Part shown: positions 1 through 64,000 of the stretch, one piece after another | Layout of the letters: every line of letters begins with the position of its first letter | Position numbering within the stretch: position 1 is the first letter of the stretch | Origin: Naegleria gruberi | Taxonomy: Eukaryota | DNA length: 64,000 nt | Direction: 5' to 3' (one strand) | Assembly: GCA_000004985.1 (NCBI GenBank) | Contig: GG738889.1 | Notes under the pieces: model-generated | Databases searched by the model: none | Told to the model about the DNA's origin: nothing | The model's input: only the letters and a program-made list of their open reading frames with translations | Program-made: the position numbers and the translations under genes

Positions 1-3000
1 TGTATCATCTTCTTGGGTAATTGTGGCACCTCCATTCAAAACAAGAATTGGGGTATCTGGTTCCTTATACACAAGTTGTGATTCTGTGATATTGGCAACT
101 TGGTTAGTGTCTGGATCGACTTGACCCTTAATTTGTTCTACTAACTTTTGAAGATCCTTTGGAATTTCAAACTTGGTATCAGCTTCAACAGGTTGAACAT
201 TGACTTTTGTTTCATTGAGATAAACTTGAACATCATTGACAAGAACCTTAACACCAGTCTTACCATCAGACAAGATTGAAACCTTATCCGATCCGCTCAT
301 GAATGAAATACCCTTCATACATGATGTCTTTGAATCTGCTGTACATTTCATCAATCTACCTTGTAATCCCAATTCATTAGACTTGTACAAGTAGAATTCA
401 CCAATTGAATTGAATGTATATTCTGCAGCATCAACAGTTCTAAGGTGAATATCACCAAAGGCCAAAACCTTATTGACCAAATCAAATATGTGAACAAGAC
501 TACAATCTGATCCTCCAAAACCTGGGAAACAAGCACAAGTATTTGGACCAACACAAGTACCTCTTCCTCCACACCAATTTCTATGGACACAATGGAATGA
601 TGAACAGGTTTCAGTGTACCAACCCCATCTACAGACACATTCATTTGGTCCAACACATTTACCTCTCTTAGCACCACCACAACTTGATCTATTAGCACAC
701 AAATCAGTATCAATGACAGCAACACAATTAGATCCAGGAGGAACATAGGTAGCCTCTTCAATATAGACAGTTGCTTCCTTCTTGACTGGAAGAGTGACAA
801 TATTATTCTTACAATCATAAGTAGTTAGACCATCTGTGAAATTGGATGGTGAGAGATTTCTAGTTGGTGAACCATCAGTAAATTCAATCTTAACTTTCAA
901 TGGTCCCCATTTGACAAATCCAATGGAAACACTCAAAGTTGTGGAACCTTGCCAATCGAGTCTTATCTTTTCAGGTGTACCAACAACACCAAGCCAATCA
1001 ATGGAATATCTATAGATACCATAATCCATGTAAAGTGCTCTGTACCACCATTCACCCCAATATTGCAATCTACCATTCAACTTTTCACTATATCCATTAG
1101 TACTATTCACTCTAGCTCTATCAATACCATTGGTAATGGCTGGAGTTGTAATTTCAAATCTCTTGAAATTCACAGATTCGTCACAAATGAAAGCATTCCA
1201 TTCCTTAACATAGGCACACAAAATTGGATCGACCATGATCATAGTACTTGGAATAATTCTAGCACCAGCTCTTCTGATTTTAGAAGGTACAGTAATATTT
1301 CTAGATAAAGTGCCGTCAGTATCAATAATAACTTCATGTCTATAAACATCAGACAATGATGATTCCTTAGAAGCCAAACCAGCAAGTAAATACATAACGT
1401 TAGCATTGTGGAAATACATTCTATTGGTAACATAATCACCTTGATTCATTGAAGCCCAATCATCATTTCTAAGATCAATGGATGATAGCTTTCTTTCACA
1501 ATTATCAACAAAATCAAAGAATTCCAAATCTTGAAGAAGTAAAGTATTACCATCACGATGATATAAAACACCGATAAATGGATCATTTCTACTGTATGAA
1601 GGAAGTGATCTATAATATGGTGAGGATGGATTCTTGTAATCAGTTCCACATCTATAACATTGACCATCATTACAATTATTTGGATTACCCTTATTTTGTG
1701 TAAAACCAATAAAGATGGCACCACTAACAACAATTGGACTCATAATGATATTAAGGACAGTATAACTAACTGGATTGTCTGCAAAGATACTTCCCTTCAA
1801 ATTGAGTTTTCCTTGAACGTGGGAGTATTGACCATTTTGTCTATTCTTCCAAATGTTCATATTCTCAAATACTGGTTCAGACCAAGGATTCTTATCAGTA
1901 CCACAATTAGTTGAATCATACATTTCCATCTTTGGATTTGTGCATGTGTAAAAGTTTGGATACAACATCATACCATGTTGATTATTACTGTGGGCAGTGT
2001 TGTTAACAAATTGTCCCCAGTACCATCTATTAGGTCTAATATATGGAGTTTGAGAAGCACCTGTAGCATAGGAATCCAAATGATACCAGAAACCAAAAGC
2101 ATCACTTCCAGCTGCACGATTTCCAATGAAAATATTGTTTGGATTGGTAATGTAGAAGGTGGCTGGATTATTGTCTTGATTGTCTGGAAGCATGACAGAT
2201 CTTGAATCTGGAATGACCTTTGAAAGTATACCAAGATTATTTTCGAAAATGTTATACTGTTCAGCACCATCTTCAAGGAAGAAAGTATGTCCATAAATAT
2301 TGAAAGCAACAACTCCTTCAACGTGTAAATAATTGGTTCCTTGCAATGCAACAGCTCTTTGATAGGTATCATAGACTGAAACCTTGTGGACATAGGAAGT
2401 ATTGGCATCACCAAACAATTGGAAGTAAATTGGATAACGACCTGGAATACCAGCTTGACCCATTCGTGTGAATTCAACATTATCAAGTCTGACATATTGA
2501 GCAGTTCTGAGGAAGGCAGTGTGACCACCAAACATTGAATCTTCACTTGTTGCCAAATCACCTCTAATCTTAATATTGTGCGATAACAAACCAACTTCAC
2601 CACGTTCATCAAATGTAACAACAGTTCCATTAGCCTTTTGATAGTATTCTGTATTGGCATAGTGACCATAGACGAGTGGTTTAACAAATCCAAAACATGT
2701 ACTATTGAAACGGACTGAAATTGTTCTTCTTTCAGCTTGATTGTGATAGTAATCAGTGGAAGCTAGAACAATTTCATCACCAACTTGCCATTCAGTTGGT
2801 TGTTTAAGATGAACGGAAGTATCACCAACTTGAGCTGATTTACCCAACAAAGTCCAAGAAACTTCATGTTTCTTACCATGCAAGCTCAAAGCACCTCCAC
2901 TGGTTACAATGATATTCTTAACACCAAATCCAATTAAAGTTCTATTGAGATTTCTTTCACCGTGAAGTGTAATTGTGGCATTGTGTTGATGAGGGCTGGT

Positions 3001-6000
3001 TTCATTACCTATTTGGAGAGAACCAGTAACAATCATCGATTTAAAGTGCATTTCCAAATCAAGCTCATCACTGAAAACTAAACAACCAAATACATGAACA
3101 ACGTCCAATTTTGGAGGAATGACATCCAAAATAACAGTATAGTTTTCTGGAACAACCAAAATTCTTTCGGGTTCAAGATAGAGAGAATCATCCTCTTCTT
3201 CTTCATCAATATAGTTGTTGGTAGAATTGGTTGTAGAGTTGGTGGAATTGTGTGAAATGAGAGTATTATTAACAAGAATGAATGTTGAATTATCGCCATA
3301 GCAATTTGTAACATTGAAAATGGTTCTATTAAGGGAACAAACTGTTGAGGTATTTACAGTAATTTGATTACAGACAACACTGGTAACATTCTCTGAAATG
3401 TAGGTAGTATTGCTGCAGTTTGAATTAGTTACTGAAATACACATGGCATCTCCATTGGAACAAGTTGAACAATTAGCACTATCACAAGTGAATGAATCAA
3501 TATGAGTGAAGATGACACAATCAGTATGGTTTGTATAGTAGAATCCATCGAATGTTGAATTCGTATAACATTCAGTGGTGTGTTCTGTAGCATAACAGTC
3601 ATAGATATCTTCACGAGTAATCTCAGTTGTGCAATTGGTAGTGCTATTGAATTGAGAATCATCAATATTTGAACTATTGCTATTGGATGTATTGTTAGAA
3701 TCAGTTGTTGAACTATTACCAATAGTTGAGTTACCGTCAACAGTAGAGTTATTATCAGTTGTTGAGTTTCCAGCAATTGTTGAGTTATCATTAGCTATTG
3801 TGGAGTTATCAGAAGTGGAATTGTTAAAGGTGGAGTTATCACTTGTAATAGTACCATTATTTACAATTGTTGAATTATCTGAAGTGGAATTATTTGAATC
3901 AGTTGTATTATTACTAGTTGTGGAATGATCAACTAGAGTAGAATTACTTCCATCAATATTGGTGGAATTGTTATCACCAATGTCAGTACTATTATCAACA
4001 TTTGTTCCATTATTATTATCAACTGTGCTATTATTGTCAGCTGTATTGTTGTTTTGAACAGTGGAGTTAGAATCGAGAGTTGAATTGTTTTCACCAATTG
4101 TACTGAAATCACCAACAGTAGCATTACTACCATCAGTGGTGGAATTATCAACTAGAGTTGAATTACCATCGATTGTGGAGTTATCACTTGTTGAACTATT
4201 AGATTCAGCTTGAGCAGTAATATTAACACAAGTTGTTGAAATACTCAAAACANNNNNNNNNNNNNNNNNNNNNNNNNNNNNNNNNNNNNNNNNNNNNNNN
4301 NNNNNNNNNNNNNNNNNNNNNNNNNNNNNNNNNNNNNNNNNNNNNNNNNNNNNNNNNNNNNNNNNNNNNNNNNNNNNNNNNNNNNNNNNNNNNNNNNNNN
4401 NNNNNNNNNNNNNNNNNNNNNNNNNNNNNNNNNNNNNNNNNNNNNNNNNNNNNNNNNNNNNNNNNNNNNNNNNNNNNNNNNNNNNNNNNNNNNNNNNNNN
4501 NNNNNNNNNNNNNNNNNNNNNNNNNNNNNNNNNNNNNNNNNNNNNNNNNNNNNNNNNNNNNNNNNNNNNNNNNNNNNNNNNNNNNNNNNNNNNNNNNNNN
4601 NNNNNNNNNNNNNNNNNNNNNNNNNNNNNNNNNNNNNNNNNNNNNNNNNNNNNNNNNNNNNNNNNNNNNNNNNNNNNNNNNNNNNNNNNNNNNNNNNNNN
4701 NNNNNNNNNNNNNNNNNNNTATAGTAGAATTGTTGTCTATTGTTGAATTGGAATTGGTAGTTGAATTATCAACATTAGTGGTATTATCATAAAGCGTTGA
4801 ATTGTCAACGTTAGTAGAGTTGTCCATTGTGGAATTGGAATCAGTCGTTGAATTATTAACATTAGTGGTATTATCACCTGTGGCTGTTGTTGAATTGTTC
4901 TCCACTGTTGAGTTATAGCTAACTGTACCATTTGAATCTGATTGTGTTGAATTGGAAAGTGAGTCGGTAGTGTTTTGGACAGTTCCATTATTAGTAGAAA
5001 TGGTCGAATTATCAGTAGAATTATTAGATATCGAGGTGTCATTCAAACCAGAGGTACTATTATCAACACTTGTTGAATTATCTATTTCTGTAGAATTGGA
5101 ATCAAAAGTGCTATTAGAATCAATTGTAGAATTATCAATATTGGTATTATTGGAATTATTACCATTATCAATATAAGTATTGTTATTATTAGTATTATCA
5201 TCAGTGTTAGTGGAATTACCAGTATGAGTAGAATTATCTCTGGAAGAATCATTAATAAAATGTGTATTATTATTCCCAATAATGGATGAATTATTCACAA
5301 GTGAGGAATTGCTCACAACTGTTTCATTCTTAACAATCACTGGATCCATGTATTCAGTCAAATTTCCATACAATTCAGACCACTTGATCACTTGTGATGG
5401 ACAATTATCACCAATACCATGTCCATATGGATTCAACTTGGTTGTTGTGAAAATAATTGCTTGATTACCAATACCATAACTATTATATCCAGTAAACTTG
5501 TTATATGGAAGAATTCTAAAACTGTAAGTCTTGTTTTCATCCAAATTATATCTTGTGAAATTATTGACATTATAAGATTTGTAAGTAATAGTAGTATATC
5601 CAACTGCATTCAATGTAGACATTTGAATTTGGATATAACAAATAGTACTAGCAGAAACATCTGGCATTTTCCACTTTAACAATACACTGTGATAGGTTGG
5701 AATTGCTCTAAAATTGTAAATGCTCGCAACTGATGATGCAGAAGGGAATGGAGCAACACTTGAATTATTGCCAGGATCAGACAAGTCCTTCAGGTTGTAT
5801 CTTCTTGTTGGAGGACCTCCATAGTACCACGAACAACAAGGATCACCCAATTCATCACCATTGGTTAAGCCATCTCCATCAGAGTCCTTCATGCAGAGAT
5901 CAGTGTTCCAGGCATAATTGTTATTCATGAAATCTCTTCCGAAAGATGTTAAATTACCATCCTTTTTGAAAATGTTCTGAAAGAGAGGTGAATTAGCAAA

Positions 6001-6195
6001 GGTGAGACCATTAGGAAGTTTGGCCACATCAAAATCCAAAGCAGTTACCATTCCCATACAGCAATAGAAGGAAATTACAATTCCTATCATGATCATTAAT
6101 ATCCTTGAGGATGAGGATGACCAAGACAGCTGATGTCTTGCTGTATTCTTCTTCATCCTGTTATCATCATCATTCCCGAACAAGGAACGCATCAT
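1..6195 (-). CDS. Giant secreted/surface glycoprotein, 3'-partial (continues past window start). Domain order: N-terminal signal-anchor, FN3-like domain, long N-S-T sequon repeat stalk, G8 domain plus right-handed beta-helix (CEMIP/TMEM2/PKHD1-like), Cys-rich EGF-like repeats, VWD-like domain.
   Basis: Minus strand. Start is ATG ATG at 6195..6190 (MMRSLFGNDDDNRMKK), followed by a hydrophobic anchor (ILMIMIGIVISFYCCMGMV). I translated by hand in one frame from 6195 to the gap at 4719, and from 4252 to position 1 with no stop. Recognisable pieces: G8-like motif LDVVHVFGCLVF...MIVTGSLQIGNE...ITLHGE; beta-helix segment GHTFFLEDGAEQYNIFENN; EGF-like CVGPNECVCRWGWYTETC and CVGPNTCACFPGFGGSDC; VWD-like FGDIHLRTVDAAEYTF...C. 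The ORF track does not list it because the ORF has no in-window stop. Frame continuity across the 467-nt N-gap is unknown. Confidence 0.7.
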   Translation of the reverse strand, partial: MMRSLFGNDDDNRMKKNTARHQLSWSSSSSRILMIMIGIVISFYCCMGMVTALDFDVAKLPNGLTFANSPLFQNIFKKDGNLTSFGRDFMNNNYAWNTDLCMKDSDGDGLTNGDELGDPCCSWYYGGPPTRRYNLKDLSDPGNNSSVAPFPSASSVASIYNFRAIPTYHSVLLKWKMPDVSASTICYIQIQMSTLNAVGYTTITYKSYNVNNFTRYNLDENKTYSFRILPYNKFTGYNSYGIGNQAIIFTTTKLNPYGHGIGDNCPSQVIKWSELYGNLTEYMDPVIVKNETVVSNSSLVNNSSIIGNNNTHFINDSSRDNSTHTGNSTNTDDNTNNNNTYIDNGNNSNNTNIDNSTIDSNSTFDSNSTEIDNSTSVDNSTSGLNDTSISNNSTDNSTISTNNGTVQNTTDSLSNSTQSDSNGTVSYNSTVENNSTTATGDNTTNVNNSTTDSNSTMDNSTNVDNSTLYDNTTNVDNSTTNSNSTIDNNSTIXXXXXXXXXXXXXXXXXXXXXXXXXXXXXXXXXXXXXXXXXXXXXXXXXXXXXXXXXXXXXXXXXXXXXXXXXXXXXXXXXXXXXXXXXXXXXXXXXXXXXXXXXXXXXXXXXXXXXXXXXXXXXXXXXXXXXXXXXXXXXXXXXXXXXXXXXXXXVLSISTTCVNITAQAESNSSTSDNSTIDGNSTLVDNSTTDGSNATVGDFSTIGENNSTLDSNSTVQNNNTADNNSTVDNNNGTNVDNSTDIGDNNSTNIDGSNSTLVDHSTTSNNTTDSNNSTSDNSTIVNNGTITSDNSTFNNSTSDNSTIANDNSTIAGNSTTDNNSTVDGNSTIGNSSTTDSNNTSNSNSSNIDDSQFNSTTNCTTEITREDIYDCYATEHTTECYTNSTFDGFYYTNHTDCVIFTHIDSFTCDSANCSTCSNGDAMCISVTNSNCSNTTYISENVTSVVCNQITVNTSTVCSLNRTIFNVTNCYGDNSTFILVNNTLISHNSTNSTTNSTNNYIDEEEEDDSLYLEPERILVVPENYTVILDVIPPKLDVVHVFGCLVFSDELDLEMHFKSMIVTGSLQIGNETSPHQHNATITLHGERNLNRTLIGFGVKNIIVTSGGALSLHGKKHEVSWTLLGKSAQVGDTSVHLKQPTEWQVGDEIVLASTDYYHNQAERRTISVRFNSTCFGFVKPLVYGHYANTEYYQKANGTVVTFDERGEVGLLSHNIKIRGDLATSEDSMFGGHTAFLRTAQYVRLDNVEFTRMGQAGIPGRYPIYFQLFGDANTSYVHKVSVYDTYQRAVALQGTNYLHVEGVVAFNIYGHTFFLEDGAEQYNIFENNLGILSKVIPDSRSVMLPDNQDNNPATFYITNPNNIFIGNRAAGSDAFGFWYHLDSYATGASQTPYIRPNRWYWGQFVNNTAHSNNQHGMMLYPNFYTCTNPKMEMYDSTNCGTDKNPWSEPVFENMNIWKNRQNGQYSHVQGKLNLKGSIFADNPVSYTVLNIIMSPIVVSGAIFIGFTQNKGNPNNCNDGQCYRCGTDYKNPSSPYYRSLPSYSRNDPFIGVLYHRDGNTLLLQDLEFFDFVDNCERKLSSIDLRNDDWASMNQGDYVTNRMYFHNANVMYLLAGLASKESSLSDVYRHEVIIDTDGTLSRNITVPSKIRRAGARIIPSTMIMVDPILCAYVKEWNAFICDESVNFKRFEITTPAITNGIDRARVNSTNGYSEKLNGRLQYWGEWWYRALYMDYGIYRYSIDWLGVVGTPEKIRLDWQGSTTLSVSIGFVKWGPLKVKIEFTDGSPTRNLSPSNFTDGLTTYDCKNNIVTLPVKKEATVYIEEATYVPPGSNCVAVIDTDLCANRSSCGGAKRGKCVGPNECVCRWGWYTETCSSFHCVHRNWCGGRGTCVGPNTCACFPGFGGSDCSLVHIFDLVNKVLAFGDIHLRTVDAAEYTFNSIGEFYLYKSNELGLQGRLMKCTADSKTSCMKGISFMSGSDKVSILSDGKTGVKVLVNDVQVYLNETKVNVQPVEADTKFEIPKDLQKLVEQIKGQVDPDTNQVANITESQLVYKEPDTPILVLNGGATITQEDDT
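3650..5290 (-). repeat. Coding tandem low-complexity repeat of 4-6-aa units centred on Asn-Ser-Thr (DNSTI/DNSTT/SNSTV...). It is a dense array of N-x-S/T glycosylation sequons forming a mucin-like stalk inside the giant CDS. It is interrupted by assembly gap 4253-4719.
   Basis: Translation gives more than 100 consecutive NST-containing units on both sides of the gap. The nucleotide level shows the repeated aattcaac[at]gt[tg]ga[tc]aa periodicity. Repeat-driven assembly collapse plausibly explains the gap. Confidence 0.8.
4253..4719. other. Assembly gap (467 N) inside the NST-repeat coding region.
   Basis: Run of N characters. Confidence 1.
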
Positions 6196-6980
6196 CTTTA
6201 TAAAATTAAAATTGTTCGGTTTAAAACACCAAGTTCTCCAACACAAATGTTTCTCTTGTTTTTTTTAAGGCAAATCCCGCACTAAGATATTTCAGTTGTG
6301 AGGATGTTAATAATTCAATAACGAAACAAACCTGTGTAATAAATTAAATAGTGTGAGGAATAGTTTGATGTTTTTTTTCACTTGGTCAATGTTGAGGAGA
6401 ATAGTTGATGGCCCTCCATTTACCAACGGCCTCAATCCATTCACATTGTTGATGCAACACAATGGTGGTGAGGAAGATATTAATATCCTTTAGGTTGTAT
6501 GGTCTCCTGAATGCCACTGTATAACAAACCGAAAAACGTCAATTTTAATTAGGAGAGCTTCACAAATTTGACACCACATTGTCAGAGACAGTTTTGGCAA
6601 ATCTCACAACATTGTGCTTAGAGCGCATGTATTCCATAATATTGTATAATATAACATTGTCTTAGGAGTGGTGTTAAATAGCTTTCAATTTTTTTGGAGA
6701 TTTCGTTGAAAATCTAACTGCTGTAATGCTGCTGTTAAAAAGAAAATCAATGATATTACAGGTAGTTATTCATTAATTAAGTTGTTTCTTTTGATAGAAG
6801 GAATTGTATTAACAAATAGAGTATTCACAGACCATTGTAAGTAAGGAACAAATGGTTTTATACGGCAATCGTTACAGAATTGCCAAACCTGAGGGACAGA
6901 GCTGTTCGATAATGAATCTTCCAAAGAATCAAGGACTCTTTACTCCTATTATTCCGTAAACTATGAAATTACAAATAAGT

Positions 6981-8351
6981 TTATAATACCTTTCTAATCC
7001 TATTATTTTTAGTATCTGCAATGTAAACAGCACCATTTGACTGAACTGCAATTCCACATGGATCATTGAGAGATGACAAGATGGCAGGCCCATTATCTCC
7101 ATCAAACCCAGCTCCGCTTCCACCAGCAATTGTTGAAATAGTTTTGGTTGTTGGATTAATCTTCTTAATTCTTGCATTAGACTTGTCAGCAACATAGACA
7201 TCACCATTTGGACCAATAGCAATACCAAAAGGTGAATCCAAGCATGCAAACTCTGTTGTGGATGGGAATCCTGGACGACATCCACCAGCAATTGTAGTCA
7301 TGGTATAATAACCATTTTGAACTACGACTTGTCTCACCGTATTGATCAAATTTTCAATAAAGTAAATCTTTCCTCCACTTGCTGCAACACTTATTGGGGA
7401 TGAAATCTTGATATATTGAGCAAGTCCTTCATAAATTAAATTGGGTTGTATATAAGGAGAGTATGTGTAATCTGTTCCAGCAACAGTGTAAAGTTTTGAA
7501 GAGGTAATTTTTCTAATCTTTGAATTATTAGTATCTGCAAAGTAAACAGTATTTGAACTAGATTGATCCACAGCAACACTTGTTGGATTATTCAACGATG
7601 AAGCAATGGCTGATAATCCGTCATACAAAGGACTACCAGCATCACCATCCCCTGCAATGGTAGAAATCTTTCCATTTGAGATTGTAATCTTTCTAATTCT
7701 ATGATTTTGGCTATCAGCAATATAGACATTTCCAATCGAATCGAGAGCAACACCTGTTGGTGAGCTTAATTTAGCAGTTGTAGCAATGATATTGTCTCCG
7801 TTATAACCTTCCTCTTCTGTTCCAGCAATGGTTGAAAGCTTTCCAGTAAGTGCTGTGAATTTTCTAATTCTATGATTTTGAGTGTCTGCAATGTAAATAT
7901 TTCCACTAGAATCCACTGCAATACTTGTTGGAAATAGAAGGGAGGTAGAAGTTGCTGCTCCTGAATCTCCACCATATCCAGGCATACCATTACCCACAAT
8001 GGTTTTAATTTGAGGTAACAAAATGTTGGTCAAGAATTGAGAAACGCTCACTGAACTAGATGGATTAGCCAACCTGTTTATCAAACCCCATGCGGAAGAG
8101 GAATTCGACTTTTTGTAAAGGAATACTACTCCATTATCAACCATGTCTGGTGCGCCAACTAAGAGATAGTTACCATTGGATGAGAAGGACAATAAACCGC
8201 CAAAAGATTGTTCTTCAGAATCAATGGCAAATTCCAATGCACAACTATCATTTTCCACACATGAGAAAATTTCAACTCTATATTCATATCCAAGCACCAA
8301 TTGGTTGGATAACATGGCTGCAGAAGTAACGTTCGAGACTGAGACATCCAT
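6981..8351 (-). CDS. Secreted beta-propeller protein with one FG-GAP-like repeat (FGGLLSFSSNGNYLLVGAPDMVDNGVVFLYKK) followed by about six NHL repeats (YIAD.QNHRIRKI).
   Basis: 456-aa ORF with an ATG start (AAG GAG ATG GAT GTC). It contains repeated ...GNIYIADTQNHRIRKF/GNVYIADSQNHRIRKI/GAVYIADTKNNRIRKV blocks, which are the NHL consensus. A possible extra 5' exon encodes a signal peptide MKRLHIMVTVIMMLLLLTL (ATG at 8622..8620). It would join through a 58-nt GTAGTT...CACAG intron into the open upstream frame (...HNGSTSSIILDTPVQ...). That exon is inference only. Confidence 0.7.
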   Translation of the reverse strand: MDVSVSNVTSAAMLSNQLVLGYEYRVEIFSCVENDSCALEFAIDSEEQSFGGLLSFSSNGNYLLVGAPDMVDNGVVFLYKKSNSSSAWGLINRLANPSSSVSVSQFLTNILLPQIKTIVGNGMPGYGGDSGAATSTSLLFPTSIAVDSSGNIYIADTQNHRIRKFTALTGKLSTIAGTEEEGYNGDNIIATTAKLSSPTGVALDSIGNVYIADSQNHRIRKITISNGKISTIAGDGDAGSPLYDGLSAIASSLNNPTSVAVDQSSSNTVYFADTNNSKIRKITSSKLYTVAGTDYTYSPYIQPNLIYEGLAQYIKISSPISVAASGGKIYFIENLINTVRQVVVQNGYYTMTTIAGGCRPGFPSTTEFACLDSPFGIAIGPNGDVYVADKSNARIKKINPTTKTISTIAGGSGAGFDGDNGPAILSSLNDPCGIAVQSNGAVYIADTKNNRIRKVL

Positions 8352-9836
8352 CTCCTTATACCATTCAAAAGTGGATGTGGAATACTTGTAAAGGGATACT
8401 ATTGATTCTTGAATGGAGACTACTCGTTGATAGTCCTGAGAAAAGAGAGCTGAAATAACTTGGACTGGTGTATCTAATATAATTGATGAGGTGCTTCCAT
8501 TATGAACTGTGAGTGTATCAACGTCCCATGTGAGTGTGAGTTGTTGTTACTTGGGTGAAACTACCAAGAGTCAATAAGAGCAGCATCATGATCACTGTTA
8601 CCATAATATGTAATCGCTTCATTGCTGGTGTTTTGTTGTTGGTAGCAGCTACGAACAACAATGGATTAGTAGAGAGGCTAGAGATATGTGGTGTTGAGGA
8701 CATTTTTTTTAAAGATTTGAGAATGTCTAAGGGTACAGTAATAGTGGCGGGAAATATCCTGTTCCATTGATCAAGCCAACCTCTAGCTGTTTTGGGGCTA
8801 CTTGGAGCGTTCTCGTTTGTTAATAGAAGCTTCAAAAAAGTTGTTTGTTTGCGCTTATGTGCCTGGCAGTAGATTACATCCAAAACGAGACGAGCTGGTA
8901 CAAGCTCCTCTACTGACATAAATGACAATAAGGTTCAAATATGGATGATTGGTCATCTTTGCCATTAAGCACATACGCAATTATTGGTATTATTATTATT
9001 TAATATCAATCAGTATTAAATAATGAAAAATGTCAAAATATAGAGAGGATAGGATCAGATTGAAAATTAATCTTGTATTGAAATTTAAATATTGAATTTA
9101 AATTTTCAAGTCACTACACCGAGCCACTACAAACTGGGGTCCATATTTGAAGAGAAGGGCAACGCATGGAAAGCAGATAATTTCAGTTTGGCTTGCCGTC
9201 TATAGAGATGGTTGATGTTGATGTTGAATTGGTAGTAGTGGTGGAGGTTGAATTATCACTCGTTGAATTATCAATACTCTGCAGTAAATTGAATAGCAAG
9301 AGGGGAATATTGGATGATGAAATTTCTTCTGCCATGATAATTGATGATAGGATTGATGATGGTAATAAGTGTGTTCTCTTTTTCTCTCGGAGGTTAATAG
9401 TGTGGATGGATTTTACAGGATTGTTTGGTGATGAACCTTCAGAGATGTTGAAATTGTTTTTTTCTAACGGTTTGCTGTTTCATAAAGGTTTTTTGATTTT
9501 CCACATGTCAGCAAAACCCTTGATTTGCTAAATGACTTGTCAACCATTGTCGCAAGATTCTGAGCACTCAAATAGAATGGTTTCCTCATTCAAGTTCAAA
9601 AGTTCGCTCGTGTGGAAATTGTTTGTGTTAATTCCTTAGTCATATAAAACTTTAAATTTATTATTGAGACTAAACTATCCTACTATTTGATATTCGGTTG
9701 TATTGGTTGCTTGATCAAATTGCCACTATTCAATTCCATACTATTTTGAATTATCTAAATTCAATCTCCATTATTATTGAACTGGTCAAAACTGTTTCAT
9801 CATTTAAATATTTCAGATGAAACTTGTTTAAATAAT

Positions 9837-12800
9837 TTAATCGCTGTTATTCATGAATGGACCCAAAGCTTCATCATAGGCAAAGGAATAAATTTCTTGC
9901 ATGTCATCATTATCTAGGAATGGCTCAAAGAATGATTCATTTTGAAGAGATGGCTCTGCATTCATATTTGGAACAGGAGAAGCAAGTCCAAAACCTAGAT
10001 TATTTCCCAAATTCAAATTTAAACCGCTACCATTAATCATGTCTTGCCAGTTAATAGTAGGAGGATCTACCATTTGATTTTGAGTTCCCATATTGATAGG
10101 ATTATTACTCTTGTTATTATTCTTTGGATTGGCAATAACTGAGAAAAAGTCCTTGGTATTCTTAACATTTTGGAATTCGGAAAATTCTGAAAGATTGTAG
10201 TGACTAAATATATCATTTGAAAATCCACTCAAAGGATTAGTAGTGGTAGTGCTTCTATTGGATGTATTGGAAACGGTAGGAAGACTACTAGTTGTACTAC
10301 TAGGAGTGGTGCTATTGGTGCTATTAGAACTGCCAATACTGGTGGTTGGAAGAGAGCCAGATGAAAAGTTTTGAGTGAATTGTGGCAAGTCAGTTGGTTG
10401 TTTGCTTCCATCATTCAGAGAGTGAGAAGTGAATAAATTGAGAGCACTCATCAAGTGTTTTCTATTGATAATTTCCTCCATTTCTTGCATAAGTGTTTTG
10501 TGGAAGAGAGAAACTTTCTTATATCTCTTGGAGAGAATGTTCAAGGCTCTCAAATCTTTGGCCAAAATCTCATAATAGTCAACAGTACCAACTCGTGGTT
10601 CCTCACCATAGTTGACTGTTGGTACCATCATTACCTCTGGATTTTGACGTTCTCCAGCCTCAATAGACTTGACGATGTGAAGGTGAACTTTGGCAGCTGC
10701 TGCAACGTGAGCAACAATTGGTGGTGGCACAAAGAGGAATAACTCATTCTCTGTACCAAATGTAATTTTGAGAGCAGACTCTTCAATCAATTCCTTTCCA
10801 CGATTGACAGCACTCAAAATTCCTAATCTAATGCCATGGAATACAATAGTTGATCCCATATCGAAAATCTTCAAGTTTCTTTCACTACCAGTCTTTGTGA
10901 GATGCATTCTTACGATGTGTAAAAGTGTCTCTACAACCTTGATCATTGTGGAATAGTTATTTGGTGTCAAATCTTGCTCGAGTAATGTTCTCCATTCGGT
11001 AGGTATTTGAATACCAAGTGTCTTTTCGAATACATTTGGCCAATCCTTCAAGAGAGAAAGCACACCACTATCATTTGATGAACAGACTTTACAAAAACTT
11101 CTAATCTTTTTGAGATTTTTCTGATAGATTGTCAAATTTTGTTGTTCTTCTTCACTGAGCTCATCAAGGTAAAAGTTAACAGACTGTAAATAGTATTTGG
11201 CAGTCTTTAGTCTTCCACATCCTGACTCGTAGATGCACATGAATGCATAACAACAACTCACGTAAAAATTTGAATGTTCATCAAAGAATTTGGATAGAGC
11301 TTCTCTAGCTTTTTTCATTGTTTCTTCAGCTAAATCTGAAAGACCAGTTCTTTGCTCGCAAATGGCCTTAATAGCTAAAAACATGGCATATACTTCCTTC
11401 TTGTTTGGCATGATATCATTTCCTTCAGTAATAATTTCTTCATCGTCATCCTTTGAGTTATTTGACTTAGAAGAGAGATATCCTTCAAAGTCTTTTCTTT
11501 CAATTACTGGCATACCATTACCAAAAATGTTAAAGTACAAATCTAGTACCTTTCTCTTGTCAAGATGTTTTTCTGGTGTTTTGGCAATATTTCCATAGGG
11601 TGTTTCAGATGATAAAATGTTTGCCAACAACTTGGTTGTGCTTGAATGAAGAGGTTTCACTCCAGCATTAGTAGTATTGAAGATACACATGTTCATTTCG
11701 GAAATTCTTCTAACATCAACATCTGCCATTTGAGGTGCTGTATTTGTTGAAATTCTGTCCAATTCTGGAGGGTTCATTGAAACTCCTTCCCATGATGGTA
11801 GAGATGAAGCAATGTCCCTATTGCTTTGGTCACCTTCAGTAGATGTTTTTGGTTTGGCTGTTCTTCCCTTTTTTCTTGGGATTTTATATTCACAATTTAC
11901 TCCTCTCGAAACACATTTTGAACAGGCTGGTAATTTCCTATCCTATAATTTCAAAATTCAATATTATAATCCAAATATGATAAGAGATATCAAAAGTTAG
12001 TACTCCAAATAATTGTTTAAATACTAATACGTACACATCTTTTGTGTAGACGACGGCATTGTACACAAGCTATTGGATGGAATAAACCTCCACTCTCATC
12101 TCCTTCCATTTGCATCTCCTCATCTTCATCAGATTCTGGAGCAACTGGTTTTTTCTTCTTCTTTTTCTTTGATTCTTCTACGTGTTGTCCATTACTTCCA
12201 CTACTACTCGAAAGGGATGATGAGGATGTTGGTGATGTCATTGGTAGGTTGTTGTTGCTGCTACTTGTAATATGATTATTAATATTATTCAGCAAGGTTG
12301 AAATCTTGTCCGAAGATGCTGATTTTGATATTTGTTGATTGGCATTTGCTGATGTTGTGTTGTTTGTTCCTGCTGATGAATTACCCAAGAGTGAAGAAGA
12401 ACTTGTTGATGGTGCTAATAAACCTCCCTTGTTCTGGTTTGGCAATCCAAGTTGTTCCAAATAGTAAGAGAGTGAATCTGCCAGAGGTGTTGATGCTGGT
12501 GGAAGGGGTGAGACAAATGCTGATGGATTGGTGCTATTGCTATTTGAGGAGGAACTTCCTGGAGTATTTACATTGGCTGACATTGCATTCAGGAGGTTGT
12601 TATTGCTATTGGTATTGTTGTTATTGCCAGAGAAGAGTCGTTGATAGTAGTGTGCCATTTCGTCGGAAGCCATCGTAGATGTGGATCCATCCAATAAATT
12701 AAATAGAGAAGGTTGATTGGTGGCACCACCTTGTTGCTTTTCGAATTGGTGTAGGAAGTGAAGAGCATTGGAGGTGTTGGAGGATTGGAAGGCAGATTGT

Positions 12801-12937
12801 GGCCCTTGGTATCGTAAATTATAAAGGTTGTTATTGCTCTCGCTATTATTCTGTTGTTGTTGTTGTGAATGTTGTTGGTGGTTGTTGTTATTGCCATTGC
12901 TACCACCTTGGCCAGGGTAGGTTGTTTGTTTGGGCAT
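9837..12937 (-). CDS. GAL4-type Zn(II)2Cys6 binuclear-cluster transcription factor, two exons: complement(12035..12937) and complement(9837..11942). About 1002 aa, with a long C-terminal regulatory region.
   Basis: Exon 1 (ATG at 12937) encodes a poly-N/Q/S-rich N-terminus, a K7 basic run, an acidic patch, and then HPIACVQCRRLHKRC. It ends at a GTACGT donor. The intron is 92 nt (12034..11943), contains a TACTAAC branch-point match, and ends TATAG. Exon 2 continues in frame with DRKLPACSKCVSRGVNCEYKIPRKKGR... This completes the motif C-X2-C-X6-C-X6-C-X2-C-X6-C. Exon 2 runs 55 codons into the 646-aa ORF 9837..11777. Confidence 0.75.
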
Positions 12938-14335
12938 TGTTTTGGGACTGGTATTAGCAATTAAAACGAAAGGATCTTCTTAGATTGGAGATTTTCGTGA
13001 TTGTAGGGGTTGGCGTTGTTTGATGGTTTTGTGTTCTAAGAGGTAGGAAGAAGAATGTGGCTCTCTTGTTGTAGATCGTTTGGAAGATGACAAGATGTTA
13101 TTCTTTCCAAGCAAGGGAGGCGATAACGATTTTTACTTGGGGAGAGAAAGCAAAAAAACTTGTGGTGGTTTGGATAGCGATGTTGTTGTTTTCTTTTTCT
13201 CTTTGAATTCTAAAATTATGCTTACGGCAACAATTGACAAAGATAATAAGTGATGATAGATTGGATATGTTGCTGATGATGATTGATGTTGTTCGAGCAG
13301 ATTTTTGAATGGGTGGATTAACACCATCATATTTGAAGTTGAACAAGAAGTAATAGAAATTTTGATATGAATATTCATGCGAGGATGAAAACACATGAGA
13401 GAGGACAATAAATTGAAGCGTGAGCATAAATGCATGCTGTGCAAAGGAACTGAAAACAAACCTTTGGAAATGAAATATGGAAGGTCACCTTCTCTTTTGT
13501 TCTTTACTCATCACACACGAGAATGGAACCTAAGAGCTTGTCTTGTTTTTTTCTGGATTTCAAAAATAAATTCCTGCAGTATTTCGAAGAAGGCATGAGA
13601 ATCAAACGTTTGAAAAACAAAGTTTTCAACAGCTAATTGCAAATCAATTGACAAGAAAGCATCTTGATGGGCGGCAATAAGAATAGACTCAAAAAGAACC
13701 ACATATTTACCTCAAGATTACTATTGATATTGGATCACTGTGTTTTTCATTAAATTGATAGAGCTCATGTTTAAATGATGAAAACGTGCGCTTCTACTTG
13801 AAATTCCAAGAGGAATAAAGTGCGTTGTTTCATGACCTTGTTGAACCAATCCATCTACTACTGTAGTTGAGTGGTTGATTGTGTTTTCAATTGGGTTTAA
13901 TTTTGGAATATCAAATGCATTTGAATTTGAATACACGTGTTTTTGAGGAAATTCATTAGAATGAAATACGTAAGCAAATGAATACTTGAGTTTACAATAC
14001 AATCATTTTGAGATCCTCATAGGCGACTGTAATGGCGCTAAATAAACTATTAAAGATAAATGCCTTTCCGTTGCTACTTTAACAATGATGTTTGATCCGT
14101 GCGGGTCTTTGCTATTTATAATTGTGTGTTCCCTTTCTATCCAATCATTTTCACACTAAATACCTTATCGACATCTATTTTCAATTGTAAAGTTGATAAA
14201 ATAGAAATTTTAAAAACAACTCAATTTTAAAAAAAAATAGAACCAAACAACTTTCCATTTTTTGAATAGATCTATTTGCATACATTGCCCATACAAAAAG
14301 AAGAATAGCAGGAAAAACACTTAAAAATACAGAGA

Positions 14336-15052
14336 ATGATACCCCTCGGAAAAACCTTACTAATCGGAACGGCATCTTCTCTCCTCGGAGCAGTATGTCT
14401 TGATTATGTGTTATCCAAGCACTACTTTAAGATTGAAACCATCCGAGAGGATACCAATAGAGAACAAGTGATGAAAACATATGCCAGTTTGAAAATACCA
14501 TCTCTCAATATGCAAGAAGTGTCTTTGAATGATAAATTGGAGAATGTTTCAATGCTGGATCGATTCGAATCCAAGTATGGTGAAGAAATCATGCTGATGG
14601 ATCATTATAGAACTTCCATTTCCATTCCAAAAAGTGGTGAATCAATGAGCCAGTTGAACTCAACAGAAATGGCTCAGAGTTTCTACAGCTCACCTCTTTT
14701 CGGTTTGGAAAAGATGATTCTTGCACGAATTGAACCAACTTTTGGAAATTTGGAAAATTCAAAAATTGAAAAGATGAATTTTGACATTGGCGAAAATGTT
14801 TCGATATTTCATGTGATTGAGAAGAAGGATGATGAGATTTTATTGAGAACTCCATGGGGCTCATTATCTTGGATGAAAGTTGTGAGGAAATCAGATAGTG
14901 AATATGAATTGAATTTTGGAAGTGGAATCTTGACGAAAGGTCATTTGGGAAGTAAACCAATGTTTAAGGTTTTGATTCCATTCCATGCTATTTATTCAAG
15001 GTATTTGTTGGCATTTACAAAACGTGGTATTGCTATTAATAAAAAATTGTAA
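14336..15052 (+). CDS. Hypothetical protein, 238 aa, with an N-terminal transmembrane anchor.
   Basis: ATG-initiated ORF (MIPLGKTLLIGTASSLLGAVCLDYV...) with coding-like composition. I recognise no domain. Confidence 0.5.
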   Translation: MIPLGKTLLIGTASSLLGAVCLDYVLSKHYFKIETIREDTNREQVMKTYASLKIPSLNMQEVSLNDKLENVSMLDRFESKYGEEIMLMDHYRTSISIPKSGESMSQLNSTEMAQSFYSSPLFGLEKMILARIEPTFGNLENSKIEKMNFDIGENVSIFHVIEKKDDEILLRTPWGSLSWMKVVRKSDSEYELNFGSGILTKGHLGSKPMFKVLIPFHAIYSRYLLAFTKRGIAINKKL

Positions 15053-15604
15053 ATAACTTTCGAATACAAATTCCAATACAATTAATTGTCTTTAATTGGA
15101 AATGTTTAAAAATAATTGAACATGACATTATAATACCAATTATTTACCACTCAACACCAGTCATACAATAGATATTTATTTCCTAGTCAACCTCACCAAC
15201 CTTTACACCAGTTGTCAATTCTCAATACTAGTTATTTTATTCCTCATATAGCTACTGCACCTTTTTAACGCACGCACCAACAAAGTCCATCACGCACTCT
15301 ACGTAGGCACCTAACCATAATGGACTTCCTTATCTCGTTCCCGTGCAATGGTTGCCTCATGTCAATTAGGAAGGTTTTTCACTGCAGCAACATTGTGCGG
15401 GCGATGAATAAGCAAAAAATCACACGAATAATTCAAGCATGGCATTTGAGCATAGAAATTTACGATTTGAGTTTTAAGAATATTTTTTTCAAATTCTAAA
15501 AAAAAACAACAACAAGGGTGACGAGACTCTTTTTACAAAAGCAGCAAACAAGTTTTTTTCTTTAAAGCTAATTGAGAGGTTGACTAATTGAAAGCCAACA
15601 TTCG

Positions 15605-17429
15605 ATGGAAGATAATATTATACACGAGGCTATTGAAACATTGAACCTTTTTGAACGTACTGATAGTTTAATTGAAGAATTCTTCAATAATAACAGCAAG
15701 GATGACAAGGAGAATGAAACTACAACAAGTATTGTCGATGAAAAGAAGGTGGCGGAAGGAGATGGAAGGATGGATTTGATGATTGAAGACCAATTAAAAT
15801 ACGACTTGCTGGTAGAAATTACAAAGGAAAGAGAACATGAACATACAAGAGTTCCTTCATCACCAGAAGATAAGGAACATGATGCTAATTTGTTTATTCA
15901 TGGATTTGAGGAGAAGGTTCAAAAATTGTTTGATGACATTGTCGATTGTATTGAGGATGAGAATCATCAACATCATTACATTAACAATCAAAAGACAATT
16001 ACTCCAGAAAAGATGAGACTCTTCATGAAAAAGTCCAAGATTTTGGTAGTAGATGGAACTGTGGACGAAATTATGAGATTACATGACACCAGTAAGGATG
16101 GTCACTTGTCATTTGATGAATTCAAGCAATATATGATTGCTCAAGAATTACAATTGAGAAAATTGTTTAATCAAATTGATTTGGATAACTCTGGAGACAT
16201 TGGTATCGGAGAATTGAAGGCAATTTGTAAGAAACTCAAGTTGAAATTGAGTGACAAAGAAATGAAACAAATTATGAAAATGATAGATAAGAACAAGTCA
16301 AATTCCATCTCTTATCAGGGTAAGTAATTTCTGATCGGTGTGTAAATTTACCCAAATATGTAAATCTTAATTGTTGGATTACTGAACTTTCGAATATTTT
16401 AAAATTTTATCAGAATGGTATGATTTTATGCATAGAAAGAAGTTAATCCCTATTCACAATAAGGATGTATCATTGAAAAGTGCTTTCAATATTTTAAAGA
16501 ATGAATGTGAGGCAGATACAGAACATCCAAAGTGGAAATACTTCCTTGCAGGTGGTATGGCAGCTGCTGTTGCAAGAACAGCTGTAGCTCCACTGGAACG
16601 TTTGAGATGTCTCTACCAAATTCAAACTCAAATCACCAAACATAAGAATGGCCAATTTTTGGAATTTCAATCAATCAGGGAGGGATTGAGAGAAATTGGT
16701 AAAGATGGTTACAAAGGACTTTTCAAAGGAAATGGTATGAATGTCATGAAAGCAATTCCAGAGATTGCAGCCAGATCTTACTTTTATGAAATGTTCAAGA
16801 GATGGATCATTTATTACAATGATCACGTACCTGATGCTGTTTCTATTCAAATGCATCAACGTTTTTGTGCCAGTGCATTTGCTGCTATGGCTGCCCAAGC
16901 TCTTATTTATCCATTGGATTCAATCAAGATGCATCTCATGACAAGAGAAAATGTAAATATTAGAGGAATTTTTAGAGATTCCTTAAAAGCTGATGGTTGG
17001 AGACAATTCTACAGAGGATGCACACCAGCAATGATTAGAGTGGGTCTTGACACTGGACTCTACGAAACGTTCAAGAAAATTCACTACACTTATTACAGCA
17101 GTCAAGATATCAATCATGACTATCCATCAATGCCAGCTGTCTTTATGATGGCAACAGCTGCTTGTACAGTTAACCAAGTACTAACTTATCCACTCCAACT
17201 TGTAAGAACTCGTTTGCAAATGCAAAACGTTTTGGAAAGATCTCACATTACTGACATTCACTATAATGGCATGTCAGATGCCTTTAAACAAATTTGGAAA
17301 ACTGAAGGAATTAGAGGATTGTACAGAGGCAGTGTAGTTACATTCTTAAAGAGTGTTCCTACAGTTTCTACAACCTTATTTGCTTTCGAATTTGCCAAGA
17401 GAGAATTTGGTATTTATTCTCAAGTGTAA
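15605..17429 (+). CDS. Calcium-binding mitochondrial carrier (SCaMC/Sal1-like ATP-Mg/Pi carrier architecture). Two exons, 15605..16319 and 16414..17429, about 577 aa.
   Basis: Exon 1 has EF-hand loops DTSKDGHLSFDE, DLDNSGDIGIGE and DKNKSNSISYQE. It ends CAG G followed by GTAAGT. The intron is 94 nt (16320..16413) with a TTACTGAAC branch-like site and a TTTTATCAG acceptor. Exon 2 starts AA TGG TAT GAT TTT ATG CAT..., in frame. It carries three carrier signatures: PLERLR, PLDSIK and PLQLVRTR. Confidence 0.7.
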
Positions 17430-17603
17430 ATTATCGTTAACTTGTGTAAAATAAACAACTATAGCTGAACAAAGAGCTAATTGATTAATTTCACTCATAT
17501 TTCTCTCTACTACAAACAACTAGCTAATTATCATTCCATTCAAATACCAATCAAATAACATAAAAAGACTAAGAATACTATCGAATCTTTATTTACATTG
17601 AGT

Positions 17604-19359
17604 TCATTTTCTTTCCACAAGTCTATACTTGTTAGAACTATCTGGTGACATATTCGGTCTCAATTTGTTTAGTTTGAGAACTTGGTCTGGTCTCTCCAAT
17701 TCAATCTTGTATTTTCTCAATAACGCAATGACAAATGTTTTTTGTTCCATCATCGAAAATTGATTACCCTAATCCAAATTGTGAATTAAATGTTAAAAGT
17801 GAATTCTTTTAAAACTTACAATGCATTTACGAGCACCTGAACCAAATGGAATCCAAGCAAAGGAAGGATATCTCTTTTCCAAGAATCTCTCTGGTTTAAA
17901 TTCCTCAGCATCTTCTCCCCAGACTTCTGGATGCCTGTGAACGCTGTACACACTCAAATTGACAGCAAATCCTTTTGGTATCTTGTAGCCATCAATGACA
18001 GTGGTAGAATTCAAGATTCTTAAAGGAAGTTGAGGAACTGGAGGGAATAATCTGAGATTTTCTTTCAAGACAGCATCTAAATATTTCATATCTTTCACCT
18101 TTTCATAATTATTGAATTGAGTTTCATCTTGATCCAATGGGAATGTTTCAATAATTTCTTGATATAGCTTTTCTTGAACTCTTGGATTGGTTGCCAATGA
18201 ATAAAAGATGAATGCCAAAGCAGCAGCCGTAGTCTCTATATTTAAGTAAATAAACAAAATAATTGAAAAGAAACAACATACCAGTTCCTGCAAGGAAAAA
18301 GACTGAGGTATTATTCTTGATATCTTGAATAGACATTCCATTTCCTTCCTCATCAACAGAGTCAACCATCATTTTGAGAAGGGTATTATTTTGATAATCC
18401 TTCTTATTTTTACAATCTTCAATTAATTCATCGAGGAATGATTGGAAAGCTGCAATATTATTATTCATCTTGATATTTGATTCTATATTCCAATCAGCAA
18501 AATATTTACCAGCAAGGAATCGAACTGGATTGGCAATATTATCCATAACATATTGGTAGGATTTGAGAGCTTTGGCAACCTTTTCAGATTCATTTGTCTT
18601 GGTATGTAATGGAGACAATGCACTAATGGTATTGAAATTGACTCCAAAAACTGTCATGCCCAAAACATCTAGAGCTAATCTTCCAGTCATGTCCGAAGGA
18701 TCAACAATGAGTTCCTTTCCACTCTGGTTCAATTCAGAAAAAACTTGTACAGCTTTGAATGCATTCTTAACAAATGCTCCCATAAATCTTGAAATGTCTT
18801 TAAAGGCAGGATTTACAACAGTTCTTTGCCTTTTCCATTCATCTCCATTTGCAAACACTAAGTTAAGTCCCATAAATTTGTGAATATCTGGTGAGAATAA
18901 TCTGGTATTTTCCTTTTCAATTTCTCTCCAATTCATTGTCAATACTCTTGCAGCACTAGGAGTTGAAAAGACAACATATGGGAATGACATTAAATATCCC
19001 AATAATGGTTGATAATTATGCTTGAGAACAGCTTGTTTGTGAACAACCACAGCAGGATGTTCAGGAGTCATGAAATTATAAGCAATACTCTCCACAGTAT
19101 TCCAAAACAACAACTCCTTAATAGGCTTTGGTTGAGGTGTTTTAAAAATTGGTTTAGCCTCCTTATTGTCCTCACTCGGAATCCCAGTATTTTCTCCACC
19201 AATCTTCTCATCATTATCATTAATATCATGTTGTTCCTCCTCAACTTTTACAACTTTAATCTTCCACTTGTTAGCTTCCTCCTTCCGAGCAATATAAAAA
19301 TAAGTACCAACAACAAGGCACACCACAAGACCCAAAACACTCAAGACACTCGACCACAT
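17604..19359 (-). CDS. Cytochrome P450 (microsomal, N-terminal membrane anchor). Three exons: complement(18282..19359), complement(17820..18235), complement(17604..17768). About 552 aa.
   Basis: Splicing joins I-helix FFLAGT/ETTAAALAF across a 46-nt GTATGT...ATATAG intron (18281..18236). The heme loop FGSGARKCI/GNQFSMMEQ is joined across a 51-nt GTAAGT...GATTAG intron (17819..17769). Other marks: ExxR/PERF-like region (KENLRLFPPVP; PERF) and ATG at 19359 (MWSSVLSVLGLVVCLVV). Without the introns the two track ORFs (18148..19359 and 17793..18365) end in unrelated peptides. Confidence 0.75.
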
Positions 19360-19710
19360 CTTCCGAATCAGTTTTTGATATTTCTTCTTCTTGAATTTAC
19401 TTTTTTCAAAGCGTTGAGCTTTTTGTTATTTTTTTTTAATGTTTTTTATGAACTGTTTTTGGATTTTTTATAGTAATTGGTGAAAATGGCGGGGTGCTGC
19501 TGACTAATATGGTGATTTGGTCGCCACTATGGAATGCATAGTTGAGATTCGATTTTGTTGTTGACTTGTTGGAATGTTATTAGAAAGGTTTGGAATAATC
19601 AAACTATCTGTTGTTGTAATACGGTTTTCATGAAATGTTGTTGGTTGACCTGTTGTTATCTTTTATTCACTTCCAGTTTTCAGTCGAACTGAAAATTTGA
19701 ATCAAAAAAA

Positions 19711-20994
19711 ATGAAAAGACGCGCCAATAAGAAATCCACATCTTCTTCCTCGAAGAAAACCAAACTCGAAGTGGCAACAGAAAATGATTCTAACACCACC
19801 ACAAATATTGTAGTGTCGACAGAAAGCGCTCCGAATAGCAAAGAAGAAAATCAAATGGTTGATGATTTTAATCCTGATTTGTATTGTGTAGAAGAATTAA
19901 TTCAAGAATTTGATCGGGTAGATTCGGAAATTGTTGAATTGGAGAGGAGAAGACAGGAAGTGTTGAGAATATTGAAGAAACATCCATCTACTCGAATTAA
20001 ATATTCAACTGTGAATAGATGGGAAAAAACCAAGGAAATGATTGCTGGATCACAATTTCATAATGTGAGTGCTGATTGTTTGGGAATTATCTTGTCTTTT
20101 ATTTATGGAAAGGAACTGTTGGATGTTGAATTGGTCAAGAAGATTAGTTCTCTTTCCACTAATTTCAATAAGGGTCTCTTGCACTATACACCATTCGTTC
20201 TGACCTTGAATAGGGAAATTAAAAGTTTTAAAGAGGATGCCATTCCAGAATTTAATAGTTTGTACGGTATTGAATTCGCTCCATATTCAGAGAATTTAAA
20301 AATTGTCGAATTGCTAATGAAGAAAGCAAACTATTCCATCGAGTATTTGTCTGTTCGGTGCGATATCACCAATACTGTGTTTCCAACATTTTCCAAACAA
20401 GTTCAAGAATCTGTTCAAGTATTGAAATATATTGAGAGCCACAACCAAACTCGAGGAAAACTCGATTTATCTTCATTCTCCTCACTCAAAGATGTGTACA
20501 TTGCCAAATTGAGATCAGCTGCAGCTGTAATTACCTTCCCTTCGAATACTCTTTCCAGACTTTCATTTTCTTTCCCCCATTGTGGAAGTGATCTTAAGAT
20601 TAGTCAATTATTTGGTGTATCAGAACACTTGACTCTATGTTTACCAAACTGTGCCAAAGCTGCAAATAATATTTCAGATTCGAATGCTAAGGAGCATTTC
20701 GCCAGTTCAACACAATCCAAAACCAAAACCTTTACATTTATTCGATTCAAGAGCAATTCCAAGAAACCAGATCTAATGGAACGTCTCACTACTGAAACGA
20801 CATTTTACAGTAGAAATGTGAGGGGAGATGCTGAGTCACAAGATAAACACTCTACAACCTCAACAATTTCAGATATCACAAACAAATTAGAGAAGGAATT
20901 TAACATTCCTTTAGAAGTTGTTACTGGCATTAAATCGACAACACTCTTGAGTGACCGATATATTGAAAAATTCACTCGGGCAATATTAGAATAA
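19711..20994 (+). CDS. Hypothetical protein, 427 aa, with a basic Ser/Lys-rich N-terminus (possible nuclear protein).
   Basis: ATG-initiated single ORF (MKRRANKKSTSSSSKKTKLE...). No domain recognised. Confidence 0.5.
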   Translation: MKRRANKKSTSSSSKKTKLEVATENDSNTTTNIVVSTESAPNSKEENQMVDDFNPDLYCVEELIQEFDRVDSEIVELERRRQEVLRILKKHPSTRIKYSTVNRWEKTKEMIAGSQFHNVSADCLGIILSFIYGKELLDVELVKKISSLSTNFNKGLLHYTPFVLTLNREIKSFKEDAIPEFNSLYGIEFAPYSENLKIVELLMKKANYSIEYLSVRCDITNTVFPTFSKQVQESVQVLKYIESHNQTRGKLDLSSFSSLKDVYIAKLRSAAAVITFPSNTLSRLSFSFPHCGSDLKISQLFGVSEHLTLCLPNCAKAANNISDSNAKEHFASSTQSKTKTFTFIRFKSNSKKPDLMERLTTETTFYSRNVRGDAESQDKHSTTSTISDITNKLEKEFNIPLEVVTGIKSTTLLSDRYIEKFTRAILE

Positions 20995-21210
20995 TTGAAA
21001 AGAATGCATGTTCACTGCATGAATCGTGAAGTTTCCAATATAAATATCATGTCATGTGGAATTTGGAATAATTTTACTTCATGAATTTGTATGACGAATC
21101 GATTCAGTCGATTAGGCAACGAACTCAAATGTCAACTTTCATATTTTCGATTTGTTTAGAAATACTAACATGATGTTATCAGTTTAAGAAACTTTTCAAC
21201 ACGCGAAAAA

Positions 21211-22852
21211 ATGCCAAGCACGAGTATTGATATTGTAGCCTTCTCGATTCTTATCAATCCAACACTCACCAATACAACAGCAGACTCAATTTCGAATAGT
21301 AGCTCTAGGCTTTCGTTAAGATTCTCCTCATCAGGTTCTTCATCAAGTGGATCAAATCCTAATCTCAGAGCAAGTACTTCACAAGGCTCACTCATGGAAC
21401 TCTCCATCTCCAAGAAGCCTATAGAATCACAATTAGAATGGATAGGTTGGTTAAAGAAGGCTTTCCTCGGTTTTGTTGAGAAGAAAGTTCACAAATCAAT
21501 GGAAATGGAGTTGAAAATATTATTCCTTGAGCACTTTTTGAATCCACTAACAGAGAAGGTAGCCTGGAAAACGAGAAGTGAAGTGCTTTCCATGTTGAAT
21601 TTATTTTGTGAACTTGTATTGGAATGGATGGTACCTTTCGAATGGATTGAAATTGAAAAGACGAAAGATGTCAAGAACTTGAATTATTATACACAACAAT
21701 TAGCCTTGATTTTAGAGAAGGCTAACTTGTTTGAACATGAATATTTGAAAGATTTCATTCACAATCAAGCTAAACTGACAAGTTCTTCTTCCATGCAAGA
21801 AGAAATAGAAGAATCCGAAACTATTGATGAGGTGAAACTAATCTGCTCAATGTTTTTCCTGGAACTCTCTGATTGGTTCAATGAATTTGAGTTCACAAAT
21901 AGAAAAAAGATTAACAAGTGGTTTGCTAAAGGACTCCAATCTGACATTATTCCAAAATATGTAATCAAGATTTACAAGACGAAACGAGATAAGTTATCAA
22001 AGGCCAATGAAGAATTCATATTCAAAGAAGATGATTTAAATCAAAAGCATGTGATTGCATCTGACTGGAATTATACAAATTTCATTGGGAAAGAACATTC
22101 CACAGAGTGGACCCTTACTTATTCGAGATGTCCTGAAACTTCCATGTGGATTTCATCGGTTGACCGTTCGAGTGACAAGTTGGGATTGAAAACTCTCAAA
22201 TCTGTAGGATATTTAGACACCTCAGTTGCAAAGATTACGAAAGCAACTTGTAGTGATGCTCATTTCCATCAATTTTTCAAAGAAGCAAGGTTTCATGATT
22301 ATTCCTCGATTGATAAATCTCATTCCCAGAAGAAATATCCATTAGTGTTCATGTCTAATATCTTTAAGTTTGGCCCAATGTTTAGCACTAGAGAACTCCA
22401 TTTGGTTTACTCAACTTTGGCCAAGTTTCAATCAGACAAGATGGTTGAGAGTTGCATTTTGTTTAAATCTCGTGATTATGTTTATGTAAGTAAGGATGTT
22501 TTAAAAGCTAACACAAATGTAATAGGGTTTGAATGAGGAAAATAAGAAACTGATCAAAGTGCCAATGATTGGGGCAAGATTGTATTATATGGTCGATAAG
22601 AATCGTGTAAGATATGTCGAATACAGAACTCTCAACTCTGGAGGTCTGTTAAATTCAAATCTTGTATTGTACAACAAAATGGCTGCAAAAAAAACCGTGG
22701 ATGATATTCTTTCAGCTATTCAAAAATCAGAAACTGACTCTAACCAATACAAGAATGGAATTAATCCAAGTAATGATAATTTATCTAGACTGTTGCATAA
22801 CTATTGTAAAGAGTATTGCAACATTGATTTAGAAAATACTGAAATATCATAA
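21211..22852 (+). CDS. Hypothetical protein with a Ser-rich N-terminus and a possible START/Bet-v1-like lipid-binding C-terminal half. Two exons, 21211..22485 and 22526..22852.
   Basis: The 441-aa ORF and the following 107-aa ORF overlap at 22529-22536 in different frames. A 40-nt intron (22486..22525; GTAAGTAAG...GCTAAC...TAATAG) joins ...SRDYVY to GLNEENKKLIKV... in frame. The domain call is weak. Confidence 0.5.
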
Positions 22853-22906
22853 TTTACACACCTCTGTAAAATACACTATAATGTACATTAGTATTGCTGT
22901 TGGTAT

Positions 22907-24520
22907 TTAACACACTCTACTATCTAAATACCTATCAGGAATATAACAATCCATGTAGCAACTACTCATTCTAATTTGTCTTAATTCTTTTAAGAAATTC
23001 TCACCAAATAAAATTCTGTAAACTTGATTTTCTTCTCTGTATGGGTAAGGAATGATGAACCCATTCTGCTTGACAGCTTCTATAATCATCTCTGCATTGA
23101 ATTTCCATCTGTTGGAACAGAACATGAGTGCCAATCCATTCTGTCTAATTGCAGATAATGCCAATTCCCTATCTGAAGGTTTAATAAAAGGTTTCAGATA
23201 GCATAGAGAGAAGCCGTTCAGTTTTACCAGTGTATGAATAAACTCTCTATCTGAAAATACATTATCAGGTGCCTGACCAATCACTGATGGATTAATCTTG
23301 ATAGATTCACACAGAATATCTACATCACTCTTCAAAGTTTCCGATAATTGAGAATAAAGGTTTAAAATTTGATCTGGATGCTCCTGCTTCAAAGCCTGAA
23401 TAACAAACTCCTTATTTTCTTGAAGTTTCTGTGGGAACTCTTGGAATACCTTATTATTTTGTTTCAGTACTTTTAAAGCAAATTCAATGTCTCCTTTCAT
23501 TTGACCTGTTATAAACTTTAAGTTTTGAGTATCTCTATAAAGAACCTTTGAATCATTATGCAATCTCATATTTGGTGATTTCTCTTGGTTAGCAATTGAT
23601 TCGGAATATTGTTGAATTTCTGGATTTAATTCCAATAATTCTGTAGAAGCATACTCAATGGCACATGAATTTTGCTTGATAGCTTGTTTTACAATTTGTA
23701 TATTTGATTTCATTCGTTCAGATGCATAACCAAGAGCAAGCCCATTGCTGTTAATGGCTAGTTTCACTAATTCTTCATCATCATTAAAGTGGGCCACATA
23801 TCTCAAGCTTAATCCATTTTGACAGATGGCAAGTTTGACAATATCAATATCTCCTTTGAACTCTTCATTCAAATATTCCAAAACCATTCCATTTACACTA
23901 ACCACTTTTTTAATAAATTGGTAATCCTTTTTCAAGACTTCTGATGCAAATCTAAATGCAAATGTCATTTGTCTTGTGGCTTCTAAAACAATTTCTTCAT
24001 CTGATTGCATTGAAGGAGCATGGGAAAGAGCAATGCCTATCTGCTTTACAGCTTCCAAAACAATTCTTCTATCATTTCTCAATTCCAGAGGAATTTCACT
24101 AATCATTAATCCATTTTGTTTGACTGCTGACAGGGCAACATCTCTGTCATTTCTCAATTCTTCAGAGGCAAACGTCAGAGCAAATCCGCCCTGCTGACAA
24201 GCTTTCATTACAATTTCCTTATCATTCTTCCAAGAAGGAACTAAACTCAAATATTCTCTATAAACTGAAGTGTCCTTATCAACAATTGACAGGACAGTTT
24301 CTCTATTCTCAATAAATTCAATTGGAATATACAAGTGACTTCTATTGTAATGACTACTCTTCCAATTTCTTATGTGTTTATGATAGATTTCTCTATTGGT
24401 GAACCACTTTACAAAACCCTTGCTTTGCAATTGAAGTTTTGTAGTGAGAAGTGTTTGCAACGAATTGCATTCATTGAAATCAATTAACTCAATGATAACC
24501 TGTTGTTCTGCATGATGCAT
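22907..24520 (-). CDS. DUF4116-type repeat protein, 537 aa, built of tandem ~30-aa repeats of the form ...EIVL.AVKQNG.AL.YAS.ELRND...
   Basis: ATG at 24520. At least 8 repeats are visible, for example DRDVALSAVKQNGLMISEIPLELRND, RRIVLEAVKQIGIALSHAP, DIVKLAICQNGLSLRYVAH, IQIVKQAIKQNSCAIEYAS, RELALSAIRQNGLALMFCS and EMIIEAVKQNGFII. Confidence 0.6.
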   Translation of the reverse strand: MHHAEQQVIIELIDFNECNSLQTLLTTKLQLQSKGFVKWFTNREIYHKHIRNWKSSHYNRSHLYIPIEFIENRETVLSIVDKDTSVYREYLSLVPSWKNDKEIVMKACQQGGFALTFASEELRNDRDVALSAVKQNGLMISEIPLELRNDRRIVLEAVKQIGIALSHAPSMQSDEEIVLEATRQMTFAFRFASEVLKKDYQFIKKVVSVNGMVLEYLNEEFKGDIDIVKLAICQNGLSLRYVAHFNDDEELVKLAINSNGLALGYASERMKSNIQIVKQAIKQNSCAIEYASTELLELNPEIQQYSESIANQEKSPNMRLHNDSKVLYRDTQNLKFITGQMKGDIEFALKVLKQNNKVFQEFPQKLQENKEFVIQALKQEHPDQILNLYSQLSETLKSDVDILCESIKINPSVIGQAPDNVFSDREFIHTLVKLNGFSLCYLKPFIKPSDRELALSAIRQNGLALMFCSNRWKFNAEMIIEAVKQNGFIIPYPYREENQVYRILFGENFLKELRQIRMSSCYMDCYIPDRYLDSRVC

Positions 24521-25110
24521 TTTCAGTTTTTTTTCATTGAGTTTCTCTTTCGTATTATTGAAAAAATCCTAATCGATGGAATTTCTGTTTTCAGAGGATT
24601 CTCCAAGATTCTCAAGTAAGTGCATGATGGAAGTTTCTTTATCTCTTCTTAGTAGCCCAAATTACATGTTTGATGTTTCCATTTATATCTATTTGAAACA
24701 CTACCACAAAAAACATCATCAAATTCATTTTCTCTAATTTCCTCAACCTCTTAATCGTTTTTTTATATGAAATCTTCAAGTGTTGTTCATCAATTTATCA
24801 AAGAAATATATGATAAAAACCTTATCATTTCTTCTGATGCATTCCGATGATGCTCAACAATTACCAATAATAATATATCTATTTTTAAAAAATCAAACAA
24901 TATTAGCAAGGTTCATCCCGTGAACATTCCAATCCATTCTTGAGGTGTAACTTTGAATTTTACGTTCATCTATTCCTTCATTCCCTTGTTCACGCACAAC
25001 TTGTTATCTTCATCAAACGCTAGTTTTTGGGTTTTCTATTTTTTTTTAAGGCCAAAAAAATATCGCAACACGCAACCACACAGAAAGTTTTTTCTATTCT
25101 TTTGTAAAAT

Positions 25111-26055
25111 ATGGAAAGTAACAATCATACATTGATGGAAGAAAATATATCGACAGTAATGGGAAAAAATGGTAGTAGCTATGGAATTGTAGATTTACCT
25201 GGAGAAATTCTAGTACACGGAATAATACCCTTCATTTCTGAATATCATCCGAAAGATGTGATGAGACTTATTCTACTCAATCATGAAACAAAGGATAAAA
25301 TTATGGAAGGCTTGAATTCGTTCCGAATTGTTGGAAGTGAAGTTTATAAAGCAAATATTGCTAGAACCAATTTCAAGAAACCAGGAGTTGGTAGAAAAAG
25401 GGATCAACAACGAGGATTTAAATTGAATTTTTCCAAACCTAAAAAGTTGGCAACTCAAAAGGATCTGATCATGTTGGACAAGTTGAAGAATTTGAAGAGT
25501 GTAACCTTTGAATCATTGTTTTTTAACGATAAGAATAAGGAGAAAATTATTTCTGCACTCAACAAAGTAACAAACCTGTCAGAACTCAAATTTGTGAAAT
25601 GTAAGGGTTCTTTCTTGGAAATTTTGAAACCGTTCAATGAAAAATTGACTAGCTTACATTTCATAGATTGCATTGGAAGTATATTTCACTTACATGAAAC
25701 TTCATTCCCTAATTGCGTAAATCTAGTTTTTTCCACCAAGTACTTTGATGGACAACACAAAAAGTACAAATCCAAGCTCATCACTGATCTGCCTATCATC
25801 ACACCAAATTTAACTTCCCTCACTTTCATTGATAAGAGCTCTAAATCATTCTCACCTGCCACACCTTCATTTTATTCATTCATAAAACTCAAACAATTGA
25901 AAGAGTTGAATATTGACACTGCAACGTTTACATGCCCGAAGTTAAGTGAAATTTTGAACCATAACCCATCACTAAAGTGTAAACTTCCTAGTAGGTTCCA
26001 GGATTTATTAGGAAAGGCCAAAATCACAATTACAGAGCTGGAATATTTCAAATAA
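25111..26055 (+). CDS. F-box / leucine-rich-repeat-like protein, 314 aa.
   Basis: ATG start. F-box-like segment LPGEILVHGIIPFISEYHPKDVMRLILLNHETKDKI, followed by L-rich LxxLxL repeats (LKNLKSVTFESL, LTSLHFIDC, LTSLTFIDK, LKELNIDT). Confidence 0.55.
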   Translation: MESNNHTLMEENISTVMGKNGSSYGIVDLPGEILVHGIIPFISEYHPKDVMRLILLNHETKDKIMEGLNSFRIVGSEVYKANIARTNFKKPGVGRKRDQQRGFKLNFSKPKKLATQKDLIMLDKLKNLKSVTFESLFFNDKNKEKIISALNKVTNLSELKFVKCKGSFLEILKPFNEKLTSLHFIDCIGSIFHLHETSFPNCVNLVFSTKYFDGQHKKYKSKLITDLPIITPNLTSLTFIDKSSKSFSPATPSFYSFIKLKQLKELNIDTATFTCPKLSEILNHNPSLKCKLPSRFQDLLGKAKITITELEYFK

Positions 26056-26132
26056 CCAGCCACAACCTCCAAAAATCAAAATTAAAACTCTTTATTGTAC
26101 AGTAAATAAGTAAATAATATTCCGTTCCAAAA

Positions 26133-27680
26133 TTAAAGGGCTATACTGCCATTTTCATCCAATGTTTCGAAATATCCGCTAGAGTTTGCTGGTCTTGTAT
26201 ACATATCACATTTAGTTTGTTTGATTACTTTCATGGTTTCTCTGAAAAAGTTCTTGGCTCTTGTCTTGACAATCTTGTGTACTATAAAGTTTGGAAGCGA
26301 CCCTCTAAGATCTGTACCAATTAATTCAATATATTTACAATGCTCTTTTCCATCTACCATGACAGGCATGAAAATCCAAGCACCAATATCCAGGGCCTTA
26401 ATTGCATCCTTCTCCGACAATTTGTAATTTGGTGGTTCACAAGATTTCTTTGCGACAATGTACAACTTGTCAGTAGTGTCATAAACCATAGATTGAGCCA
26501 AAACATAGTACCTATTCTTAACAGGCCACACCAATTTGTAGACCTCATGGGTGAGAACAGTTGCCAATCTTGTCTTGCCAGAAAGTTTGTTCAAAGAAAG
26601 GAGGGAATCTGATGAGGCACTATGATTACTATGTGTACTATGTGGTGAGGCTGGTGGTGAATGGTTGAGTGATGACAGGGACTCACTACTCTTGTATTTT
26701 TTTGGAGGTGATGAAAGTAAATCTCCTCCAGACTTATTCAGATACCCCACAATTTTGATACTATCCAAATTCTTATCAGATGCCAATCTAATTGTAGTAT
26801 TTGTCATAATATTCATCATTTGTTCCACAGTATAAGGGAAAATGACTTGAGATTTGGCAAAGTAAATACCCTTCTTACTTTCTTCCTCTCCCAGAATGTA
26901 CTTGTTCGATGATAAAAATGCAAAACAAGTATCCTTACTATAGATGCAATCCCAGAACTTTTCTTCCAATACATGTTGTTTGATCATTTTGATTTGGTCA
27001 ACTGTAATTTCACAACTCTTCATATCCATCAATGATTCCACAAAACAGCTGTGGGAGAGATTTCTTACAGTACCAATTTGGTTCAAGAATTGTTTGCTCT
27101 TCTTGCAAACAAATTGTTTGAATGTGTCAGATTCCAAAAACATTGGAAAGACGTGTTCTTTCATATTGACTAGAATATAGCTCTCTGCTTTCTTAAGCGC
27201 TTCTTCACATTCTTGAAGATCAGAACTGTCAATATTCACCTGTTGAAGAGTTGAGTTACTGGCATTTGAAGAATTTGTTGGTGTTTTTAGAGTAATCTTG
27301 TCGTTCAGATCCATAAAGCTCTGTTCCATAACTTCCCTTGATCTTTGAGGTAAATTCAACTCGTGAACAGAATTACCACTGAAAAAAGTAATGAAAATTT
27401 GTTGCAACGCATTCCACTTATTGGCAGCAGATCGCTTTCTATAATACTCGTTAACTTGATCTAGAAACATTATACTCTCCTCGCAATGAATAATTTTCAT
27501 GAACTGCAGCAAGGCTTGTTTAGTTTCTGGTTCGTCCAGAAATGCTTCATATGAAAAACAATAATCTCTCAACGAGAGTAATAGTTTCTGTTGTTCAGTT
27601 GTGTATGTAGAGAGAGGAATGTTCGTGGTAGTAGCCGAGAAGGATTTATCAACAGCCAAGGTTGATGTTGTTGCACTCAT
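26133..27680 (-). CDS. RGS-domain protein with a C-terminal START-like domain, about 516 aa.
   Basis: The track ORF starts at a TTG at 27794. The first in-frame ATG is 27680..27678 (MSATTSTLAV). RGS-like block: LSLRDYCFSYEAFLDEPETKQALLQFMKIIHCEESIMFLDQVNEYY...WNALQQIFITFF. The C-terminal region (...YVLAQSMVYDTTDKLYIVAKKSCEPPNYK...GSLPNFIVHKIVKTRAKNFFRETMKVI) resembles a START lipid-binding fold. Confidence 0.6.
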   Translation of the reverse strand: MSATTSTLAVDKSFSATTTNIPLSTYTTEQQKLLLSLRDYCFSYEAFLDEPETKQALLQFMKIIHCEESIMFLDQVNEYYRKRSAANKWNALQQIFITFFSGNSVHELNLPQRSREVMEQSFMDLNDKITLKTPTNSSNASNSTLQQVNIDSSDLQECEEALKKAESYILVNMKEHVFPMFLESDTFKQFVCKKSKQFLNQIGTVRNLSHSCFVESLMDMKSCEITVDQIKMIKQHVLEEKFWDCIYSKDTCFAFLSSNKYILGEEESKKGIYFAKSQVIFPYTVEQMMNIMTNTTIRLASDKNLDSIKIVGYLNKSGGDLLSSPPKKYKSSESLSSLNHSPPASPHSTHSNHSASSDSLLSLNKLSGKTRLATVLTHEVYKLVWPVKNRYYVLAQSMVYDTTDKLYIVAKKSCEPPNYKLSEKDAIKALDIGAWIFMPVMVDGKEHCKYIELIGTDLRGSLPNFIVHKIVKTRAKNFFRETMKVIKQTKCDMYTRPANSSGYFETLDENGSIAL

Positions 27681-29563
27681 GATTAGTTGTTGGTTGAGTA
27701 CTGACGTTTTTTTGATATGATGAAATTGACTTGAAATAGTCCTTACTTTGAGAATCTGCCAGGCGCAAAATCCAACTCTATAGACGTTAGACAAAGTATT
27801 ATTTGGGATTCGTATGGAAAATGTTCTTTCAACACTTTTCTCTTTTCGTTTCCTAATCCTTTAGAATAACAAGCTGTTGGCAAGGAAAGTTCTTTTTGAG
27901 TAGGTGGTCAAACCCGTACGTTGAAAACCTTTCAATTTTTGATTTTTCTCAATCTGTCAAAGAGATACTAGTCTCCTTTGGTTTTCTTATCTTGCAACAA
28001 CTGTTGAGAAAAATTAATGTCGTGTTGATGAAAAATCACCGCCCAGAAATGTTGTCGTTTTTTTGTTGTGAAGATTCCTCTAACACACGCTGTCAGCACC
28101 TATCGGCAACTATCACGAACAAATTAAAATATTATAATTCAAACCTGAGCAGTGCCGGTGTTTAACACCATCCTTGCCAAAGTCCTTAAAGCCTTTTACT
28201 AAAAAGCCTGCATACAAAAAATTTGCTTTCCTTACTCGAACACTCGTTGGGCATCATCAGTGATTTCGCTCCTTTTTTTTTTAAAGTTGGACATGACGAA
28301 GTTGGTGAGCGGGAAAGTGTTTCTGTTTGAGAAAAAGATGCGGTGCATCTATTTTACAAATGTCATCAACACTTGGACATATTGGTATGATGAAGTCAGT
28401 TATTCTTATTAGTGAGTGTTTTTCACACTTTCAACATATTGAGATGATTTCTTGTATTCTGAGAAATGAAACATTTACATGAAATTGTTGGGAGTGGAGA
28501 AAGGTCAGAAGTCAAAATAGGTTTTGAATCATTTGAATCATTCCCTGAGAGAGTCACATTCCTTACCAGCCTTATTTCTTCTTCGACAATAAAATTCCTT
28601 GATCATATCCTTATCAAACTCTGATTCGTAAATATTCACATCTGATAATAATGTCAATTTCTTATCCAAATTGATTTTCCAAGAAATAGACAAGCTGAAA
28701 CTGTATGAAAAAGCAGCAGAAACTACTCCATAAAACTGAAAACCCTGTTTTGGGCAAGAAATAATTAATTCTGATGGAATAATTAAAGATAAAATACAAT
28801 TATCAAAAATTGAGAAATGTAAGGCATTATTGGTTCGTAACGTGTGATATTTGAGATTTCTACTCACACGATTATTGCATGATCCATGAAATAATATTAA
28901 ATCTCCATGCTTCCCAGCACTCGGGTCAAGGTAATAAATTACTCTCAAATAAAACATGATCACATCCAAATTCTAGGAATATTCTGATCACCTCATTGGT
29001 AACAGTAGTCATTGATTGAAATAATAAGCTTGTTCACTAGAAGCCAGTGTCTAATCTCCGAAGAAGAAGAGAAGACTGAGTAGTGATTGCCCTCCATCAT
29101 TGTCCGTTACATTAATACAACTTGAAAAAAAATAGAAATGATTTGTGCTCCTGCATCATCTCTCTCAATGCTGAACTTATCTTCACATTAATGGAATTTA
29201 CTAATATTAGTTAGTTTCCGAATACTTATTAAAAAGTCTAGAAGTGTGTTCTTCCTATTTCATGCATGAAACCTCATAATCCTTCAATTCTATCACTACC
29301 CGATATCAAGAAAGCTTCTGATGAGCAGTGATGGAACATATTCATCATCTGATCAAGTTTTGGCAATTCAACATTTCAAAACAGTAGAGAGAGGTTCAAT
29401 GAAATTACGTTTCCATCCATTCTCCTACCATGTCCAGTAATATCATTGGCCATTACTCGGAAGACATCAAACATTGTAATTTTAAAATGTGAGAGTGTCC
29501 AATGAAACTCTCAGATTGTACAATGAACCACAAAAACAACAAGAAAAAAGGTTTCATCATCAT

Positions 29564-32500
29564 ATGAGTACGAATCCATACCTTCTGCCCACTTCTTCTA
29601 CAAGTATGTTTTCATTAGGAGAGGTAGCATCAAGTAGTCAGAATGTACTTGCAGAACAATCATCATCACACTATTCGATGGGAGCAACTGGGAATGAGTA
29701 TAATCCCTCAAAAGCTGGTACCATGTCTCATACTGGCTCTGAAAGTATTAAAAGTGCTGATACACTATCAACAACAAGTGAGGGAGGAATTAGAGGTCAA
29801 ACCAAATTGCTAATTACCACAACTTTGGTCAGTTTGCAAGATAGCTCACCAAAGAAAGGATGGCGATGCTATGTTTCCTATCTATTGGTTTTTATATACA
29901 TGTTTTGGTGTCAGGTGTTTGTACCTACGTTGGGAAATTATGGTTGGGGAGAGTATGGAACCTATGTATTGATTCATGTTCTCAATTTTCCAAATACCTT
30001 TCTGGTTCATCTCATTCCATTCTATGGATATTTGGCCATCACTATTGCAACTATATTATTTGTATTAACCATGGCAGTTTTGTATATTGTGGGAGTAAGG
30101 TTGGCAACGAAACCAAACAAGCATTTTAACAAGTTCAAGGTTTTGGTTTACTATCTCAGTTTCTTTGTCAAGACTTTCTCTCTCCCTATTGTATATATTT
30201 TGGTTGGTTTATTGGATTGTAATTCTATTGCCTATGATGTAGATGGTGATCCAATCCCTTCTTTGAGAAGATATAGCTCACAATCTTGTACAGACGATTT
30301 GAATATTATCATGATGATTATATCAGTAATTTCCCTTTTGATACTGTTACCTGTTTATTTCTTTTCAGAATCTATAACGGCAAATTCCAATCCACACAAT
30401 AGAACTCCACTGATGGTTGAAAGTTCTTTTCCAACTTCAATTATTGGAGTAATTTCATTGATACAACTAATTATTGGCCAACTGATACCAAGCAATTACA
30501 TGTACATATCTGCTGCCTTACAATTATTACTCAGTGTGATAGCAACCATTATTGCTGGTTATTCACTTCCTTGTTTCAGAATAATTGATAATTCTCTTTA
30601 TTTTGGTATGAATTTGGCTAAAGTAGGAGCAAGTATTGGATCCGTGGTGGCGTCCTCTCTTAATACTGCAAATATATTGAATACATCAGATCCAACACTG
30701 GGCTGGTCTCTCATGACCTTGGGATTGATGATTCTATTCTTTGTTATTGGAGTGGCTATTTTGGAAGTTTTCCAAAGAATTCAACTGAAAAGAGCTAGAA
30801 GTTTTATACTGAACTGGGTTCAACAAGATGAAACAGCTATTAACTCTGATCCTATTTCTCCACTCATTCTCATAGAAAAGAATGCCATGAATATATATGG
30901 CGATGCAGAAGATGCCAAGCTGTTGGGTCTATTGAGACACATGTTCAAGTGTTCCATTCTAGAGGCAAGGGATGCCAAAGGCACTTCATACACTAATAGT
31001 GACTTGTCTTCAGCATTTGTGAAGGGAGCAGCTAGTCACAACTCATTCAATGACCTCAAGTTATTGATTTATTCGTCAATATTATTGGAGACTAAATGGA
31101 ATGAAAGCAATAATACTGTCTTTTCTCTCAACCTACTCAAACGTGCAATGAAACAACATCCAAATGGATTAGAGCAAATTACTATACGGGAGAGAATTAA
31201 GCAAGTTGAGAACTTTTCTCAAACCAACTTTAAGAATTTAACCAATTTTGAATTGAGCTCTCAACTCGACTTGCTAGAAAAGAATCAAAACATTCTTCTA
31301 ACTTTGCACAGAAACTTTTGGAAGGAGTTGGCATCTGAAAAGATCAATTATGATTCTGTTGAAAAAATCAATCGTGCCATTCATTCTCTCACTATTGATT
31401 GTAGGACAACACTTCAAAATTTAATGTACAACCACAAAAATAACAAGACAATTTACAGATTATATGCCAATTTCATTGAAAGTTTTGAGTTTGACAGCGA
31501 CTTGGCCCAACAATACTATAACGAAGCCAATTCTATTGAAGAGGAGGAAATGAAAAGAAAGAGAAGAATGTCAACCTTTAGTAATAATGGAAAGAGAGGT
31601 GGTAATCGTGTTGTTCCTGTCATGAATGAATACAAATTTGGAAATGCAGAGGCAGTTGAAGATCAAGATTTAGATGAGATGGAAAGTGCCTTTGATAATC
31701 CAAAGGTAAAAAAGGAGCAAGTTTTCAAAACAGCCATCTCAAATCAAAGATCCAATAGATTCGTATTCACATCAACTCTATTATATGGCTTGCTATGTTT
31801 CAGTTTTATCACTGCATCGTTAGTACTTAGTGTTTATTACTCTAAAACTTCCAAGAACAATATTCCTTACTTGCAACAGGTTTGCGCAGTTAGTGTAGCT
31901 CCATTCTCAGTATTTAGAAATGTCAGGGCTGGTCAGAACTGGATGAACTTTTACATGCTTTTTGAAAATGTTTGGCCAGCTATTAATCCTGAATCAAATA
32001 CCAAAACAAGATCAAAATCAAGCTATGTCACAAGTCACAAACAAAGAATGTTAGACGATTTGGCTTATTATGATACTCTCGTTTCTACAGCTCAAAGTAA
32101 GATATTCGATAGTGACTCATATATCGACTATTCAGAAAATGTTTATCCATTTGCATACCCAAATGAAGACAAACAGTTTAACTATAATGGAGCTTTAACT
32201 ATTAGAAATATTTCAGTTCAAGAAATTACCAATAATATGATCAAGTACACTAAGAAATTCTACGCAGACGTACCAGACACATATTTATTGGCCTCTGAAG
32301 CTATTAATATCACATATGCCAAGAAGAAACTCAATCTTGACTTGGCAGCAAATTCTACCTATTTTAATCCATTGGCAAACTATAATTTTATGGTTTTGTA
32401 TAGTAATATTGAGAGAGCTAGTAATGCCTATGATGCATTTTGTGGAAAATATCTCGATAGATCAACAAGTACAATTAATGATACCATCAATCTTTTGATC

Positions 32501-34915
32501 TATTATACTGTTACATTGGTTGGTTTCTTCCTATTGTCAAGCTTTGCCTATCTGATATTTATGCTTGTTGAAATGACTTCAATGAAGAGAATAATGAAAC
32601 TCTATGAGAAGCAATTGAGCAAAGATGTTATTGGAAAGATCTATCATACCTTAGATAAGAAGACAACAGAAGTTGCTGATTCTCAATCTAAAGGTATTTC
32701 TCTTAATAGAATCAAACCAAGTGTCATACTTATTGGCTTGATTTTACTTATCATTCTAGTTACAGTAACCTGTTTGGTTTTATTATTTGTTGAAAGTTAT
32801 GAAAATTCAATTACATCATCACAGGTGATGGCAAGTGTAAGATTGACAGTTCAAGCAGCTGCTATTTTGCAAAGATTATCGTTTGCAGTTGGAGAAGTAG
32901 CTACATACTTTGTTGCTAGTGAGACTTCCAATACCAAATCACCTCTAGCCAGTTCTTTCCCTAGAAAGGTAACCTTTGGAGATCCAAGTTTATATGGAAT
33001 AGATATTGCAAGTTTACAAGCATTTTTAGTGGCACGTATAAACACAAGACTTCCTCAATTGAGTAGTATGTGGTCAAAATTAATTTATGGAGATGCAGCA
33101 TCTGGAAGAGAAGCTATTCTTGGTAAATTTGATGATGTTGATCAAGTAATTGTGACTGGAATTACTAATTGCACAGATTATATGGCCAAAAACAATATTA
33201 CATATGGCCTTGAAACTAGTTATCAGTATTGTGTTGGATTTGAAGAATTATTTGGTAATTATTTGACAACTGTTGCTCAGCTCGTTACAGATTCAAAGAA
33301 ACAGTATGCACTTCAACAAGCTGCCCTTAGCACTACAACTCTTCTTCCAACGGATGATTTACAATTGAGACATAACAATGCTATGAGAATGGCTTTATCC
33401 TTAACAAGCAAATTTGTGAAATTTATTCAAGAATTTGTGGATGCAACCTCTAGTGCTTCCTACATTATTGCAATCATTAGTACAATTATCAGCTACTTGC
33501 TATGTACAGTCTTCTTCTTTTTCCTTCAGAGTACTTATCAATCTTATGATGGTCAATTACACACTTTGAGAATAATGGCTCACTACATTCCAGTTGATGT
33601 TCTTGATAGAAATGAACAATTGAAGAACTTTATTCTATACAATACTACCAAGACAGAAAAGAAGAAGAAATCTCTGCTCTCTAAGGAAGGCTTTGTTGGA
33701 GGTTCCTCTCTTGAAGATTTGAAGAATATTTTCAATTCCAACATTGAGGGAACCACAATTTGTAATAGCAAGTTTGAAATTGAATTTTTCAATGCAGCTG
33801 CCCTCAAAATGTTTGGTATGCAATCAATTGATGTGTTGGGAGTTTCTATGGGAAATTTGATTGAGCCAACACAAAAAGATGAGCTCATTAATTGTATGGA
33901 TCATTTAATGAAGAAAAAGACAGGTGAAAATAACCTAAAGAAGGATGAAATTCAAACTAATGATCAATGCGAAGTTTTAGAATTAGACTGCATCAGAAGA
34001 AATCAAACAAAATTCCCATGCAAAATAACTTTAATTGCTGTTAAGGTTAGTGATGGAATAGGTCAAAAGCCAATCCTAATCGTCAGTCTTAAAGATTTAA
34101 CATCTGAAAAGAAACAAAATGCACTATTGAGTGAAGAGAAACAAAAATCAGACAATTTACTGAAAAACATATTACCAATGAGTGTTGCTTCGAGATTAAA
34201 GAGTGGACACACTTTCATTGCTGAAAAGTTGGATGATATCACTTGTTTCTTCTCAGATATGGTTGGATTTACTGCAATCAGTAGTGGACTTCAAGCAACT
34301 GACCTTGTGATGATGTTAAACTCTATTGTTAATGGATTTGATTTACTAACAGAGAAGTATGATTTGGAGAAGATCAAAACTATTGGAGATGCATACTTTT
34401 GTGTAGGAGGACTTCCAGGTGCAGCAACAAGTGATCATCCAGAACGAGTTCTCAAATTTGCTATTGAAACATTTGGTGTCATTAACGATTTCAATGCCAA
34501 TAATGCTGAAAGGAAATCGGTGACTGATAATCAAGAAGAATATCAACCAACTGAAGAACAGTCATCGCCTATCAAGGCAAAGATCAATATTCGAGTTGGA
34601 ATTAACACAGGAGCAGTTGTGGCAGGTGTTATTGGAATGAAAAAGTTTGCCTACGACTTGTGGGGTGATACAATCAATACTGCATCTCGTATGGAATCAA
34701 CATCAAAGAATGGAAGAATTCAAATTTCACGATCAACCTATGAAAGAGTTTTCGATTTGGGTTATGAATTTGAGGAAAGAGAAGTAGATGTGAAAGGAAA
34801 AGGAATTGTCAAGACTTATCTATTGAATGATAAGCATCATAGATATCTCAAAAACAATCCACTAATGTATTCAGCACAGAAGAGTGCTTCTTTGTTATTC
34901 ACTTCCCAACAATAA
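29564..34915 (+). CDS. Polytopic sensor-type class III nucleotidyl (probably adenylyl) cyclase, about 1783 aa. Order: N-terminal ~8-TM domain, cytoplasmic helical region, two TM helices bracketing a ~260-aa N-glycosylation-rich extracellular domain, more TM helices, PAS domain, coiled coil, C-terminal cyclase catalytic domain.
   Basis: One uninterrupted ORF. The track start at 29489 is GTG; the first in-frame ATG is 29564 (MSTNPY). Hydrophobic helices are at aa ~120-440 and again FVFTSTLLYGLLCFSFITASLVLSVYY, LLIYYTVTLVGFFLLSSFAYLIFMLV, VILIGLILLIILVTVTCLVLLFV and YIIAIISTIISYLLCTVFFFFL. PAS-like segment: GTTICNSKFEIEFFNAAALKMFGMQSIDVLGVSMGNLIEP. Catalytic core: FSDMVGFT...LEKIKTIGDAYFCVGGLP...YDLWGDTINTASRME. 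It has both metal-binding Asp residues, plus Lys (EKIKTIGD) and Asp (YDLWG) at the purine-specifying positions. Confidence 0.8.
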   Translation: MSTNPYLLPTSSTSMFSLGEVASSSQNVLAEQSSSHYSMGATGNEYNPSKAGTMSHTGSESIKSADTLSTTSEGGIRGQTKLLITTTLVSLQDSSPKKGWRCYVSYLLVFIYMFWCQVFVPTLGNYGWGEYGTYVLIHVLNFPNTFLVHLIPFYGYLAITIATILFVLTMAVLYIVGVRLATKPNKHFNKFKVLVYYLSFFVKTFSLPIVYILVGLLDCNSIAYDVDGDPIPSLRRYSSQSCTDDLNIIMMIISVISLLILLPVYFFSESITANSNPHNRTPLMVESSFPTSIIGVISLIQLIIGQLIPSNYMYISAALQLLLSVIATIIAGYSLPCFRIIDNSLYFGMNLAKVGASIGSVVASSLNTANILNTSDPTLGWSLMTLGLMILFFVIGVAILEVFQRIQLKRARSFILNWVQQDETAINSDPISPLILIEKNAMNIYGDAEDAKLLGLLRHMFKCSILEARDAKGTSYTNSDLSSAFVKGAASHNSFNDLKLLIYSSILLETKWNESNNTVFSLNLLKRAMKQHPNGLEQITIRERIKQVENFSQTNFKNLTNFELSSQLDLLEKNQNILLTLHRNFWKELASEKINYDSVEKINRAIHSLTIDCRTTLQNLMYNHKNNKTIYRLYANFIESFEFDSDLAQQYYNEANSIEEEEMKRKRRMSTFSNNGKRGGNRVVPVMNEYKFGNAEAVEDQDLDEMESAFDNPKVKKEQVFKTAISNQRSNRFVFTSTLLYGLLCFSFITASLVLSVYYSKTSKNNIPYLQQVCAVSVAPFSVFRNVRAGQNWMNFYMLFENVWPAINPESNTKTRSKSSYVTSHKQRMLDDLAYYDTLVSTAQSKIFDSDSYIDYSENVYPFAYPNEDKQFNYNGALTIRNISVQEITNNMIKYTKKFYADVPDTYLLASEAINITYAKKKLNLDLAANSTYFNPLANYNFMVLYSNIERASNAYDAFCGKYLDRSTSTINDTINLLIYYTVTLVGFFLLSSFAYLIFMLVEMTSMKRIMKLYEKQLSKDVIGKIYHTLDKKTTEVADSQSKGISLNRIKPSVILIGLILLIILVTVTCLVLLFVESYENSITSSQVMASVRLTVQAAAILQRLSFAVGEVATYFVASETSNTKSPLASSFPRKVTFGDPSLYGIDIASLQAFLVARINTRLPQLSSMWSKLIYGDAASGREAILGKFDDVDQVIVTGITNCTDYMAKNNITYGLETSYQYCVGFEELFGNYLTTVAQLVTDSKKQYALQQAALSTTTLLPTDDLQLRHNNAMRMALSLTSKFVKFIQEFVDATSSASYIIAIISTIISYLLCTVFFFFLQSTYQSYDGQLHTLRIMAHYIPVDVLDRNEQLKNFILYNTTKTEKKKKSLLSKEGFVGGSSLEDLKNIFNSNIEGTTICNSKFEIEFFNAAALKMFGMQSIDVLGVSMGNLIEPTQKDELINCMDHLMKKKTGENNLKKDEIQTNDQCEVLELDCIRRNQTKFPCKITLIAVKVSDGIGQKPILIVSLKDLTSEKKQNALLSEEKQKSDNLLKNILPMSVASRLKSGHTFIAEKLDDITCFFSDMVGFTAISSGLQATDLVMMLNSIVNGFDLLTEKYDLEKIKTIGDAYFCVGGLPGAATSDHPERVLKFAIETFGVINDFNANNAERKSVTDNQEEYQPTEEQSSPIKAKINIRVGINTGAVVAGVIGMKKFAYDLWGDTINTASRMESTSKNGRIQISRSTYERVFDLGYEFEEREVDVKGKGIVKTYLLNDKHHRYLKNNPLMYSAQKSASLLFTSQQ

Positions 34916-35099
34916 ATAATTGAATGTGTCCAGCCATAAGTTAAATTGTTTATTTCGCCCGTTGATTTGGAATTTCAGCAATACACATTCTCTTGTCTGA
35001 AATTCCAATATTTATTTGAAAATGCGAAATAATTGCTGGTGGAGCTAATTTTATTCACAACCTATAATATCGCTTAATATTTTAAGGTCAAATTTTCAA

Positions 35100-36570
35100 T
35101 TATTCGTAATCAAAAAAGTCCTCCTCAAAACAAAGCTCTTGTGCTGTAGATATTCCATTAACGAGTTGGAATGCCTTTCTACTAGCTCCGCTTTCCGTAC
35201 CAGGATTGTAGTAATAATCTCGAATGTAAAAGAGTTTCTTACTACAGCCAGTTAGGTATTGAAACAATAAATCCAAAAGTGCCTCAGCATCACTGGTTCC
35301 ATTTCCTAATATTTTCTCAATCTCTTCTAGATAGTTCGTAGCGAAAGAGTCTGAAATCAAGAACTGTTCATCTTTTTCAGAACTATTTGCATAGAGTGTT
35401 TTTGAATTTTGTGGATTGTCGAAATATAAGGATAAATATACATCAACGAAAGTTTCATCTCCATTAAAGTATTCCCAGCTGTATTTCAAATAAAAGAATT
35501 CAAACTGTTCTTCAAGATTTCCCCTTATTTTGAGTGTAAATTCAACCATTTCGTAATACTCTACTCCCCTAAAAACTCGAATGACATCCACTTTAGAACA
35601 TGGAGTAAAGTTGTTGAAAATAGGTAAGGGTTTTCTGATCTCTGCTATTCTCTTACAGGACAAGTTTTTGGCGCTTGATTGAATGAATTTCAATATTGAC
35701 ATGATCGTTTTTTTTTTCAAGTTTAGAGATCTTGTCAATTATTTGCGATCCAAAGTTAATTCCCTTAATACTTTTTGCATTTGTACACCATCCAAACTTG
35801 TTGAGCTCCATTCTGCCAGTTCCCCCATTTGTGTATTTCTTAATGATAAATGCAATGTCCTCACGATCTTCTGTTGGAAGAAGAGTGGTAATAAATTCTT
35901 CCACATTCTTATTGGCTCCAAAATTAGTTTCACTCAATATCTTATCTATTTCATGTTTTTGGACATGCACTATATTTCTAGAGCGTCCAACTGTGTCATA
36001 ATGAATAAGAAGTGTGCCATTGCATGAAACCACAATCTTTCTAAGAAACTTTGTAGATTGAAACCGTGTCAAGTCGATATTAATCAATACACACTCATCT
36101 GAATCTCTTTTGGGAAACTTTAAAACGGATGCAATAAAAGAACCATTTCCAGTGTCGGCTTCATCTTTACAAAATATGGACCACAAAGGATTTCTCTCCA
36201 TTAATTCATTACTGTTCAAGAAATCAATTTCAGCATTCAATCTATAAATAATACCATACAGGAAATTCCTCTTATCCACTTCGGAATCAAACTCATCACA
36301 TGCTTTTTTCATTAAAACAACATTTTTCCTAGAATGATGATGATATTCAAAATTAACACTGCTATCCATAATATCTTGTATTGATTTACATGTGGCATAC
36401 AATGAGCATTGATCAGCCAAAGTGGAAAAGCTACAAATTTCATCTAAAATTCCTAATTCTATCGGGAAACAATTCATCACCATTGTTGCGTTAGATGATG
36501 ATTGATTTTCCTTCCGAATTTTTTGTCCTTCATATTTGCCAGCTTCATTGTCTTTTAAACTTCTTTTCAT
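35100..36570 (-). CDS. F-box-like protein. Likely two exons, complement(35657..36570) and complement(35100..35568), about 460 aa. Alternatively, two ORFs separated by a frameshift in an A10 run.
   Basis: Upstream ORF (ATG at 36570) has the F-box-like FPIELGILDEICSFSTLADQCSLYATCKSIQDIM. It overlaps the downstream ORF (35100..35738, TTG start in the track) in another frame. An 88-nt intron (35656..35569; GTAAGA...TTTTTAG) joins ...KRQKLV-L-GVEYYEMVEF... in frame. The overlap also contains AAAAAAAAAA (A10), a classic indel site, so a sequencing or real frameshift cannot be excluded. Confidence 0.45.
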
Positions 36571-36708
36571 TTTTTTTTGTAATTTAATTTGTTGTTGGCT
36601 TCCCTACTGAAATGAGATATATTGAATGCCACTATCAGGTAAGGTAGGTAATTCAGAAAGATGCTTTGCAATGAAATATTGCAGTAATATTTTCATAATT
36701 TACAAGAT

Positions 36709-36780
36709 TCCCGTGTAGTCCAATGGCTAGGATACCTGGCTTTCACCCAGGAGGTCCGGGTTCAATTCCCGGCATGGGAG
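36709..36780 (+). tRNA. tRNA-Glu (anticodon TTC), 72 nt.
   Basis: TCCCGTGTAGTCCAATGGCTAGGATACCTGGCTTTCACCCAGGAGGTCCGGGTTCAATTCCCGGCATGGGAG folds as a cloverleaf. Acceptor TCCCGTG/CATGGGA plus discriminator G. Anticodon stem CCTGG/CCAGG with loop CTTTCAC. T-arm CCGGG-TTCAATT-CCCGG. A T-rich tract (TTTTAACTTTTTC) follows as a Pol III terminator. Confidence 0.9.
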
Positions 36781-37031
36781 AATCATTTTAACTTTTTCAT
36801 TGACCTGGGATAGAGCACTAACAATATTTTTCAAACCAACTTTAAACCAAGTTGTGGAAAGATGATCAGCAATGTTTCCCTAATTTCCTTTCTTCCAGTC
36901 CTATTGAATAAGCTCATCAAATTGATTTCTCAAAGGTGAAAAATGATTCGTCTCATTCCGGACTTGGTCCTTGCTTCGAATAATAATATCTGATGGGGGG
37001 CGATTGGTAAACAAATTCTATTCTTTAAAAA

Positions 37032-38392
37032 ATGTCAACAACTCTTACTGAGAGTGTTAACACTCCAACCCACACCAATGGTGTTGTTGCTGCTGCTAGT
37101 AGTCCTCCAACTACTCCAACTACTCCAACTAACAAGTTAATTATTAAACCAACCTATGCACCAACTGAAGAGTACTTGCAAAAGGTTAAATATGCTGAAG
37201 CTAATGATCTCTTCCTTCATGAAAAGGATACCACACTTGCTGTCAAGTCTATTCGTAATACTATCAAGAATGAAGAGGCTCGTCTTCGTAGAAAGTACAA
37301 GTTCCTCCAATATCAAGATGCTTTGGGCTTGTTAATCTTTCTCGTTGGTGTTACTTCAATGATTGGTGTTGCTACCTTGTATTTACAAGGACGTCTTCAT
37401 TGGGCATTGGTTGTACCATTGCTTGCTTTACCTGCTTCCATTTTGCATGAATTGGAACATGATTTGATTCATAATTTGTATTTCAAGACTAATCAATGGG
37501 TTCATCATGTCATGTACTTTTTCATTTACCTAGCTAAATGTTCAGTTACTCCATGGTATAGAAAGTTTATTCATTTGCGTCATCATCAAGTTTCTGGATC
37601 AAAGGCTGATCTTGAAGAGAGATTAATTGGTGGTGGTCTACCATTTGGTTTCTTACGTTGGGCACTAATTATTACTCCATGGGCCAATACAATGATTATT
37701 GAAGATGTTCAAAAAGATAATATGGATAATTGGAATAGATGGGGTCTTGTATTCACTTCTGCTCCAAGCGTTGTTTCATTCGCAATTGTTTGGCACCTAT
37801 TCTTCAGTTATATTCGTTCAATGTTTGGTCTCACTTTCACCGAATATGATCCTGCTTTGTATTTACCGTTGTGGGCTTGGCCAATTGTTAGAGATTTGGG
37901 TGTCTTGATTATTTTACCTAACATTTTGAGACAATCCTGTTTAAATTTAATGGCTTCCTATTGTCATTATTATGCTGATGTTCCTGCAGGTGATGTTTTT
38001 TATCAAGGTTTGTTTTTATTATTATTTAATATTTAATATTTATATATATTTATATTTAATATTTAATATTATTATTATTGCTTTTCATAATAACAGGACA
38101 AGTTATTAATCATTGGACAATGATTCCATTCCAATTATTCTGCTTTAATTTTGGTGCCACTCACATTATTCATCACTTTGTACCAAATCAACCATTTTAT
38201 ATTCGTGAGATTATTTCCAGAAAGGCTAATGCTGAAATGATCAGACAAGGTGTTAGAAATAATGATTGGGGTATTGTTGCTCGTGCTAACCGTTTCTATG
38301 AAACTTCAAAGGGTTTAACTGAAATGGACAAGACTCAAATCGTTCAACCAGATCAATGGCCAATTCTTTTAAAGAAGGAAAAATCTGATTAA
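37032..38392 (+). CDS. Membrane di-iron desaturase/hydroxylase superfamily protein (three His boxes). Two exons, 37032..38007 and 38097..38392, about 424 aa.
   Basis: ATG at 37032. His boxes are HELEHDLIH, HLRHHQ and HIIHHF. The third box is only in frame after removing an 89-nt AT-rich intron (38008..38096; GTTTGT...TAACAG), which joins ...DVFYQ-G-QVINHWTMIPFQLF.... There are multiple TM helices. The fold family (fatty-acid desaturase vs sterol/sphingolipid hydroxylase type) is not resolved. Confidence 0.6.
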
Positions 38393-38855
38393 TTTATTAT
38401 TACATTGACACTAACATGATATTGGTCATTCATTGTTGTACAACAATAAGAAGAATAAATTATTAGATGACTTTGGCCAATGTCATTGATGTGATAACAT
38501 ATGTCGCTGTGCAACTACCTGACATTCTAATAATGTTTCGTATTGCATAAATTTATACTTCCAATAGTTCATCACACATTTTAAACTTGTGGAAGTCTTG
38601 AAATACAGACAAAAGATTTAATCAGAATCAGAGAGAAAGCATCATATCGATACTCAAGTATTAACGAGTATAACATTCCATTTGAAAAATTCTGAACATT
38701 CATTTCACTTCCTTCACTCACTTATGAAAATGCAAAAACAAAAACCTGACAAAATTAGTCACTTTTATGTAAAAGGAAAGAAGTATTCCTAAATAGATAT
38801 CCTGTTATCCAAACTCACAAGAAAAAGTTACTTGTCAACAAACAAATTAGAAAAA

Positions 38856-40898
38856 ATGCAACGAGTTGGCAGAGCTAGTTGGGTTAGATCCGCTCATACA
38901 ACCTTTTTCATTATATTCTTGTTGGTGTTGTTTTTAATTCAAGTCAACTGCCACACATCAAGTTTGATAGATTTAAAGGAAAGTTATCGGCCCGTGTATG
39001 CTAATCAATCCCAATGTATGGTTAAACCATTTGATGATCCAATTAGATTTGAATGGTCCTTGGAATGCCAAAACGTCACTTGTAATAATTTAAAAATTGG
39101 ATTATCTAAAATGTCACCAACTCTTTGCTTGGCAATACAATTATTCTCGGATGATGATTGGATTTTCGAGCATTTAAACAATACTGATAATTACAAGATG
39201 AATGTTGGTAAACATGTGATGTCTGACAATGTCAGATATCGATTATTTTGTTATTATCAGAATATGGGAGCTTTAGACTTTGAAGTTCCACCACGAGCAT
39301 TTTGTTTGACGAGGAATGGAAGTGAATATTCAACGAATTGCACAGATGGATATGCTAATGAGAAATTGGACGAATTGATTGGAGAAAGTTATTGGAATTT
39401 CACTAGACGAAAGCAGTTTCATCAATATTCATGGAAAATGACCAACTTGACAGTGGAAATACCCATCAAATTGGATCAATCAAATCAAACAGGATTACAA
39501 ATGCATGTCATGTTAATTGACTTGTATTCTTATCCTCAAAAATTTGAATTGAGATTTATTGGAAACCCTTATTATATAATACCATTAATTACAAATTATT
39601 CAATGAGTGAATTTTCGAATAGAACATGGGATCCTCAGTGTGATGATTTAACTTATAATTCACGACCTCAATACTATATTTGGAAATTAATCGCCATCTC
39701 AATTGGATTGGTTGACTTTAGTACGGTTTTAATTCTATTGATATGTAGAAGAAAGCACCGTATTATACAGAGTCGATTTATTATTCCCTACTTTACCTCA
39801 TGCATGTATATATTGCAAGGGATAACAAATATTTTTTTGAATGTTTTCTATTATGATCCTGAATGGGATGCCTTAATTGAGGAATTAGTTTTGATTGTGG
39901 TCATGTCACTACACTTGTTGCAGGGGATGAGGTATTATATTTCTAGATTGATGTATTCGAGATTTTATTCGAAACGAGATGGAATATTGATGAAGATTCT
40001 CCTGTCAAAAGTTTACTTTCTAATAGCCATTATTTCTGTTTTGATTTTAGAAGCAATTGTCGTTGCCGTAATAATGACTAATCTTCCATATGTTGATATG
40101 GTTGATTTTTATACTTATTTTTCAATTATTTGTGGAATTAGCTATTTAATCTTACTTGGAATTGGAATGACTGTTCACATTATTGTAAACTTTAAATTTG
40201 CAAGAAAGTTAAAGAGTGCCAAGCAGATTTTCAGGTGGTTCTTTTTACATGATGACAGCTTTGGATATAATGGTGAATTTCTGGTGTTTGTTGTGATTTA
40301 TATTTTGGCAGGATTGTTTTTTTTACTTTCTTCCCTTTCTGGAGGTTATCTCACTTCTACTTTATATGTGAGTACGAGACCCATTTCTAAACTGTATTTG
40401 AACAATGGTTTTGGATATGCCCTGTATGGATGTGGTAAAATTCTCTTTACTGTTGGATATAGTTTACAACTTTGGTTTCTTGTAATTATGACATTTTTCA
40501 AGAAGGAGAAGGAGAAAACTGACATTCAACAACTCAAGGAAGAGATGGATATATTCTTTTCCAAGTCATTTAATGATGGATCTGTCTGTATTGAAATTAT
40601 GAAACGATTTCTAGTGTTGGAATTCAAATTGGAATTATTGGAAATTTACATTTTCTTGTCCCAACATCCAAAATCAACATTGATGGATTTAATTCAGAAA
40701 TATCCTCAGAATTACTTTGCAATTGTTCGATATTTCAAGAAATCAAATCTGGATAGCAATTATCAAGAATGTTATCTCGAGTCAACTGAACTTTTAGTGG
40801 AAGCTTTTATAAGATTAAAGTTGACAGTCATTTACGAGAAGGAATATTTGGAAAGGATGAAAGAGGAAATTCAGTTTGTGCTGGAATGTATAAAATAG
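38856..40898 (+). CDS. Receptor-like 7TM protein with a signal peptide, a ~290-aa Cys-containing N-glycosylated ectodomain and a divergent RGS-like cytoplasmic tail, 680 aa.
   Basis: The track start at 38832 is TTG; the ATG is at 38856 (MQRVGRASWVRSAHTTFFIIFLLVLFLIQVNC). NxS/T sites are NQS, NVT, NNL, NYS and NRT. Seven hydrophobic helices lie between YIWKLIAISIGLVDFSTVLILLI and LYGCGKILFTVGYSLQLWFLVIM. The tail FFSKSFNDGSVCIEIMKRFLVLEFKLELLEIYIFLSQH resembles an RGS core. The architecture parallels the gene at 53433. Confidence 0.55.
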   Translation: MQRVGRASWVRSAHTTFFIIFLLVLFLIQVNCHTSSLIDLKESYRPVYANQSQCMVKPFDDPIRFEWSLECQNVTCNNLKIGLSKMSPTLCLAIQLFSDDDWIFEHLNNTDNYKMNVGKHVMSDNVRYRLFCYYQNMGALDFEVPPRAFCLTRNGSEYSTNCTDGYANEKLDELIGESYWNFTRRKQFHQYSWKMTNLTVEIPIKLDQSNQTGLQMHVMLIDLYSYPQKFELRFIGNPYYIIPLITNYSMSEFSNRTWDPQCDDLTYNSRPQYYIWKLIAISIGLVDFSTVLILLICRRKHRIIQSRFIIPYFTSCMYILQGITNIFLNVFYYDPEWDALIEELVLIVVMSLHLLQGMRYYISRLMYSRFYSKRDGILMKILLSKVYFLIAIISVLILEAIVVAVIMTNLPYVDMVDFYTYFSIICGISYLILLGIGMTVHIIVNFKFARKLKSAKQIFRWFFLHDDSFGYNGEFLVFVVIYILAGLFFLLSSLSGGYLTSTLYVSTRPISKLYLNNGFGYALYGCGKILFTVGYSLQLWFLVIMTFFKKEKEKTDIQQLKEEMDIFFSKSFNDGSVCIEIMKRFLVLEFKLELLEIYIFLSQHPKSTLMDLIQKYPQNYFAIVRYFKKSNLDSNYQECYLESTELLVEAFIRLKLTVIYEKEYLERMKEEIQFVLECIK

Positions 40899-40935
40899 GT
40901 GTTGGTTGATATCAGCTAATGAAGAATAGTCAGTG

Positions 40936-41073
40936 ATGCACAGAAAGAAGTTAATCCCTATTCACAGTAAGGATGTATAATTGAATAGTGCTTTCAATAT
41001 TTTAAGAATGAATGTGAGGCAGATACTATAACAAAAGTGGAAAGTACTTCATGCTAATTGGAATTTCAATCAG
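40936..41073 (+). pseudogene. Degenerate, internally deleted fragment copied from the 5' end of exon 2 of the mitochondrial carrier gene (16428-16680).
   Basis: The stretch atgcacagaaagaagttaatccctattcacagtaaggatgtataattgaatagtgctttcaatattttaagaatgaatgtgaggcagatac matches 16428-16520 at about 90% identity. It has stop-creating changes (TCA->TAA, AAA->TAG) and a ~100-nt internal deletion before the resumed match at aattggaatttcaatca. It lies 38 nt downstream of the 7TM gene's stop codon. Confidence 0.7.
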
Positions 41074-41394
41074 TACCAATAAAAAAATATTGGCAAACGT
41101 TGAATATTCAATTCCAGGCACTCGAGATTAATTTTTGACTCTATCCCCAATATTTGAGTTTTACATTTTTCATCATAGGTGGAATGATATGTACTCTAAC
41201 TAAGAATCAATTTTCAAAGTTTCATCTCTTAAAACCACCGAGAAAATAATCAAAGATTATTTTTTTATTTTCCTACATGTAATTCTTCAATTTAATTTAA
41301 GGAATGGATTGATATTCAATTTATATGAAAAAACTATTTCATGCATTAACAAAGATGAGACTATTTGTGGTGAACTTTCGATTGTTTAAAAAAA

Positions 41395-42906
41395 ATGTGG
41401 AACATTCTTTGCATTGCTATTTTGGTGGTTCTTTGTTCTGCTGGTTACTTTTATTTTAATATGAACAATACTCAACAGTATAATGACTTGGACATTTATG
41501 TTCCCATAGAATACATTCTTTTCTGTATATCGGAACAATACCAGATCGCCAACACCTCCTTATTGGAACCTCTCATCCGAAAAAACTTCAATAAGGATAA
41601 TATTAAGACACTATTGAATATGCTCACCAAACATAACAAAATAGATGTCGTAAATAACTTGGTGAACACCTTTAGAATAAGAGCTGATATTGCCGAGAAT
41701 ATTGTTGACTTTATTGGCCATCAAGCGAAGCAAGCATTTCCATTTTCAAAAGAGAGAATGGACGAGTTTCTATGGAGAAAAGCCAAAATACGAGATGCAC
41801 TATCAAGTATTGAAGATATTACAACTGATCACGAGCATGTTAACAATAGTGACACGTTTATTTACAAAGTTAATGATGGAAATTGGTACATTTTCAATAA
41901 TCTTTCAAAATTTAAGAAAGCAATTCATCATATACCTTTAGTATTGGGATCTGCCCAGAGATGTAGAATGTCTTTTGAAGTTAAGGGTCAGCCTAGAACA
42001 GGAAAAACACTTTGTTCGAAATATGTGCTTCCCTATTTTTGTGCCACTTCAATTAATCGAAAGAGGGAACAAGAAGGCCTTACAAAACTGTCAAGAGCTC
42101 CTGTTTTCTATTTAATGATGGTAAAGAATGGAAATCCAATCAGGGATTTGTATCACGAACTGAAGAAACATTTAAGTGAAATAATTAACTACCATCCAGA
42201 ACATGAATTTAAAGAAAATGGTGAGCTTATTCTGGAAGTACGAACGTATATTCACAGATTTTTCGATGTGTATTCTGACTCTCATATGTTTATTGTTCTA
42301 GATGAGATTCAATTAATTGATTCAAAATATTTGGACTCTCTGAGAACAATTATCAAGTCAAGAGACTTTCTCAAGTGTACATTCATTCTAACAGGCTCTA
42401 CCCAGTCAATGTTCAACTTGACAATGGAAAAGACATGTAGAAATGGATTGAGTTTCTTTGACAATACAATTGTTTATGATATTCCCTTTTCCAATTCACC
42501 AAAACGTGTTGAAGAATCTCTTAAAACATTGTTTCATAAGGGTGCTTTGAATAGAAGTTCTATAACAGCAGAAGAAACCCTTATGATACAATCACATTGC
42601 ACAGATCTAAACGTTGCGTATGTAAGCCAGATACTGAAATATGAGCACGATTTAAAACTTTCTTTCACTAAATCTTTGAATAAGTTAGTAGAAGAAATAT
42701 TGAAAATATACGACCGAGATGTTGTAATTGATTCAGCCACAGTCTTAGCTATACTAAATGGTGATCTTGAATCTTTGGAAGATACATGCTTTGTTACTAA
42801 AGTTAAAGGACAATTACTTTTAACAGACAAGCTTTTCACCATATTTCTTAACAACAATTTTATGGTTGAGAATCAAGGAAAAGCAGTTATTAAGAAATGC
42901 TTCTGA
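41395..42906 (+). CDS. Membrane-anchored P-loop NTPase (AAA-like), 503 aa.
   Basis: ATG start, with an N-terminal TM segment (ILCIAILVVLCSAGYFYF). Walker A: GQPRTGKT. Walker B-like: MFIVLDEIQLI. Confidence 0.55.
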   Translation: MWNILCIAILVVLCSAGYFYFNMNNTQQYNDLDIYVPIEYILFCISEQYQIANTSLLEPLIRKNFNKDNIKTLLNMLTKHNKIDVVNNLVNTFRIRADIAENIVDFIGHQAKQAFPFSKERMDEFLWRKAKIRDALSSIEDITTDHEHVNNSDTFIYKVNDGNWYIFNNLSKFKKAIHHIPLVLGSAQRCRMSFEVKGQPRTGKTLCSKYVLPYFCATSINRKREQEGLTKLSRAPVFYLMMVKNGNPIRDLYHELKKHLSEIINYHPEHEFKENGELILEVRTYIHRFFDVYSDSHMFIVLDEIQLIDSKYLDSLRTIIKSRDFLKCTFILTGSTQSMFNLTMEKTCRNGLSFFDNTIVYDIPFSNSPKRVEESLKTLFHKGALNRSSITAEETLMIQSHCTDLNVAYVSQILKYEHDLKLSFTKSLNKLVEEILKIYDRDVVIDSATVLAILNGDLESLEDTCFVTKVKGQLLLTDKLFTIFLNNNFMVENQGKAVIKKCF

Positions 42907-43056
42907 TATTTGGAGAAAAGATTTCAAAAATAGAAGAAAATCCAACAACAAATATTCTAACTTTATCATATCTGATATAGGCTTACTTGTAAGATGAAAT
43001 GCATCTTCTTTGCTGGTCTTTCATTGAAAAGTGCATCAATTAAATAAACTTTTATT

Positions 43057-44036
43057 TTAAAGATATACAGAACTAAGTACTTTACAAGTCCAAATTTCAT
43101 TTGGACCAATACTTGTTGCGTTAAATGAAACATTTCCAGCGGCATCAGCTGTCAAATAACCCCCAGTCCATGCCCTGAAACTTGTTCCACTACTATGAAC
43201 CTCCACAGTAAACTTCTCCCACCCTCCAATTGCAATTCTATTATCAACAATTGAATTATCATTATCACAACACAAATAAGTATGCCACCAAGTTCTCAAT
43301 GCACAAATTGACACCCAATCAGTCCAATCAGTATCTGACATTAGGTAGAAATTCTCCCATGGACCAACTACTGGACGATCAGCAACGACTCTTCCATTTT
43401 CAGAGCAAAGATACATTCCATTGGCTGCTTTCATGGATTGAGTGTAACCGACGACGTATTTTGGACGAGGAATTGGTTGGAAAATGTTTTGAGCAATGAA
43501 TGAGAGTGGTTGAGTGGTGTTGGATAAATGTCTTTTGGCTAGTTGAGCGAAATTGAATGGTTCTCCTGGATCTGTATTGTTCATGTGAGTTCTTTGGTCA
43601 ACTGAGGAAGTGAGTGGACCTTGATAATCAGCATTGATGTGATTCAAACCACCACTCTTGATGAACAAGTAGGCATTGACGTAGTTTTTAATACTGACAA
43701 CTTTGAGACGTTCTCTATCAACAAAGCTTAACATGTGTCTTAAGTCAAATGTCAGAAATTTAAATATTCCACCAAGATAACATACCTTGCTTCAAACTTG
43801 TTAATTCCCAATCTCTTCATTGCCTTCTTGAATTCTCTTCTTCTCAAGAATCCATTACGTTCCAAATCGACTTGATTATAAGCTGTTTCGGCTTGTTTAC
43901 ATAATTGTTGAACCTGATTTAACATTTCGGTTGGCTTTTAAATGTGTGAAAAGATATGTTAAAGAAATGAGAAACTTACCACTTGGAATCCTTCAGGTAA
44001 CCACTTTGGTTGAACGTCTTGAACCCAGAATTGCAT
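43057..44036 (-). CDS. EF-hand-containing protein with a C-terminal W/G-rich beta-rich domain (possibly beta-trefoil/fascin-like). Three exons: complement(43980..44036), complement(43786..43934), complement(43057..43738). About 295 aa.
   Basis: Exon 1 encodes MQFWVQDVQPKWLPEGFQV and ends at GTAAGT. Intron 1 is 45 nt (43979..43935, ...TTTAAAAG). Exon 2 encodes PTEMLNQVQQLCKQAETAYNQVDLERNGFLRRREFKKAMKRLGINKFEA plus AG; its EF-hand loop is DLERNGFLRRRE. Intron 2 is 47 nt (43785..43739, GTATGT...TTCTGAC...CTTAAG). The A of exon 3 completes Arg and continues in the 225-aa ORF frame. Confidence 0.6.
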
Positions 44037-44386
44037 TGTTTTATTGTTATTTTTTTAAATGTTTAAACTATTCGAAAGGCAAATTTAATTAATGTCAAGC
44101 AACCTAAAGAGTATGATGAAATTGGTAAGTCAACTTTACAAAAAGTGAAATTCATGGCTGCTAGTATGCTATTTTTGATCTAATTTGTGTGCAATTACTA
44201 TAAATATTCACAATTTTTGTAATCTCAAATCTAAGAATGGAAAGGTTAAGCCACCACTACGGCAAAGAGACCAATCTGTTTCTAATGTCAGAATAAGTTG
44301 GAATAGGATTAGTCTGTTTAATGAAAATTGTTCCTCCAACTTGATGCTTTGATTTTGGTTATGATTCTCTTTGAAGATGAAAAAAA

Positions 44387-44504
44387 GACTACAGCACCAC
44401 AGGTTCCCAAGTTGTCTCCAACCTCAGTACTGATGTGGCTCGACGATGCTTAACTTCTCAAATCGGACGGGATGAGGTGCATTCATCGTGATATGGCCGT
44501 AGCC
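44387..44504 (-). rRNA. 5S ribosomal RNA gene, 118 nt, dispersed single copy.
   Basis: Minus-strand sequence GGCTACGGCCATATCACGATGAATGCACCTCATCCCGTCCGATTTGAGAAGTTAAGCATCGTCGAGCCACATCAGTACTGAGGTTGGAGACAACTTGGGAACCTGTGGTGCTGTAGTC carries the conserved 5S blocks (CGGCCATA, CCCGTCCGAT, GAAGTTAAGC, AGTACT, TGGGAA, GGTGCTGTA). Helix I pairs GGCTACGGC with GTGCTGTAGTC. A T7 run follows as a Pol III terminator. Confidence 0.85.
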
Positions 44505-45725
44505 ATTCATCACCCCGAAATTTGAAATATTAATATCAAATTACATTAATGTCTTGAAGTAGTTCATGAATAAGATGTTTGTCATCAGAATTGATTGAAG
44601 TATTCGCATCCACTTCACAATGTTATTTACAAGCAAATATAGTAGCAATATCAATTCAACAAAAGTTTCCAAACATTCAACCTTTACCTTCCCAATTCCG
44701 CTTTTTTACACAAAATTAAATTCCCATTGTCTCTATATCATGCCATCTTCCAACACGTGTAACACTTTTGAGTGTCATCAAGAAATGCTCTCGATAATCG
44801 ATTTTTCACATAAAGGATGAATAATTTAGAGGGGATAAATTTTTCTTTCTGTAAAAAATTTCAAATTTTTTTGCCAGAAAACTCGGCAAAATTTTCAAAA
44901 GAAAAAACAACAAAAATTTTCTCTCTTGAAAATTCTACTTCTTCTGTGATGATTTTCAACAGTAATTCTGCATGATGGTAAAAACCATTTAATACACAGC
45001 ATGATAGGATGGAAAGGAAGTGATAGGAATTGGATTTATTGGATTTTATGATAAATTGCGGATTTTGGAAGGCAAAGATTACCTTTGTAAAAACTTTTAT
45101 GGAAATGATGAAGTGAAACCTTCATGCTTGTTGGTAAATAGTATTTACATAACAATGGAGAGTATGCGAACGTCTCAATTCAACATAATTCTTATCAAAA
45201 TATTAATTTTAATATTTTCATCATATTCAACATGAAATACAACAAGAACAACATCATTGCCATGTTATTTATCATCAATAATATCACCTGGGAATGTTTT
45301 GTTAATTCACATCTACCATTGGTGATGACAGAGAAGTTGAAAGTAAAATCGAAAAAGTTGGAAATACTTTTGACAAACCTGCTAGTAAAATGCAAAGCGA
45401 GCAAAATTCACCACCTATGAGCATCATCAAGAACACTCCCTATCTGTTTTTCAAGTTTTTGTGCTAGATTGGGAGGTCAAATTTTTACATCCTCTCCCAA
45501 CATTAATTATTCTTCATCTACTTGTTCAATCTTCTTCAGCACAACAATAAATTCATAACAGCAATATTACCAATTACTAATCTTCATCTTGTCCCTTCCC
45601 TCCAAACATTCATCAAAATATTCATCAATTCCTATCCGCACCCAACATCTCCAACATCTCCTTCACAATCGCACCTCCTCTCCTACCATATCGCAATAAG
45701 CGCATTGAAAGTTAAAAAAAAATCC

Positions 45726-46281
45726 NNNNNNNNNNNNNNNNNNNNNNNNNNNNNNNNNNNNNNNNNNNNNNNNNNNNNNNNNNNNNNNNNNNNNNNNNNN
45801 NNNNNNNNNNNNNNNNNNNNNNNNNNNNNNNNNNNNNNNNNNNNNNNNNNNNNNNNNNNNNNNNNNNNNNNNNNNNNNNNNNNNNNNNNNNNNNNNNNNN
45901 NNNNNNNNNNNNNNNNNNNNNNNNNNNNNNNNNNNNNNNNNNNNNNNNNNNNNNNNNNNNNNNNNNNNNNNNNNNNNNNNNNNNNNNNNNNNNNNNNNNN
46001 NNNNNNNNNNNNNNNNNNNNNNNNNNNNNNNNNNNNNNNNNNNNNNNNNNNNNNNNNNNNNNNNNNNNNNNNNNNNNNNNNNNNNNNNNNNNNNNNNNNN
46101 NNNNNNNNNNNNNNNNNNNNNNNNNNNNNNNNNNNNNNNNNNNNNNNNNNNNNNNNNNNNNNNNNNNNNNNNNNNNNNNNNNNNNNNNNNNNNNNNNNNN
46201 NNNNNNNNNNNNNNNNNNNNNNNNNNNNNNNNNNNNNNNNNNNNNNNNNNNNNNNNNNNNNNNNNNNNNNNNNNNNNNNNN
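45726..46281. other. Assembly gap (556 N). It hides the 5' end of the following ORF.
   Basis: Run of N characters. Confidence 1.
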
Positions 46282-47738
46282 AACCTTGGATTGATGAAAC
46301 CATTTCAACAAAAAGACTCACTGGTACTCTCAATGGTGATGGAGTTTCACCATTTAAAAAGAGCTTGAATAATTTCTATAATTTCATTGTACAGTTCAAT
46401 GAAATGAGTCCTTCTGATCGAAAGAAATCTACCAATAATTTTCTATGGGCCATTTTACCAAGGAAACCTGATAAGATAGATATTGAAATTGGACTCAAAG
46501 TAATAATGAATGATCTGAATTGTCTAAATTCAAATCAAAAAAACCTTAATTTGGAAATGATAATTGAACGAGTAATTGCTGACCTTCCTGCAAGATCAGA
46601 GATTTTATTCTTTAAACGCCAAGGATTTTATTTTTGTCACTTGTGTAACACTAAGGGTGAAGATACATCTGGTTCTCACAAAGTTTATCCATTGGAGTTT
46701 CGAACAAGATTAGTAGTATTGAATGGAAAATCAGAACTCATTGAGGTTTTTGAAAAATTCAAATACAGAGAATATCACAATGAGATTTCTCTCATTAACA
46801 ATTTTCCAAACTCAAATCTACCACCCGGAATGGATAATGTTTCTCCAATCCTATTACAACCATTCAATCCTAATCCAACATGTCTCTGTTCATATGATAA
46901 CATGCATTACAATTATGAAGGTATTTTGGTGAAATTTCTCAATTTAATTGATGAACGATATTGGAAAGAATTTGATGTCATTTATTTAAAACAGAAGTTT
47001 CCCTCCTTTTTTCACAAGCACCCAAGATCCATTGCAAAGAATATCAATCACCTGAAATCCATTGAAGTTTACATTCTGTGTCATTATTATCTCGAATTAT
47101 TTGAGGAAATTCCAAGCTATAGTGAAATTCAAGAAATAGTTCAACACATTATTCAATATGTGAGAATTATTGATAAGCTAATGGACTCATTTCAATTAGA
47201 AGATCTTCTATTATTGCAGAAACAGCTAAACTCAGTTCTGTACTTTTTTCAAAAGAAGGATGCTAATTTTTGCTCTCCAAATTTTCACATAGCAGCTGAA
47301 ATGGTAATGAACTGCCGTCTATATGGTCCATTGTGGTGCAATAACGCATTTATTTTTGAGGCAATGAATAACATTCTCTCAAAACCCTTCAAATGTGCCA
47401 ATTCTTTAAGATATTCAATTCTATTCTTTGATATGGTAAATTTGGTACAATTATTGAACTTGAAACCTCCCAATCGTAAACTAGAATGTGTCTGTGGTAA
47501 TTATATAATCAATAGCAAAAGAGATTACTTGCTACACACTCCCTCTAAAGAAATTTATCAAGTCAATTCATTTTCTCCAAATTATTCACAAATTGAGATT
47601 CGACATGCTGTTAATGGCACAACAATCACCGTCTCACAAGACACTATCAAACAAGATTTCATACCAGCAATATGCCAGCAAATTAATGGCTCTTTTCACT
47701 TCAAACCAATTCACAAAATGGCCTTTACATTATATTAA
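46282..47738 (+). mobile_element. 5'-truncated ORF of about 485 aa (start is in the gap). Its C-terminal part resembles the DUF4218/TNP2 core of CACTA/EnSpm/KDZ-type transposases. Possibly a transposase-derived or mobile-element gene.
   Basis: An open frame runs from the gap edge to TAA at 47738. The segment NFHIAAEMVMNCRLYGPLWCNNAFIFEAMNNILSK follows the TNP2-family pattern H-[LI]-x-x-[HE]-[LM]-V-x5-RL-x-GP-[VL]-x3-W-x4-FE-x2-M-x2-[IL]-L-K. The upstream FPSFF and several C-x2-C pairs (CHLCNTKG, CVCGNY) are also present. This is recognition-level only. Confidence 0.4.
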
Positions 47739-47950
47739 ATGTCTTTCCATATTTGGCTTCATCTCTAAAATAAACACTTTCTATTTTTGCAACCAGTTTA
47801 AACTATTTTTCAAAAAAAATACCTCAACATACTAGTAAGTCGTATCAGTTATCAATTATATTACATCATTTCAATTCATTTACAAGACATATCAATTCAA
47901 ATTTTTATTTCACGTTTTTATAAGAAACTCTTGTCAATTTCCTTGTCATC

Positions 47951-48050
47951 TTTGATGGTGTGAAATCTTTTACAATATTAATTCACACGGTGTGAATCTT
48001 TCATAGCATTGAGTTTCACTCAGTGTGAAATGGTTCAAGATGAAAGATTT
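47951..48050. promoter_or_regulatory. Cluster of GTGTGAA-containing palindromes.
   Basis: ggTGTGAAatc, aaTTCACACgGTGTGAAtc (a perfect 7-bp inverted repeat with a 1-nt spacer) and ttTCACTCAGTGTGAAAtgg, all within 100 nt, about 310-410 nt upstream of the P450 ATG. Confidence 0.5.
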
Positions 48051-48117
48051 CCAACTTGTAAGAATTATGAATAGTTCAATAAAATTTCAATTTATCAAAA
48101 ATTAATAATCATTCTGC

Positions 48118-48300
48118 AACGTCATTGGAGACACTTTTTGAGACGTCATTGAGGACGCTTTTTTTGACGTCTTAATGACTCTCAAATTGACACCGTCAAA
48201 ATGACGAAAAAAAACGTCATTTTGACGTCCACAACACCGTCCCAATGACACCTTAACAAGCATAAACAAAGGCGTCATTCATGACTATAAAATCGTCAAA
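48118..48300. promoter_or_regulatory. Dense array of about 12 CRE/TGACG-type half-sites ((A/C/G)CGTCA with ATGAC partners), including near-palindromic TGACGTC. It lies immediately upstream of the P450 gene.
   Basis: Half-sites: caACGTCAttgg, gagACGTCAttgagg, ttTGACGTCttaATGACtc, caCCGTCAaaATGACGaaaaaaaACGTCAttTTGACGTCcac, aCCGTCccaATGACacc, gGCGTCAttcATGACta, aTCGTCAaaacaaGCGTCAat. TGACG is the core of bZIP (ATF/CREB/AP-1-like) sites. Confidence 0.55.
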
Positions 48301-48360
48301 ACAAGCGTCAATAAAAATGAGCGGGGCATTGAAAGTTTAAAAAAAAATTCCCAACTTGAA

Positions 48361-50013
48361 ATGCAAGAAACACAATCACTCGCCGATTACATCAAATCTT
48401 TTGGTACATTTCAATTGATTTTCCTCTCTTTCATTTCTTTGATCATTCTCTACTTGATAATTTATACATGCCGATTTGTGCACTTGTATTTAAAGTATAG
48501 GCACATTCCTGGCTTTGTTTCCTTTCTACCACCCTTCTTGGGATCACTCGTGGCCGGAGAAATGTTTGTTGGTTATGAGTATTCATGTATTTTGAAGGCT
48601 TTTACGAGTAATCCTGATAGTACAATTGTAAAGATTCAAAAAGGATTGGATCTTTATTTTGCTGTGGCTAAGGATCAAGAAATAATCAAGGAATTACTCA
48701 TTAGAAAGTATAAAACTATGGCCAAGAATGAAAAGTTGTTGGAACCATTGGGATTATTTGGACATAATATGTTAACTGCCGATTCAACCAATCCTATTTG
48801 GAAGAAACATAGAGTATTGGCTAATCCAATCTTTTCAAATCATGCTCACTTGAAAAATGTATTCAGAGTCACAATGGAAGAACTTTCCAACATGATTAAA
48901 TATTGGAAAGATAATTATGATTCAGATGCTGAAGGAAATATTAGAAATGTCAATACTACACAAGAACTCAAGTCAATTACACTCACTGTTATTAACAGAG
49001 TTGCTTTTGGTTATGATATTGAGATTTTTAATAAGAGTACAAAACACAGAGATGAAATTCATCAATCGACAACTGACTTGTTGAGTGGAATCATGTACAA
49101 ATTTGTTTTCCCTACATGGTTCTTTGAATATTTACCGTTTGGAATTTTTGGCAAATTCAAGAAGGCAAAGAATAATTTCCGTAAGATTGCCATGGATATG
49201 ATTAGTAAAAAGACAGCTGAAATTCAAAAGAATAATGAAATTATGGAAGATGAAGATTTATTGAGCTTGTTAATGAAGAGTAGTGCTTCTCAAAACTTAT
49301 CAGATGAGGAAAAATTGAGTGATGATGAATTGGTCAGTGCTATGTTTATTATATTCTTTGCTGGATTTGAGACAAGTTCAACCTCTTTGAATTTCATGTT
49401 GAGGCTGTTGGCCATTCATCCAGATGTTCAGGAGAAATTAATTGAAGAAATTGATGCAACAGTAGAGTCAGCCGAATCTATGAAATTTGAAGATCTTACC
49501 GAAAGACTTCCTCTATTGAACTCATTCATTAAGGAGTCATTCAGGGTCAAACCAGCAGTAGGTGCCGTTTCCAGAACTGTTGCCAAGAAGGGAGGAGAAA
49601 CTATTGGAGGAATGCACTTTAATGAGGGAGACCAAATTGTTTTCAACATTATGGTTCATCACAAACTCTCCCACAATAATGCTATGGATACTTTCAAATT
49701 TGACAGATTTTATCAACCATCAGATAAGCAAGACGATTCTTCATCAGAAAGCTCAGATAAGGGAACAATGGGAAATTTAACACTCGAGTTTGCAAAGGAT
49801 GATTTGGCCTCCTTCTCACTTGGTCCAAGAGATTGTCTCGGAAGAAGAATGGCCTTGATAGAAGTTAAACAGATTCTCGTCTATTTATTGAAAAAGTACA
49901 GAATTACAGTGCCAGAACATTTGAAGGAGCAACAGGCTAAAATTAAGGAAACTTACATCATGACAAGATGTACCTTTGAACCTTTTATTCTTAATTTTGA
50001 AAAGAGATGTTAA
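48361..50013 (+). CDS. Cytochrome P450, intronless, 550 aa, with an N-terminal membrane anchor.
   Basis: ATG at 48361. Marks: TM anchor LIFLSFISLIILYLIIYTC, I-helix FFAGFETSS, K-helix ESFR, heme loop FSLGPRDCLGRRMALIEVK. It ends in TAA. Confidence 0.85.
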   Translation: MQETQSLADYIKSFGTFQLIFLSFISLIILYLIIYTCRFVHLYLKYRHIPGFVSFLPPFLGSLVAGEMFVGYEYSCILKAFTSNPDSTIVKIQKGLDLYFAVAKDQEIIKELLIRKYKTMAKNEKLLEPLGLFGHNMLTADSTNPIWKKHRVLANPIFSNHAHLKNVFRVTMEELSNMIKYWKDNYDSDAEGNIRNVNTTQELKSITLTVINRVAFGYDIEIFNKSTKHRDEIHQSTTDLLSGIMYKFVFPTWFFEYLPFGIFGKFKKAKNNFRKIAMDMISKKTAEIQKNNEIMEDEDLLSLLMKSSASQNLSDEEKLSDDELVSAMFIIFFAGFETSSTSLNFMLRLLAIHPDVQEKLIEEIDATVESAESMKFEDLTERLPLLNSFIKESFRVKPAVGAVSRTVAKKGGETIGGMHFNEGDQIVFNIMVHHKLSHNNAMDTFKFDRFYQPSDKQDDSSSESSDKGTMGNLTLEFAKDDLASFSLGPRDCLGRRMALIEVKQILVYLLKKYRITVPEHLKEQQAKIKETYIMTRCTFEPFILNFEKRC

Positions 50014-50098
50014 AATTTTCTAATTTATTTACATGATTTGATTATTATTAAATCGTCGTTAGGAGAATAGGATTTCAAAATTGGATATTTTGTTAACT

Positions 50099-50881
50099 TT
50101 AAACATGTTGCTCTTGATTAAGATTTGGATAATGAACTTGATTAATGGAATAAGCAACTGGATTTTGAGCAACATATTGTTGAGGAGTGACAATAGTTGG
50201 AACGGAGGCATCATCTTCTTCCTCTCTCAATTGTTGATGAGCTTCACTCTTTTGTAATGAAATAGAATAACCCTTCTTCTTCAAAATGAGAACTACAATT
50301 CCAGCTCCACAAGCCAAACACAATGAAACACTAGCAACAATACCACCAATAACACCAAGAATTAAACCAATTGGTAATCCTTGTTCTCCAGCTCTATTTT
50401 GAGTTTTGGTCATTTCATTACCATCTTGAATATTGGAATCATCTTGATCCATATCTGGTGATGCTGATGAAGAATCTTGTGGTCTTGGTGGTCTTTGTCC
50501 AGAACGATCTGGTCTTGGTGGACGAGGACCTGGACCTGGTTGTCTTCTGGAATGATCTGGTCTAGGTGGTCTTTGTCCAGATGGTAATGGACGTGGAGGT
50601 CTTTTTCCAGAAGGCATTGGTCTTGGATTTCCTGATTGTTGTGGACCTGGTGGAGGATGTGGTCTTTCACCAGAATGATCAGGTCTTGGTGGTCTTTGTC
50701 CAGAGTGATCTGGTCTTGGAGGTCTTTGTCCTGAACGATCAGGTCTTGGACCAGGTGGTGGATTTGGAGGTCTTTGAGAAATATTGTTATCTTGAGCGAG
50801 TGTGGACATTGTCAAGGCAATGAACATGATTAACATGACAGCGAGGACTGCCAATGATTTCTTTGAGTGTTGGTGATGCAT
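50099..50881 (-). CDS. Type-I membrane protein with a signal peptide, about 9 tandem Pro-rich decapeptide repeats (consensus SGQRPPRPDH), one TM helix and a short cytoplasmic tail. 260 aa.
   Basis: ATG at 50881. Signal peptide-like LAVLAVMLIMFIALTMSTLA. Repeats include RPDRSGQRPPRPDHSGQRPPRPDHSGERPHPPPGP...SGKRPPRPLPSGQRPPRPDHS...RPDRSGQRPPRP. TM helix: LPIGLILGVIGGIVASVSLCLACGAGIVVLIL. The 30-nt nucleotide periodicity is visible (ggtcttggtggtctttgtccag...). Confidence 0.65.
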   Translation of the reverse strand: MHHQHSKKSLAVLAVMLIMFIALTMSTLAQDNNISQRPPNPPPGPRPDRSGQRPPRPDHSGQRPPRPDHSGERPHPPPGPQQSGNPRPMPSGKRPPRPLPSGQRPPRPDHSRRQPGPGPRPPRPDRSGQRPPRPQDSSSASPDMDQDDSNIQDGNEMTKTQNRAGEQGLPIGLILGVIGGIVASVSLCLACGAGIVVLILKKKGYSISLQKSEAHQQLREEEDDASVPTIVTPQQYVAQNPVAYSINQVHYPNLNQEQHV

Positions 50882-51271
50882 TTCGTTTCTTTTTTTCTTA
50901 TTGTTTTGAGAGTTTGTTTCTGAGTGGCTTGGATTTTAAAGGATTGAGAAAGCTTCTTGTTGGAAAATTGAACATGAGAGGTGTCTATATATTGTCCAAT
51001 TGATTGTTATTGATGTTGTTAGTGACTAGACGCACTAATAAATTCCAACATCTTTCGAGTTCGTGGAAAGAGTTCAAGTTTTAGTCGGAGTTTTCATTTC
51101 CAAATGAGAGGACGTTTGATACTACTAAGCTCGAATTCAATGTTCTAGAATTGATAATTTCAGTGAAGGAATTGACCCTTGTTCGTTCTTATTAAATATT
51201 TACAATAAATTTAAATACATATTCATTATTACATGTGTTTAATTGTTTAAGTTGTGTTTTCTTTTAAAAAA

Positions 51272-52538
51272 ATGCAAAAGACAATTCACGTGCATTGTTT
51301 AGGTGTTTGCACAATGGATTTTGTCTCCCAACTCGATCACTTCCCTTCCATCAATTCAAAAAACAAGAGTTTGAATATGAAAATGTGCGGAGGAGGAAAT
51401 GCTGCAAATGTAGCCTTTGATTTATTCATGATGATGAGGAAGGAAAATAATAATGATCATGATTTGATAGAGGAAGTATCATCAAGAAAGGGGAAAGAAT
51501 TATCGGAAAGTTTTAATACAATAATTAAATTAATATCAAAAATTGGTAATGATGTGGTTGGAAAATCGATAAAACAAGAATTTGAAGAATTGAAAGATGG
51601 GATTGGATTTGAGTGGTTTTGTGGTTTCTCCGAATTGTCAATCTTCATTTAGTTATATAATGGTAACACCTAGTAGGGATTCTAATGAAGCATTTGATAG
51701 AACTATTGTTAATACTCCGTTATCGGAAGGGTTTCAATTTAAAGAATTGGAAAGTTATTGTAAAGAAGATAATTTGGGAGAAATTGATTTGCTGTTTTTG
51801 GATGGAAGATATGCTAATGTAGCAATTGAATATATTGATGCAATGGATTGTAGAGGATGTATTGTAATGGAATGTGAAAGGATGAGATTTGGATATGAAT
51901 TGAATTGTTTTTTGGAACTAATTTCAAAATCGAATGTTATTACAATATCTGAAGGATTTGGAAAGGAATATCTTGATTATTATATGAATCAAAATGAAGA
52001 AATTAAGGAGTGGATGCAACAGGTCGACATTTCTAATGAATTAATTTCTCTTCACTTGCTGTATTCTCTCTTGAAACAAACAAAGAACAAGATCCCTAAT
52101 TTTTTAATTCAAACGTTGGGATCCAAGGGATCTATATGCATGATTCAAAAGGTGGATATGGAAGAAACTCAAGTAAAATCATTTTCGGATATCATATCAT
52201 TGGAGACTATTAGCTCTTCACCTCAGACTCAAGACTTTTCATTTTCAATTACAGACCATCTAGGAGTACAACATTATTATACTATCATTTACTGTCAAGC
52301 ATATTCAAATAATGAACTACCAATTGTAGATGGTACAGGAGCTGGCGATTCCTTCAATGCTGCAACACTCTACACATTACAACAATTCATAGCTAAAGAT
52401 ATTCCTGTTGACCTTTCGAGCTTGAAAAAATTATTGAAATTTTCTAGTATCTCTGCAGTTTATTGTTGCAGTGCAGTTGGCGCTCGAACTCGTATCATTG
52501 ATAGCAAAACAGCAAGGGAAATTTGGAATGAATTATAA
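51272..52538 (+). CDS. PfkB-family carbohydrate/ribokinase-like kinase, split into two frames (51272..51652 and 51597..52538) by an apparent 1-nt frameshift near 51590-51600.
   Basis: The N-terminal ORF (ATG at 51272; the track start at 51254 is GTG) has the GG motif MCGGGNAANVAF and ...ISKIGNDVVGKSIKQEFEELKDG. The downstream frame (ATG at 51597) continues with ribokinase-like GLDLSGFVVSPNC...SYIMVTP and the PfkB signature DGTGAGDSFNAATLY. The two frames meet within GAATTGAAAGATGGG. No intron with plausible signals reconciles them. Confidence 0.55.
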
Positions 52539-53432
52539 TATTTTATTGGATGATTTCAGAGCCTTTTCAATTTCCTCTCTCACCTTGTCAATTAGAATTG
52601 GCTTTTAATTAACTGAATCGAAACTAGCTTCTTTTAACATATCAGCTGTTTCCCAATTATTTGCAGTGTACTTTTCTTATTGTTGGTTTTTTCATACTCT
52701 CTAATATTTTTCACACTTTGCTTACCACACATTACTAAGATCGTAGAACCAACCAATAATGCCATGTAATGGATTTCTTGCTTCATGTGAAATGTTGGCA
52801 ATTAGGTGAGTCTTTTCATTGCTAATGTACTTATCCTGTTTCTCCTTTGAATACGTATTACACAGGAATAAACATAGGGAGAACAAAAGCTAGGAGAGGT
52901 CACTTCAATGATCTTTGAATAAATTGAACCGCTCATATATAAGGAAGAGGGTTATAGAATTAGACGGAGGGATCAGATGACAGGAAGTCCATTTGTAGAA
53001 TTCGTTGAAGTGATGGTACTAAATGAGTTGATTTTCTTGGCCTATTTCCACAAACGAAGAACGAGAATTTGGCGTTAATTCTGGAGAGCTTGTAATACTA
53101 CTAGTATTAGATGAAAGACAGTTCATAGATTGAGATCTACTCAAAGGGCTGAATGGTATTGAGCTATATGGATATCCACTTGTCTGACTAGAAGAAGATG
53201 TATTATATAGCAGTGATGCTAATGTGAGGGAGTGATGAAATATTTCTCTTAGAAGATAAGGATTCTGTCATACTTAACGACCTTACTATTAATTTTCCAT
53301 TCGCTGTTAAGTGGTTATCAATGTTCCTGAGTAGGAGTTAGGTGCACATTTGTAAAGTCATTTTTGGAAAGGAAAATATCTGTATTGACAGGTGGCACTT
53401 GGAATGAGAAACGTGATCACAAGAACAAAAAA

Positions 53433-55565
53433 ATGGTAGCAACGCCACCTCTCCTCTTCTCTTTCTTTGTGTTTTGTTGGTGTGGATTCTTGCTTGTTGA
53501 CACATGTTCTACACACTCTTCCATAACTTCATCAACATTGAATGTGTTTATTCAGAAAAGCTCCACAACAGAAAGTTTGCAAGTATTTGGATCCAACTCT
53601 TCGATCATTCTCATCACATTCAATCAGACAGCTAGTCAAGATGAGTCAAGTTGGAACGTCATTAATCAAATTGGACCTACAACAGATGTACATGTCTATT
53701 CGTCACTCTTAGAGGAAGACACTCCAGAAAAGGATGAATTCAAAAGGAGTGTTGAACATGCCATGCTTATGAATGGTTTGAATATTAGAAAACTTTCGTA
53801 TGTCACTTTGATGCTTACGGATTGTATGATTGGAAATCCATTTGTGGATAACAAACAGATCAAGTTTCTGATAACGACAGATTTCGATTTACCTATCATG
53901 GTGAGGAAAATCAGAGAGAATTTCGCATTGGGGAGGTTATTAGAAATGAGTGATTTTAGAATTCAAGTTTTGGCTCCATACGAAATCCAATATTCAACGA
54001 CAAGCAACATTTCAGAATCAACTGAAAGTTTATATCAAGATAAGATTGCAGAATGTTTGAATGCAATGAAGAATTGTAAAAATAATGGAACCCTCTCAAC
54101 ATGCTATTGGAAACATGATTATTGTTGGATCAGACAACCTTCATCTCTCTTCCAAGTTCAACAATTCAATCTTCTCAATTCCTACACTAATATGAAACTA
54201 GTTTACAATAGCTCTTCCATTTCCAACTCTATTTCCAAATACTCTCTGGAATTCTCGCACGAAACTCAAAACCTCACCTTACCATTCATCATTTACAATG
54301 AAATTCTTCCATCTTTCTTCTTTTCCTGCAAATCTCCGATCTGTCTCTATGAACCAATGCTTCCAAGTGAACCATTTCACTATGCAGTTGCGTTCTGTTG
54401 CTTGATATTTTATATTGGACTAATTTTCATGAGGAATAAGAATACTATTAAGGTAAGATTGTTGTTGCCGTGGATATGTCCATTGATTGTTACAATAAGA
54501 ATTCTTAGTAGTGGAGAATACTTGTATTCAACCTGTCCAATTATTTATTCAATGATTTCTATAGAAACTGTTTCTATTGTGGTGACGATTTATTGTGTGA
54601 CAGTTATTAGATTCTTTTATTTGAGAAATTTATATGACATCATTTCAAAATCAAAGAGAATTACACTTTTAAAGAGATTGGCATCTGTCAGATTTGGAAT
54701 TTTTGTGACAGTTTTGGCATCTGTGATTGTATTTGCTCTGTTGATGGTGTTTCTTCCAATGTTTATCAAAATTTATTTGAATCAGACTGCAATCAGTGTT
54801 TCCAGAAATGTAATTATTGGAGTAATTGTTGCCATTGCAATTATTTTGGCTATTATTTATTCTATATTTGATATTATTCTCAGAAGAAAGGATATTCGAA
54901 TGAAAGGAATCATGTATTATCTATTTTTCGATGATCCTTATCTGATTCGAATAGATTTAATATCCTTAATTATCATTTTGCTGTTGCTTATTCCATTTGT
55001 GATTCCAACAAGAATTCAAGTATTATCTGGATTGTTTAGAATGTTGATTGCATTGTCTGCGTTCATGGCAATGGGTGGAACAACAATGGTATTGGAATGT
55101 TTCAAAATGATTCGTTATTCGAAAAATGACGAAAGTGAAAAACTGGAGGATATAATTTCTGATAAGAATTTATTTAAAATCCTTAAAGAATATGCACAGA
55201 AAGAGTTTAGTTTGGAGAATATTCTATTATATGAAAATTTACAGCAATTTTCCCACAAGAAATTTACACGTACTGACCTAGAAGAAATAGAAGAATTATT
55301 TGTAAGAAACTATTCGAAATACGAAGTCAACCTCCCTTCCCTAACCAAACGTAAATTCTACGAATACATGAAAGAAACTGAAAAATCCGAAACTCTTGAT
55401 GTAAAACTTGTCAAGGACCTAATCTTCCAAGAAATCCTCAACAATATCATGGACACATTCTCTCGTCTCCAAGAAACCGAAGAATATCTGAAATGGGAGC
55501 GCATCAAACAGTTCCAACTTCGTAAAATGTCTATCAATCCTTCAAATTCCAATAGAAATCAATAA
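53433..55565 (+). CDS. 7TM receptor with a C-terminal RGS domain (7TM-RGS). It has a signal peptide, a ~300-aa N-glycosylated Cys-containing ectodomain, 7 TM helices and a clear RGS box. 710 aa.
   Basis: The track start at 53364 is TTG; the ATG is at 53433 (MVATPPLLFSFFVFCWCGFLLVDTCS). Sequons: NSS, NQT, NIS, NGT, NSS and NLT. TM helices run from AVAFCCLIFYIGLIFM to ALSAFMAMGGTTMVL. RGS box: LFKILKEYAQKEFSLENILLYENLQQF...EIEELFVRNYSKYEVNLPS...LIFQEILNNIMDTFSRL. Confidence 0.7.
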   Translation: MVATPPLLFSFFVFCWCGFLLVDTCSTHSSITSSTLNVFIQKSSTTESLQVFGSNSSIILITFNQTASQDESSWNVINQIGPTTDVHVYSSLLEEDTPEKDEFKRSVEHAMLMNGLNIRKLSYVTLMLTDCMIGNPFVDNKQIKFLITTDFDLPIMVRKIRENFALGRLLEMSDFRIQVLAPYEIQYSTTSNISESTESLYQDKIAECLNAMKNCKNNGTLSTCYWKHDYCWIRQPSSLFQVQQFNLLNSYTNMKLVYNSSSISNSISKYSLEFSHETQNLTLPFIIYNEILPSFFFSCKSPICLYEPMLPSEPFHYAVAFCCLIFYIGLIFMRNKNTIKVRLLLPWICPLIVTIRILSSGEYLYSTCPIIYSMISIETVSIVVTIYCVTVIRFFYLRNLYDIISKSKRITLLKRLASVRFGIFVTVLASVIVFALLMVFLPMFIKIYLNQTAISVSRNVIIGVIVAIAIILAIIYSIFDIILRRKDIRMKGIMYYLFFDDPYLIRIDLISLIIILLLLIPFVIPTRIQVLSGLFRMLIALSAFMAMGGTTMVLECFKMIRYSKNDESEKLEDIISDKNLFKILKEYAQKEFSLENILLYENLQQFSHKKFTRTDLEEIEELFVRNYSKYEVNLPSLTKRKFYEYMKETEKSETLDVKLVKDLIFQEILNNIMDTFSRLQETEEYLKWERIKQFQLRKMSINPSNSNRNQ

Positions 55566-55930
55566 TTATTGTAAACATTCTACGAAACAAAATGGAATAA
55601 ACCAATTCCAATATATAGAACAGCACAATATAGAAAGTTATACCAGTACATCCAGCACATTGTTACTCTATCACACATAATTATAATGAAAATTACAAGT
55701 TTTTTTGATATCCAACATCTATGCTGGAATCTATTTGGCGCGCTGGATGTTGCAATTTTCTCCAGTAATGGAGCTAAATGTGGAAGTATAGAGGAAGTAG
55801 TGTGATTGCTAATGTTGAAATTGCTATTGTAGTTTCAGATAGCCCGATATGTGCAGTTGCGGCTTCTAGTACAGAATGAAGATTATAATTCTAAAGGATC
55901 ATCTGTTGCAGATTTAACAAATTAAAAAGA

Positions 55931-56741
55931 ATGGCAACAAGCAAAACTGTTGAAGATATTGATGAAGCATATCGTTCTGAACCTTGGTGGTAAGTTGATG
56001 CACTTTCGAATAGTTTTTGACATGGTCTTGTTTCAACATGTTTACAGGTATGATGTGAGAGGATTTTTCATATTAACATTTGCCTACCGATCAACACTTC
56101 CCAGACAAATTCGAATGTTTGGTTTAAACATGGGAGAAAATCACTTGGAAGTAGCCTGTGGCACTGGAACTCTTTTAGAGTATATTTTAAATTGGCGTAG
56201 ACGAAAGCAACTACCTCACATCCAAATAACATGTGTAGATTATGCAGAGAAGATGTTACAAGGTGCCAAACATCGTTTCGCCAATCAATCTGACATGAAA
56301 TTCCTCAAAGCAGATGCAGCAAACATGTCAGACTTCTCAGATGAACTATTTGACACTCTCAACATTGCAAATTCCATTCATTGTCTTCCACAAGTTGTTG
56401 AATCTTTCCAGGAAATGTTTCGTGTCTTAAAATCAGGTGGAATTCTATGTGGAAATGTATTGTTACATGCACGTGGTTGGTTTCCATTCAAACAAATTGC
56501 CAATTCCATAAATAGATGGGGAGAAAGGAGAGGAATTCTGGTGACACCCTATTCAGAGGATGGCATTGTGGAAATTGTAAAGCAAGTTGGATTTGTAGTT
56601 TTGGTGAGGGAAGTTCATGGAAATTGTTTGGAATTGACTTTACAAAAACCGAAAAATGATGCGAATGTTGTTGCTCAGAAACAACAAGTGAGTTCTGTGA
56701 GTTCTGTATCCATTGAAGTTGAAATAGGGCAAATAAATTAA
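55931..56741 (+). CDS. Class I SAM-dependent methyltransferase. Two exons, 55931..55989 and 56048..56741, about 250 aa.
   Basis: Motif I: LEVACGTGTLLEYIL. Acidic post-I residue in VDYAEKM. A 58-nt intron (55990..56047; GTAAGT...TTTTGAC...TTTACAG) joins MATSKTVEDIDEAYRSEPW-W-YDVRGFF... in frame. The track ORF start at 55950 is not ATG-anchored in this model. Confidence 0.55.
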
Positions 56742-57711
56742 GCATGTGTTAAAGGTTTCATGTGAGAATTTCAAAATGACTTGATCACATGTGAGTGATC
56801 CAATTTTGTAATACTTCATATATACATCTGAGTAGGTACATAAACAGCATATTCAACACAATTAAGTATTTGCTGTATTAATCCCTAACTTTGGTAATGA
56901 TGAATTTTGAGAGATAAATTGTGTAAATATATTAGAAGAGATTAAGGAAGACAATCATACACATCTATTAGAAGTTGCTGCTTCTTGCACTTGCCTATGA
57001 AAACGAGGGCACCAACAAGAAGGTATTAAGGAACCTTTTGAATTGTTTTTTGATTTTTTGTTGGTTAATTATAATCTTAATTGTTAGCAAATTAATCCAT
57101 GGAGTTTGTGTGTCACCTTGTTTAACATTAATGTCTATATATTGAAATGAATTTGACCATTTAAGAATGACTTTGTTGCATGGCTAAACACCCATGGTTC
57201 ATTTCAATTTTACCTGGTAACTGTTATAAAATCATTCATAAGAATCCTTATCATACAGCCTTAAAGTTCCTATTTTGAGAAGTACCCTTCTCCAAACCTG
57301 ATGAGTACGTCCATGATACAGTTGATGAACGATTCTTAATTCTATTAAGGAAGGTGCTCAATACCAAATCAGAAGGCACAGCTTTCCTCTATCAAACAAA
57401 ACACCCTAGACTGTTTCGGCGGTTCTGTCACATCTCCTCATAAGAGCTTAGTTCATTAAGGTTCTCCTCGTCCACAAGTGTGCATATTCTCCCTCTCCAG
57501 CTTTTGTTGTTGTTTGAATTTGTGTTGAAGAAGAAGGGATGAAGGGGAGATCACAAAATTTCATGATCAAAAAAAGAACAACAAATACTCTAGAACTGTG
57601 GGATTCTCAACAATATATTCACCTTGGTCAGTTCATCAGCATTACATTCACTGTGTCCACTCAATTTTGCATCTAGATAATCAAGTCTCTAACACCATAT
57701 ATTAATTAAGA

Positions 57712-58485
57712 ATGAATCATCATCACGCCGAGTCCTATATGAATGGTTGGATGGTTTCTCGTTGGTCATCCTCTAACAACAGTGACAGTAACAAAAGTTG
57801 CCTTTTCACACATAGTGAACCATCCTCGCCAAGGGAAGTTTACATGTCTTGCTTTTCGCACAATGCCTTTGCTATGAAACCACAACAAGGATTTCATTCA
57901 AATGCAAACGTTGGTTCAGCATCATGTTCAGCATCATGTGAGGATTATTTCTATAATGCTAAGGACAAGCTCAATTATGATAACGGCTGCAGTAGTAGCA
58001 GTAGGAAAGATTTTCATGAAACTGTTTCAGTAACATCTGTGGAAGGACATTCGACGCTTTCAACTGACATTTCGGACTCTTATTCTACTTTTCTCAAATT
58101 GGATGTGGAAGACTTCATTCAATCATGCATTAGCCAATCACAGAAACATTCTCTTTCTACATGTATTAAACATGCTTCACAACAAACCAAGCCACAACAA
58201 CATTCTAAAAGTCAATTTAAACAAATATATGAAACAAATCCTGTCTTGAATGCTTCCACTCTACAACTAGAAGAAACAATAGCTCTAACAAATCCTCCCT
58301 CACTACCTCTCCCTCCAAAAATTAGTAAGAATTCGTCTTCGAGAAAGACACATTCATCTTCATCATCGAGTCTGGATTCTCTTGTTCCAGAAAGAAGAAA
58401 GAGGAATAAGAGAAGCTATTTACCTGGTGAGAGGAAAATGATCATGTGGAAGTGGAATAAGGCAACAATAAAAGAAGGTCTGTGA
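57712..58485 (+). CDS. Hypothetical Ser-rich protein, 257 aa, with a basic C-terminal patch (PERRKRNKRSY).
   Basis: ATG-initiated ORF (MNHHHAESYMNGW...). No domain recognised. Confidence 0.45.
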   Translation: MNHHHAESYMNGWMVSRWSSSNNSDSNKSCLFTHSEPSSPREVYMSCFSHNAFAMKPQQGFHSNANVGSASCSASCEDYFYNAKDKLNYDNGCSSSSRKDFHETVSVTSVEGHSTLSTDISDSYSTFLKLDVEDFIQSCISQSQKHSLSTCIKHASQQTKPQQHSKSQFKQIYETNPVLNASTLQLEETIALTNPPSLPLPPKISKNSSSRKTHSSSSSSLDSLVPERRKRNKRSYLPGERKMIMWKWNKATIKEGL

Positions 58486-58841
58486 TTCTTAAACAGGAGA
58501 AGGTTTCTTTTTGGAAATGCATTGAGCAATTCATCTTTCAATGCCAGTGTTTGTATTTAGAATTGGAATCGCTACTGTTTGATTAATATTGGAGCATAAC
58601 ACCTGATTGCTTTGGTTAATTGGATAAACAAATCAACAACATTCTCAATGGTCATACTATCGAGTTGGAAACTCCTTGATTGAAAATTTGGCTAATTCTT
58701 ATTGTAGTAACAATGTTAACAACCAGAGAGATAATATAATTCTAGATATGGATGACACTTTAAATACAATGCCAAACGAAGGAACTATTCAACATTGGCC
58801 ACTTACTTCTAATCAAGCCTCCAATTTTTCATTACCAACCA

Positions 58842-58891
58842 NNNNNNNNNNNNNNNNNNNNNNNNNNNNNNNNNNNNNNNNNNNNNNNNNN
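58842..58891. other. Assembly gap (50 N).
   Basis: Run of N characters. Confidence 1.
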
Positions 58892-58896
58892 ACAAT

Positions 58897-59445
58897 ATGT
58901 GGAATACTGATAATGATACAACATACTGTCTTTCTGATAATGAATCTAAAGCCTTAATGGAAAGAATTCAATTTTTTATCACACCAAATGGTGGTGAAGA
59001 CACATTCAACATTAAATTGTCACCAGCCTCTCCTAAATATAATCACACAAGAATGAATCCTGATTCAGCAAGAAATGTAACTTGGAGACAGAATTTATGT
59101 TTTACACTTCCATTTGGTCCAATTTCAGATTTATTCTTCTCTCAGTTAACTCAATCCAAACCATCATCTGTTAAACTTACATCTAAGTATTACTATATGG
59201 AAGGCAAATCCTCTAAAGGTTTGAAACTTGACACAAAAGTGTACGTATGGGATGAAGATAATATGCCAAGTTTAAAATCTGAACATTGGTTTTTGAAAAA
59301 GTGGAATGGGAAGAATGATACGTTTCGAGCTAGATGTATTCAGTTTACTTTAACTTACAGGCCTCAACTCGACATTATTCGTGTCGAATTTAAATATACA
59401 ACTCAAAAGTGGAACAATATTCTACAAGCTTGGCAAGATATGTAA
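58897..59445 (+). CDS. Hypothetical protein, 182 aa. It may extend 5' across the 50-N gap into ORF 58676..58841.
   Basis: ORF MWNTDNDTTYCLSDNESKALMERIQFF... lies directly after the gap. The upstream ORF (…DMDDTLNTMPNEGTIQHWPLTSNQASNFSLPT) runs into the gap. Frame continuity is unknowable. Confidence 0.4.
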   Translation: MWNTDNDTTYCLSDNESKALMERIQFFITPNGGEDTFNIKLSPASPKYNHTRMNPDSARNVTWRQNLCFTLPFGPISDLFFSQLTQSKPSSVKLTSKYYYMEGKSSKGLKLDTKVYVWDEDNMPSLKSEHWFLKKWNGKNDTFRARCIQFTLTYRPQLDIIRVEFKYTTQKWNNILQAWQDM

Positions 59446-59595
59446 GATGTAAGTAATAAATCTTCATACCAAAACTCAAATATCCTTAATTGAAATTTCA
59501 AGTTGTCGAATCAAGGATCCAATTAAGATGTTGGCAGCCCGCCAAAAGTTAAACCCGCCAAAATTTGGGCATTTTGAAATTAAAAAAAATAGAGG

Positions 59596-60063
59596 ATGGT
59601 ACCACCAAGAAGCCGTCCATCAGAATCAATATTAACAAGGCGAACAAGACGTTCCACTTGTGAGGCTTTGGAGGCAAGTTATGTTAGACCAAACAATAAT
59701 GCTTACTTTACGGACCAGTATGAGAAAGTTCCGTATGTAGTTAGGTCTGAAGTAGACACACAAATGTTGAATTGTTGGTTTACTGTTTTCTTTCCTTACT
59801 TGCTTTCTCTGTTTTGTAGTATATACACATTTAACCAATTGTTATTAATGTGGTTGACTAATACAAGACTTGGAAGGTCATTATTGAATCAAGCAATTAA
59901 TTCAGTAGAAGACAAACATCTCAAAAAGCATTCACAATTAGGTTATACAATCAGCAAACGAGCCAAAACAAGGATATCGGTTGTTACAATGGGTTTGGTA
60001 CCTGTCATTATCTCTCTGGTTTGGGATCCGCACATGCTCAGATCTTATAGCTTATCAATGTGA
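59596..60063 (+). CDS. Hypothetical small membrane protein, 155 aa, with two hydrophobic segments.
   Basis: ATG-initiated ORF (MVPPRSRPSESILTRRTRRS...WFTVFFPYLLSLFCSIYTF...VVTMGLVPVIISLVW). It ends 25 nt before the large gap. Confidence 0.4.
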   Translation: MVPPRSRPSESILTRRTRRSTCEALEASYVRPNNNAYFTDQYEKVPYVVRSEVDTQMLNCWFTVFFPYLLSLFCSIYTFNQLLLMWLTNTRLGRSLLNQAINSVEDKHLKKHSQLGYTISKRAKTRISVVTMGLVPVIISLVWDPHMLRSYSLSM

Positions 60064-60088
60064 TGTATAATAGTCTGATCTACTTGTG

Positions 60089-62870
60089 NNNNNNNNNNNN
60101 NNNNNNNNNNNNNNNNNNNNNNNNNNNNNNNNNNNNNNNNNNNNNNNNNNNNNNNNNNNNNNNNNNNNNNNNNNNNNNNNNNNNNNNNNNNNNNNNNNNN
60201 NNNNNNNNNNNNNNNNNNNNNNNNNNNNNNNNNNNNNNNNNNNNNNNNNNNNNNNNNNNNNNNNNNNNNNNNNNNNNNNNNNNNNNNNNNNNNNNNNNNN
60301 NNNNNNNNNNNNNNNNNNNNNNNNNNNNNNNNNNNNNNNNNNNNNNNNNNNNNNNNNNNNNNNNNNNNNNNNNNNNNNNNNNNNNNNNNNNNNNNNNNNN
60401 NNNNNNNNNNNNNNNNNNNNNNNNNNNNNNNNNNNNNNNNNNNNNNNNNNNNNNNNNNNNNNNNNNNNNNNNNNNNNNNNNNNNNNNNNNNNNNNNNNNN
60501 NNNNNNNNNNNNNNNNNNNNNNNNNNNNNNNNNNNNNNNNNNNNNNNNNNNNNNNNNNNNNNNNNNNNNNNNNNNNNNNNNNNNNNNNNNNNNNNNNNNN
60601 NNNNNNNNNNNNNNNNNNNNNNNNNNNNNNNNNNNNNNNNNNNNNNNNNNNNNNNNNNNNNNNNNNNNNNNNNNNNNNNNNNNNNNNNNNNNNNNNNNNN
60701 NNNNNNNNNNNNNNNNNNNNNNNNNNNNNNNNNNNNNNNNNNNNNNNNNNNNNNNNNNNNNNNNNNNNNNNNNNNNNNNNNNNNNNNNNNNNNNNNNNNN
60801 NNNNNNNNNNNNNNNNNNNNNNNNNNNNNNNNNNNNNNNNNNNNNNNNNNNNNNNNNNNNNNNNNNNNNNNNNNNNNNNNNNNNNNNNNNNNNNNNNNNN
60901 NNNNNNNNNNNNNNNNNNNNNNNNNNNNNNNNNNNNNNNNNNNNNNNNNNNNNNNNNNNNNNNNNNNNNNNNNNNNNNNNNNNNNNNNNNNNNNNNNNNN
61001 NNNNNNNNNNNNNNNNNNNNNNNNNNNNNNNNNNNNNNNNNNNNNNNNNNNNNNNNNNNNNNNNNNNNNNNNNNNNNNNNNNNNNNNNNNNNNNNNNNNN
61101 NNNNNNNNNNNNNNNNNNNNNNNNNNNNNNNNNNNNNNNNNNNNNNNNNNNNNNNNNNNNNNNNNNNNNNNNNNNNNNNNNNNNNNNNNNNNNNNNNNNN
61201 NNNNNNNNNNNNNNNNNNNNNNNNNNNNNNNNNNNNNNNNNNNNNNNNNNNNNNNNNNNNNNNNNNNNNNNNNNNNNNNNNNNNNNNNNNNNNNNNNNNN
61301 NNNNNNNNNNNNNNNNNNNNNNNNNNNNNNNNNNNNNNNNNNNNNNNNNNNNNNNNNNNNNNNNNNNNNNNNNNNNNNNNNNNNNNNNNNNNNNNNNNNN
61401 NNNNNNNNNNNNNNNNNNNNNNNNNNNNNNNNNNNNNNNNNNNNNNNNNNNNNNNNNNNNNNNNNNNNNNNNNNNNNNNNNNNNNNNNNNNNNNNNNNNN
61501 NNNNNNNNNNNNNNNNNNNNNNNNNNNNNNNNNNNNNNNNNNNNNNNNNNNNNNNNNNNNNNNNNNNNNNNNNNNNNNNNNNNNNNNNNNNNNNNNNNNN
61601 NNNNNNNNNNNNNNNNNNNNNNNNNNNNNNNNNNNNNNNNNNNNNNNNNNNNNNNNNNNNNNNNNNNNNNNNNNNNNNNNNNNNNNNNNNNNNNNNNNNN
61701 NNNNNNNNNNNNNNNNNNNNNNNNNNNNNNNNNNNNNNNNNNNNNNNNNNNNNNNNNNNNNNNNNNNNNNNNNNNNNNNNNNNNNNNNNNNNNNNNNNNN
61801 NNNNNNNNNNNNNNNNNNNNNNNNNNNNNNNNNNNNNNNNNNNNNNNNNNNNNNNNNNNNNNNNNNNNNNNNNNNNNNNNNNNNNNNNNNNNNNNNNNNN
61901 NNNNNNNNNNNNNNNNNNNNNNNNNNNNNNNNNNNNNNNNNNNNNNNNNNNNNNNNNNNNNNNNNNNNNNNNNNNNNNNNNNNNNNNNNNNNNNNNNNNN
62001 NNNNNNNNNNNNNNNNNNNNNNNNNNNNNNNNNNNNNNNNNNNNNNNNNNNNNNNNNNNNNNNNNNNNNNNNNNNNNNNNNNNNNNNNNNNNNNNNNNNN
62101 NNNNNNNNNNNNNNNNNNNNNNNNNNNNNNNNNNNNNNNNNNNNNNNNNNNNNNNNNNNNNNNNNNNNNNNNNNNNNNNNNNNNNNNNNNNNNNNNNNNN
62201 NNNNNNNNNNNNNNNNNNNNNNNNNNNNNNNNNNNNNNNNNNNNNNNNNNNNNNNNNNNNNNNNNNNNNNNNNNNNNNNNNNNNNNNNNNNNNNNNNNNN
62301 NNNNNNNNNNNNNNNNNNNNNNNNNNNNNNNNNNNNNNNNNNNNNNNNNNNNNNNNNNNNNNNNNNNNNNNNNNNNNNNNNNNNNNNNNNNNNNNNNNNN
62401 NNNNNNNNNNNNNNNNNNNNNNNNNNNNNNNNNNNNNNNNNNNNNNNNNNNNNNNNNNNNNNNNNNNNNNNNNNNNNNNNNNNNNNNNNNNNNNNNNNNN
62501 NNNNNNNNNNNNNNNNNNNNNNNNNNNNNNNNNNNNNNNNNNNNNNNNNNNNNNNNNNNNNNNNNNNNNNNNNNNNNNNNNNNNNNNNNNNNNNNNNNNN
62601 NNNNNNNNNNNNNNNNNNNNNNNNNNNNNNNNNNNNNNNNNNNNNNNNNNNNNNNNNNNNNNNNNNNNNNNNNNNNNNNNNNNNNNNNNNNNNNNNNNNN
62701 NNNNNNNNNNNNNNNNNNNNNNNNNNNNNNNNNNNNNNNNNNNNNNNNNNNNNNNNNNNNNNNNNNNNNNNNNNNNNNNNNNNNNNNNNNNNNNNNNNNN
62801 NNNNNNNNNNNNNNNNNNNNNNNNNNNNNNNNNNNNNNNNNNNNNNNNNNNNNNNNNNNNNNNNNNNNNN
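60089..62870. other. Assembly gap (2782 N) between the last gene and the subtelomere.
   Basis: Run of N characters. Confidence 1.
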
Positions 62871-63566
62871 GATTGAAGTGATGTATTTGATAGAGTTGAT
62901 CTGACCTGTCTTTCTCTAAAGTCAACCATAATATTTCAACATTTACCTTCCCATGGTACCATTTCTGATTTTTATGATATGAAATTGAATTCTACATCAT
63001 TATATATCATCTACATCATGTTGGTAAAGTTTCAATAGGTGGTCCTTTTTCAAGATTTCCACCTTTTCATCATAGTTGACCATATGATGGTTGAGGGAAG
63101 AAATCTTTAAATATGAAAGTTAAAATAAATTTGATATTCGATGTTTACTCATCAAATGGAACATTTTCATGTCAGGATTCAATATGTTTTGATGAGAAAC
63201 TAAAAAGTTATTGTTGACCTCTTGTACTTCACAACTTCCCTTTTCACTTCATACTTTTATACCTACAGACATGAACCTTTGAAATTTCATATGAAAGTGA
63301 TTATAAATGTTGTTAATGATGATATAAACTATATAATCTCATTAAAGGATTTCGAAATTATTATTCTTCCTATGGTTTCATTTATGAAATTTTAATCTGA
63401 CTCTATTTAAAAAGTTAATATTTTATAAATTGAAAAACTAAATATACCACATTGTTCTACTCATCATTAGCTATCGAATGATATAAAATTTAATGATATT
63501 TGAATAAGTTTATAATTTTGGGTTAGGGTTTGAACGTTGGGTTTAGAAGAATTCTATTTTTAGGTT
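62871..63566. other. AT-rich, ORF-free subtelomeric sequence. It ends in a degenerate telomere-like transition (TTGGGTTAGGGTTTGAACGTTGGGTTTAGAAG...TAGGTTTTGGG).
   Basis: No ORF of 60 aa or more. Contains a 10-bp inverted repeat ACTCATCAAA...TTTGATGAGA at 63140-63200. Telomere-like variant units, including a TTAGGG-type unit GGGTTA, start at about 63517. Confidence 0.7.
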
Positions 63567-64000
63567 TTGGGTTTGGGTTTGGGTTTGGGTTTGGGTTTGG
63601 GTTTGGGTTTGGGTTTGGGTTTGGGTTTGGGTTTGGGTTTGGGTTTGGGTTTGGGTTTGGGTTTGGGTTTGGGTTTGGGTTTGGGTTTGGGTTTGGGTTT
63701 GGGTTTGGGTTTGGGTTTGGGTTTGGGTTTGGGTTTGGGTTTGGGTTTGGGTTTGGGTTTGGGTTTGGGTTTGGGTTTGGGTTTGGGTTTGGGTTTGGGT
63801 TTGGGTTTGGGTTTGGGTTTGGGTTTGGGTTTGGGTTTGGGTTTGGGTTTGGGTTTGGGTTTGGGTTTGGGTTTGGGTTTGGGTTTGGGTTTGGGTTTGG
63901 GTTTGGGTTGGGTTTGGGTTTGGGTTTGGGTTTGGGTTTGGGTTTGGGTTTGGGTTTGGGTTTGGGTTTGGGTTTGGGTTTGGGTTTGGGTTTGGGTTGG
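63567..64000 (+). repeat. Telomeric repeat array (TTTGGG)n of about 72 units. The G-rich strand runs 5'->3' toward the window end.
   Basis: Perfect GGGTTT hexamer tandem array from 63567 to the window end. One 5-mer variant (GGGTT) lies at about 63905. It is preceded by a degenerate transition and sits at a scaffold end after the gap. Confidence 0.85.

What the first reader, a model, noticed from the sequence alone, without database searches (positions are those of the whole stretch)
47951..48353. P450 gene preceded by two dense motif arrays: GTGTGAA palindromes and about 12 TGACG/CRE half-sites
Within 400 nt upstream of the intronless P450 (ATG 48361) there are three GTGTGAA-centred palindromes and an extraordinary run of (A/C/G)CGTCA...ATGAC units that includes TGACGTC cores. 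This density far exceeds chance in AT-rich DNA. TGACG(TCA) is the binding core of bZIP factors of the ATF/CREB/Atf1/Yap class. It could be a stress- or xenobiotic-responsive enhancer for the P450. Alternatively the arrays are subterminal repeats of the adjacent transposase-like element (46282-47738), which would make the P450 promoter TE-derived.
Basis: seen in the sequence. Interest (0 to 1): 0.55.

Follow-up and report, generated by a model that had tools for sequence, protein, structure and literature searches.

The report
Transposon end repeats beside a P450
The dense CGTCA and GTGTGAA motif arrays upstream of this Naegleria gruberi P450 gene are real, but they are the repeat-studded end of a cut-and-paste DNA transposon that landed 35 bases before the gene's start codon, not a native stress enhancer.

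Summary
Ten of the window's 34 CGTCA sites lie in 191 bp (0.08 expected) and four of its 12 GTGTGAA sites lie in 72 bp.

Its own alternative, transposon subterminal repeats, is.

- **Insertion.** Two contigs from another N. gruberi-like sample carry the same P450. Their upstream DNA joins window ~45,723 directly to 48,326, so everything between (assembly gap, 484-codon ORF, both arrays) is an insertion.
- **Transposase.** The ORF is the C-terminal part of a 690-aa DDE transposase of the CACTA/Mirage/Chapaev (CMC, Pfam tnp2) group.
- **Relatives.** In N. lovaniensis, relatives are 5.9-kb elements with three copies 99.5–99.9% identical in unrelated places. They have CCCGC…GCGGG termini, 2-bp target duplications and the same CGTCAAT-type arrays next to their ends. 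The window's array ends in GAGCGGG at 48,325.
- **Likely function (inferred).** The arrays most likely bind an element-encoded protein during transposition, as in maize En/Spm.
- **Open question.** Whether the insertion rewires P450 expression was not tested.

This is a new member of a known kind, of modest interest.

The parts
45700..45725 (+). End of the contig left of the gap. It reads through the unoccupied target site (…AATAAGCGCATTGAAAGTTAAAAAAAAATCC) and so duplicates 48326-48351.
   Evidence: It aligns to the L001 empty site and to the window's right junction. It is either reads from an insertion-free haplotype or an assembly overlap.
45726..46281 (.). Assembly gap (556 N) hiding the left part of the element: the left terminus, probably a second ORF, and the first ~206 codons of the transposase.
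   Evidence: N run. P0001, a 690-aa near-identical copy on another N. gruberi scaffold, shows the ORF is N-terminally truncated here.
46284..47738 (+). C-terminal 484 codons plus stop of a CMC-superfamily (tnp2 / DUF1258-like) DDE transposase.
   Evidence: near-identical to P0001: reported as 100%, but two substitutions were read by eye in the 484 aa. (Transposase_21, E = 0.006). (1491 profile hits). (10 of 10 distant hits scanned match Transposase_21 and DUF1258 at E <= 0.001; 8 of 10 reach the Transposase_21 gathering score). (invariant D225, D306, C324-x2-C327, D411, H414, E467).
47739..48325 (+). 3' non-coding subterminal region of the transposon. It contains both motif arrays.
   Evidence: Absent from the empty-site contigs L001 and L002.
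47958..48029 (.). GTGTGAA(A/T)C repeat cluster: four copies, two of them arranged as palindromes. A second class of subterminal repeat of unknown role.
48112..48310 (.). CGTCAWW subterminal repeat array: 10 exact CGTCA plus 3 variants, in both orientations, several as CGTCA-N3/4-TGACG pairs.
   Evidence: The same motif is arrayed at the ends of related elements (L006-L009, L003).
48319..48325 (+). Right terminus GAGCGGG, the reverse complement of the CCCGCTC left-end motif of the family (terminal inverted repeat).
   Evidence: It is the only GAGCGGGG in the window. It matches the termini …AGCGGG of L006-L009 and GGAGCGGGG of L003.
48326..48327 (+). GC, the putative right copy of a 2-bp target-site duplication.
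   Evidence: Inferred from the empty site AAGC-GC-ATT and from the 2-bp duplications at four N. lovaniensis insertions. The left junction is in the gap, so this is unverified.
48326..48360 (+). The only 35 bp of native sequence left between the insertion and the P450 start codon.
48361..50013 (+). Intronless cytochrome P450 ORF (550 aa), the host gene downstream of the insertion.

Best explanation
The arrays are the 3' subterminal repeats of a cut-and-paste DNA transposon of the CACTA/Mirage/Chapaev (CMC) group.

In this Naegleria gruberi assembly the element is inserted 35 bp upstream of a P450 start codon. It runs from somewhere inside the assembly gap to 48325, where it ends in the family's terminal motif GAGCGGG.

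By analogy with maize En/Spm, the short CGTCAWW units probably bind an element-encoded protein. That protein would be either the transposase's N-terminal zinc finger or the poorly conserved second ORF product. The units are repeated in both orientations and often paired as CGTCA-N3/4-TGACG. Binding would gather the two ends for cleavage at the termini. This step is inferred.

The GTGTGAA repeats are a second repeat class in the same subterminal region. Their role is unknown.

A side effect (also inferred) is that the occupied allele keeps only 35 bp of its native upstream DNA. Its promoter is therefore now supplied or disturbed by the transposon end.
For: Shown:
1. Local enrichment is real.
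2. An empty-site allele exists. L001 positions 113-1072 match window 44745-45723, and positions 1049-3117 match window 48326-50392. Nothing lies between them.
3. The ORF is a transposase. A profile of the family finds 1491 relatives. All 10 distant ones scanned match Pfam Transposase_21 (tnp2) and DUF1258 at E <= 0.001, and 8 of 10 reach the Transposase_21 gathering score. D225, D306 and C324-x2-C327 are invariant across 15 diverse sequences.
4. Relatives are mobile. Three N. lovaniensis copies of 5.87-5.89 kb are 99.5-99.9% identical and sit among different neighbouring genes.
5. The family has shared termini, CCCGC(T)…(A)GCGGG, and 2-bp target duplications at four of four insertions: AA, GA, TG, GA.
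6. The same motif is arrayed next to those termini.
   - N. lovaniensis family 1, left end: 7 CGTCA and 8 TTAACG in about 220 bp.
   - Family 2 (L009): 7 at the left end and 2 at the right.
   - Metagenomic relative L003: (C/G)GTCATT at both ends.
   - L011: CGTTAAT.
7. The window array ends in GAGCGGG, the only such site in 64 kb.

From the literature: in En/Spm the TNPA protein binds the subterminal repeats, which are cis-requirements for transposition, and these accessory proteins are poorly conserved (PMC2613891). Likewise, the two second ORFs compared (N. lovaniensis L006 and metagenomic L003) show no detectable similarity.
Against: - The left end of this particular copy is in the gap. 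Its inverted terminus, its target duplication and the presence of arrays at its other end are not seen here, only in relatives.
- The termini are CCCGC…GCGGG, not the CA…TG or CACTA usual for the group.
- The direct Pfam match of the Naegleria protein is below threshold (16.2 bits against 28.6).
- The AlphaFold model was too poor to test the fold (pLDDT 42.6).
- No binding or transposition has been shown.
- In N. lovaniensis family 1 the arrays are concentrated at the left end, with only one CGTCA at the right. The layout therefore varies within the family.
Confidence: 0.85

Rival explanations
1. Native bZIP/CRE-type enhancer. The TGACG half-sites are host transcription-factor sites that evolved to regulate the P450 in response to stress or xenobiotics.
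For: TGACG is the bZIP core, and three sites are 7 of 8 matches to TGACGTCA. The arrays lie within 250 bp of the ATG.
Against: - The same P450 exists without the arrays.
- The arrays lie inside an insertion bounded by a transposon terminus.
- The same arrays accompany related transposases next to unrelated genes.
- There is no perfect CRE.
- A related N. lovaniensis P450 promoter lacks them.
Confidence: 0.02
2. Exapted TE-derived enhancer. The arrays arrived with the transposon, but host bZIP factors (or the element's own protein, as in Spm-suppressible alleles) now bind them and change P450 expression in the occupied allele.
For: Only 35 bp of native upstream DNA remain. The element end offers TGACGTC-like cores and a TATAAAA about 75 nt before the ATG. 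TNPA binding to En/Spm ends is known to alter expression of the host gene (PMC2613891).
Against: There are no expression or binding data. The insertion looks recent and polymorphic, so there has been no time for selection. The P450 ORF is identical in protein in both alleles, which says nothing about its regulation.
Confidence: 0.1
3. Assembly artefact. The element-bearing contig was wrongly scaffolded next to the P450, so the arrays are not really adjacent to it.
For: There is a gap at 45726-46281, and 24-26 bp are duplicated on both sides of the inserted block.
Against: The right junction, from the transposase ORF through the arrays and 35 native bp into the P450, is continuous sequence without N. 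It has exactly the structure expected of an insertion: terminus, then target sequence.
Confidence: 0.03

Closest known systems
Subterminal repeat regions of maize En/Spm and other CACTA transposons (TNPA-binding 12-bp motifs)
   Same: - Short motifs are repeated many times in direct and inverted orientation within a few hundred bp of the element end.
- The element encodes a tnp2-family transposase plus a second, poorly conserved protein.
- The motif sequence drifts between related families (CGTCAAT, CGTTAAT, GTCATT here).
- An insertion next to a gene can change that gene's expression (PMC2613891).
   Different: - The termini are CCCGC…GCGGG, not CACTA…TAGTG.
- The target duplication is 2 bp, not 3 bp.
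- The element is compact (about 5.9 kb), with two divergently transcribed ORFs called without introns rather than alternatively spliced transcripts.
- Binding has not been shown.
Mirage elements (Caenorhabditis; CMC superfamily, merged into EnSpm in Repbase, PMC4455052)
   Same: - The 2-bp target duplication matches; that Mirage makes 2-bp duplications is from my own knowledge of Repbase and Yuan & Wessler 2011.
- Distant relatives of the Naegleria transposase match Pfam DUF1258, a Caenorhabditis family, along with Transposase_21.
   Different: - That DUF1258 corresponds to Mirage is my inference and was not tested.
- The Naegleria proteins themselves do not reach either Pfam threshold.
- No phylogeny was made.
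CRE / ATF-CREB and plant as-1 (TGACG) bZIP elements
   Same: They share the TGACG core and have some adjacent or paired copies.
   Different: - There is no perfect TGACGTCA.
- The predominant pairing is everted (CGTCA-N3/4-TGACG), not abutted.
- The sites belong to a mobile element and are absent from the other allele.
Ac/Ds (hAT) subterminal AAACGG repeats
   Same: This is the same general principle: many short transposase-binding motifs in the subterminal 200-250 bp are required in cis (PMC3260210 mentions the subterminal repeats).
   Different: It belongs to a different transposase superfamily, makes 8-bp duplications and uses a different motif.

Membership tests
CMC (CACTA/EnSpm-Mirage-Chapaev) DNA transposons | Transposase homologous to the tnp2 (Pfam Transposase_21) DDE family | tested here: met
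   A family profile finds 1491 relatives, 434 at E <= 1e-10. Ten of 10 distant hits scanned match Transposase_21 at E <= 0.001 (1e-4 to 7e-12), and 8 of the 10 reach its gathering score. The direct match of P0001 is sub-threshold (E = 0.006, 16.2 bits), so the link is transitive.
CMC (CACTA/EnSpm-Mirage-Chapaev) DNA transposons | [quoted passage not shown] | tested here: inconclusive
   C324-x2-C327, 18 residues after invariant D306, is invariant in 15 sequences. Invariant H414 and E467 are present, but I could not identify a clear H(3-4)H pair or assign the catalytic E. The structure model was too poor to help.
CMC (CACTA/EnSpm-Mirage-Chapaev) DNA transposons | Short target-site duplication (2-5 bp) | tested here: met
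   Four N. lovaniensis insertions have 2-bp duplications: AA, GA, TG, GA. In the window itself only the right junction is visible. It is consistent with GC, but the left junction lies in the gap.
CMC (CACTA/EnSpm-Mirage-Chapaev) DNA transposons | Termini 5'-CA…TG-3' (CAC…GTG) in most members | tested here: not met
   Termini are CCCGC(T)…(A)GCGGG in L003, L006-L009, L011 and the window. The source paper says 'in most cases', so this does not exclude membership, but it is atypical.
CACTA / En-Spm in the strict sense | CACTA terminal inverted repeats and a 3-bp duplication | tested here: not met
   The termini are CCCGC and the duplications are 2 bp. This is not a CACTA element in the strict sense.
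CACTA / En-Spm in the strict sense | Arrays of short subterminal repeats in both orientations near the ends | tested here: met
   
Mobile element (general) | Presence/absence polymorphism with a precise empty site, and multiple near-identical copies in different contexts | tested here: met
   The empty site is seen in L001 and L002. Three N. lovaniensis copies are 99.5-99.9% identical. A second N. gruberi copy, P0001, lies on another scaffold.
CRE/bZIP-responsive enhancer of the P450 | Palindromic TGACGTCA or conserved TGACG sites that belong to the gene's own promoter | tested here: not met
   There is no perfect octamer. The sites are absent from the other allele and from a related N. lovaniensis P450 promoter.
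CRE/bZIP-responsive enhancer of the P450 | Binding by a bZIP factor and an effect on transcription | not testable with these tools
   This needs EMSA or DAP-seq and allele-specific expression data.

The most novel reading that the evidence does not exclude
A recently active, heterozygous Mirage-like transposon with atypical CCCGC termini sits in subtelomeric DNA of N. gruberi. Its TGACGTC-rich end may have become the working promoter or enhancer of a P450. That would give one allele a new regulation, either bZIP-responsive or dependent on the element's own binding protein, as in the Spm-suppressible alleles of maize.
Probability: 0.1. Interest if true: 0.5.

Novelty: new member of a known kind. 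Interest (0 to 1): 0.3.

Why it matters
**For the scan.** The result explains an eye-catching motif cluster as ordinary transposon anatomy. It also warns that dense 'transcription-factor-like' arrays beside a gene may be transposon ends.

**For Naegleria biology.**
- It documents an apparently still mobile CMC-group DNA transposon family in Heterolobosea. I found no description of it in the searchable literature.
- The family has unusual termini and a conserved CGTCAWT end motif.
- One insertion is polymorphic and sits directly in front of a P450 in subtelomeric DNA.
- An active cut-and-paste element with defined ends could be of practical use in an organism with few genetic tools. The occupied and empty alleles offer a natural test of how a transposon end affects a neighbouring promoter.

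Tried and rejected
- **Second N. gruberi copy.** Fetching P0001 (on a 12,976-bp scaffold) and the N. gruberi P450 paralogues P0008 and P0009 failed, because N. gruberi gene positions are not on record. The left end of this exact element and the paralogue promoters therefore could not be examined.
- **Metagenome scan.** The scan for more family members returned only the JGI contig already in hand.
- **Structure.** The AlphaFold2 model of the transposase from the 6-sequence alignment was poor (pLDDT 42.6, pTM 0.26), so I ran no fold search.
- **Pfam.**
  - The window's 484-aa fragment gave nothing at E <= 0.01.
  - The L003 second ORF gave nothing at E <= 10.
  - The N. lovaniensis second ORF was not scanned here and has no precomputed Pfam hit.
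- **Second ORF.** The L003 and N. lovaniensis versions show no similarity. The N. lovaniensis version has homologues only in N. lovaniensis, so the likely DNA-binding partner stays uncharacterised.
- **Non-coding RNA.** Rejected. Rfam finds nothing in 47700-48400 except a chance hit at E = 0.9.
- **Genome-wide motif.** Rejected. CGTCA and GTGTGAA are not enriched in the window as a whole.
- **Source sample.** A literature search for the sequencing project of the empty-site contigs (PRJEB11402) found nothing.

Full report
**1. What is in the sequence**

The window is from Naegleria gruberi. The two ORFs flanking the finding match N. gruberi proteins at 100% reported identity.

ORF 48361-50013 is a 550-aa cytochrome P450 (Pfam p450, E = 1.9e-61).

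In the ~400 nt before its ATG the two motif clusters exist as described.
- CGTCA occurs 34 times in 64 kb, as expected overall (shuffles 36.5 ± 5.9). Ten of those lie in 48120-48310.
- From the background rate 0.076 are expected in that stretch (Poisson P = 1.8e-18). One hundred Markov simulations never gave more than 4 in any 200 bp.
- GTGTGAA occurs 12 times, four of them in 47958-48029 (P = 3.5e-10).

- Two of the four GTGTGAA copies form palindromes. One stands alone.
- There is no perfect CRE (TGACGTCA) in the window, only three 7-of-8 matches.
- The commonest arrangement of the CGTCA units is an everted pair, CGTCA-N3/4-TGAC(G).
- Oriented on the core, the units share CGTCA followed by A/T-rich bases (CGTCATT, CGTCAAA, CGTCAAT).

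**2. The arrays lie inside an insertion**

Looking up the exact P450 protein returned two contigs from another sample (ERR1078381: L001 and L002).
- Downstream of window 48326 they are 99.2% identical to the window.
- Upstream of that point they do not match the arrays. They match window 44745-45723, the DNA to the left of the assembly gap.
- So in that genome ~45,723 is joined directly to 48,326.
- The gap (45726-46281), the 484-codon ORF (46284-47738), the GTGTGAA cluster and the CGTCA array are all absent.
- The native upstream kilobase in L001 has one CGTCA and no GTGTGAA.

The window's own contig end left of the gap (45700-45725) also reads through the unoccupied site, …AATAAGCGCATTGAAAGTT….
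- This is most simply explained by reads from an insertion-free haplotype of the sequenced strain. That is inference. N. gruberi NEG-M is known to be heterozygous (my own knowledge of the genome paper).
- The right junction, from ORF through arrays into the P450, is uninterrupted sequence. The adjacency is therefore real in at least one haplotype.

**3. The inserted ORF is a transposase**

- The ORF is the C-terminal 484 residues of a 690-aa N. gruberi protein, P0001. P0001 is annotated on a different 12,976-bp scaffold and, by my reading, differs at two residues, so it is a second copy or allele.
- Close homologues exist only in Naegleria-like genomes.
- A profile of the six family members, searched against 1.84 billion representatives, found 1491 relatives at E <= 0.001 and 434 at E <= 1e-10, typically aligned over about 570 residues.
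- All ten distant relatives I scanned match Pfam Transposase_21 ('tnp2', the En/Spm TnpD family) and DUF1258 at E <= 0.001. Eight of the ten reach the Transposase_21 gathering score.
- P0001 itself gives a sub-threshold Transposase_21 match over the same region (E = 0.006).
- Across 15 diverse sequences an N-terminal C-x2-C…C-x-C cluster, D225, D306, C324-x2-C327, D411, H414 and E467 are invariant. The C(2)C after the second aspartate is a stated hallmark of the CMC/Transib group (PMC12730594).
- An AlphaFold model was too poor to use.

**4. Relatives show the complete element, with the same arrays at its ends**

In N. lovaniensis the identical 751-aa protein is encoded at three places with unrelated neighbouring genes.
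- The shared block is 5.87-5.89 kb and 99.5-99.9% identical.
- It begins CCCGCTACTC… and ends …GAGAAGCGGG.
- It is flanked by 2-bp duplications (AA, GA, TG).
- It contains a second, divergently transcribed ORF of about 410-470 aa.
- Within 220 bp of its left terminus lie seven CGTCA and eight TTAACG units in both orientations, with consensus CGTCAAT. One further unit lies by the right terminus.

Other relatives repeat the pattern.
- A second N. lovaniensis family (L009) runs from CCCGCAC… at 544 to …AAGCGGG at 7413. It has a GA duplication, seven CGTCA(A/T) units at the left end and two at the right.
- A metagenomic relative with 43% protein identity (L003) has CCCGCTCC on the left and GGAGCGGGG on the right. 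It carries (C/G)GTCATT repeats at both ends.
- L011 starts CCCGCAC followed by CGTTAAT repeats.

The window's array ends with GAGCGGG at 48319-48325. GAGCGGGG occurs nowhere else in the 64 kb. Next comes GC-ATTGAAAG, and the empty site reads AAGC-GC-ATTGAAAG, which is compatible with a 2-bp GC duplication.

**5. How it most likely works**

Shown: the arrays are subterminal repeats of a mobile, recently active DNA transposon with a CMC-type transposase.

Inferred: they are binding sites for an element-encoded protein that assembles the two ends for cleavage at the CCCGC termini.
- The model is En/Spm. There TNPA binds the subterminal repeats, which are required in cis, while the tnp2-type TNPD acts at the termini (PMC2613891).
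- Three things fit a protein-recognition role: the motif is kept across species and families while the surrounding DNA is not, it occurs in both orientations, and it forms paired units that would suit a dimer.
- The binder could be the transposase's invariant N-terminal zinc cluster or the second ORF.
- The second ORF is as poorly conserved as the TNPA-like proteins of CACTA elements (PMC2613891). In N. lovaniensis it carries a heptad-leucine stretch.
- The GTGTGAA repeats are a second subterminal repeat class. I did not look for them in the relatives, and I cannot assign them a role.

**6. Consequence for the P450**

- Only 35 bp of native sequence remain upstream of the ATG in the occupied allele.
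- The element end supplies a TATAAAA about 75 nt upstream and the TGACGTC-like cores.
- Whether it drives, enhances or blocks P450 transcription is untested. I rate a functional, host-factor-mediated effect at about 10%.

**7. Comparison and novelty**

- The element works like a CACTA/En-Spm transposon. It is not one in the strict sense, because it lacks CACTA termini and makes 2-bp rather than 3-bp duplications.
- The 2-bp duplication and the DUF1258 similarity point towards the Mirage branch of CMC. That assignment rests partly on my own knowledge and has no phylogeny behind it.
- The CCCGC termini are atypical for a group said to have CA…TG termini 'in most cases' (PMC12730594).
- Four literature searches found no description of this Naegleria family or of the sample. 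Repbase could not be checked.
- I file it as a new member of a known kind.

**8. Verdict**

- The enhancer interpretation is rejected and the transposon-end interpretation is accepted, at about 0.85.
- Interest is 0.3. This is a tidy explanation and a possibly useful active element, but it is not surprising to a specialist.

Noticed in passing
window 63560-64000: The window ends in a long (GGGTTT)n telomere-like array. The P450/transposon locus is therefore subtelomeric, about 15 kb from a chromosome end.
   Followed up: no
window 44386-44504 (-) and 36709-36780 (+): A 5S rRNA gene (Rfam 105 bits) lies about 1.2 kb upstream of the insertion site. A tRNA gene lies further left.
   Followed up: no
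window 45697-45705; L001 1046-1054: The unoccupied site reads AAGCGCATT. The GCGC could be two retained copies of a 2-bp GC duplication, which would be an excision footprint, rather than a never-occupied site.
   Followed up: partly
window 48043-48061 and 48343-48361: There is a 19-nt near-repeat: AAAGATTTCCAACTTGTAA inside the element and AAAAATTCCCAACTTGAAA abutting the P450 ATG in native DNA (84% identical, D3). It could be chance or a shared core-promoter-like motif.
   Followed up: no
L003 279-316: The metagenomic relative also sits about 37 bp upstream of a host gene's start codon, like the window copy at 35 bp. This hints at a preference for, or tolerance of, insertion just upstream of genes.
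   Followed up: no
L007 8410-14256 (N. lovaniensis PYSW02000069): Directly beside one element copy, a gene pair (nSTAND-type ATPase plus short-chain dehydrogenase) is present as a large inverted duplication.
   Followed up: no
L007 4423-5829 (-): The element's second ORF contains a heptad-leucine stretch (LREKNEALSLENKQLKELIIKL) with no basic region before it, which may be a dimerisation helix. It has homologues only in N. lovaniensis, in a cluster of 8 members.
   Followed up: partly
window 4253-4719, 58842-58891, 60089-62870: There are three further assembly gaps in the window. The annotated P450 model P0007 (483 aa) is shorter than the 550-aa ORF that the independent contigs also carry.
   Followed up: no

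What the first reader, a model, noticed from the sequence alone, without database searches (positions are those of the whole stretch)
63517..64000. Chromosome end with a non-canonical TTTGGG telomere repeat
The window ends in about 72 perfect GGGTTT hexamers, with the G-rich strand running 5'->3' toward the end. The repeat is hexameric like TTAGGG but has T in place of A, which is not the common fungal/animal unit. A TTAGGG-type unit (GGGTTA) and TTTAGG-like variants sit in the ~50-nt transition zone. That is what drift from an ancestral TTAGGG template would look like. Gene space starts within ~3.5 kb of the array (allowing for the 2.8-kb gap), so the subtelomere is very short.
Basis: seen in the sequence. 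Interest (0 to 1): 0.55.

Follow-up and report, generated by a model that had tools for sequence, protein, structure and literature searches.

The report
Naegleria gruberi TTTGGG telomere, already reported
The window ends in a real chromosome-end repeat, (TTTGGG)n, of the amoeboflagellate Naegleria gruberi, but a 2013 survey of this same genome assembly already proposed that motif as its telomere, so the finding is correct and not new.

Summary
Window 63566-63998 is a period-6 array of 72.3 TTTGGG units at 99% match. Its only flaws are one TTGGG unit at 63908 and a final TTGG. The G-rich strand runs 5'->3' toward the window end. A 49-nt zone of degenerate same-strand variants (63517-63565) precedes the array.

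Two ORFs are 100% identical to Naegleria gruberi proteins on one 348,446-bp scaffold, so the window is from the JGI NEG-M assembly.

Fulneckova et al. 2013 (PMC3622300) screened scaffold ends of that assembly and named TTTGGG as the candidate N. gruberi telomere. They also noted that experimental confirmation was still needed. The main interpretation is therefore supported and already known.

Two side claims are weaker:
- The single TTAGGG in the transition zone is one substitution away from TTTGGG, so it is not evidence for a former TTAGGG template.
- The "3.5 kb" subtelomere includes a 2,782-N gap of unknown content.

I could not reach other Naegleria chromosome ends, TERT or the telomerase RNA with these tools. 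The telomerase mechanism is therefore inferred, not shown.

The parts
63566..64000 (+). Telomeric array (TTTGGG)n, about 72 units, G-rich strand 5'->3' toward the end. One TTGGG variant at 63908-63912 and a terminal TTGG.
   Evidence: TRF; sequence; unit parsing.
63517..63565 (+). Telomere-subtelomere transition zone with degenerate same-strand telomere-like units (TTTGGG, TTAGGG, TTGGG, TTTTTAGG) interrupted by non-repeat bases. 31% G against 4% C.
62871..63516 (.). Unique AT-rich subtelomeric sequence (26% G+C against 34% for the window). It has no ORF of 60 aa or more and no similarity to the rest of the window.
   Evidence: Composition and self-blastn; ORF list.
60089..62870 (.). Scaffold gap of 2,782 N. 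The terminal contig is linked to the scaffold only across this gap, and its content is unknown.
59596..60063 (+). Last long ORF (155 aa) before the gap. With ORFs 58897-59445 (182 aa) and 57712-58485 (257 aa) it marks the distal edge of probable gene space. None has a Pfam match.
   Evidence: ORFs. ORFs of 150 codons or more: 34 observed against 0-1 in 20 shuffles. No Pfam family.
55950..56741 (+). Last gene with a recognised domain before the end: a class I SAM-dependent methyltransferase, annotated in N. gruberi (P0121).
   Evidence: Pfam; 100% identity to 'methyltransferase [Naegleria gruberi]'.

Best explanation
This is the right-hand telomere of a Naegleria gruberi (strain NEG-M, JGI assembly) nuclear chromosome or scaffold. 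It is a terminal array of the species' telomeric hexamer TTTGGG, at least about 430 bp as assembled, preceded by about 50 nt of degenerate variant repeats and about 650 bp of AT-rich unique subtelomere.

Shown: the array, its polarity, its purity, the organism, and the published assignment of the motif.

Inferred from general telomere biology: the array is made by telomerase copying an RNA template that contains a permutation of CCCAAA (about 1.5 repeats). The G-strand ends in a 3' overhang bound by end-protection proteins. The two T-deletion variants (TTGGG at 63908 and the terminal TTGG) are either occasional telomerase slippage or read errors at the end of Sanger reads. The proximal degenerate units are old repeats that have accumulated mutations because telomerase no longer renews them.
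For: - Array anatomy: 72.3 units, 99% match, only T and G, G-strand pointing to the end.
- No second tandem TTTGGG or CCCAAA run anywhere else in 63.5 kb.
- Degenerate, same-polarity variants lie only at the proximal border.
- Organism: ORF 22907-24520 is 100% identical to NAEGRDRAFT_80892, and ORF 55950-56741 is 100% identical to an N. gruberi methyltransferase. Both sit on a 348,446-bp contig.
- Fulneckova et al. 2013 (PMC3622300) screened scaffold ends of 143 genomes for position and orientation. They list TTTGGG in N. gruberi among the convincing candidate telomeric repeats.
- TTTGGG is a bona fide telomerase product elsewhere, as one of the two Paramecium repeats.
- In environmental assemblies, terminal (TTTGGG) arrays of 6 or more units point outward 25 times and inward 8 times (binomial p = 0.005). 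The motif therefore does serve as a chromosome cap in nature.
Against: - Terminal position is not demonstrable from the window. The sequence simply stops at 64000, and the last 1,130 bp are joined to the scaffold only through a 2,782-N gap.
- I could not retrieve any other N. gruberi scaffold end. I could not reach a contig end of N. lovaniensis or N. fowleri either.
- TERT and the telomerase RNA were not examined. The published assignment is itself in silico, and its authors state that experiments are required.
- TTTGGG also occurs as an ordinary internal microsatellite: 89 of 122 arrays in the metagenome scan were internal.
Confidence: 0.88

Rival explanations
1. The array is an interstitial TTTGGG microsatellite at which the Sanger assembly broke, so it only appears terminal.
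For: In the metagenome scan most (TTTGGG) arrays of 6 or more units were internal: 89 of 122, up to 112 bp, in contigs of all G+C contents. The window shows only one flank. The terminal contig is short (1,130 bp) and linked only across a gap. Outward polarity at a single end has a 50% prior.
Against: The array is at least 433 bp and nearly perfect, about four times the longest internal array seen, although those short-read assemblies limit that comparison. Degenerate variants of the same polarity lie at the proximal edge only. An assembly-wide survey found the motif convincingly terminal in N. gruberi. No other tandem copy occurs in 63.5 kb.
Confidence: 0.06
2. The terminal contig is foreign, for example a ciliate macronuclear telomere, or is mis-scaffolded onto this Naegleria scaffold.
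For: Paramecium telomeres contain TTTGGG. The 646-bp unique flank is AT-richer (26% G+C) than the window (34%), has no ORF, and has no match in the window. Its origin therefore cannot be confirmed from sequence. The link to the scaffold is an N gap.
Against: Paramecium arrays are a mix with TTGGGG, and here none of about 72 units is TTGGGG. The same motif was reported at N. gruberi scaffold ends generally. Mis-scaffolding would change which chromosome the telomere belongs to, not what it is.
Confidence: 0.03
3. It is a genuine telomere, but it is maintained by recombination or another telomerase-independent route rather than by telomerase.
For: Nothing specific. TERT and the telomerase RNA were not examined here, so telomerase is an assumption.
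Against: A short, strand-asymmetric TnGm unit of very high purity is the signature of RNA-templated synthesis in every lineage studied (established knowledge). Recombination-maintained ends usually carry longer or more heterogeneous units.
Confidence: 0.03

Closest known systems
Candidate telomere repeat TTTGGG of Naegleria gruberi (Fulneckova et al. 2013, Genome Biol Evol 5:468, PMC3622300)
   Same: Same organism, same assembly, same motif, and the same kind of evidence: position and orientation at scaffold ends.
   Different: Nothing substantive. This window is one instance of what that survey reported. The junction anatomy given here was not found described in the main text read; the supplementary tables were not available.
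[quoted passage not shown]
   Same: The TTTGGG hexamer is a known telomerase product, with the G-strand outward.
   Different: In Paramecium, TTTGGG arises by misincorporation or stuttering on a TTGGGG-type template and is interspersed with TTGGGG. Here the array has no TTGGGG unit at all. The organism is a heterolobosean using the standard genetic code, not a ciliate.
Canonical TTAGGG telomeres (vertebrates, trypanosomatids, many protists; inferred ancestral type)
   Same: Hexamer, GGG block, same polarity and terminal position. TTTGGG differs by one base (A to T).
   Different: No A in the unit. Only one TTAGGG lies in the transition zone, which a single substitution explains.
Tetrahymena TTGGGG and Oxytricha/Euplotes TTTTGGGG telomeres
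   Same: Pure TnGm repeats without A.
   Different: Different T:G counts and an unrelated lineage.

Membership tests
Telomerase-type telomeric minisatellite | Short (5-8 nt) tandem T/G-rich unit in a long homogeneous array | tested here: met
   Period 6, 72.3 copies, 99% match; only T and G.
Telomerase-type telomeric minisatellite | G-rich strand runs 5'->3' toward the chromosome end | tested here: met
   TTTGGG lies on the + strand at the 3' end of the window.
Telomerase-type telomeric minisatellite | Array lies at the physical end of the DNA molecule | tested here: inconclusive
   The array runs to the last base of the window. What follows cannot be seen, and the terminal contig is linked only across a 2,782-N gap. 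The N. gruberi scaffold could not be retrieved.
Telomerase-type telomeric minisatellite | The same repeat caps the other chromosome ends of the organism | not testable with these tools
   Only this window of N. gruberi is available. Reported in silico by Fulneckova et al. 2013, but the supplementary table is not held.
Telomerase-type telomeric minisatellite | Telomerase (TERT plus an RNA with a complementary template) synthesises the unit | not tested
The window holds no template-like CCCAAA permutation of 10 nt or more and no Rfam telomerase RNA hit. That is expected for a 64-kb sample.
Telomerase-type telomeric minisatellite | Bal31 sensitivity, terminal restriction fragment smear, 3' overhang | not testable with these tools
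   Needs wet-lab work.
Paramecium-type variable telomere (TTGGGG/TTTGGG mix) | TTGGGG and TTTGGG units interspersed in one array | tested here: not met
   No TTGGGG unit among about 72. The variants are TTGGG (once, at 63908) and a terminal TTGG.
Interstitial microsatellite | Unique sequence on both sides of the array | tested here: inconclusive
   Only the proximal flank is visible. Internal TTTGGG arrays do exist in other organisms.

The most novel reading that the evidence does not exclude
The TTAGGG and TTTAGG-like units at the junction could be true relics of a former TTAGGG-type telomere. Naegleria would then have undergone a comparatively recent one-base change in its telomerase RNA template (A to T in the product). 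The still-unidentified Naegleria telomerase RNA, with a CCCAAA template, would be a convergent counterpart of ciliate A-less telomeres. Comparing junctions at many chromosome ends and across Naegleria species would make the template switch datable.
Probability: 0.07. Interest if true: 0.4.

Novelty: already known. Interest (0 to 1): 0.15.

Why it matters
The finding confirms that this scaffold of the N. gruberi draft reaches a chromosome end. That is useful for anchoring and orienting the scaffold. It also adds a junction sequence to a motif that so far rests only on in silico evidence.

Heterolobosea are a deep excavate lineage with almost no telomere biology. Experimental confirmation of TTTGGG, and discovery of the telomerase RNA template, would fill a gap in the map of telomere evolution. 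This window does not provide that. The motif assignment was published in 2013, so no new biology is revealed here.

Tried and rejected
1. Ciliate origin. This was my first guess from the motif. I rejected it because long ORFs are intact under the standard code and two proteins are 100% identical to N. gruberi proteins.
2. Retrieving the N. gruberi scaffold to prove that the window end is the scaffold end. Four look-ups found no record. The P450 ORF was found only on two short metagenome contigs.
3. Metagenome scan for (TTTGGG)6, hoping for independent Naegleria chromosome ends. It returned 120 loci, and none matches the window. The standard-code AT-rich contigs with outward terminal arrays carry unrelated genes and could not be assigned to a taxon.
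4. Reaching chromosome ends of N. lovaniensis or N. fowleri. N. lovaniensis and N. fowleri contigs are retrievable, but the three N. lovaniensis genes tried are internal. The N. fowleri locus stops 4.5 kb short of its contig end. The follow-up homolog search with the distal gene fragment found nothing.
5. Synteny route through the last domain-bearing gene. The methyltransferase has no Naegleria orthologue among the listed hits.
6. Literature on Naegleria telomeres, telomerase and TERT. Only the 2013 survey is informative. Fritz-Laylin 2010 and Joseph 2021 are not held.
7. Telomerase RNA or template in the window. There is no Rfam hit and only chance-level 8-9-mers.

Full report
**Observation.** The last 435 bases of the window are a tandem hexamer array. 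Tandem Repeats Finder gives 63566..63998, period 6, 72.3 copies, 99% matches, unit TTTGGG, score 859. Parsing the sequence shows two perfect runs of 57 units (63566-63907) and 14 units (63913-63996). They are separated by a single TTGGG at 63908, and the window ends in TTGG. The array contains only T and G, and the G-rich strand runs 5'->3' toward the end of the window. No other run of two or more TTTGGG or CCCAAA units occurs in the remaining 63.5 kb. Immediately upstream, 63517-63565 reads TTTGGG TTAGGG TTTGAACG TTGGG TTTAGAAGAA TTC TA TTTTTAGG T. It is a G-over-C skewed zone (31% G, 4% C) of degenerate telomere-like units in the same polarity.

**Surroundings.**
- Upstream of the transition zone lie 646 bp of unique, AT-rich DNA (62871-63516, 26% G+C against 34% for the window). 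It has no ORF of 60 aa or more and no similarity to the rest of the window.
- Next comes a 2,782-N scaffold gap (60089-62870).
- Proximal to the gap are ORFs of 155 aa (59596-60063), 182 aa (58897-59445) and 257 aa (57712-58485). None has a Pfam match.
- ORFs of 150 codons or more are essentially absent from shuffled sequence (0-1 in 20 shuffles against 34 observed), so these three are probably coding.
However, four fifths of it is a gap whose size is an estimate and whose content is unknown.
- The terminal contig is only 1,130 bp and is joined to the scaffold only across that gap.

**Organism.** Long ORFs are intact under the standard genetic code, which argues against the ciliate origin that the motif first suggests. 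ORF 22907-24520 is 100% identical over its full 537 aa to NAEGRDRAFT_80892 of Naegleria gruberi. ORF 55950-56741 is 100% identical to an annotated N. gruberi methyltransferase. Both are recorded on a contig of 348,446 bp. The window is therefore part of the N. gruberi genome assembly.

**What is already known.** Fulneckova et al. 2013 (PMC3622300) searched 143 genome assemblies for candidate telomeric minisatellites. They judged candidates by position and orientation at scaffold ends. [quoted passage not shown] They also state that experiments are needed to confirm terminal position. My literature searches found no later experimental work on Naegleria telomeres, telomerase or telomerase RNA in the held library. 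The motif assignment is thus published but still in silico.

**Independent tests I could run.**
- A scan of metagenome contigs for (TTTGGG)6 returned 120 loci. Of 122 arrays, 89 are internal (median 46 bp, maximum 112 bp), 25 are terminal with the G-strand outward, and 8 are terminal with it inward (binomial p = 0.005).
- This scan shows two things. TTTGGG is used as a chromosome cap by some environmental eukaryotes. The motif alone is not proof, because short internal TTTGGG microsatellites are common.
- None of these loci matches the window, so they say nothing direct about Naegleria.
- Attempts to fetch the N. gruberi scaffold itself failed.
- N. lovaniensis and N. fowleri contigs can be fetched, but the three N. 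lovaniensis genes I could legitimately look up are internal. The N. fowleri locus stops 4.5 kb from its contig end. The last homolog search, meant to bridge that 4.5 kb, found nothing.

**Mechanism.** A long, pure, strand-asymmetric TnGm hexamer with outward G-strand polarity, bordered proximally by decayed copies, is the standard signature of a telomerase-maintained telomere. I infer that an RNA template containing about 1.5 copies of a CCCAAA permutation directs the synthesis. I also infer that the proximal variants are old repeats no longer renewed by the enzyme. The two T-deletion variants may be slippage or end-of-read errors. None of this was tested. The window contains no template-like permutation of 10 nt or more, and Rfam finds only a 5S rRNA and a tRNA. 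TERT was not examined.

- "Non-canonical" is fair. The unit differs from TTAGGG by one base, and in pure form it is not described for any other organism in the papers read here.
- The nearest precedent is Paramecium, where TTTGGG is interspersed with TTGGGG through misincorporation or stuttering on one template. Here no unit is TTGGGG, so the Paramecium-type variable telomere does not apply.
- The suggestion that the junction variants show drift from an ancestral TTAGGG template is not supported. There is one TTAGGG, and it is a single substitution from TTTGGG. TTAGGG is considered ancestral for eukaryotes (citing the 2013 survey), but this junction adds no evidence for it.

**Rivals.**
- Interstitial microsatellite at an assembly break: about 0.06. 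It is disfavoured by array length, purity, one-sided decay and the published assembly-wide pattern.
- Foreign or mis-scaffolded contig: about 0.03. There is no TTGGGG, and mis-scaffolding would not change what the array is.
- Telomerase-independent maintenance: about 0.03.

**Verdict.** Interest is low. The remaining open questions are experimental confirmation, genus-wide conservation and the telomerase RNA. They are reasonable, but nothing in this window advances them.

Noticed in passing
window 55950-56741 (+): This class I SAM-dependent methyltransferase is the last domain-bearing gene, about 6.8 kb from the telomere array. Among its best 120 hits, only the N. gruberi protein itself is labelled Naegleria. 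The few other source-named hits (51-63% identity) are bacterial UbiE-like methyltransferases (Rubrivivax, Acidobacteria), and most hits are unnamed metagenomic sequences. It is a candidate subtelomeric gene acquired from bacteria.
   Followed up: partly
window 45723-48328, compared with L001 and L002: Two contigs from public run ERR1078381 (labelled a metagenome) are 94-99% identical to window 44745-45722. They then continue directly into 48329-50392, skipping 2.6 kb that includes the 556-N gap. A direct repeat of about 25 nt (GCATTGAAAGTTTAAAAAAAAATTC) sits at both edges of the skipped segment. This is either a strain indel or duplication, or a scaffolding artefact just upstream of the P450 gene.
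   Followed up: partly
L001 and L002 (ERZ929261 / ERR1078381, PRJEB11402): A sample deposited as a metagenome contains DNA 99.3% identical to N. gruberi. It encodes a P450 identical over all 550 aa. A very close Naegleria strain is therefore present in that data set.
   Followed up: no
window 44386-44504 (-) and 36709-36780 (+): A 5S rRNA gene (105 bits) and a tRNA gene lie among protein-coding genes about 19 kb and 27 kb from the chromosome end.
   Followed up: no
L008, L032, L043, L077, L078, L079 and others (accessions JAESGV01..., VFQO01...): AT-rich (31-38% G+C) environmental contigs end in outward-pointing (TTTGGG)n. L008, L043 and L077 carry long standard-code ORFs right up to the array; L032, L078 and L079 have only shorter ones. 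These are unidentified organisms, not obviously ciliates, that seem to share the pure TTTGGG cap. L010 (26% G+C) ends in ...GGGTTGGGGT, which looks Paramecium-like.
   Followed up: partly
L052 (Ga0163111_10301227), first ~190 nt; shown as reverse complement: A GC-rich (62%) contig end carries a run of TTAGGG, CTAGGG, GTAGGG and TGAGGG variants. These lead into TTTGGG units and then TCAGGG. It is a mixed-variant telomere-like array in an unknown organism.
   Followed up: no
window 29489-34915 (+) and 22907-24520 (-): A 1,808-aa ORF combines TPR, PAS and an adenylate/guanylate cyclase catalytic domain. Separately, a protein is built from eight DUF4116 repeats, a family that recurs in Naegleria species.
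   Followed up: no
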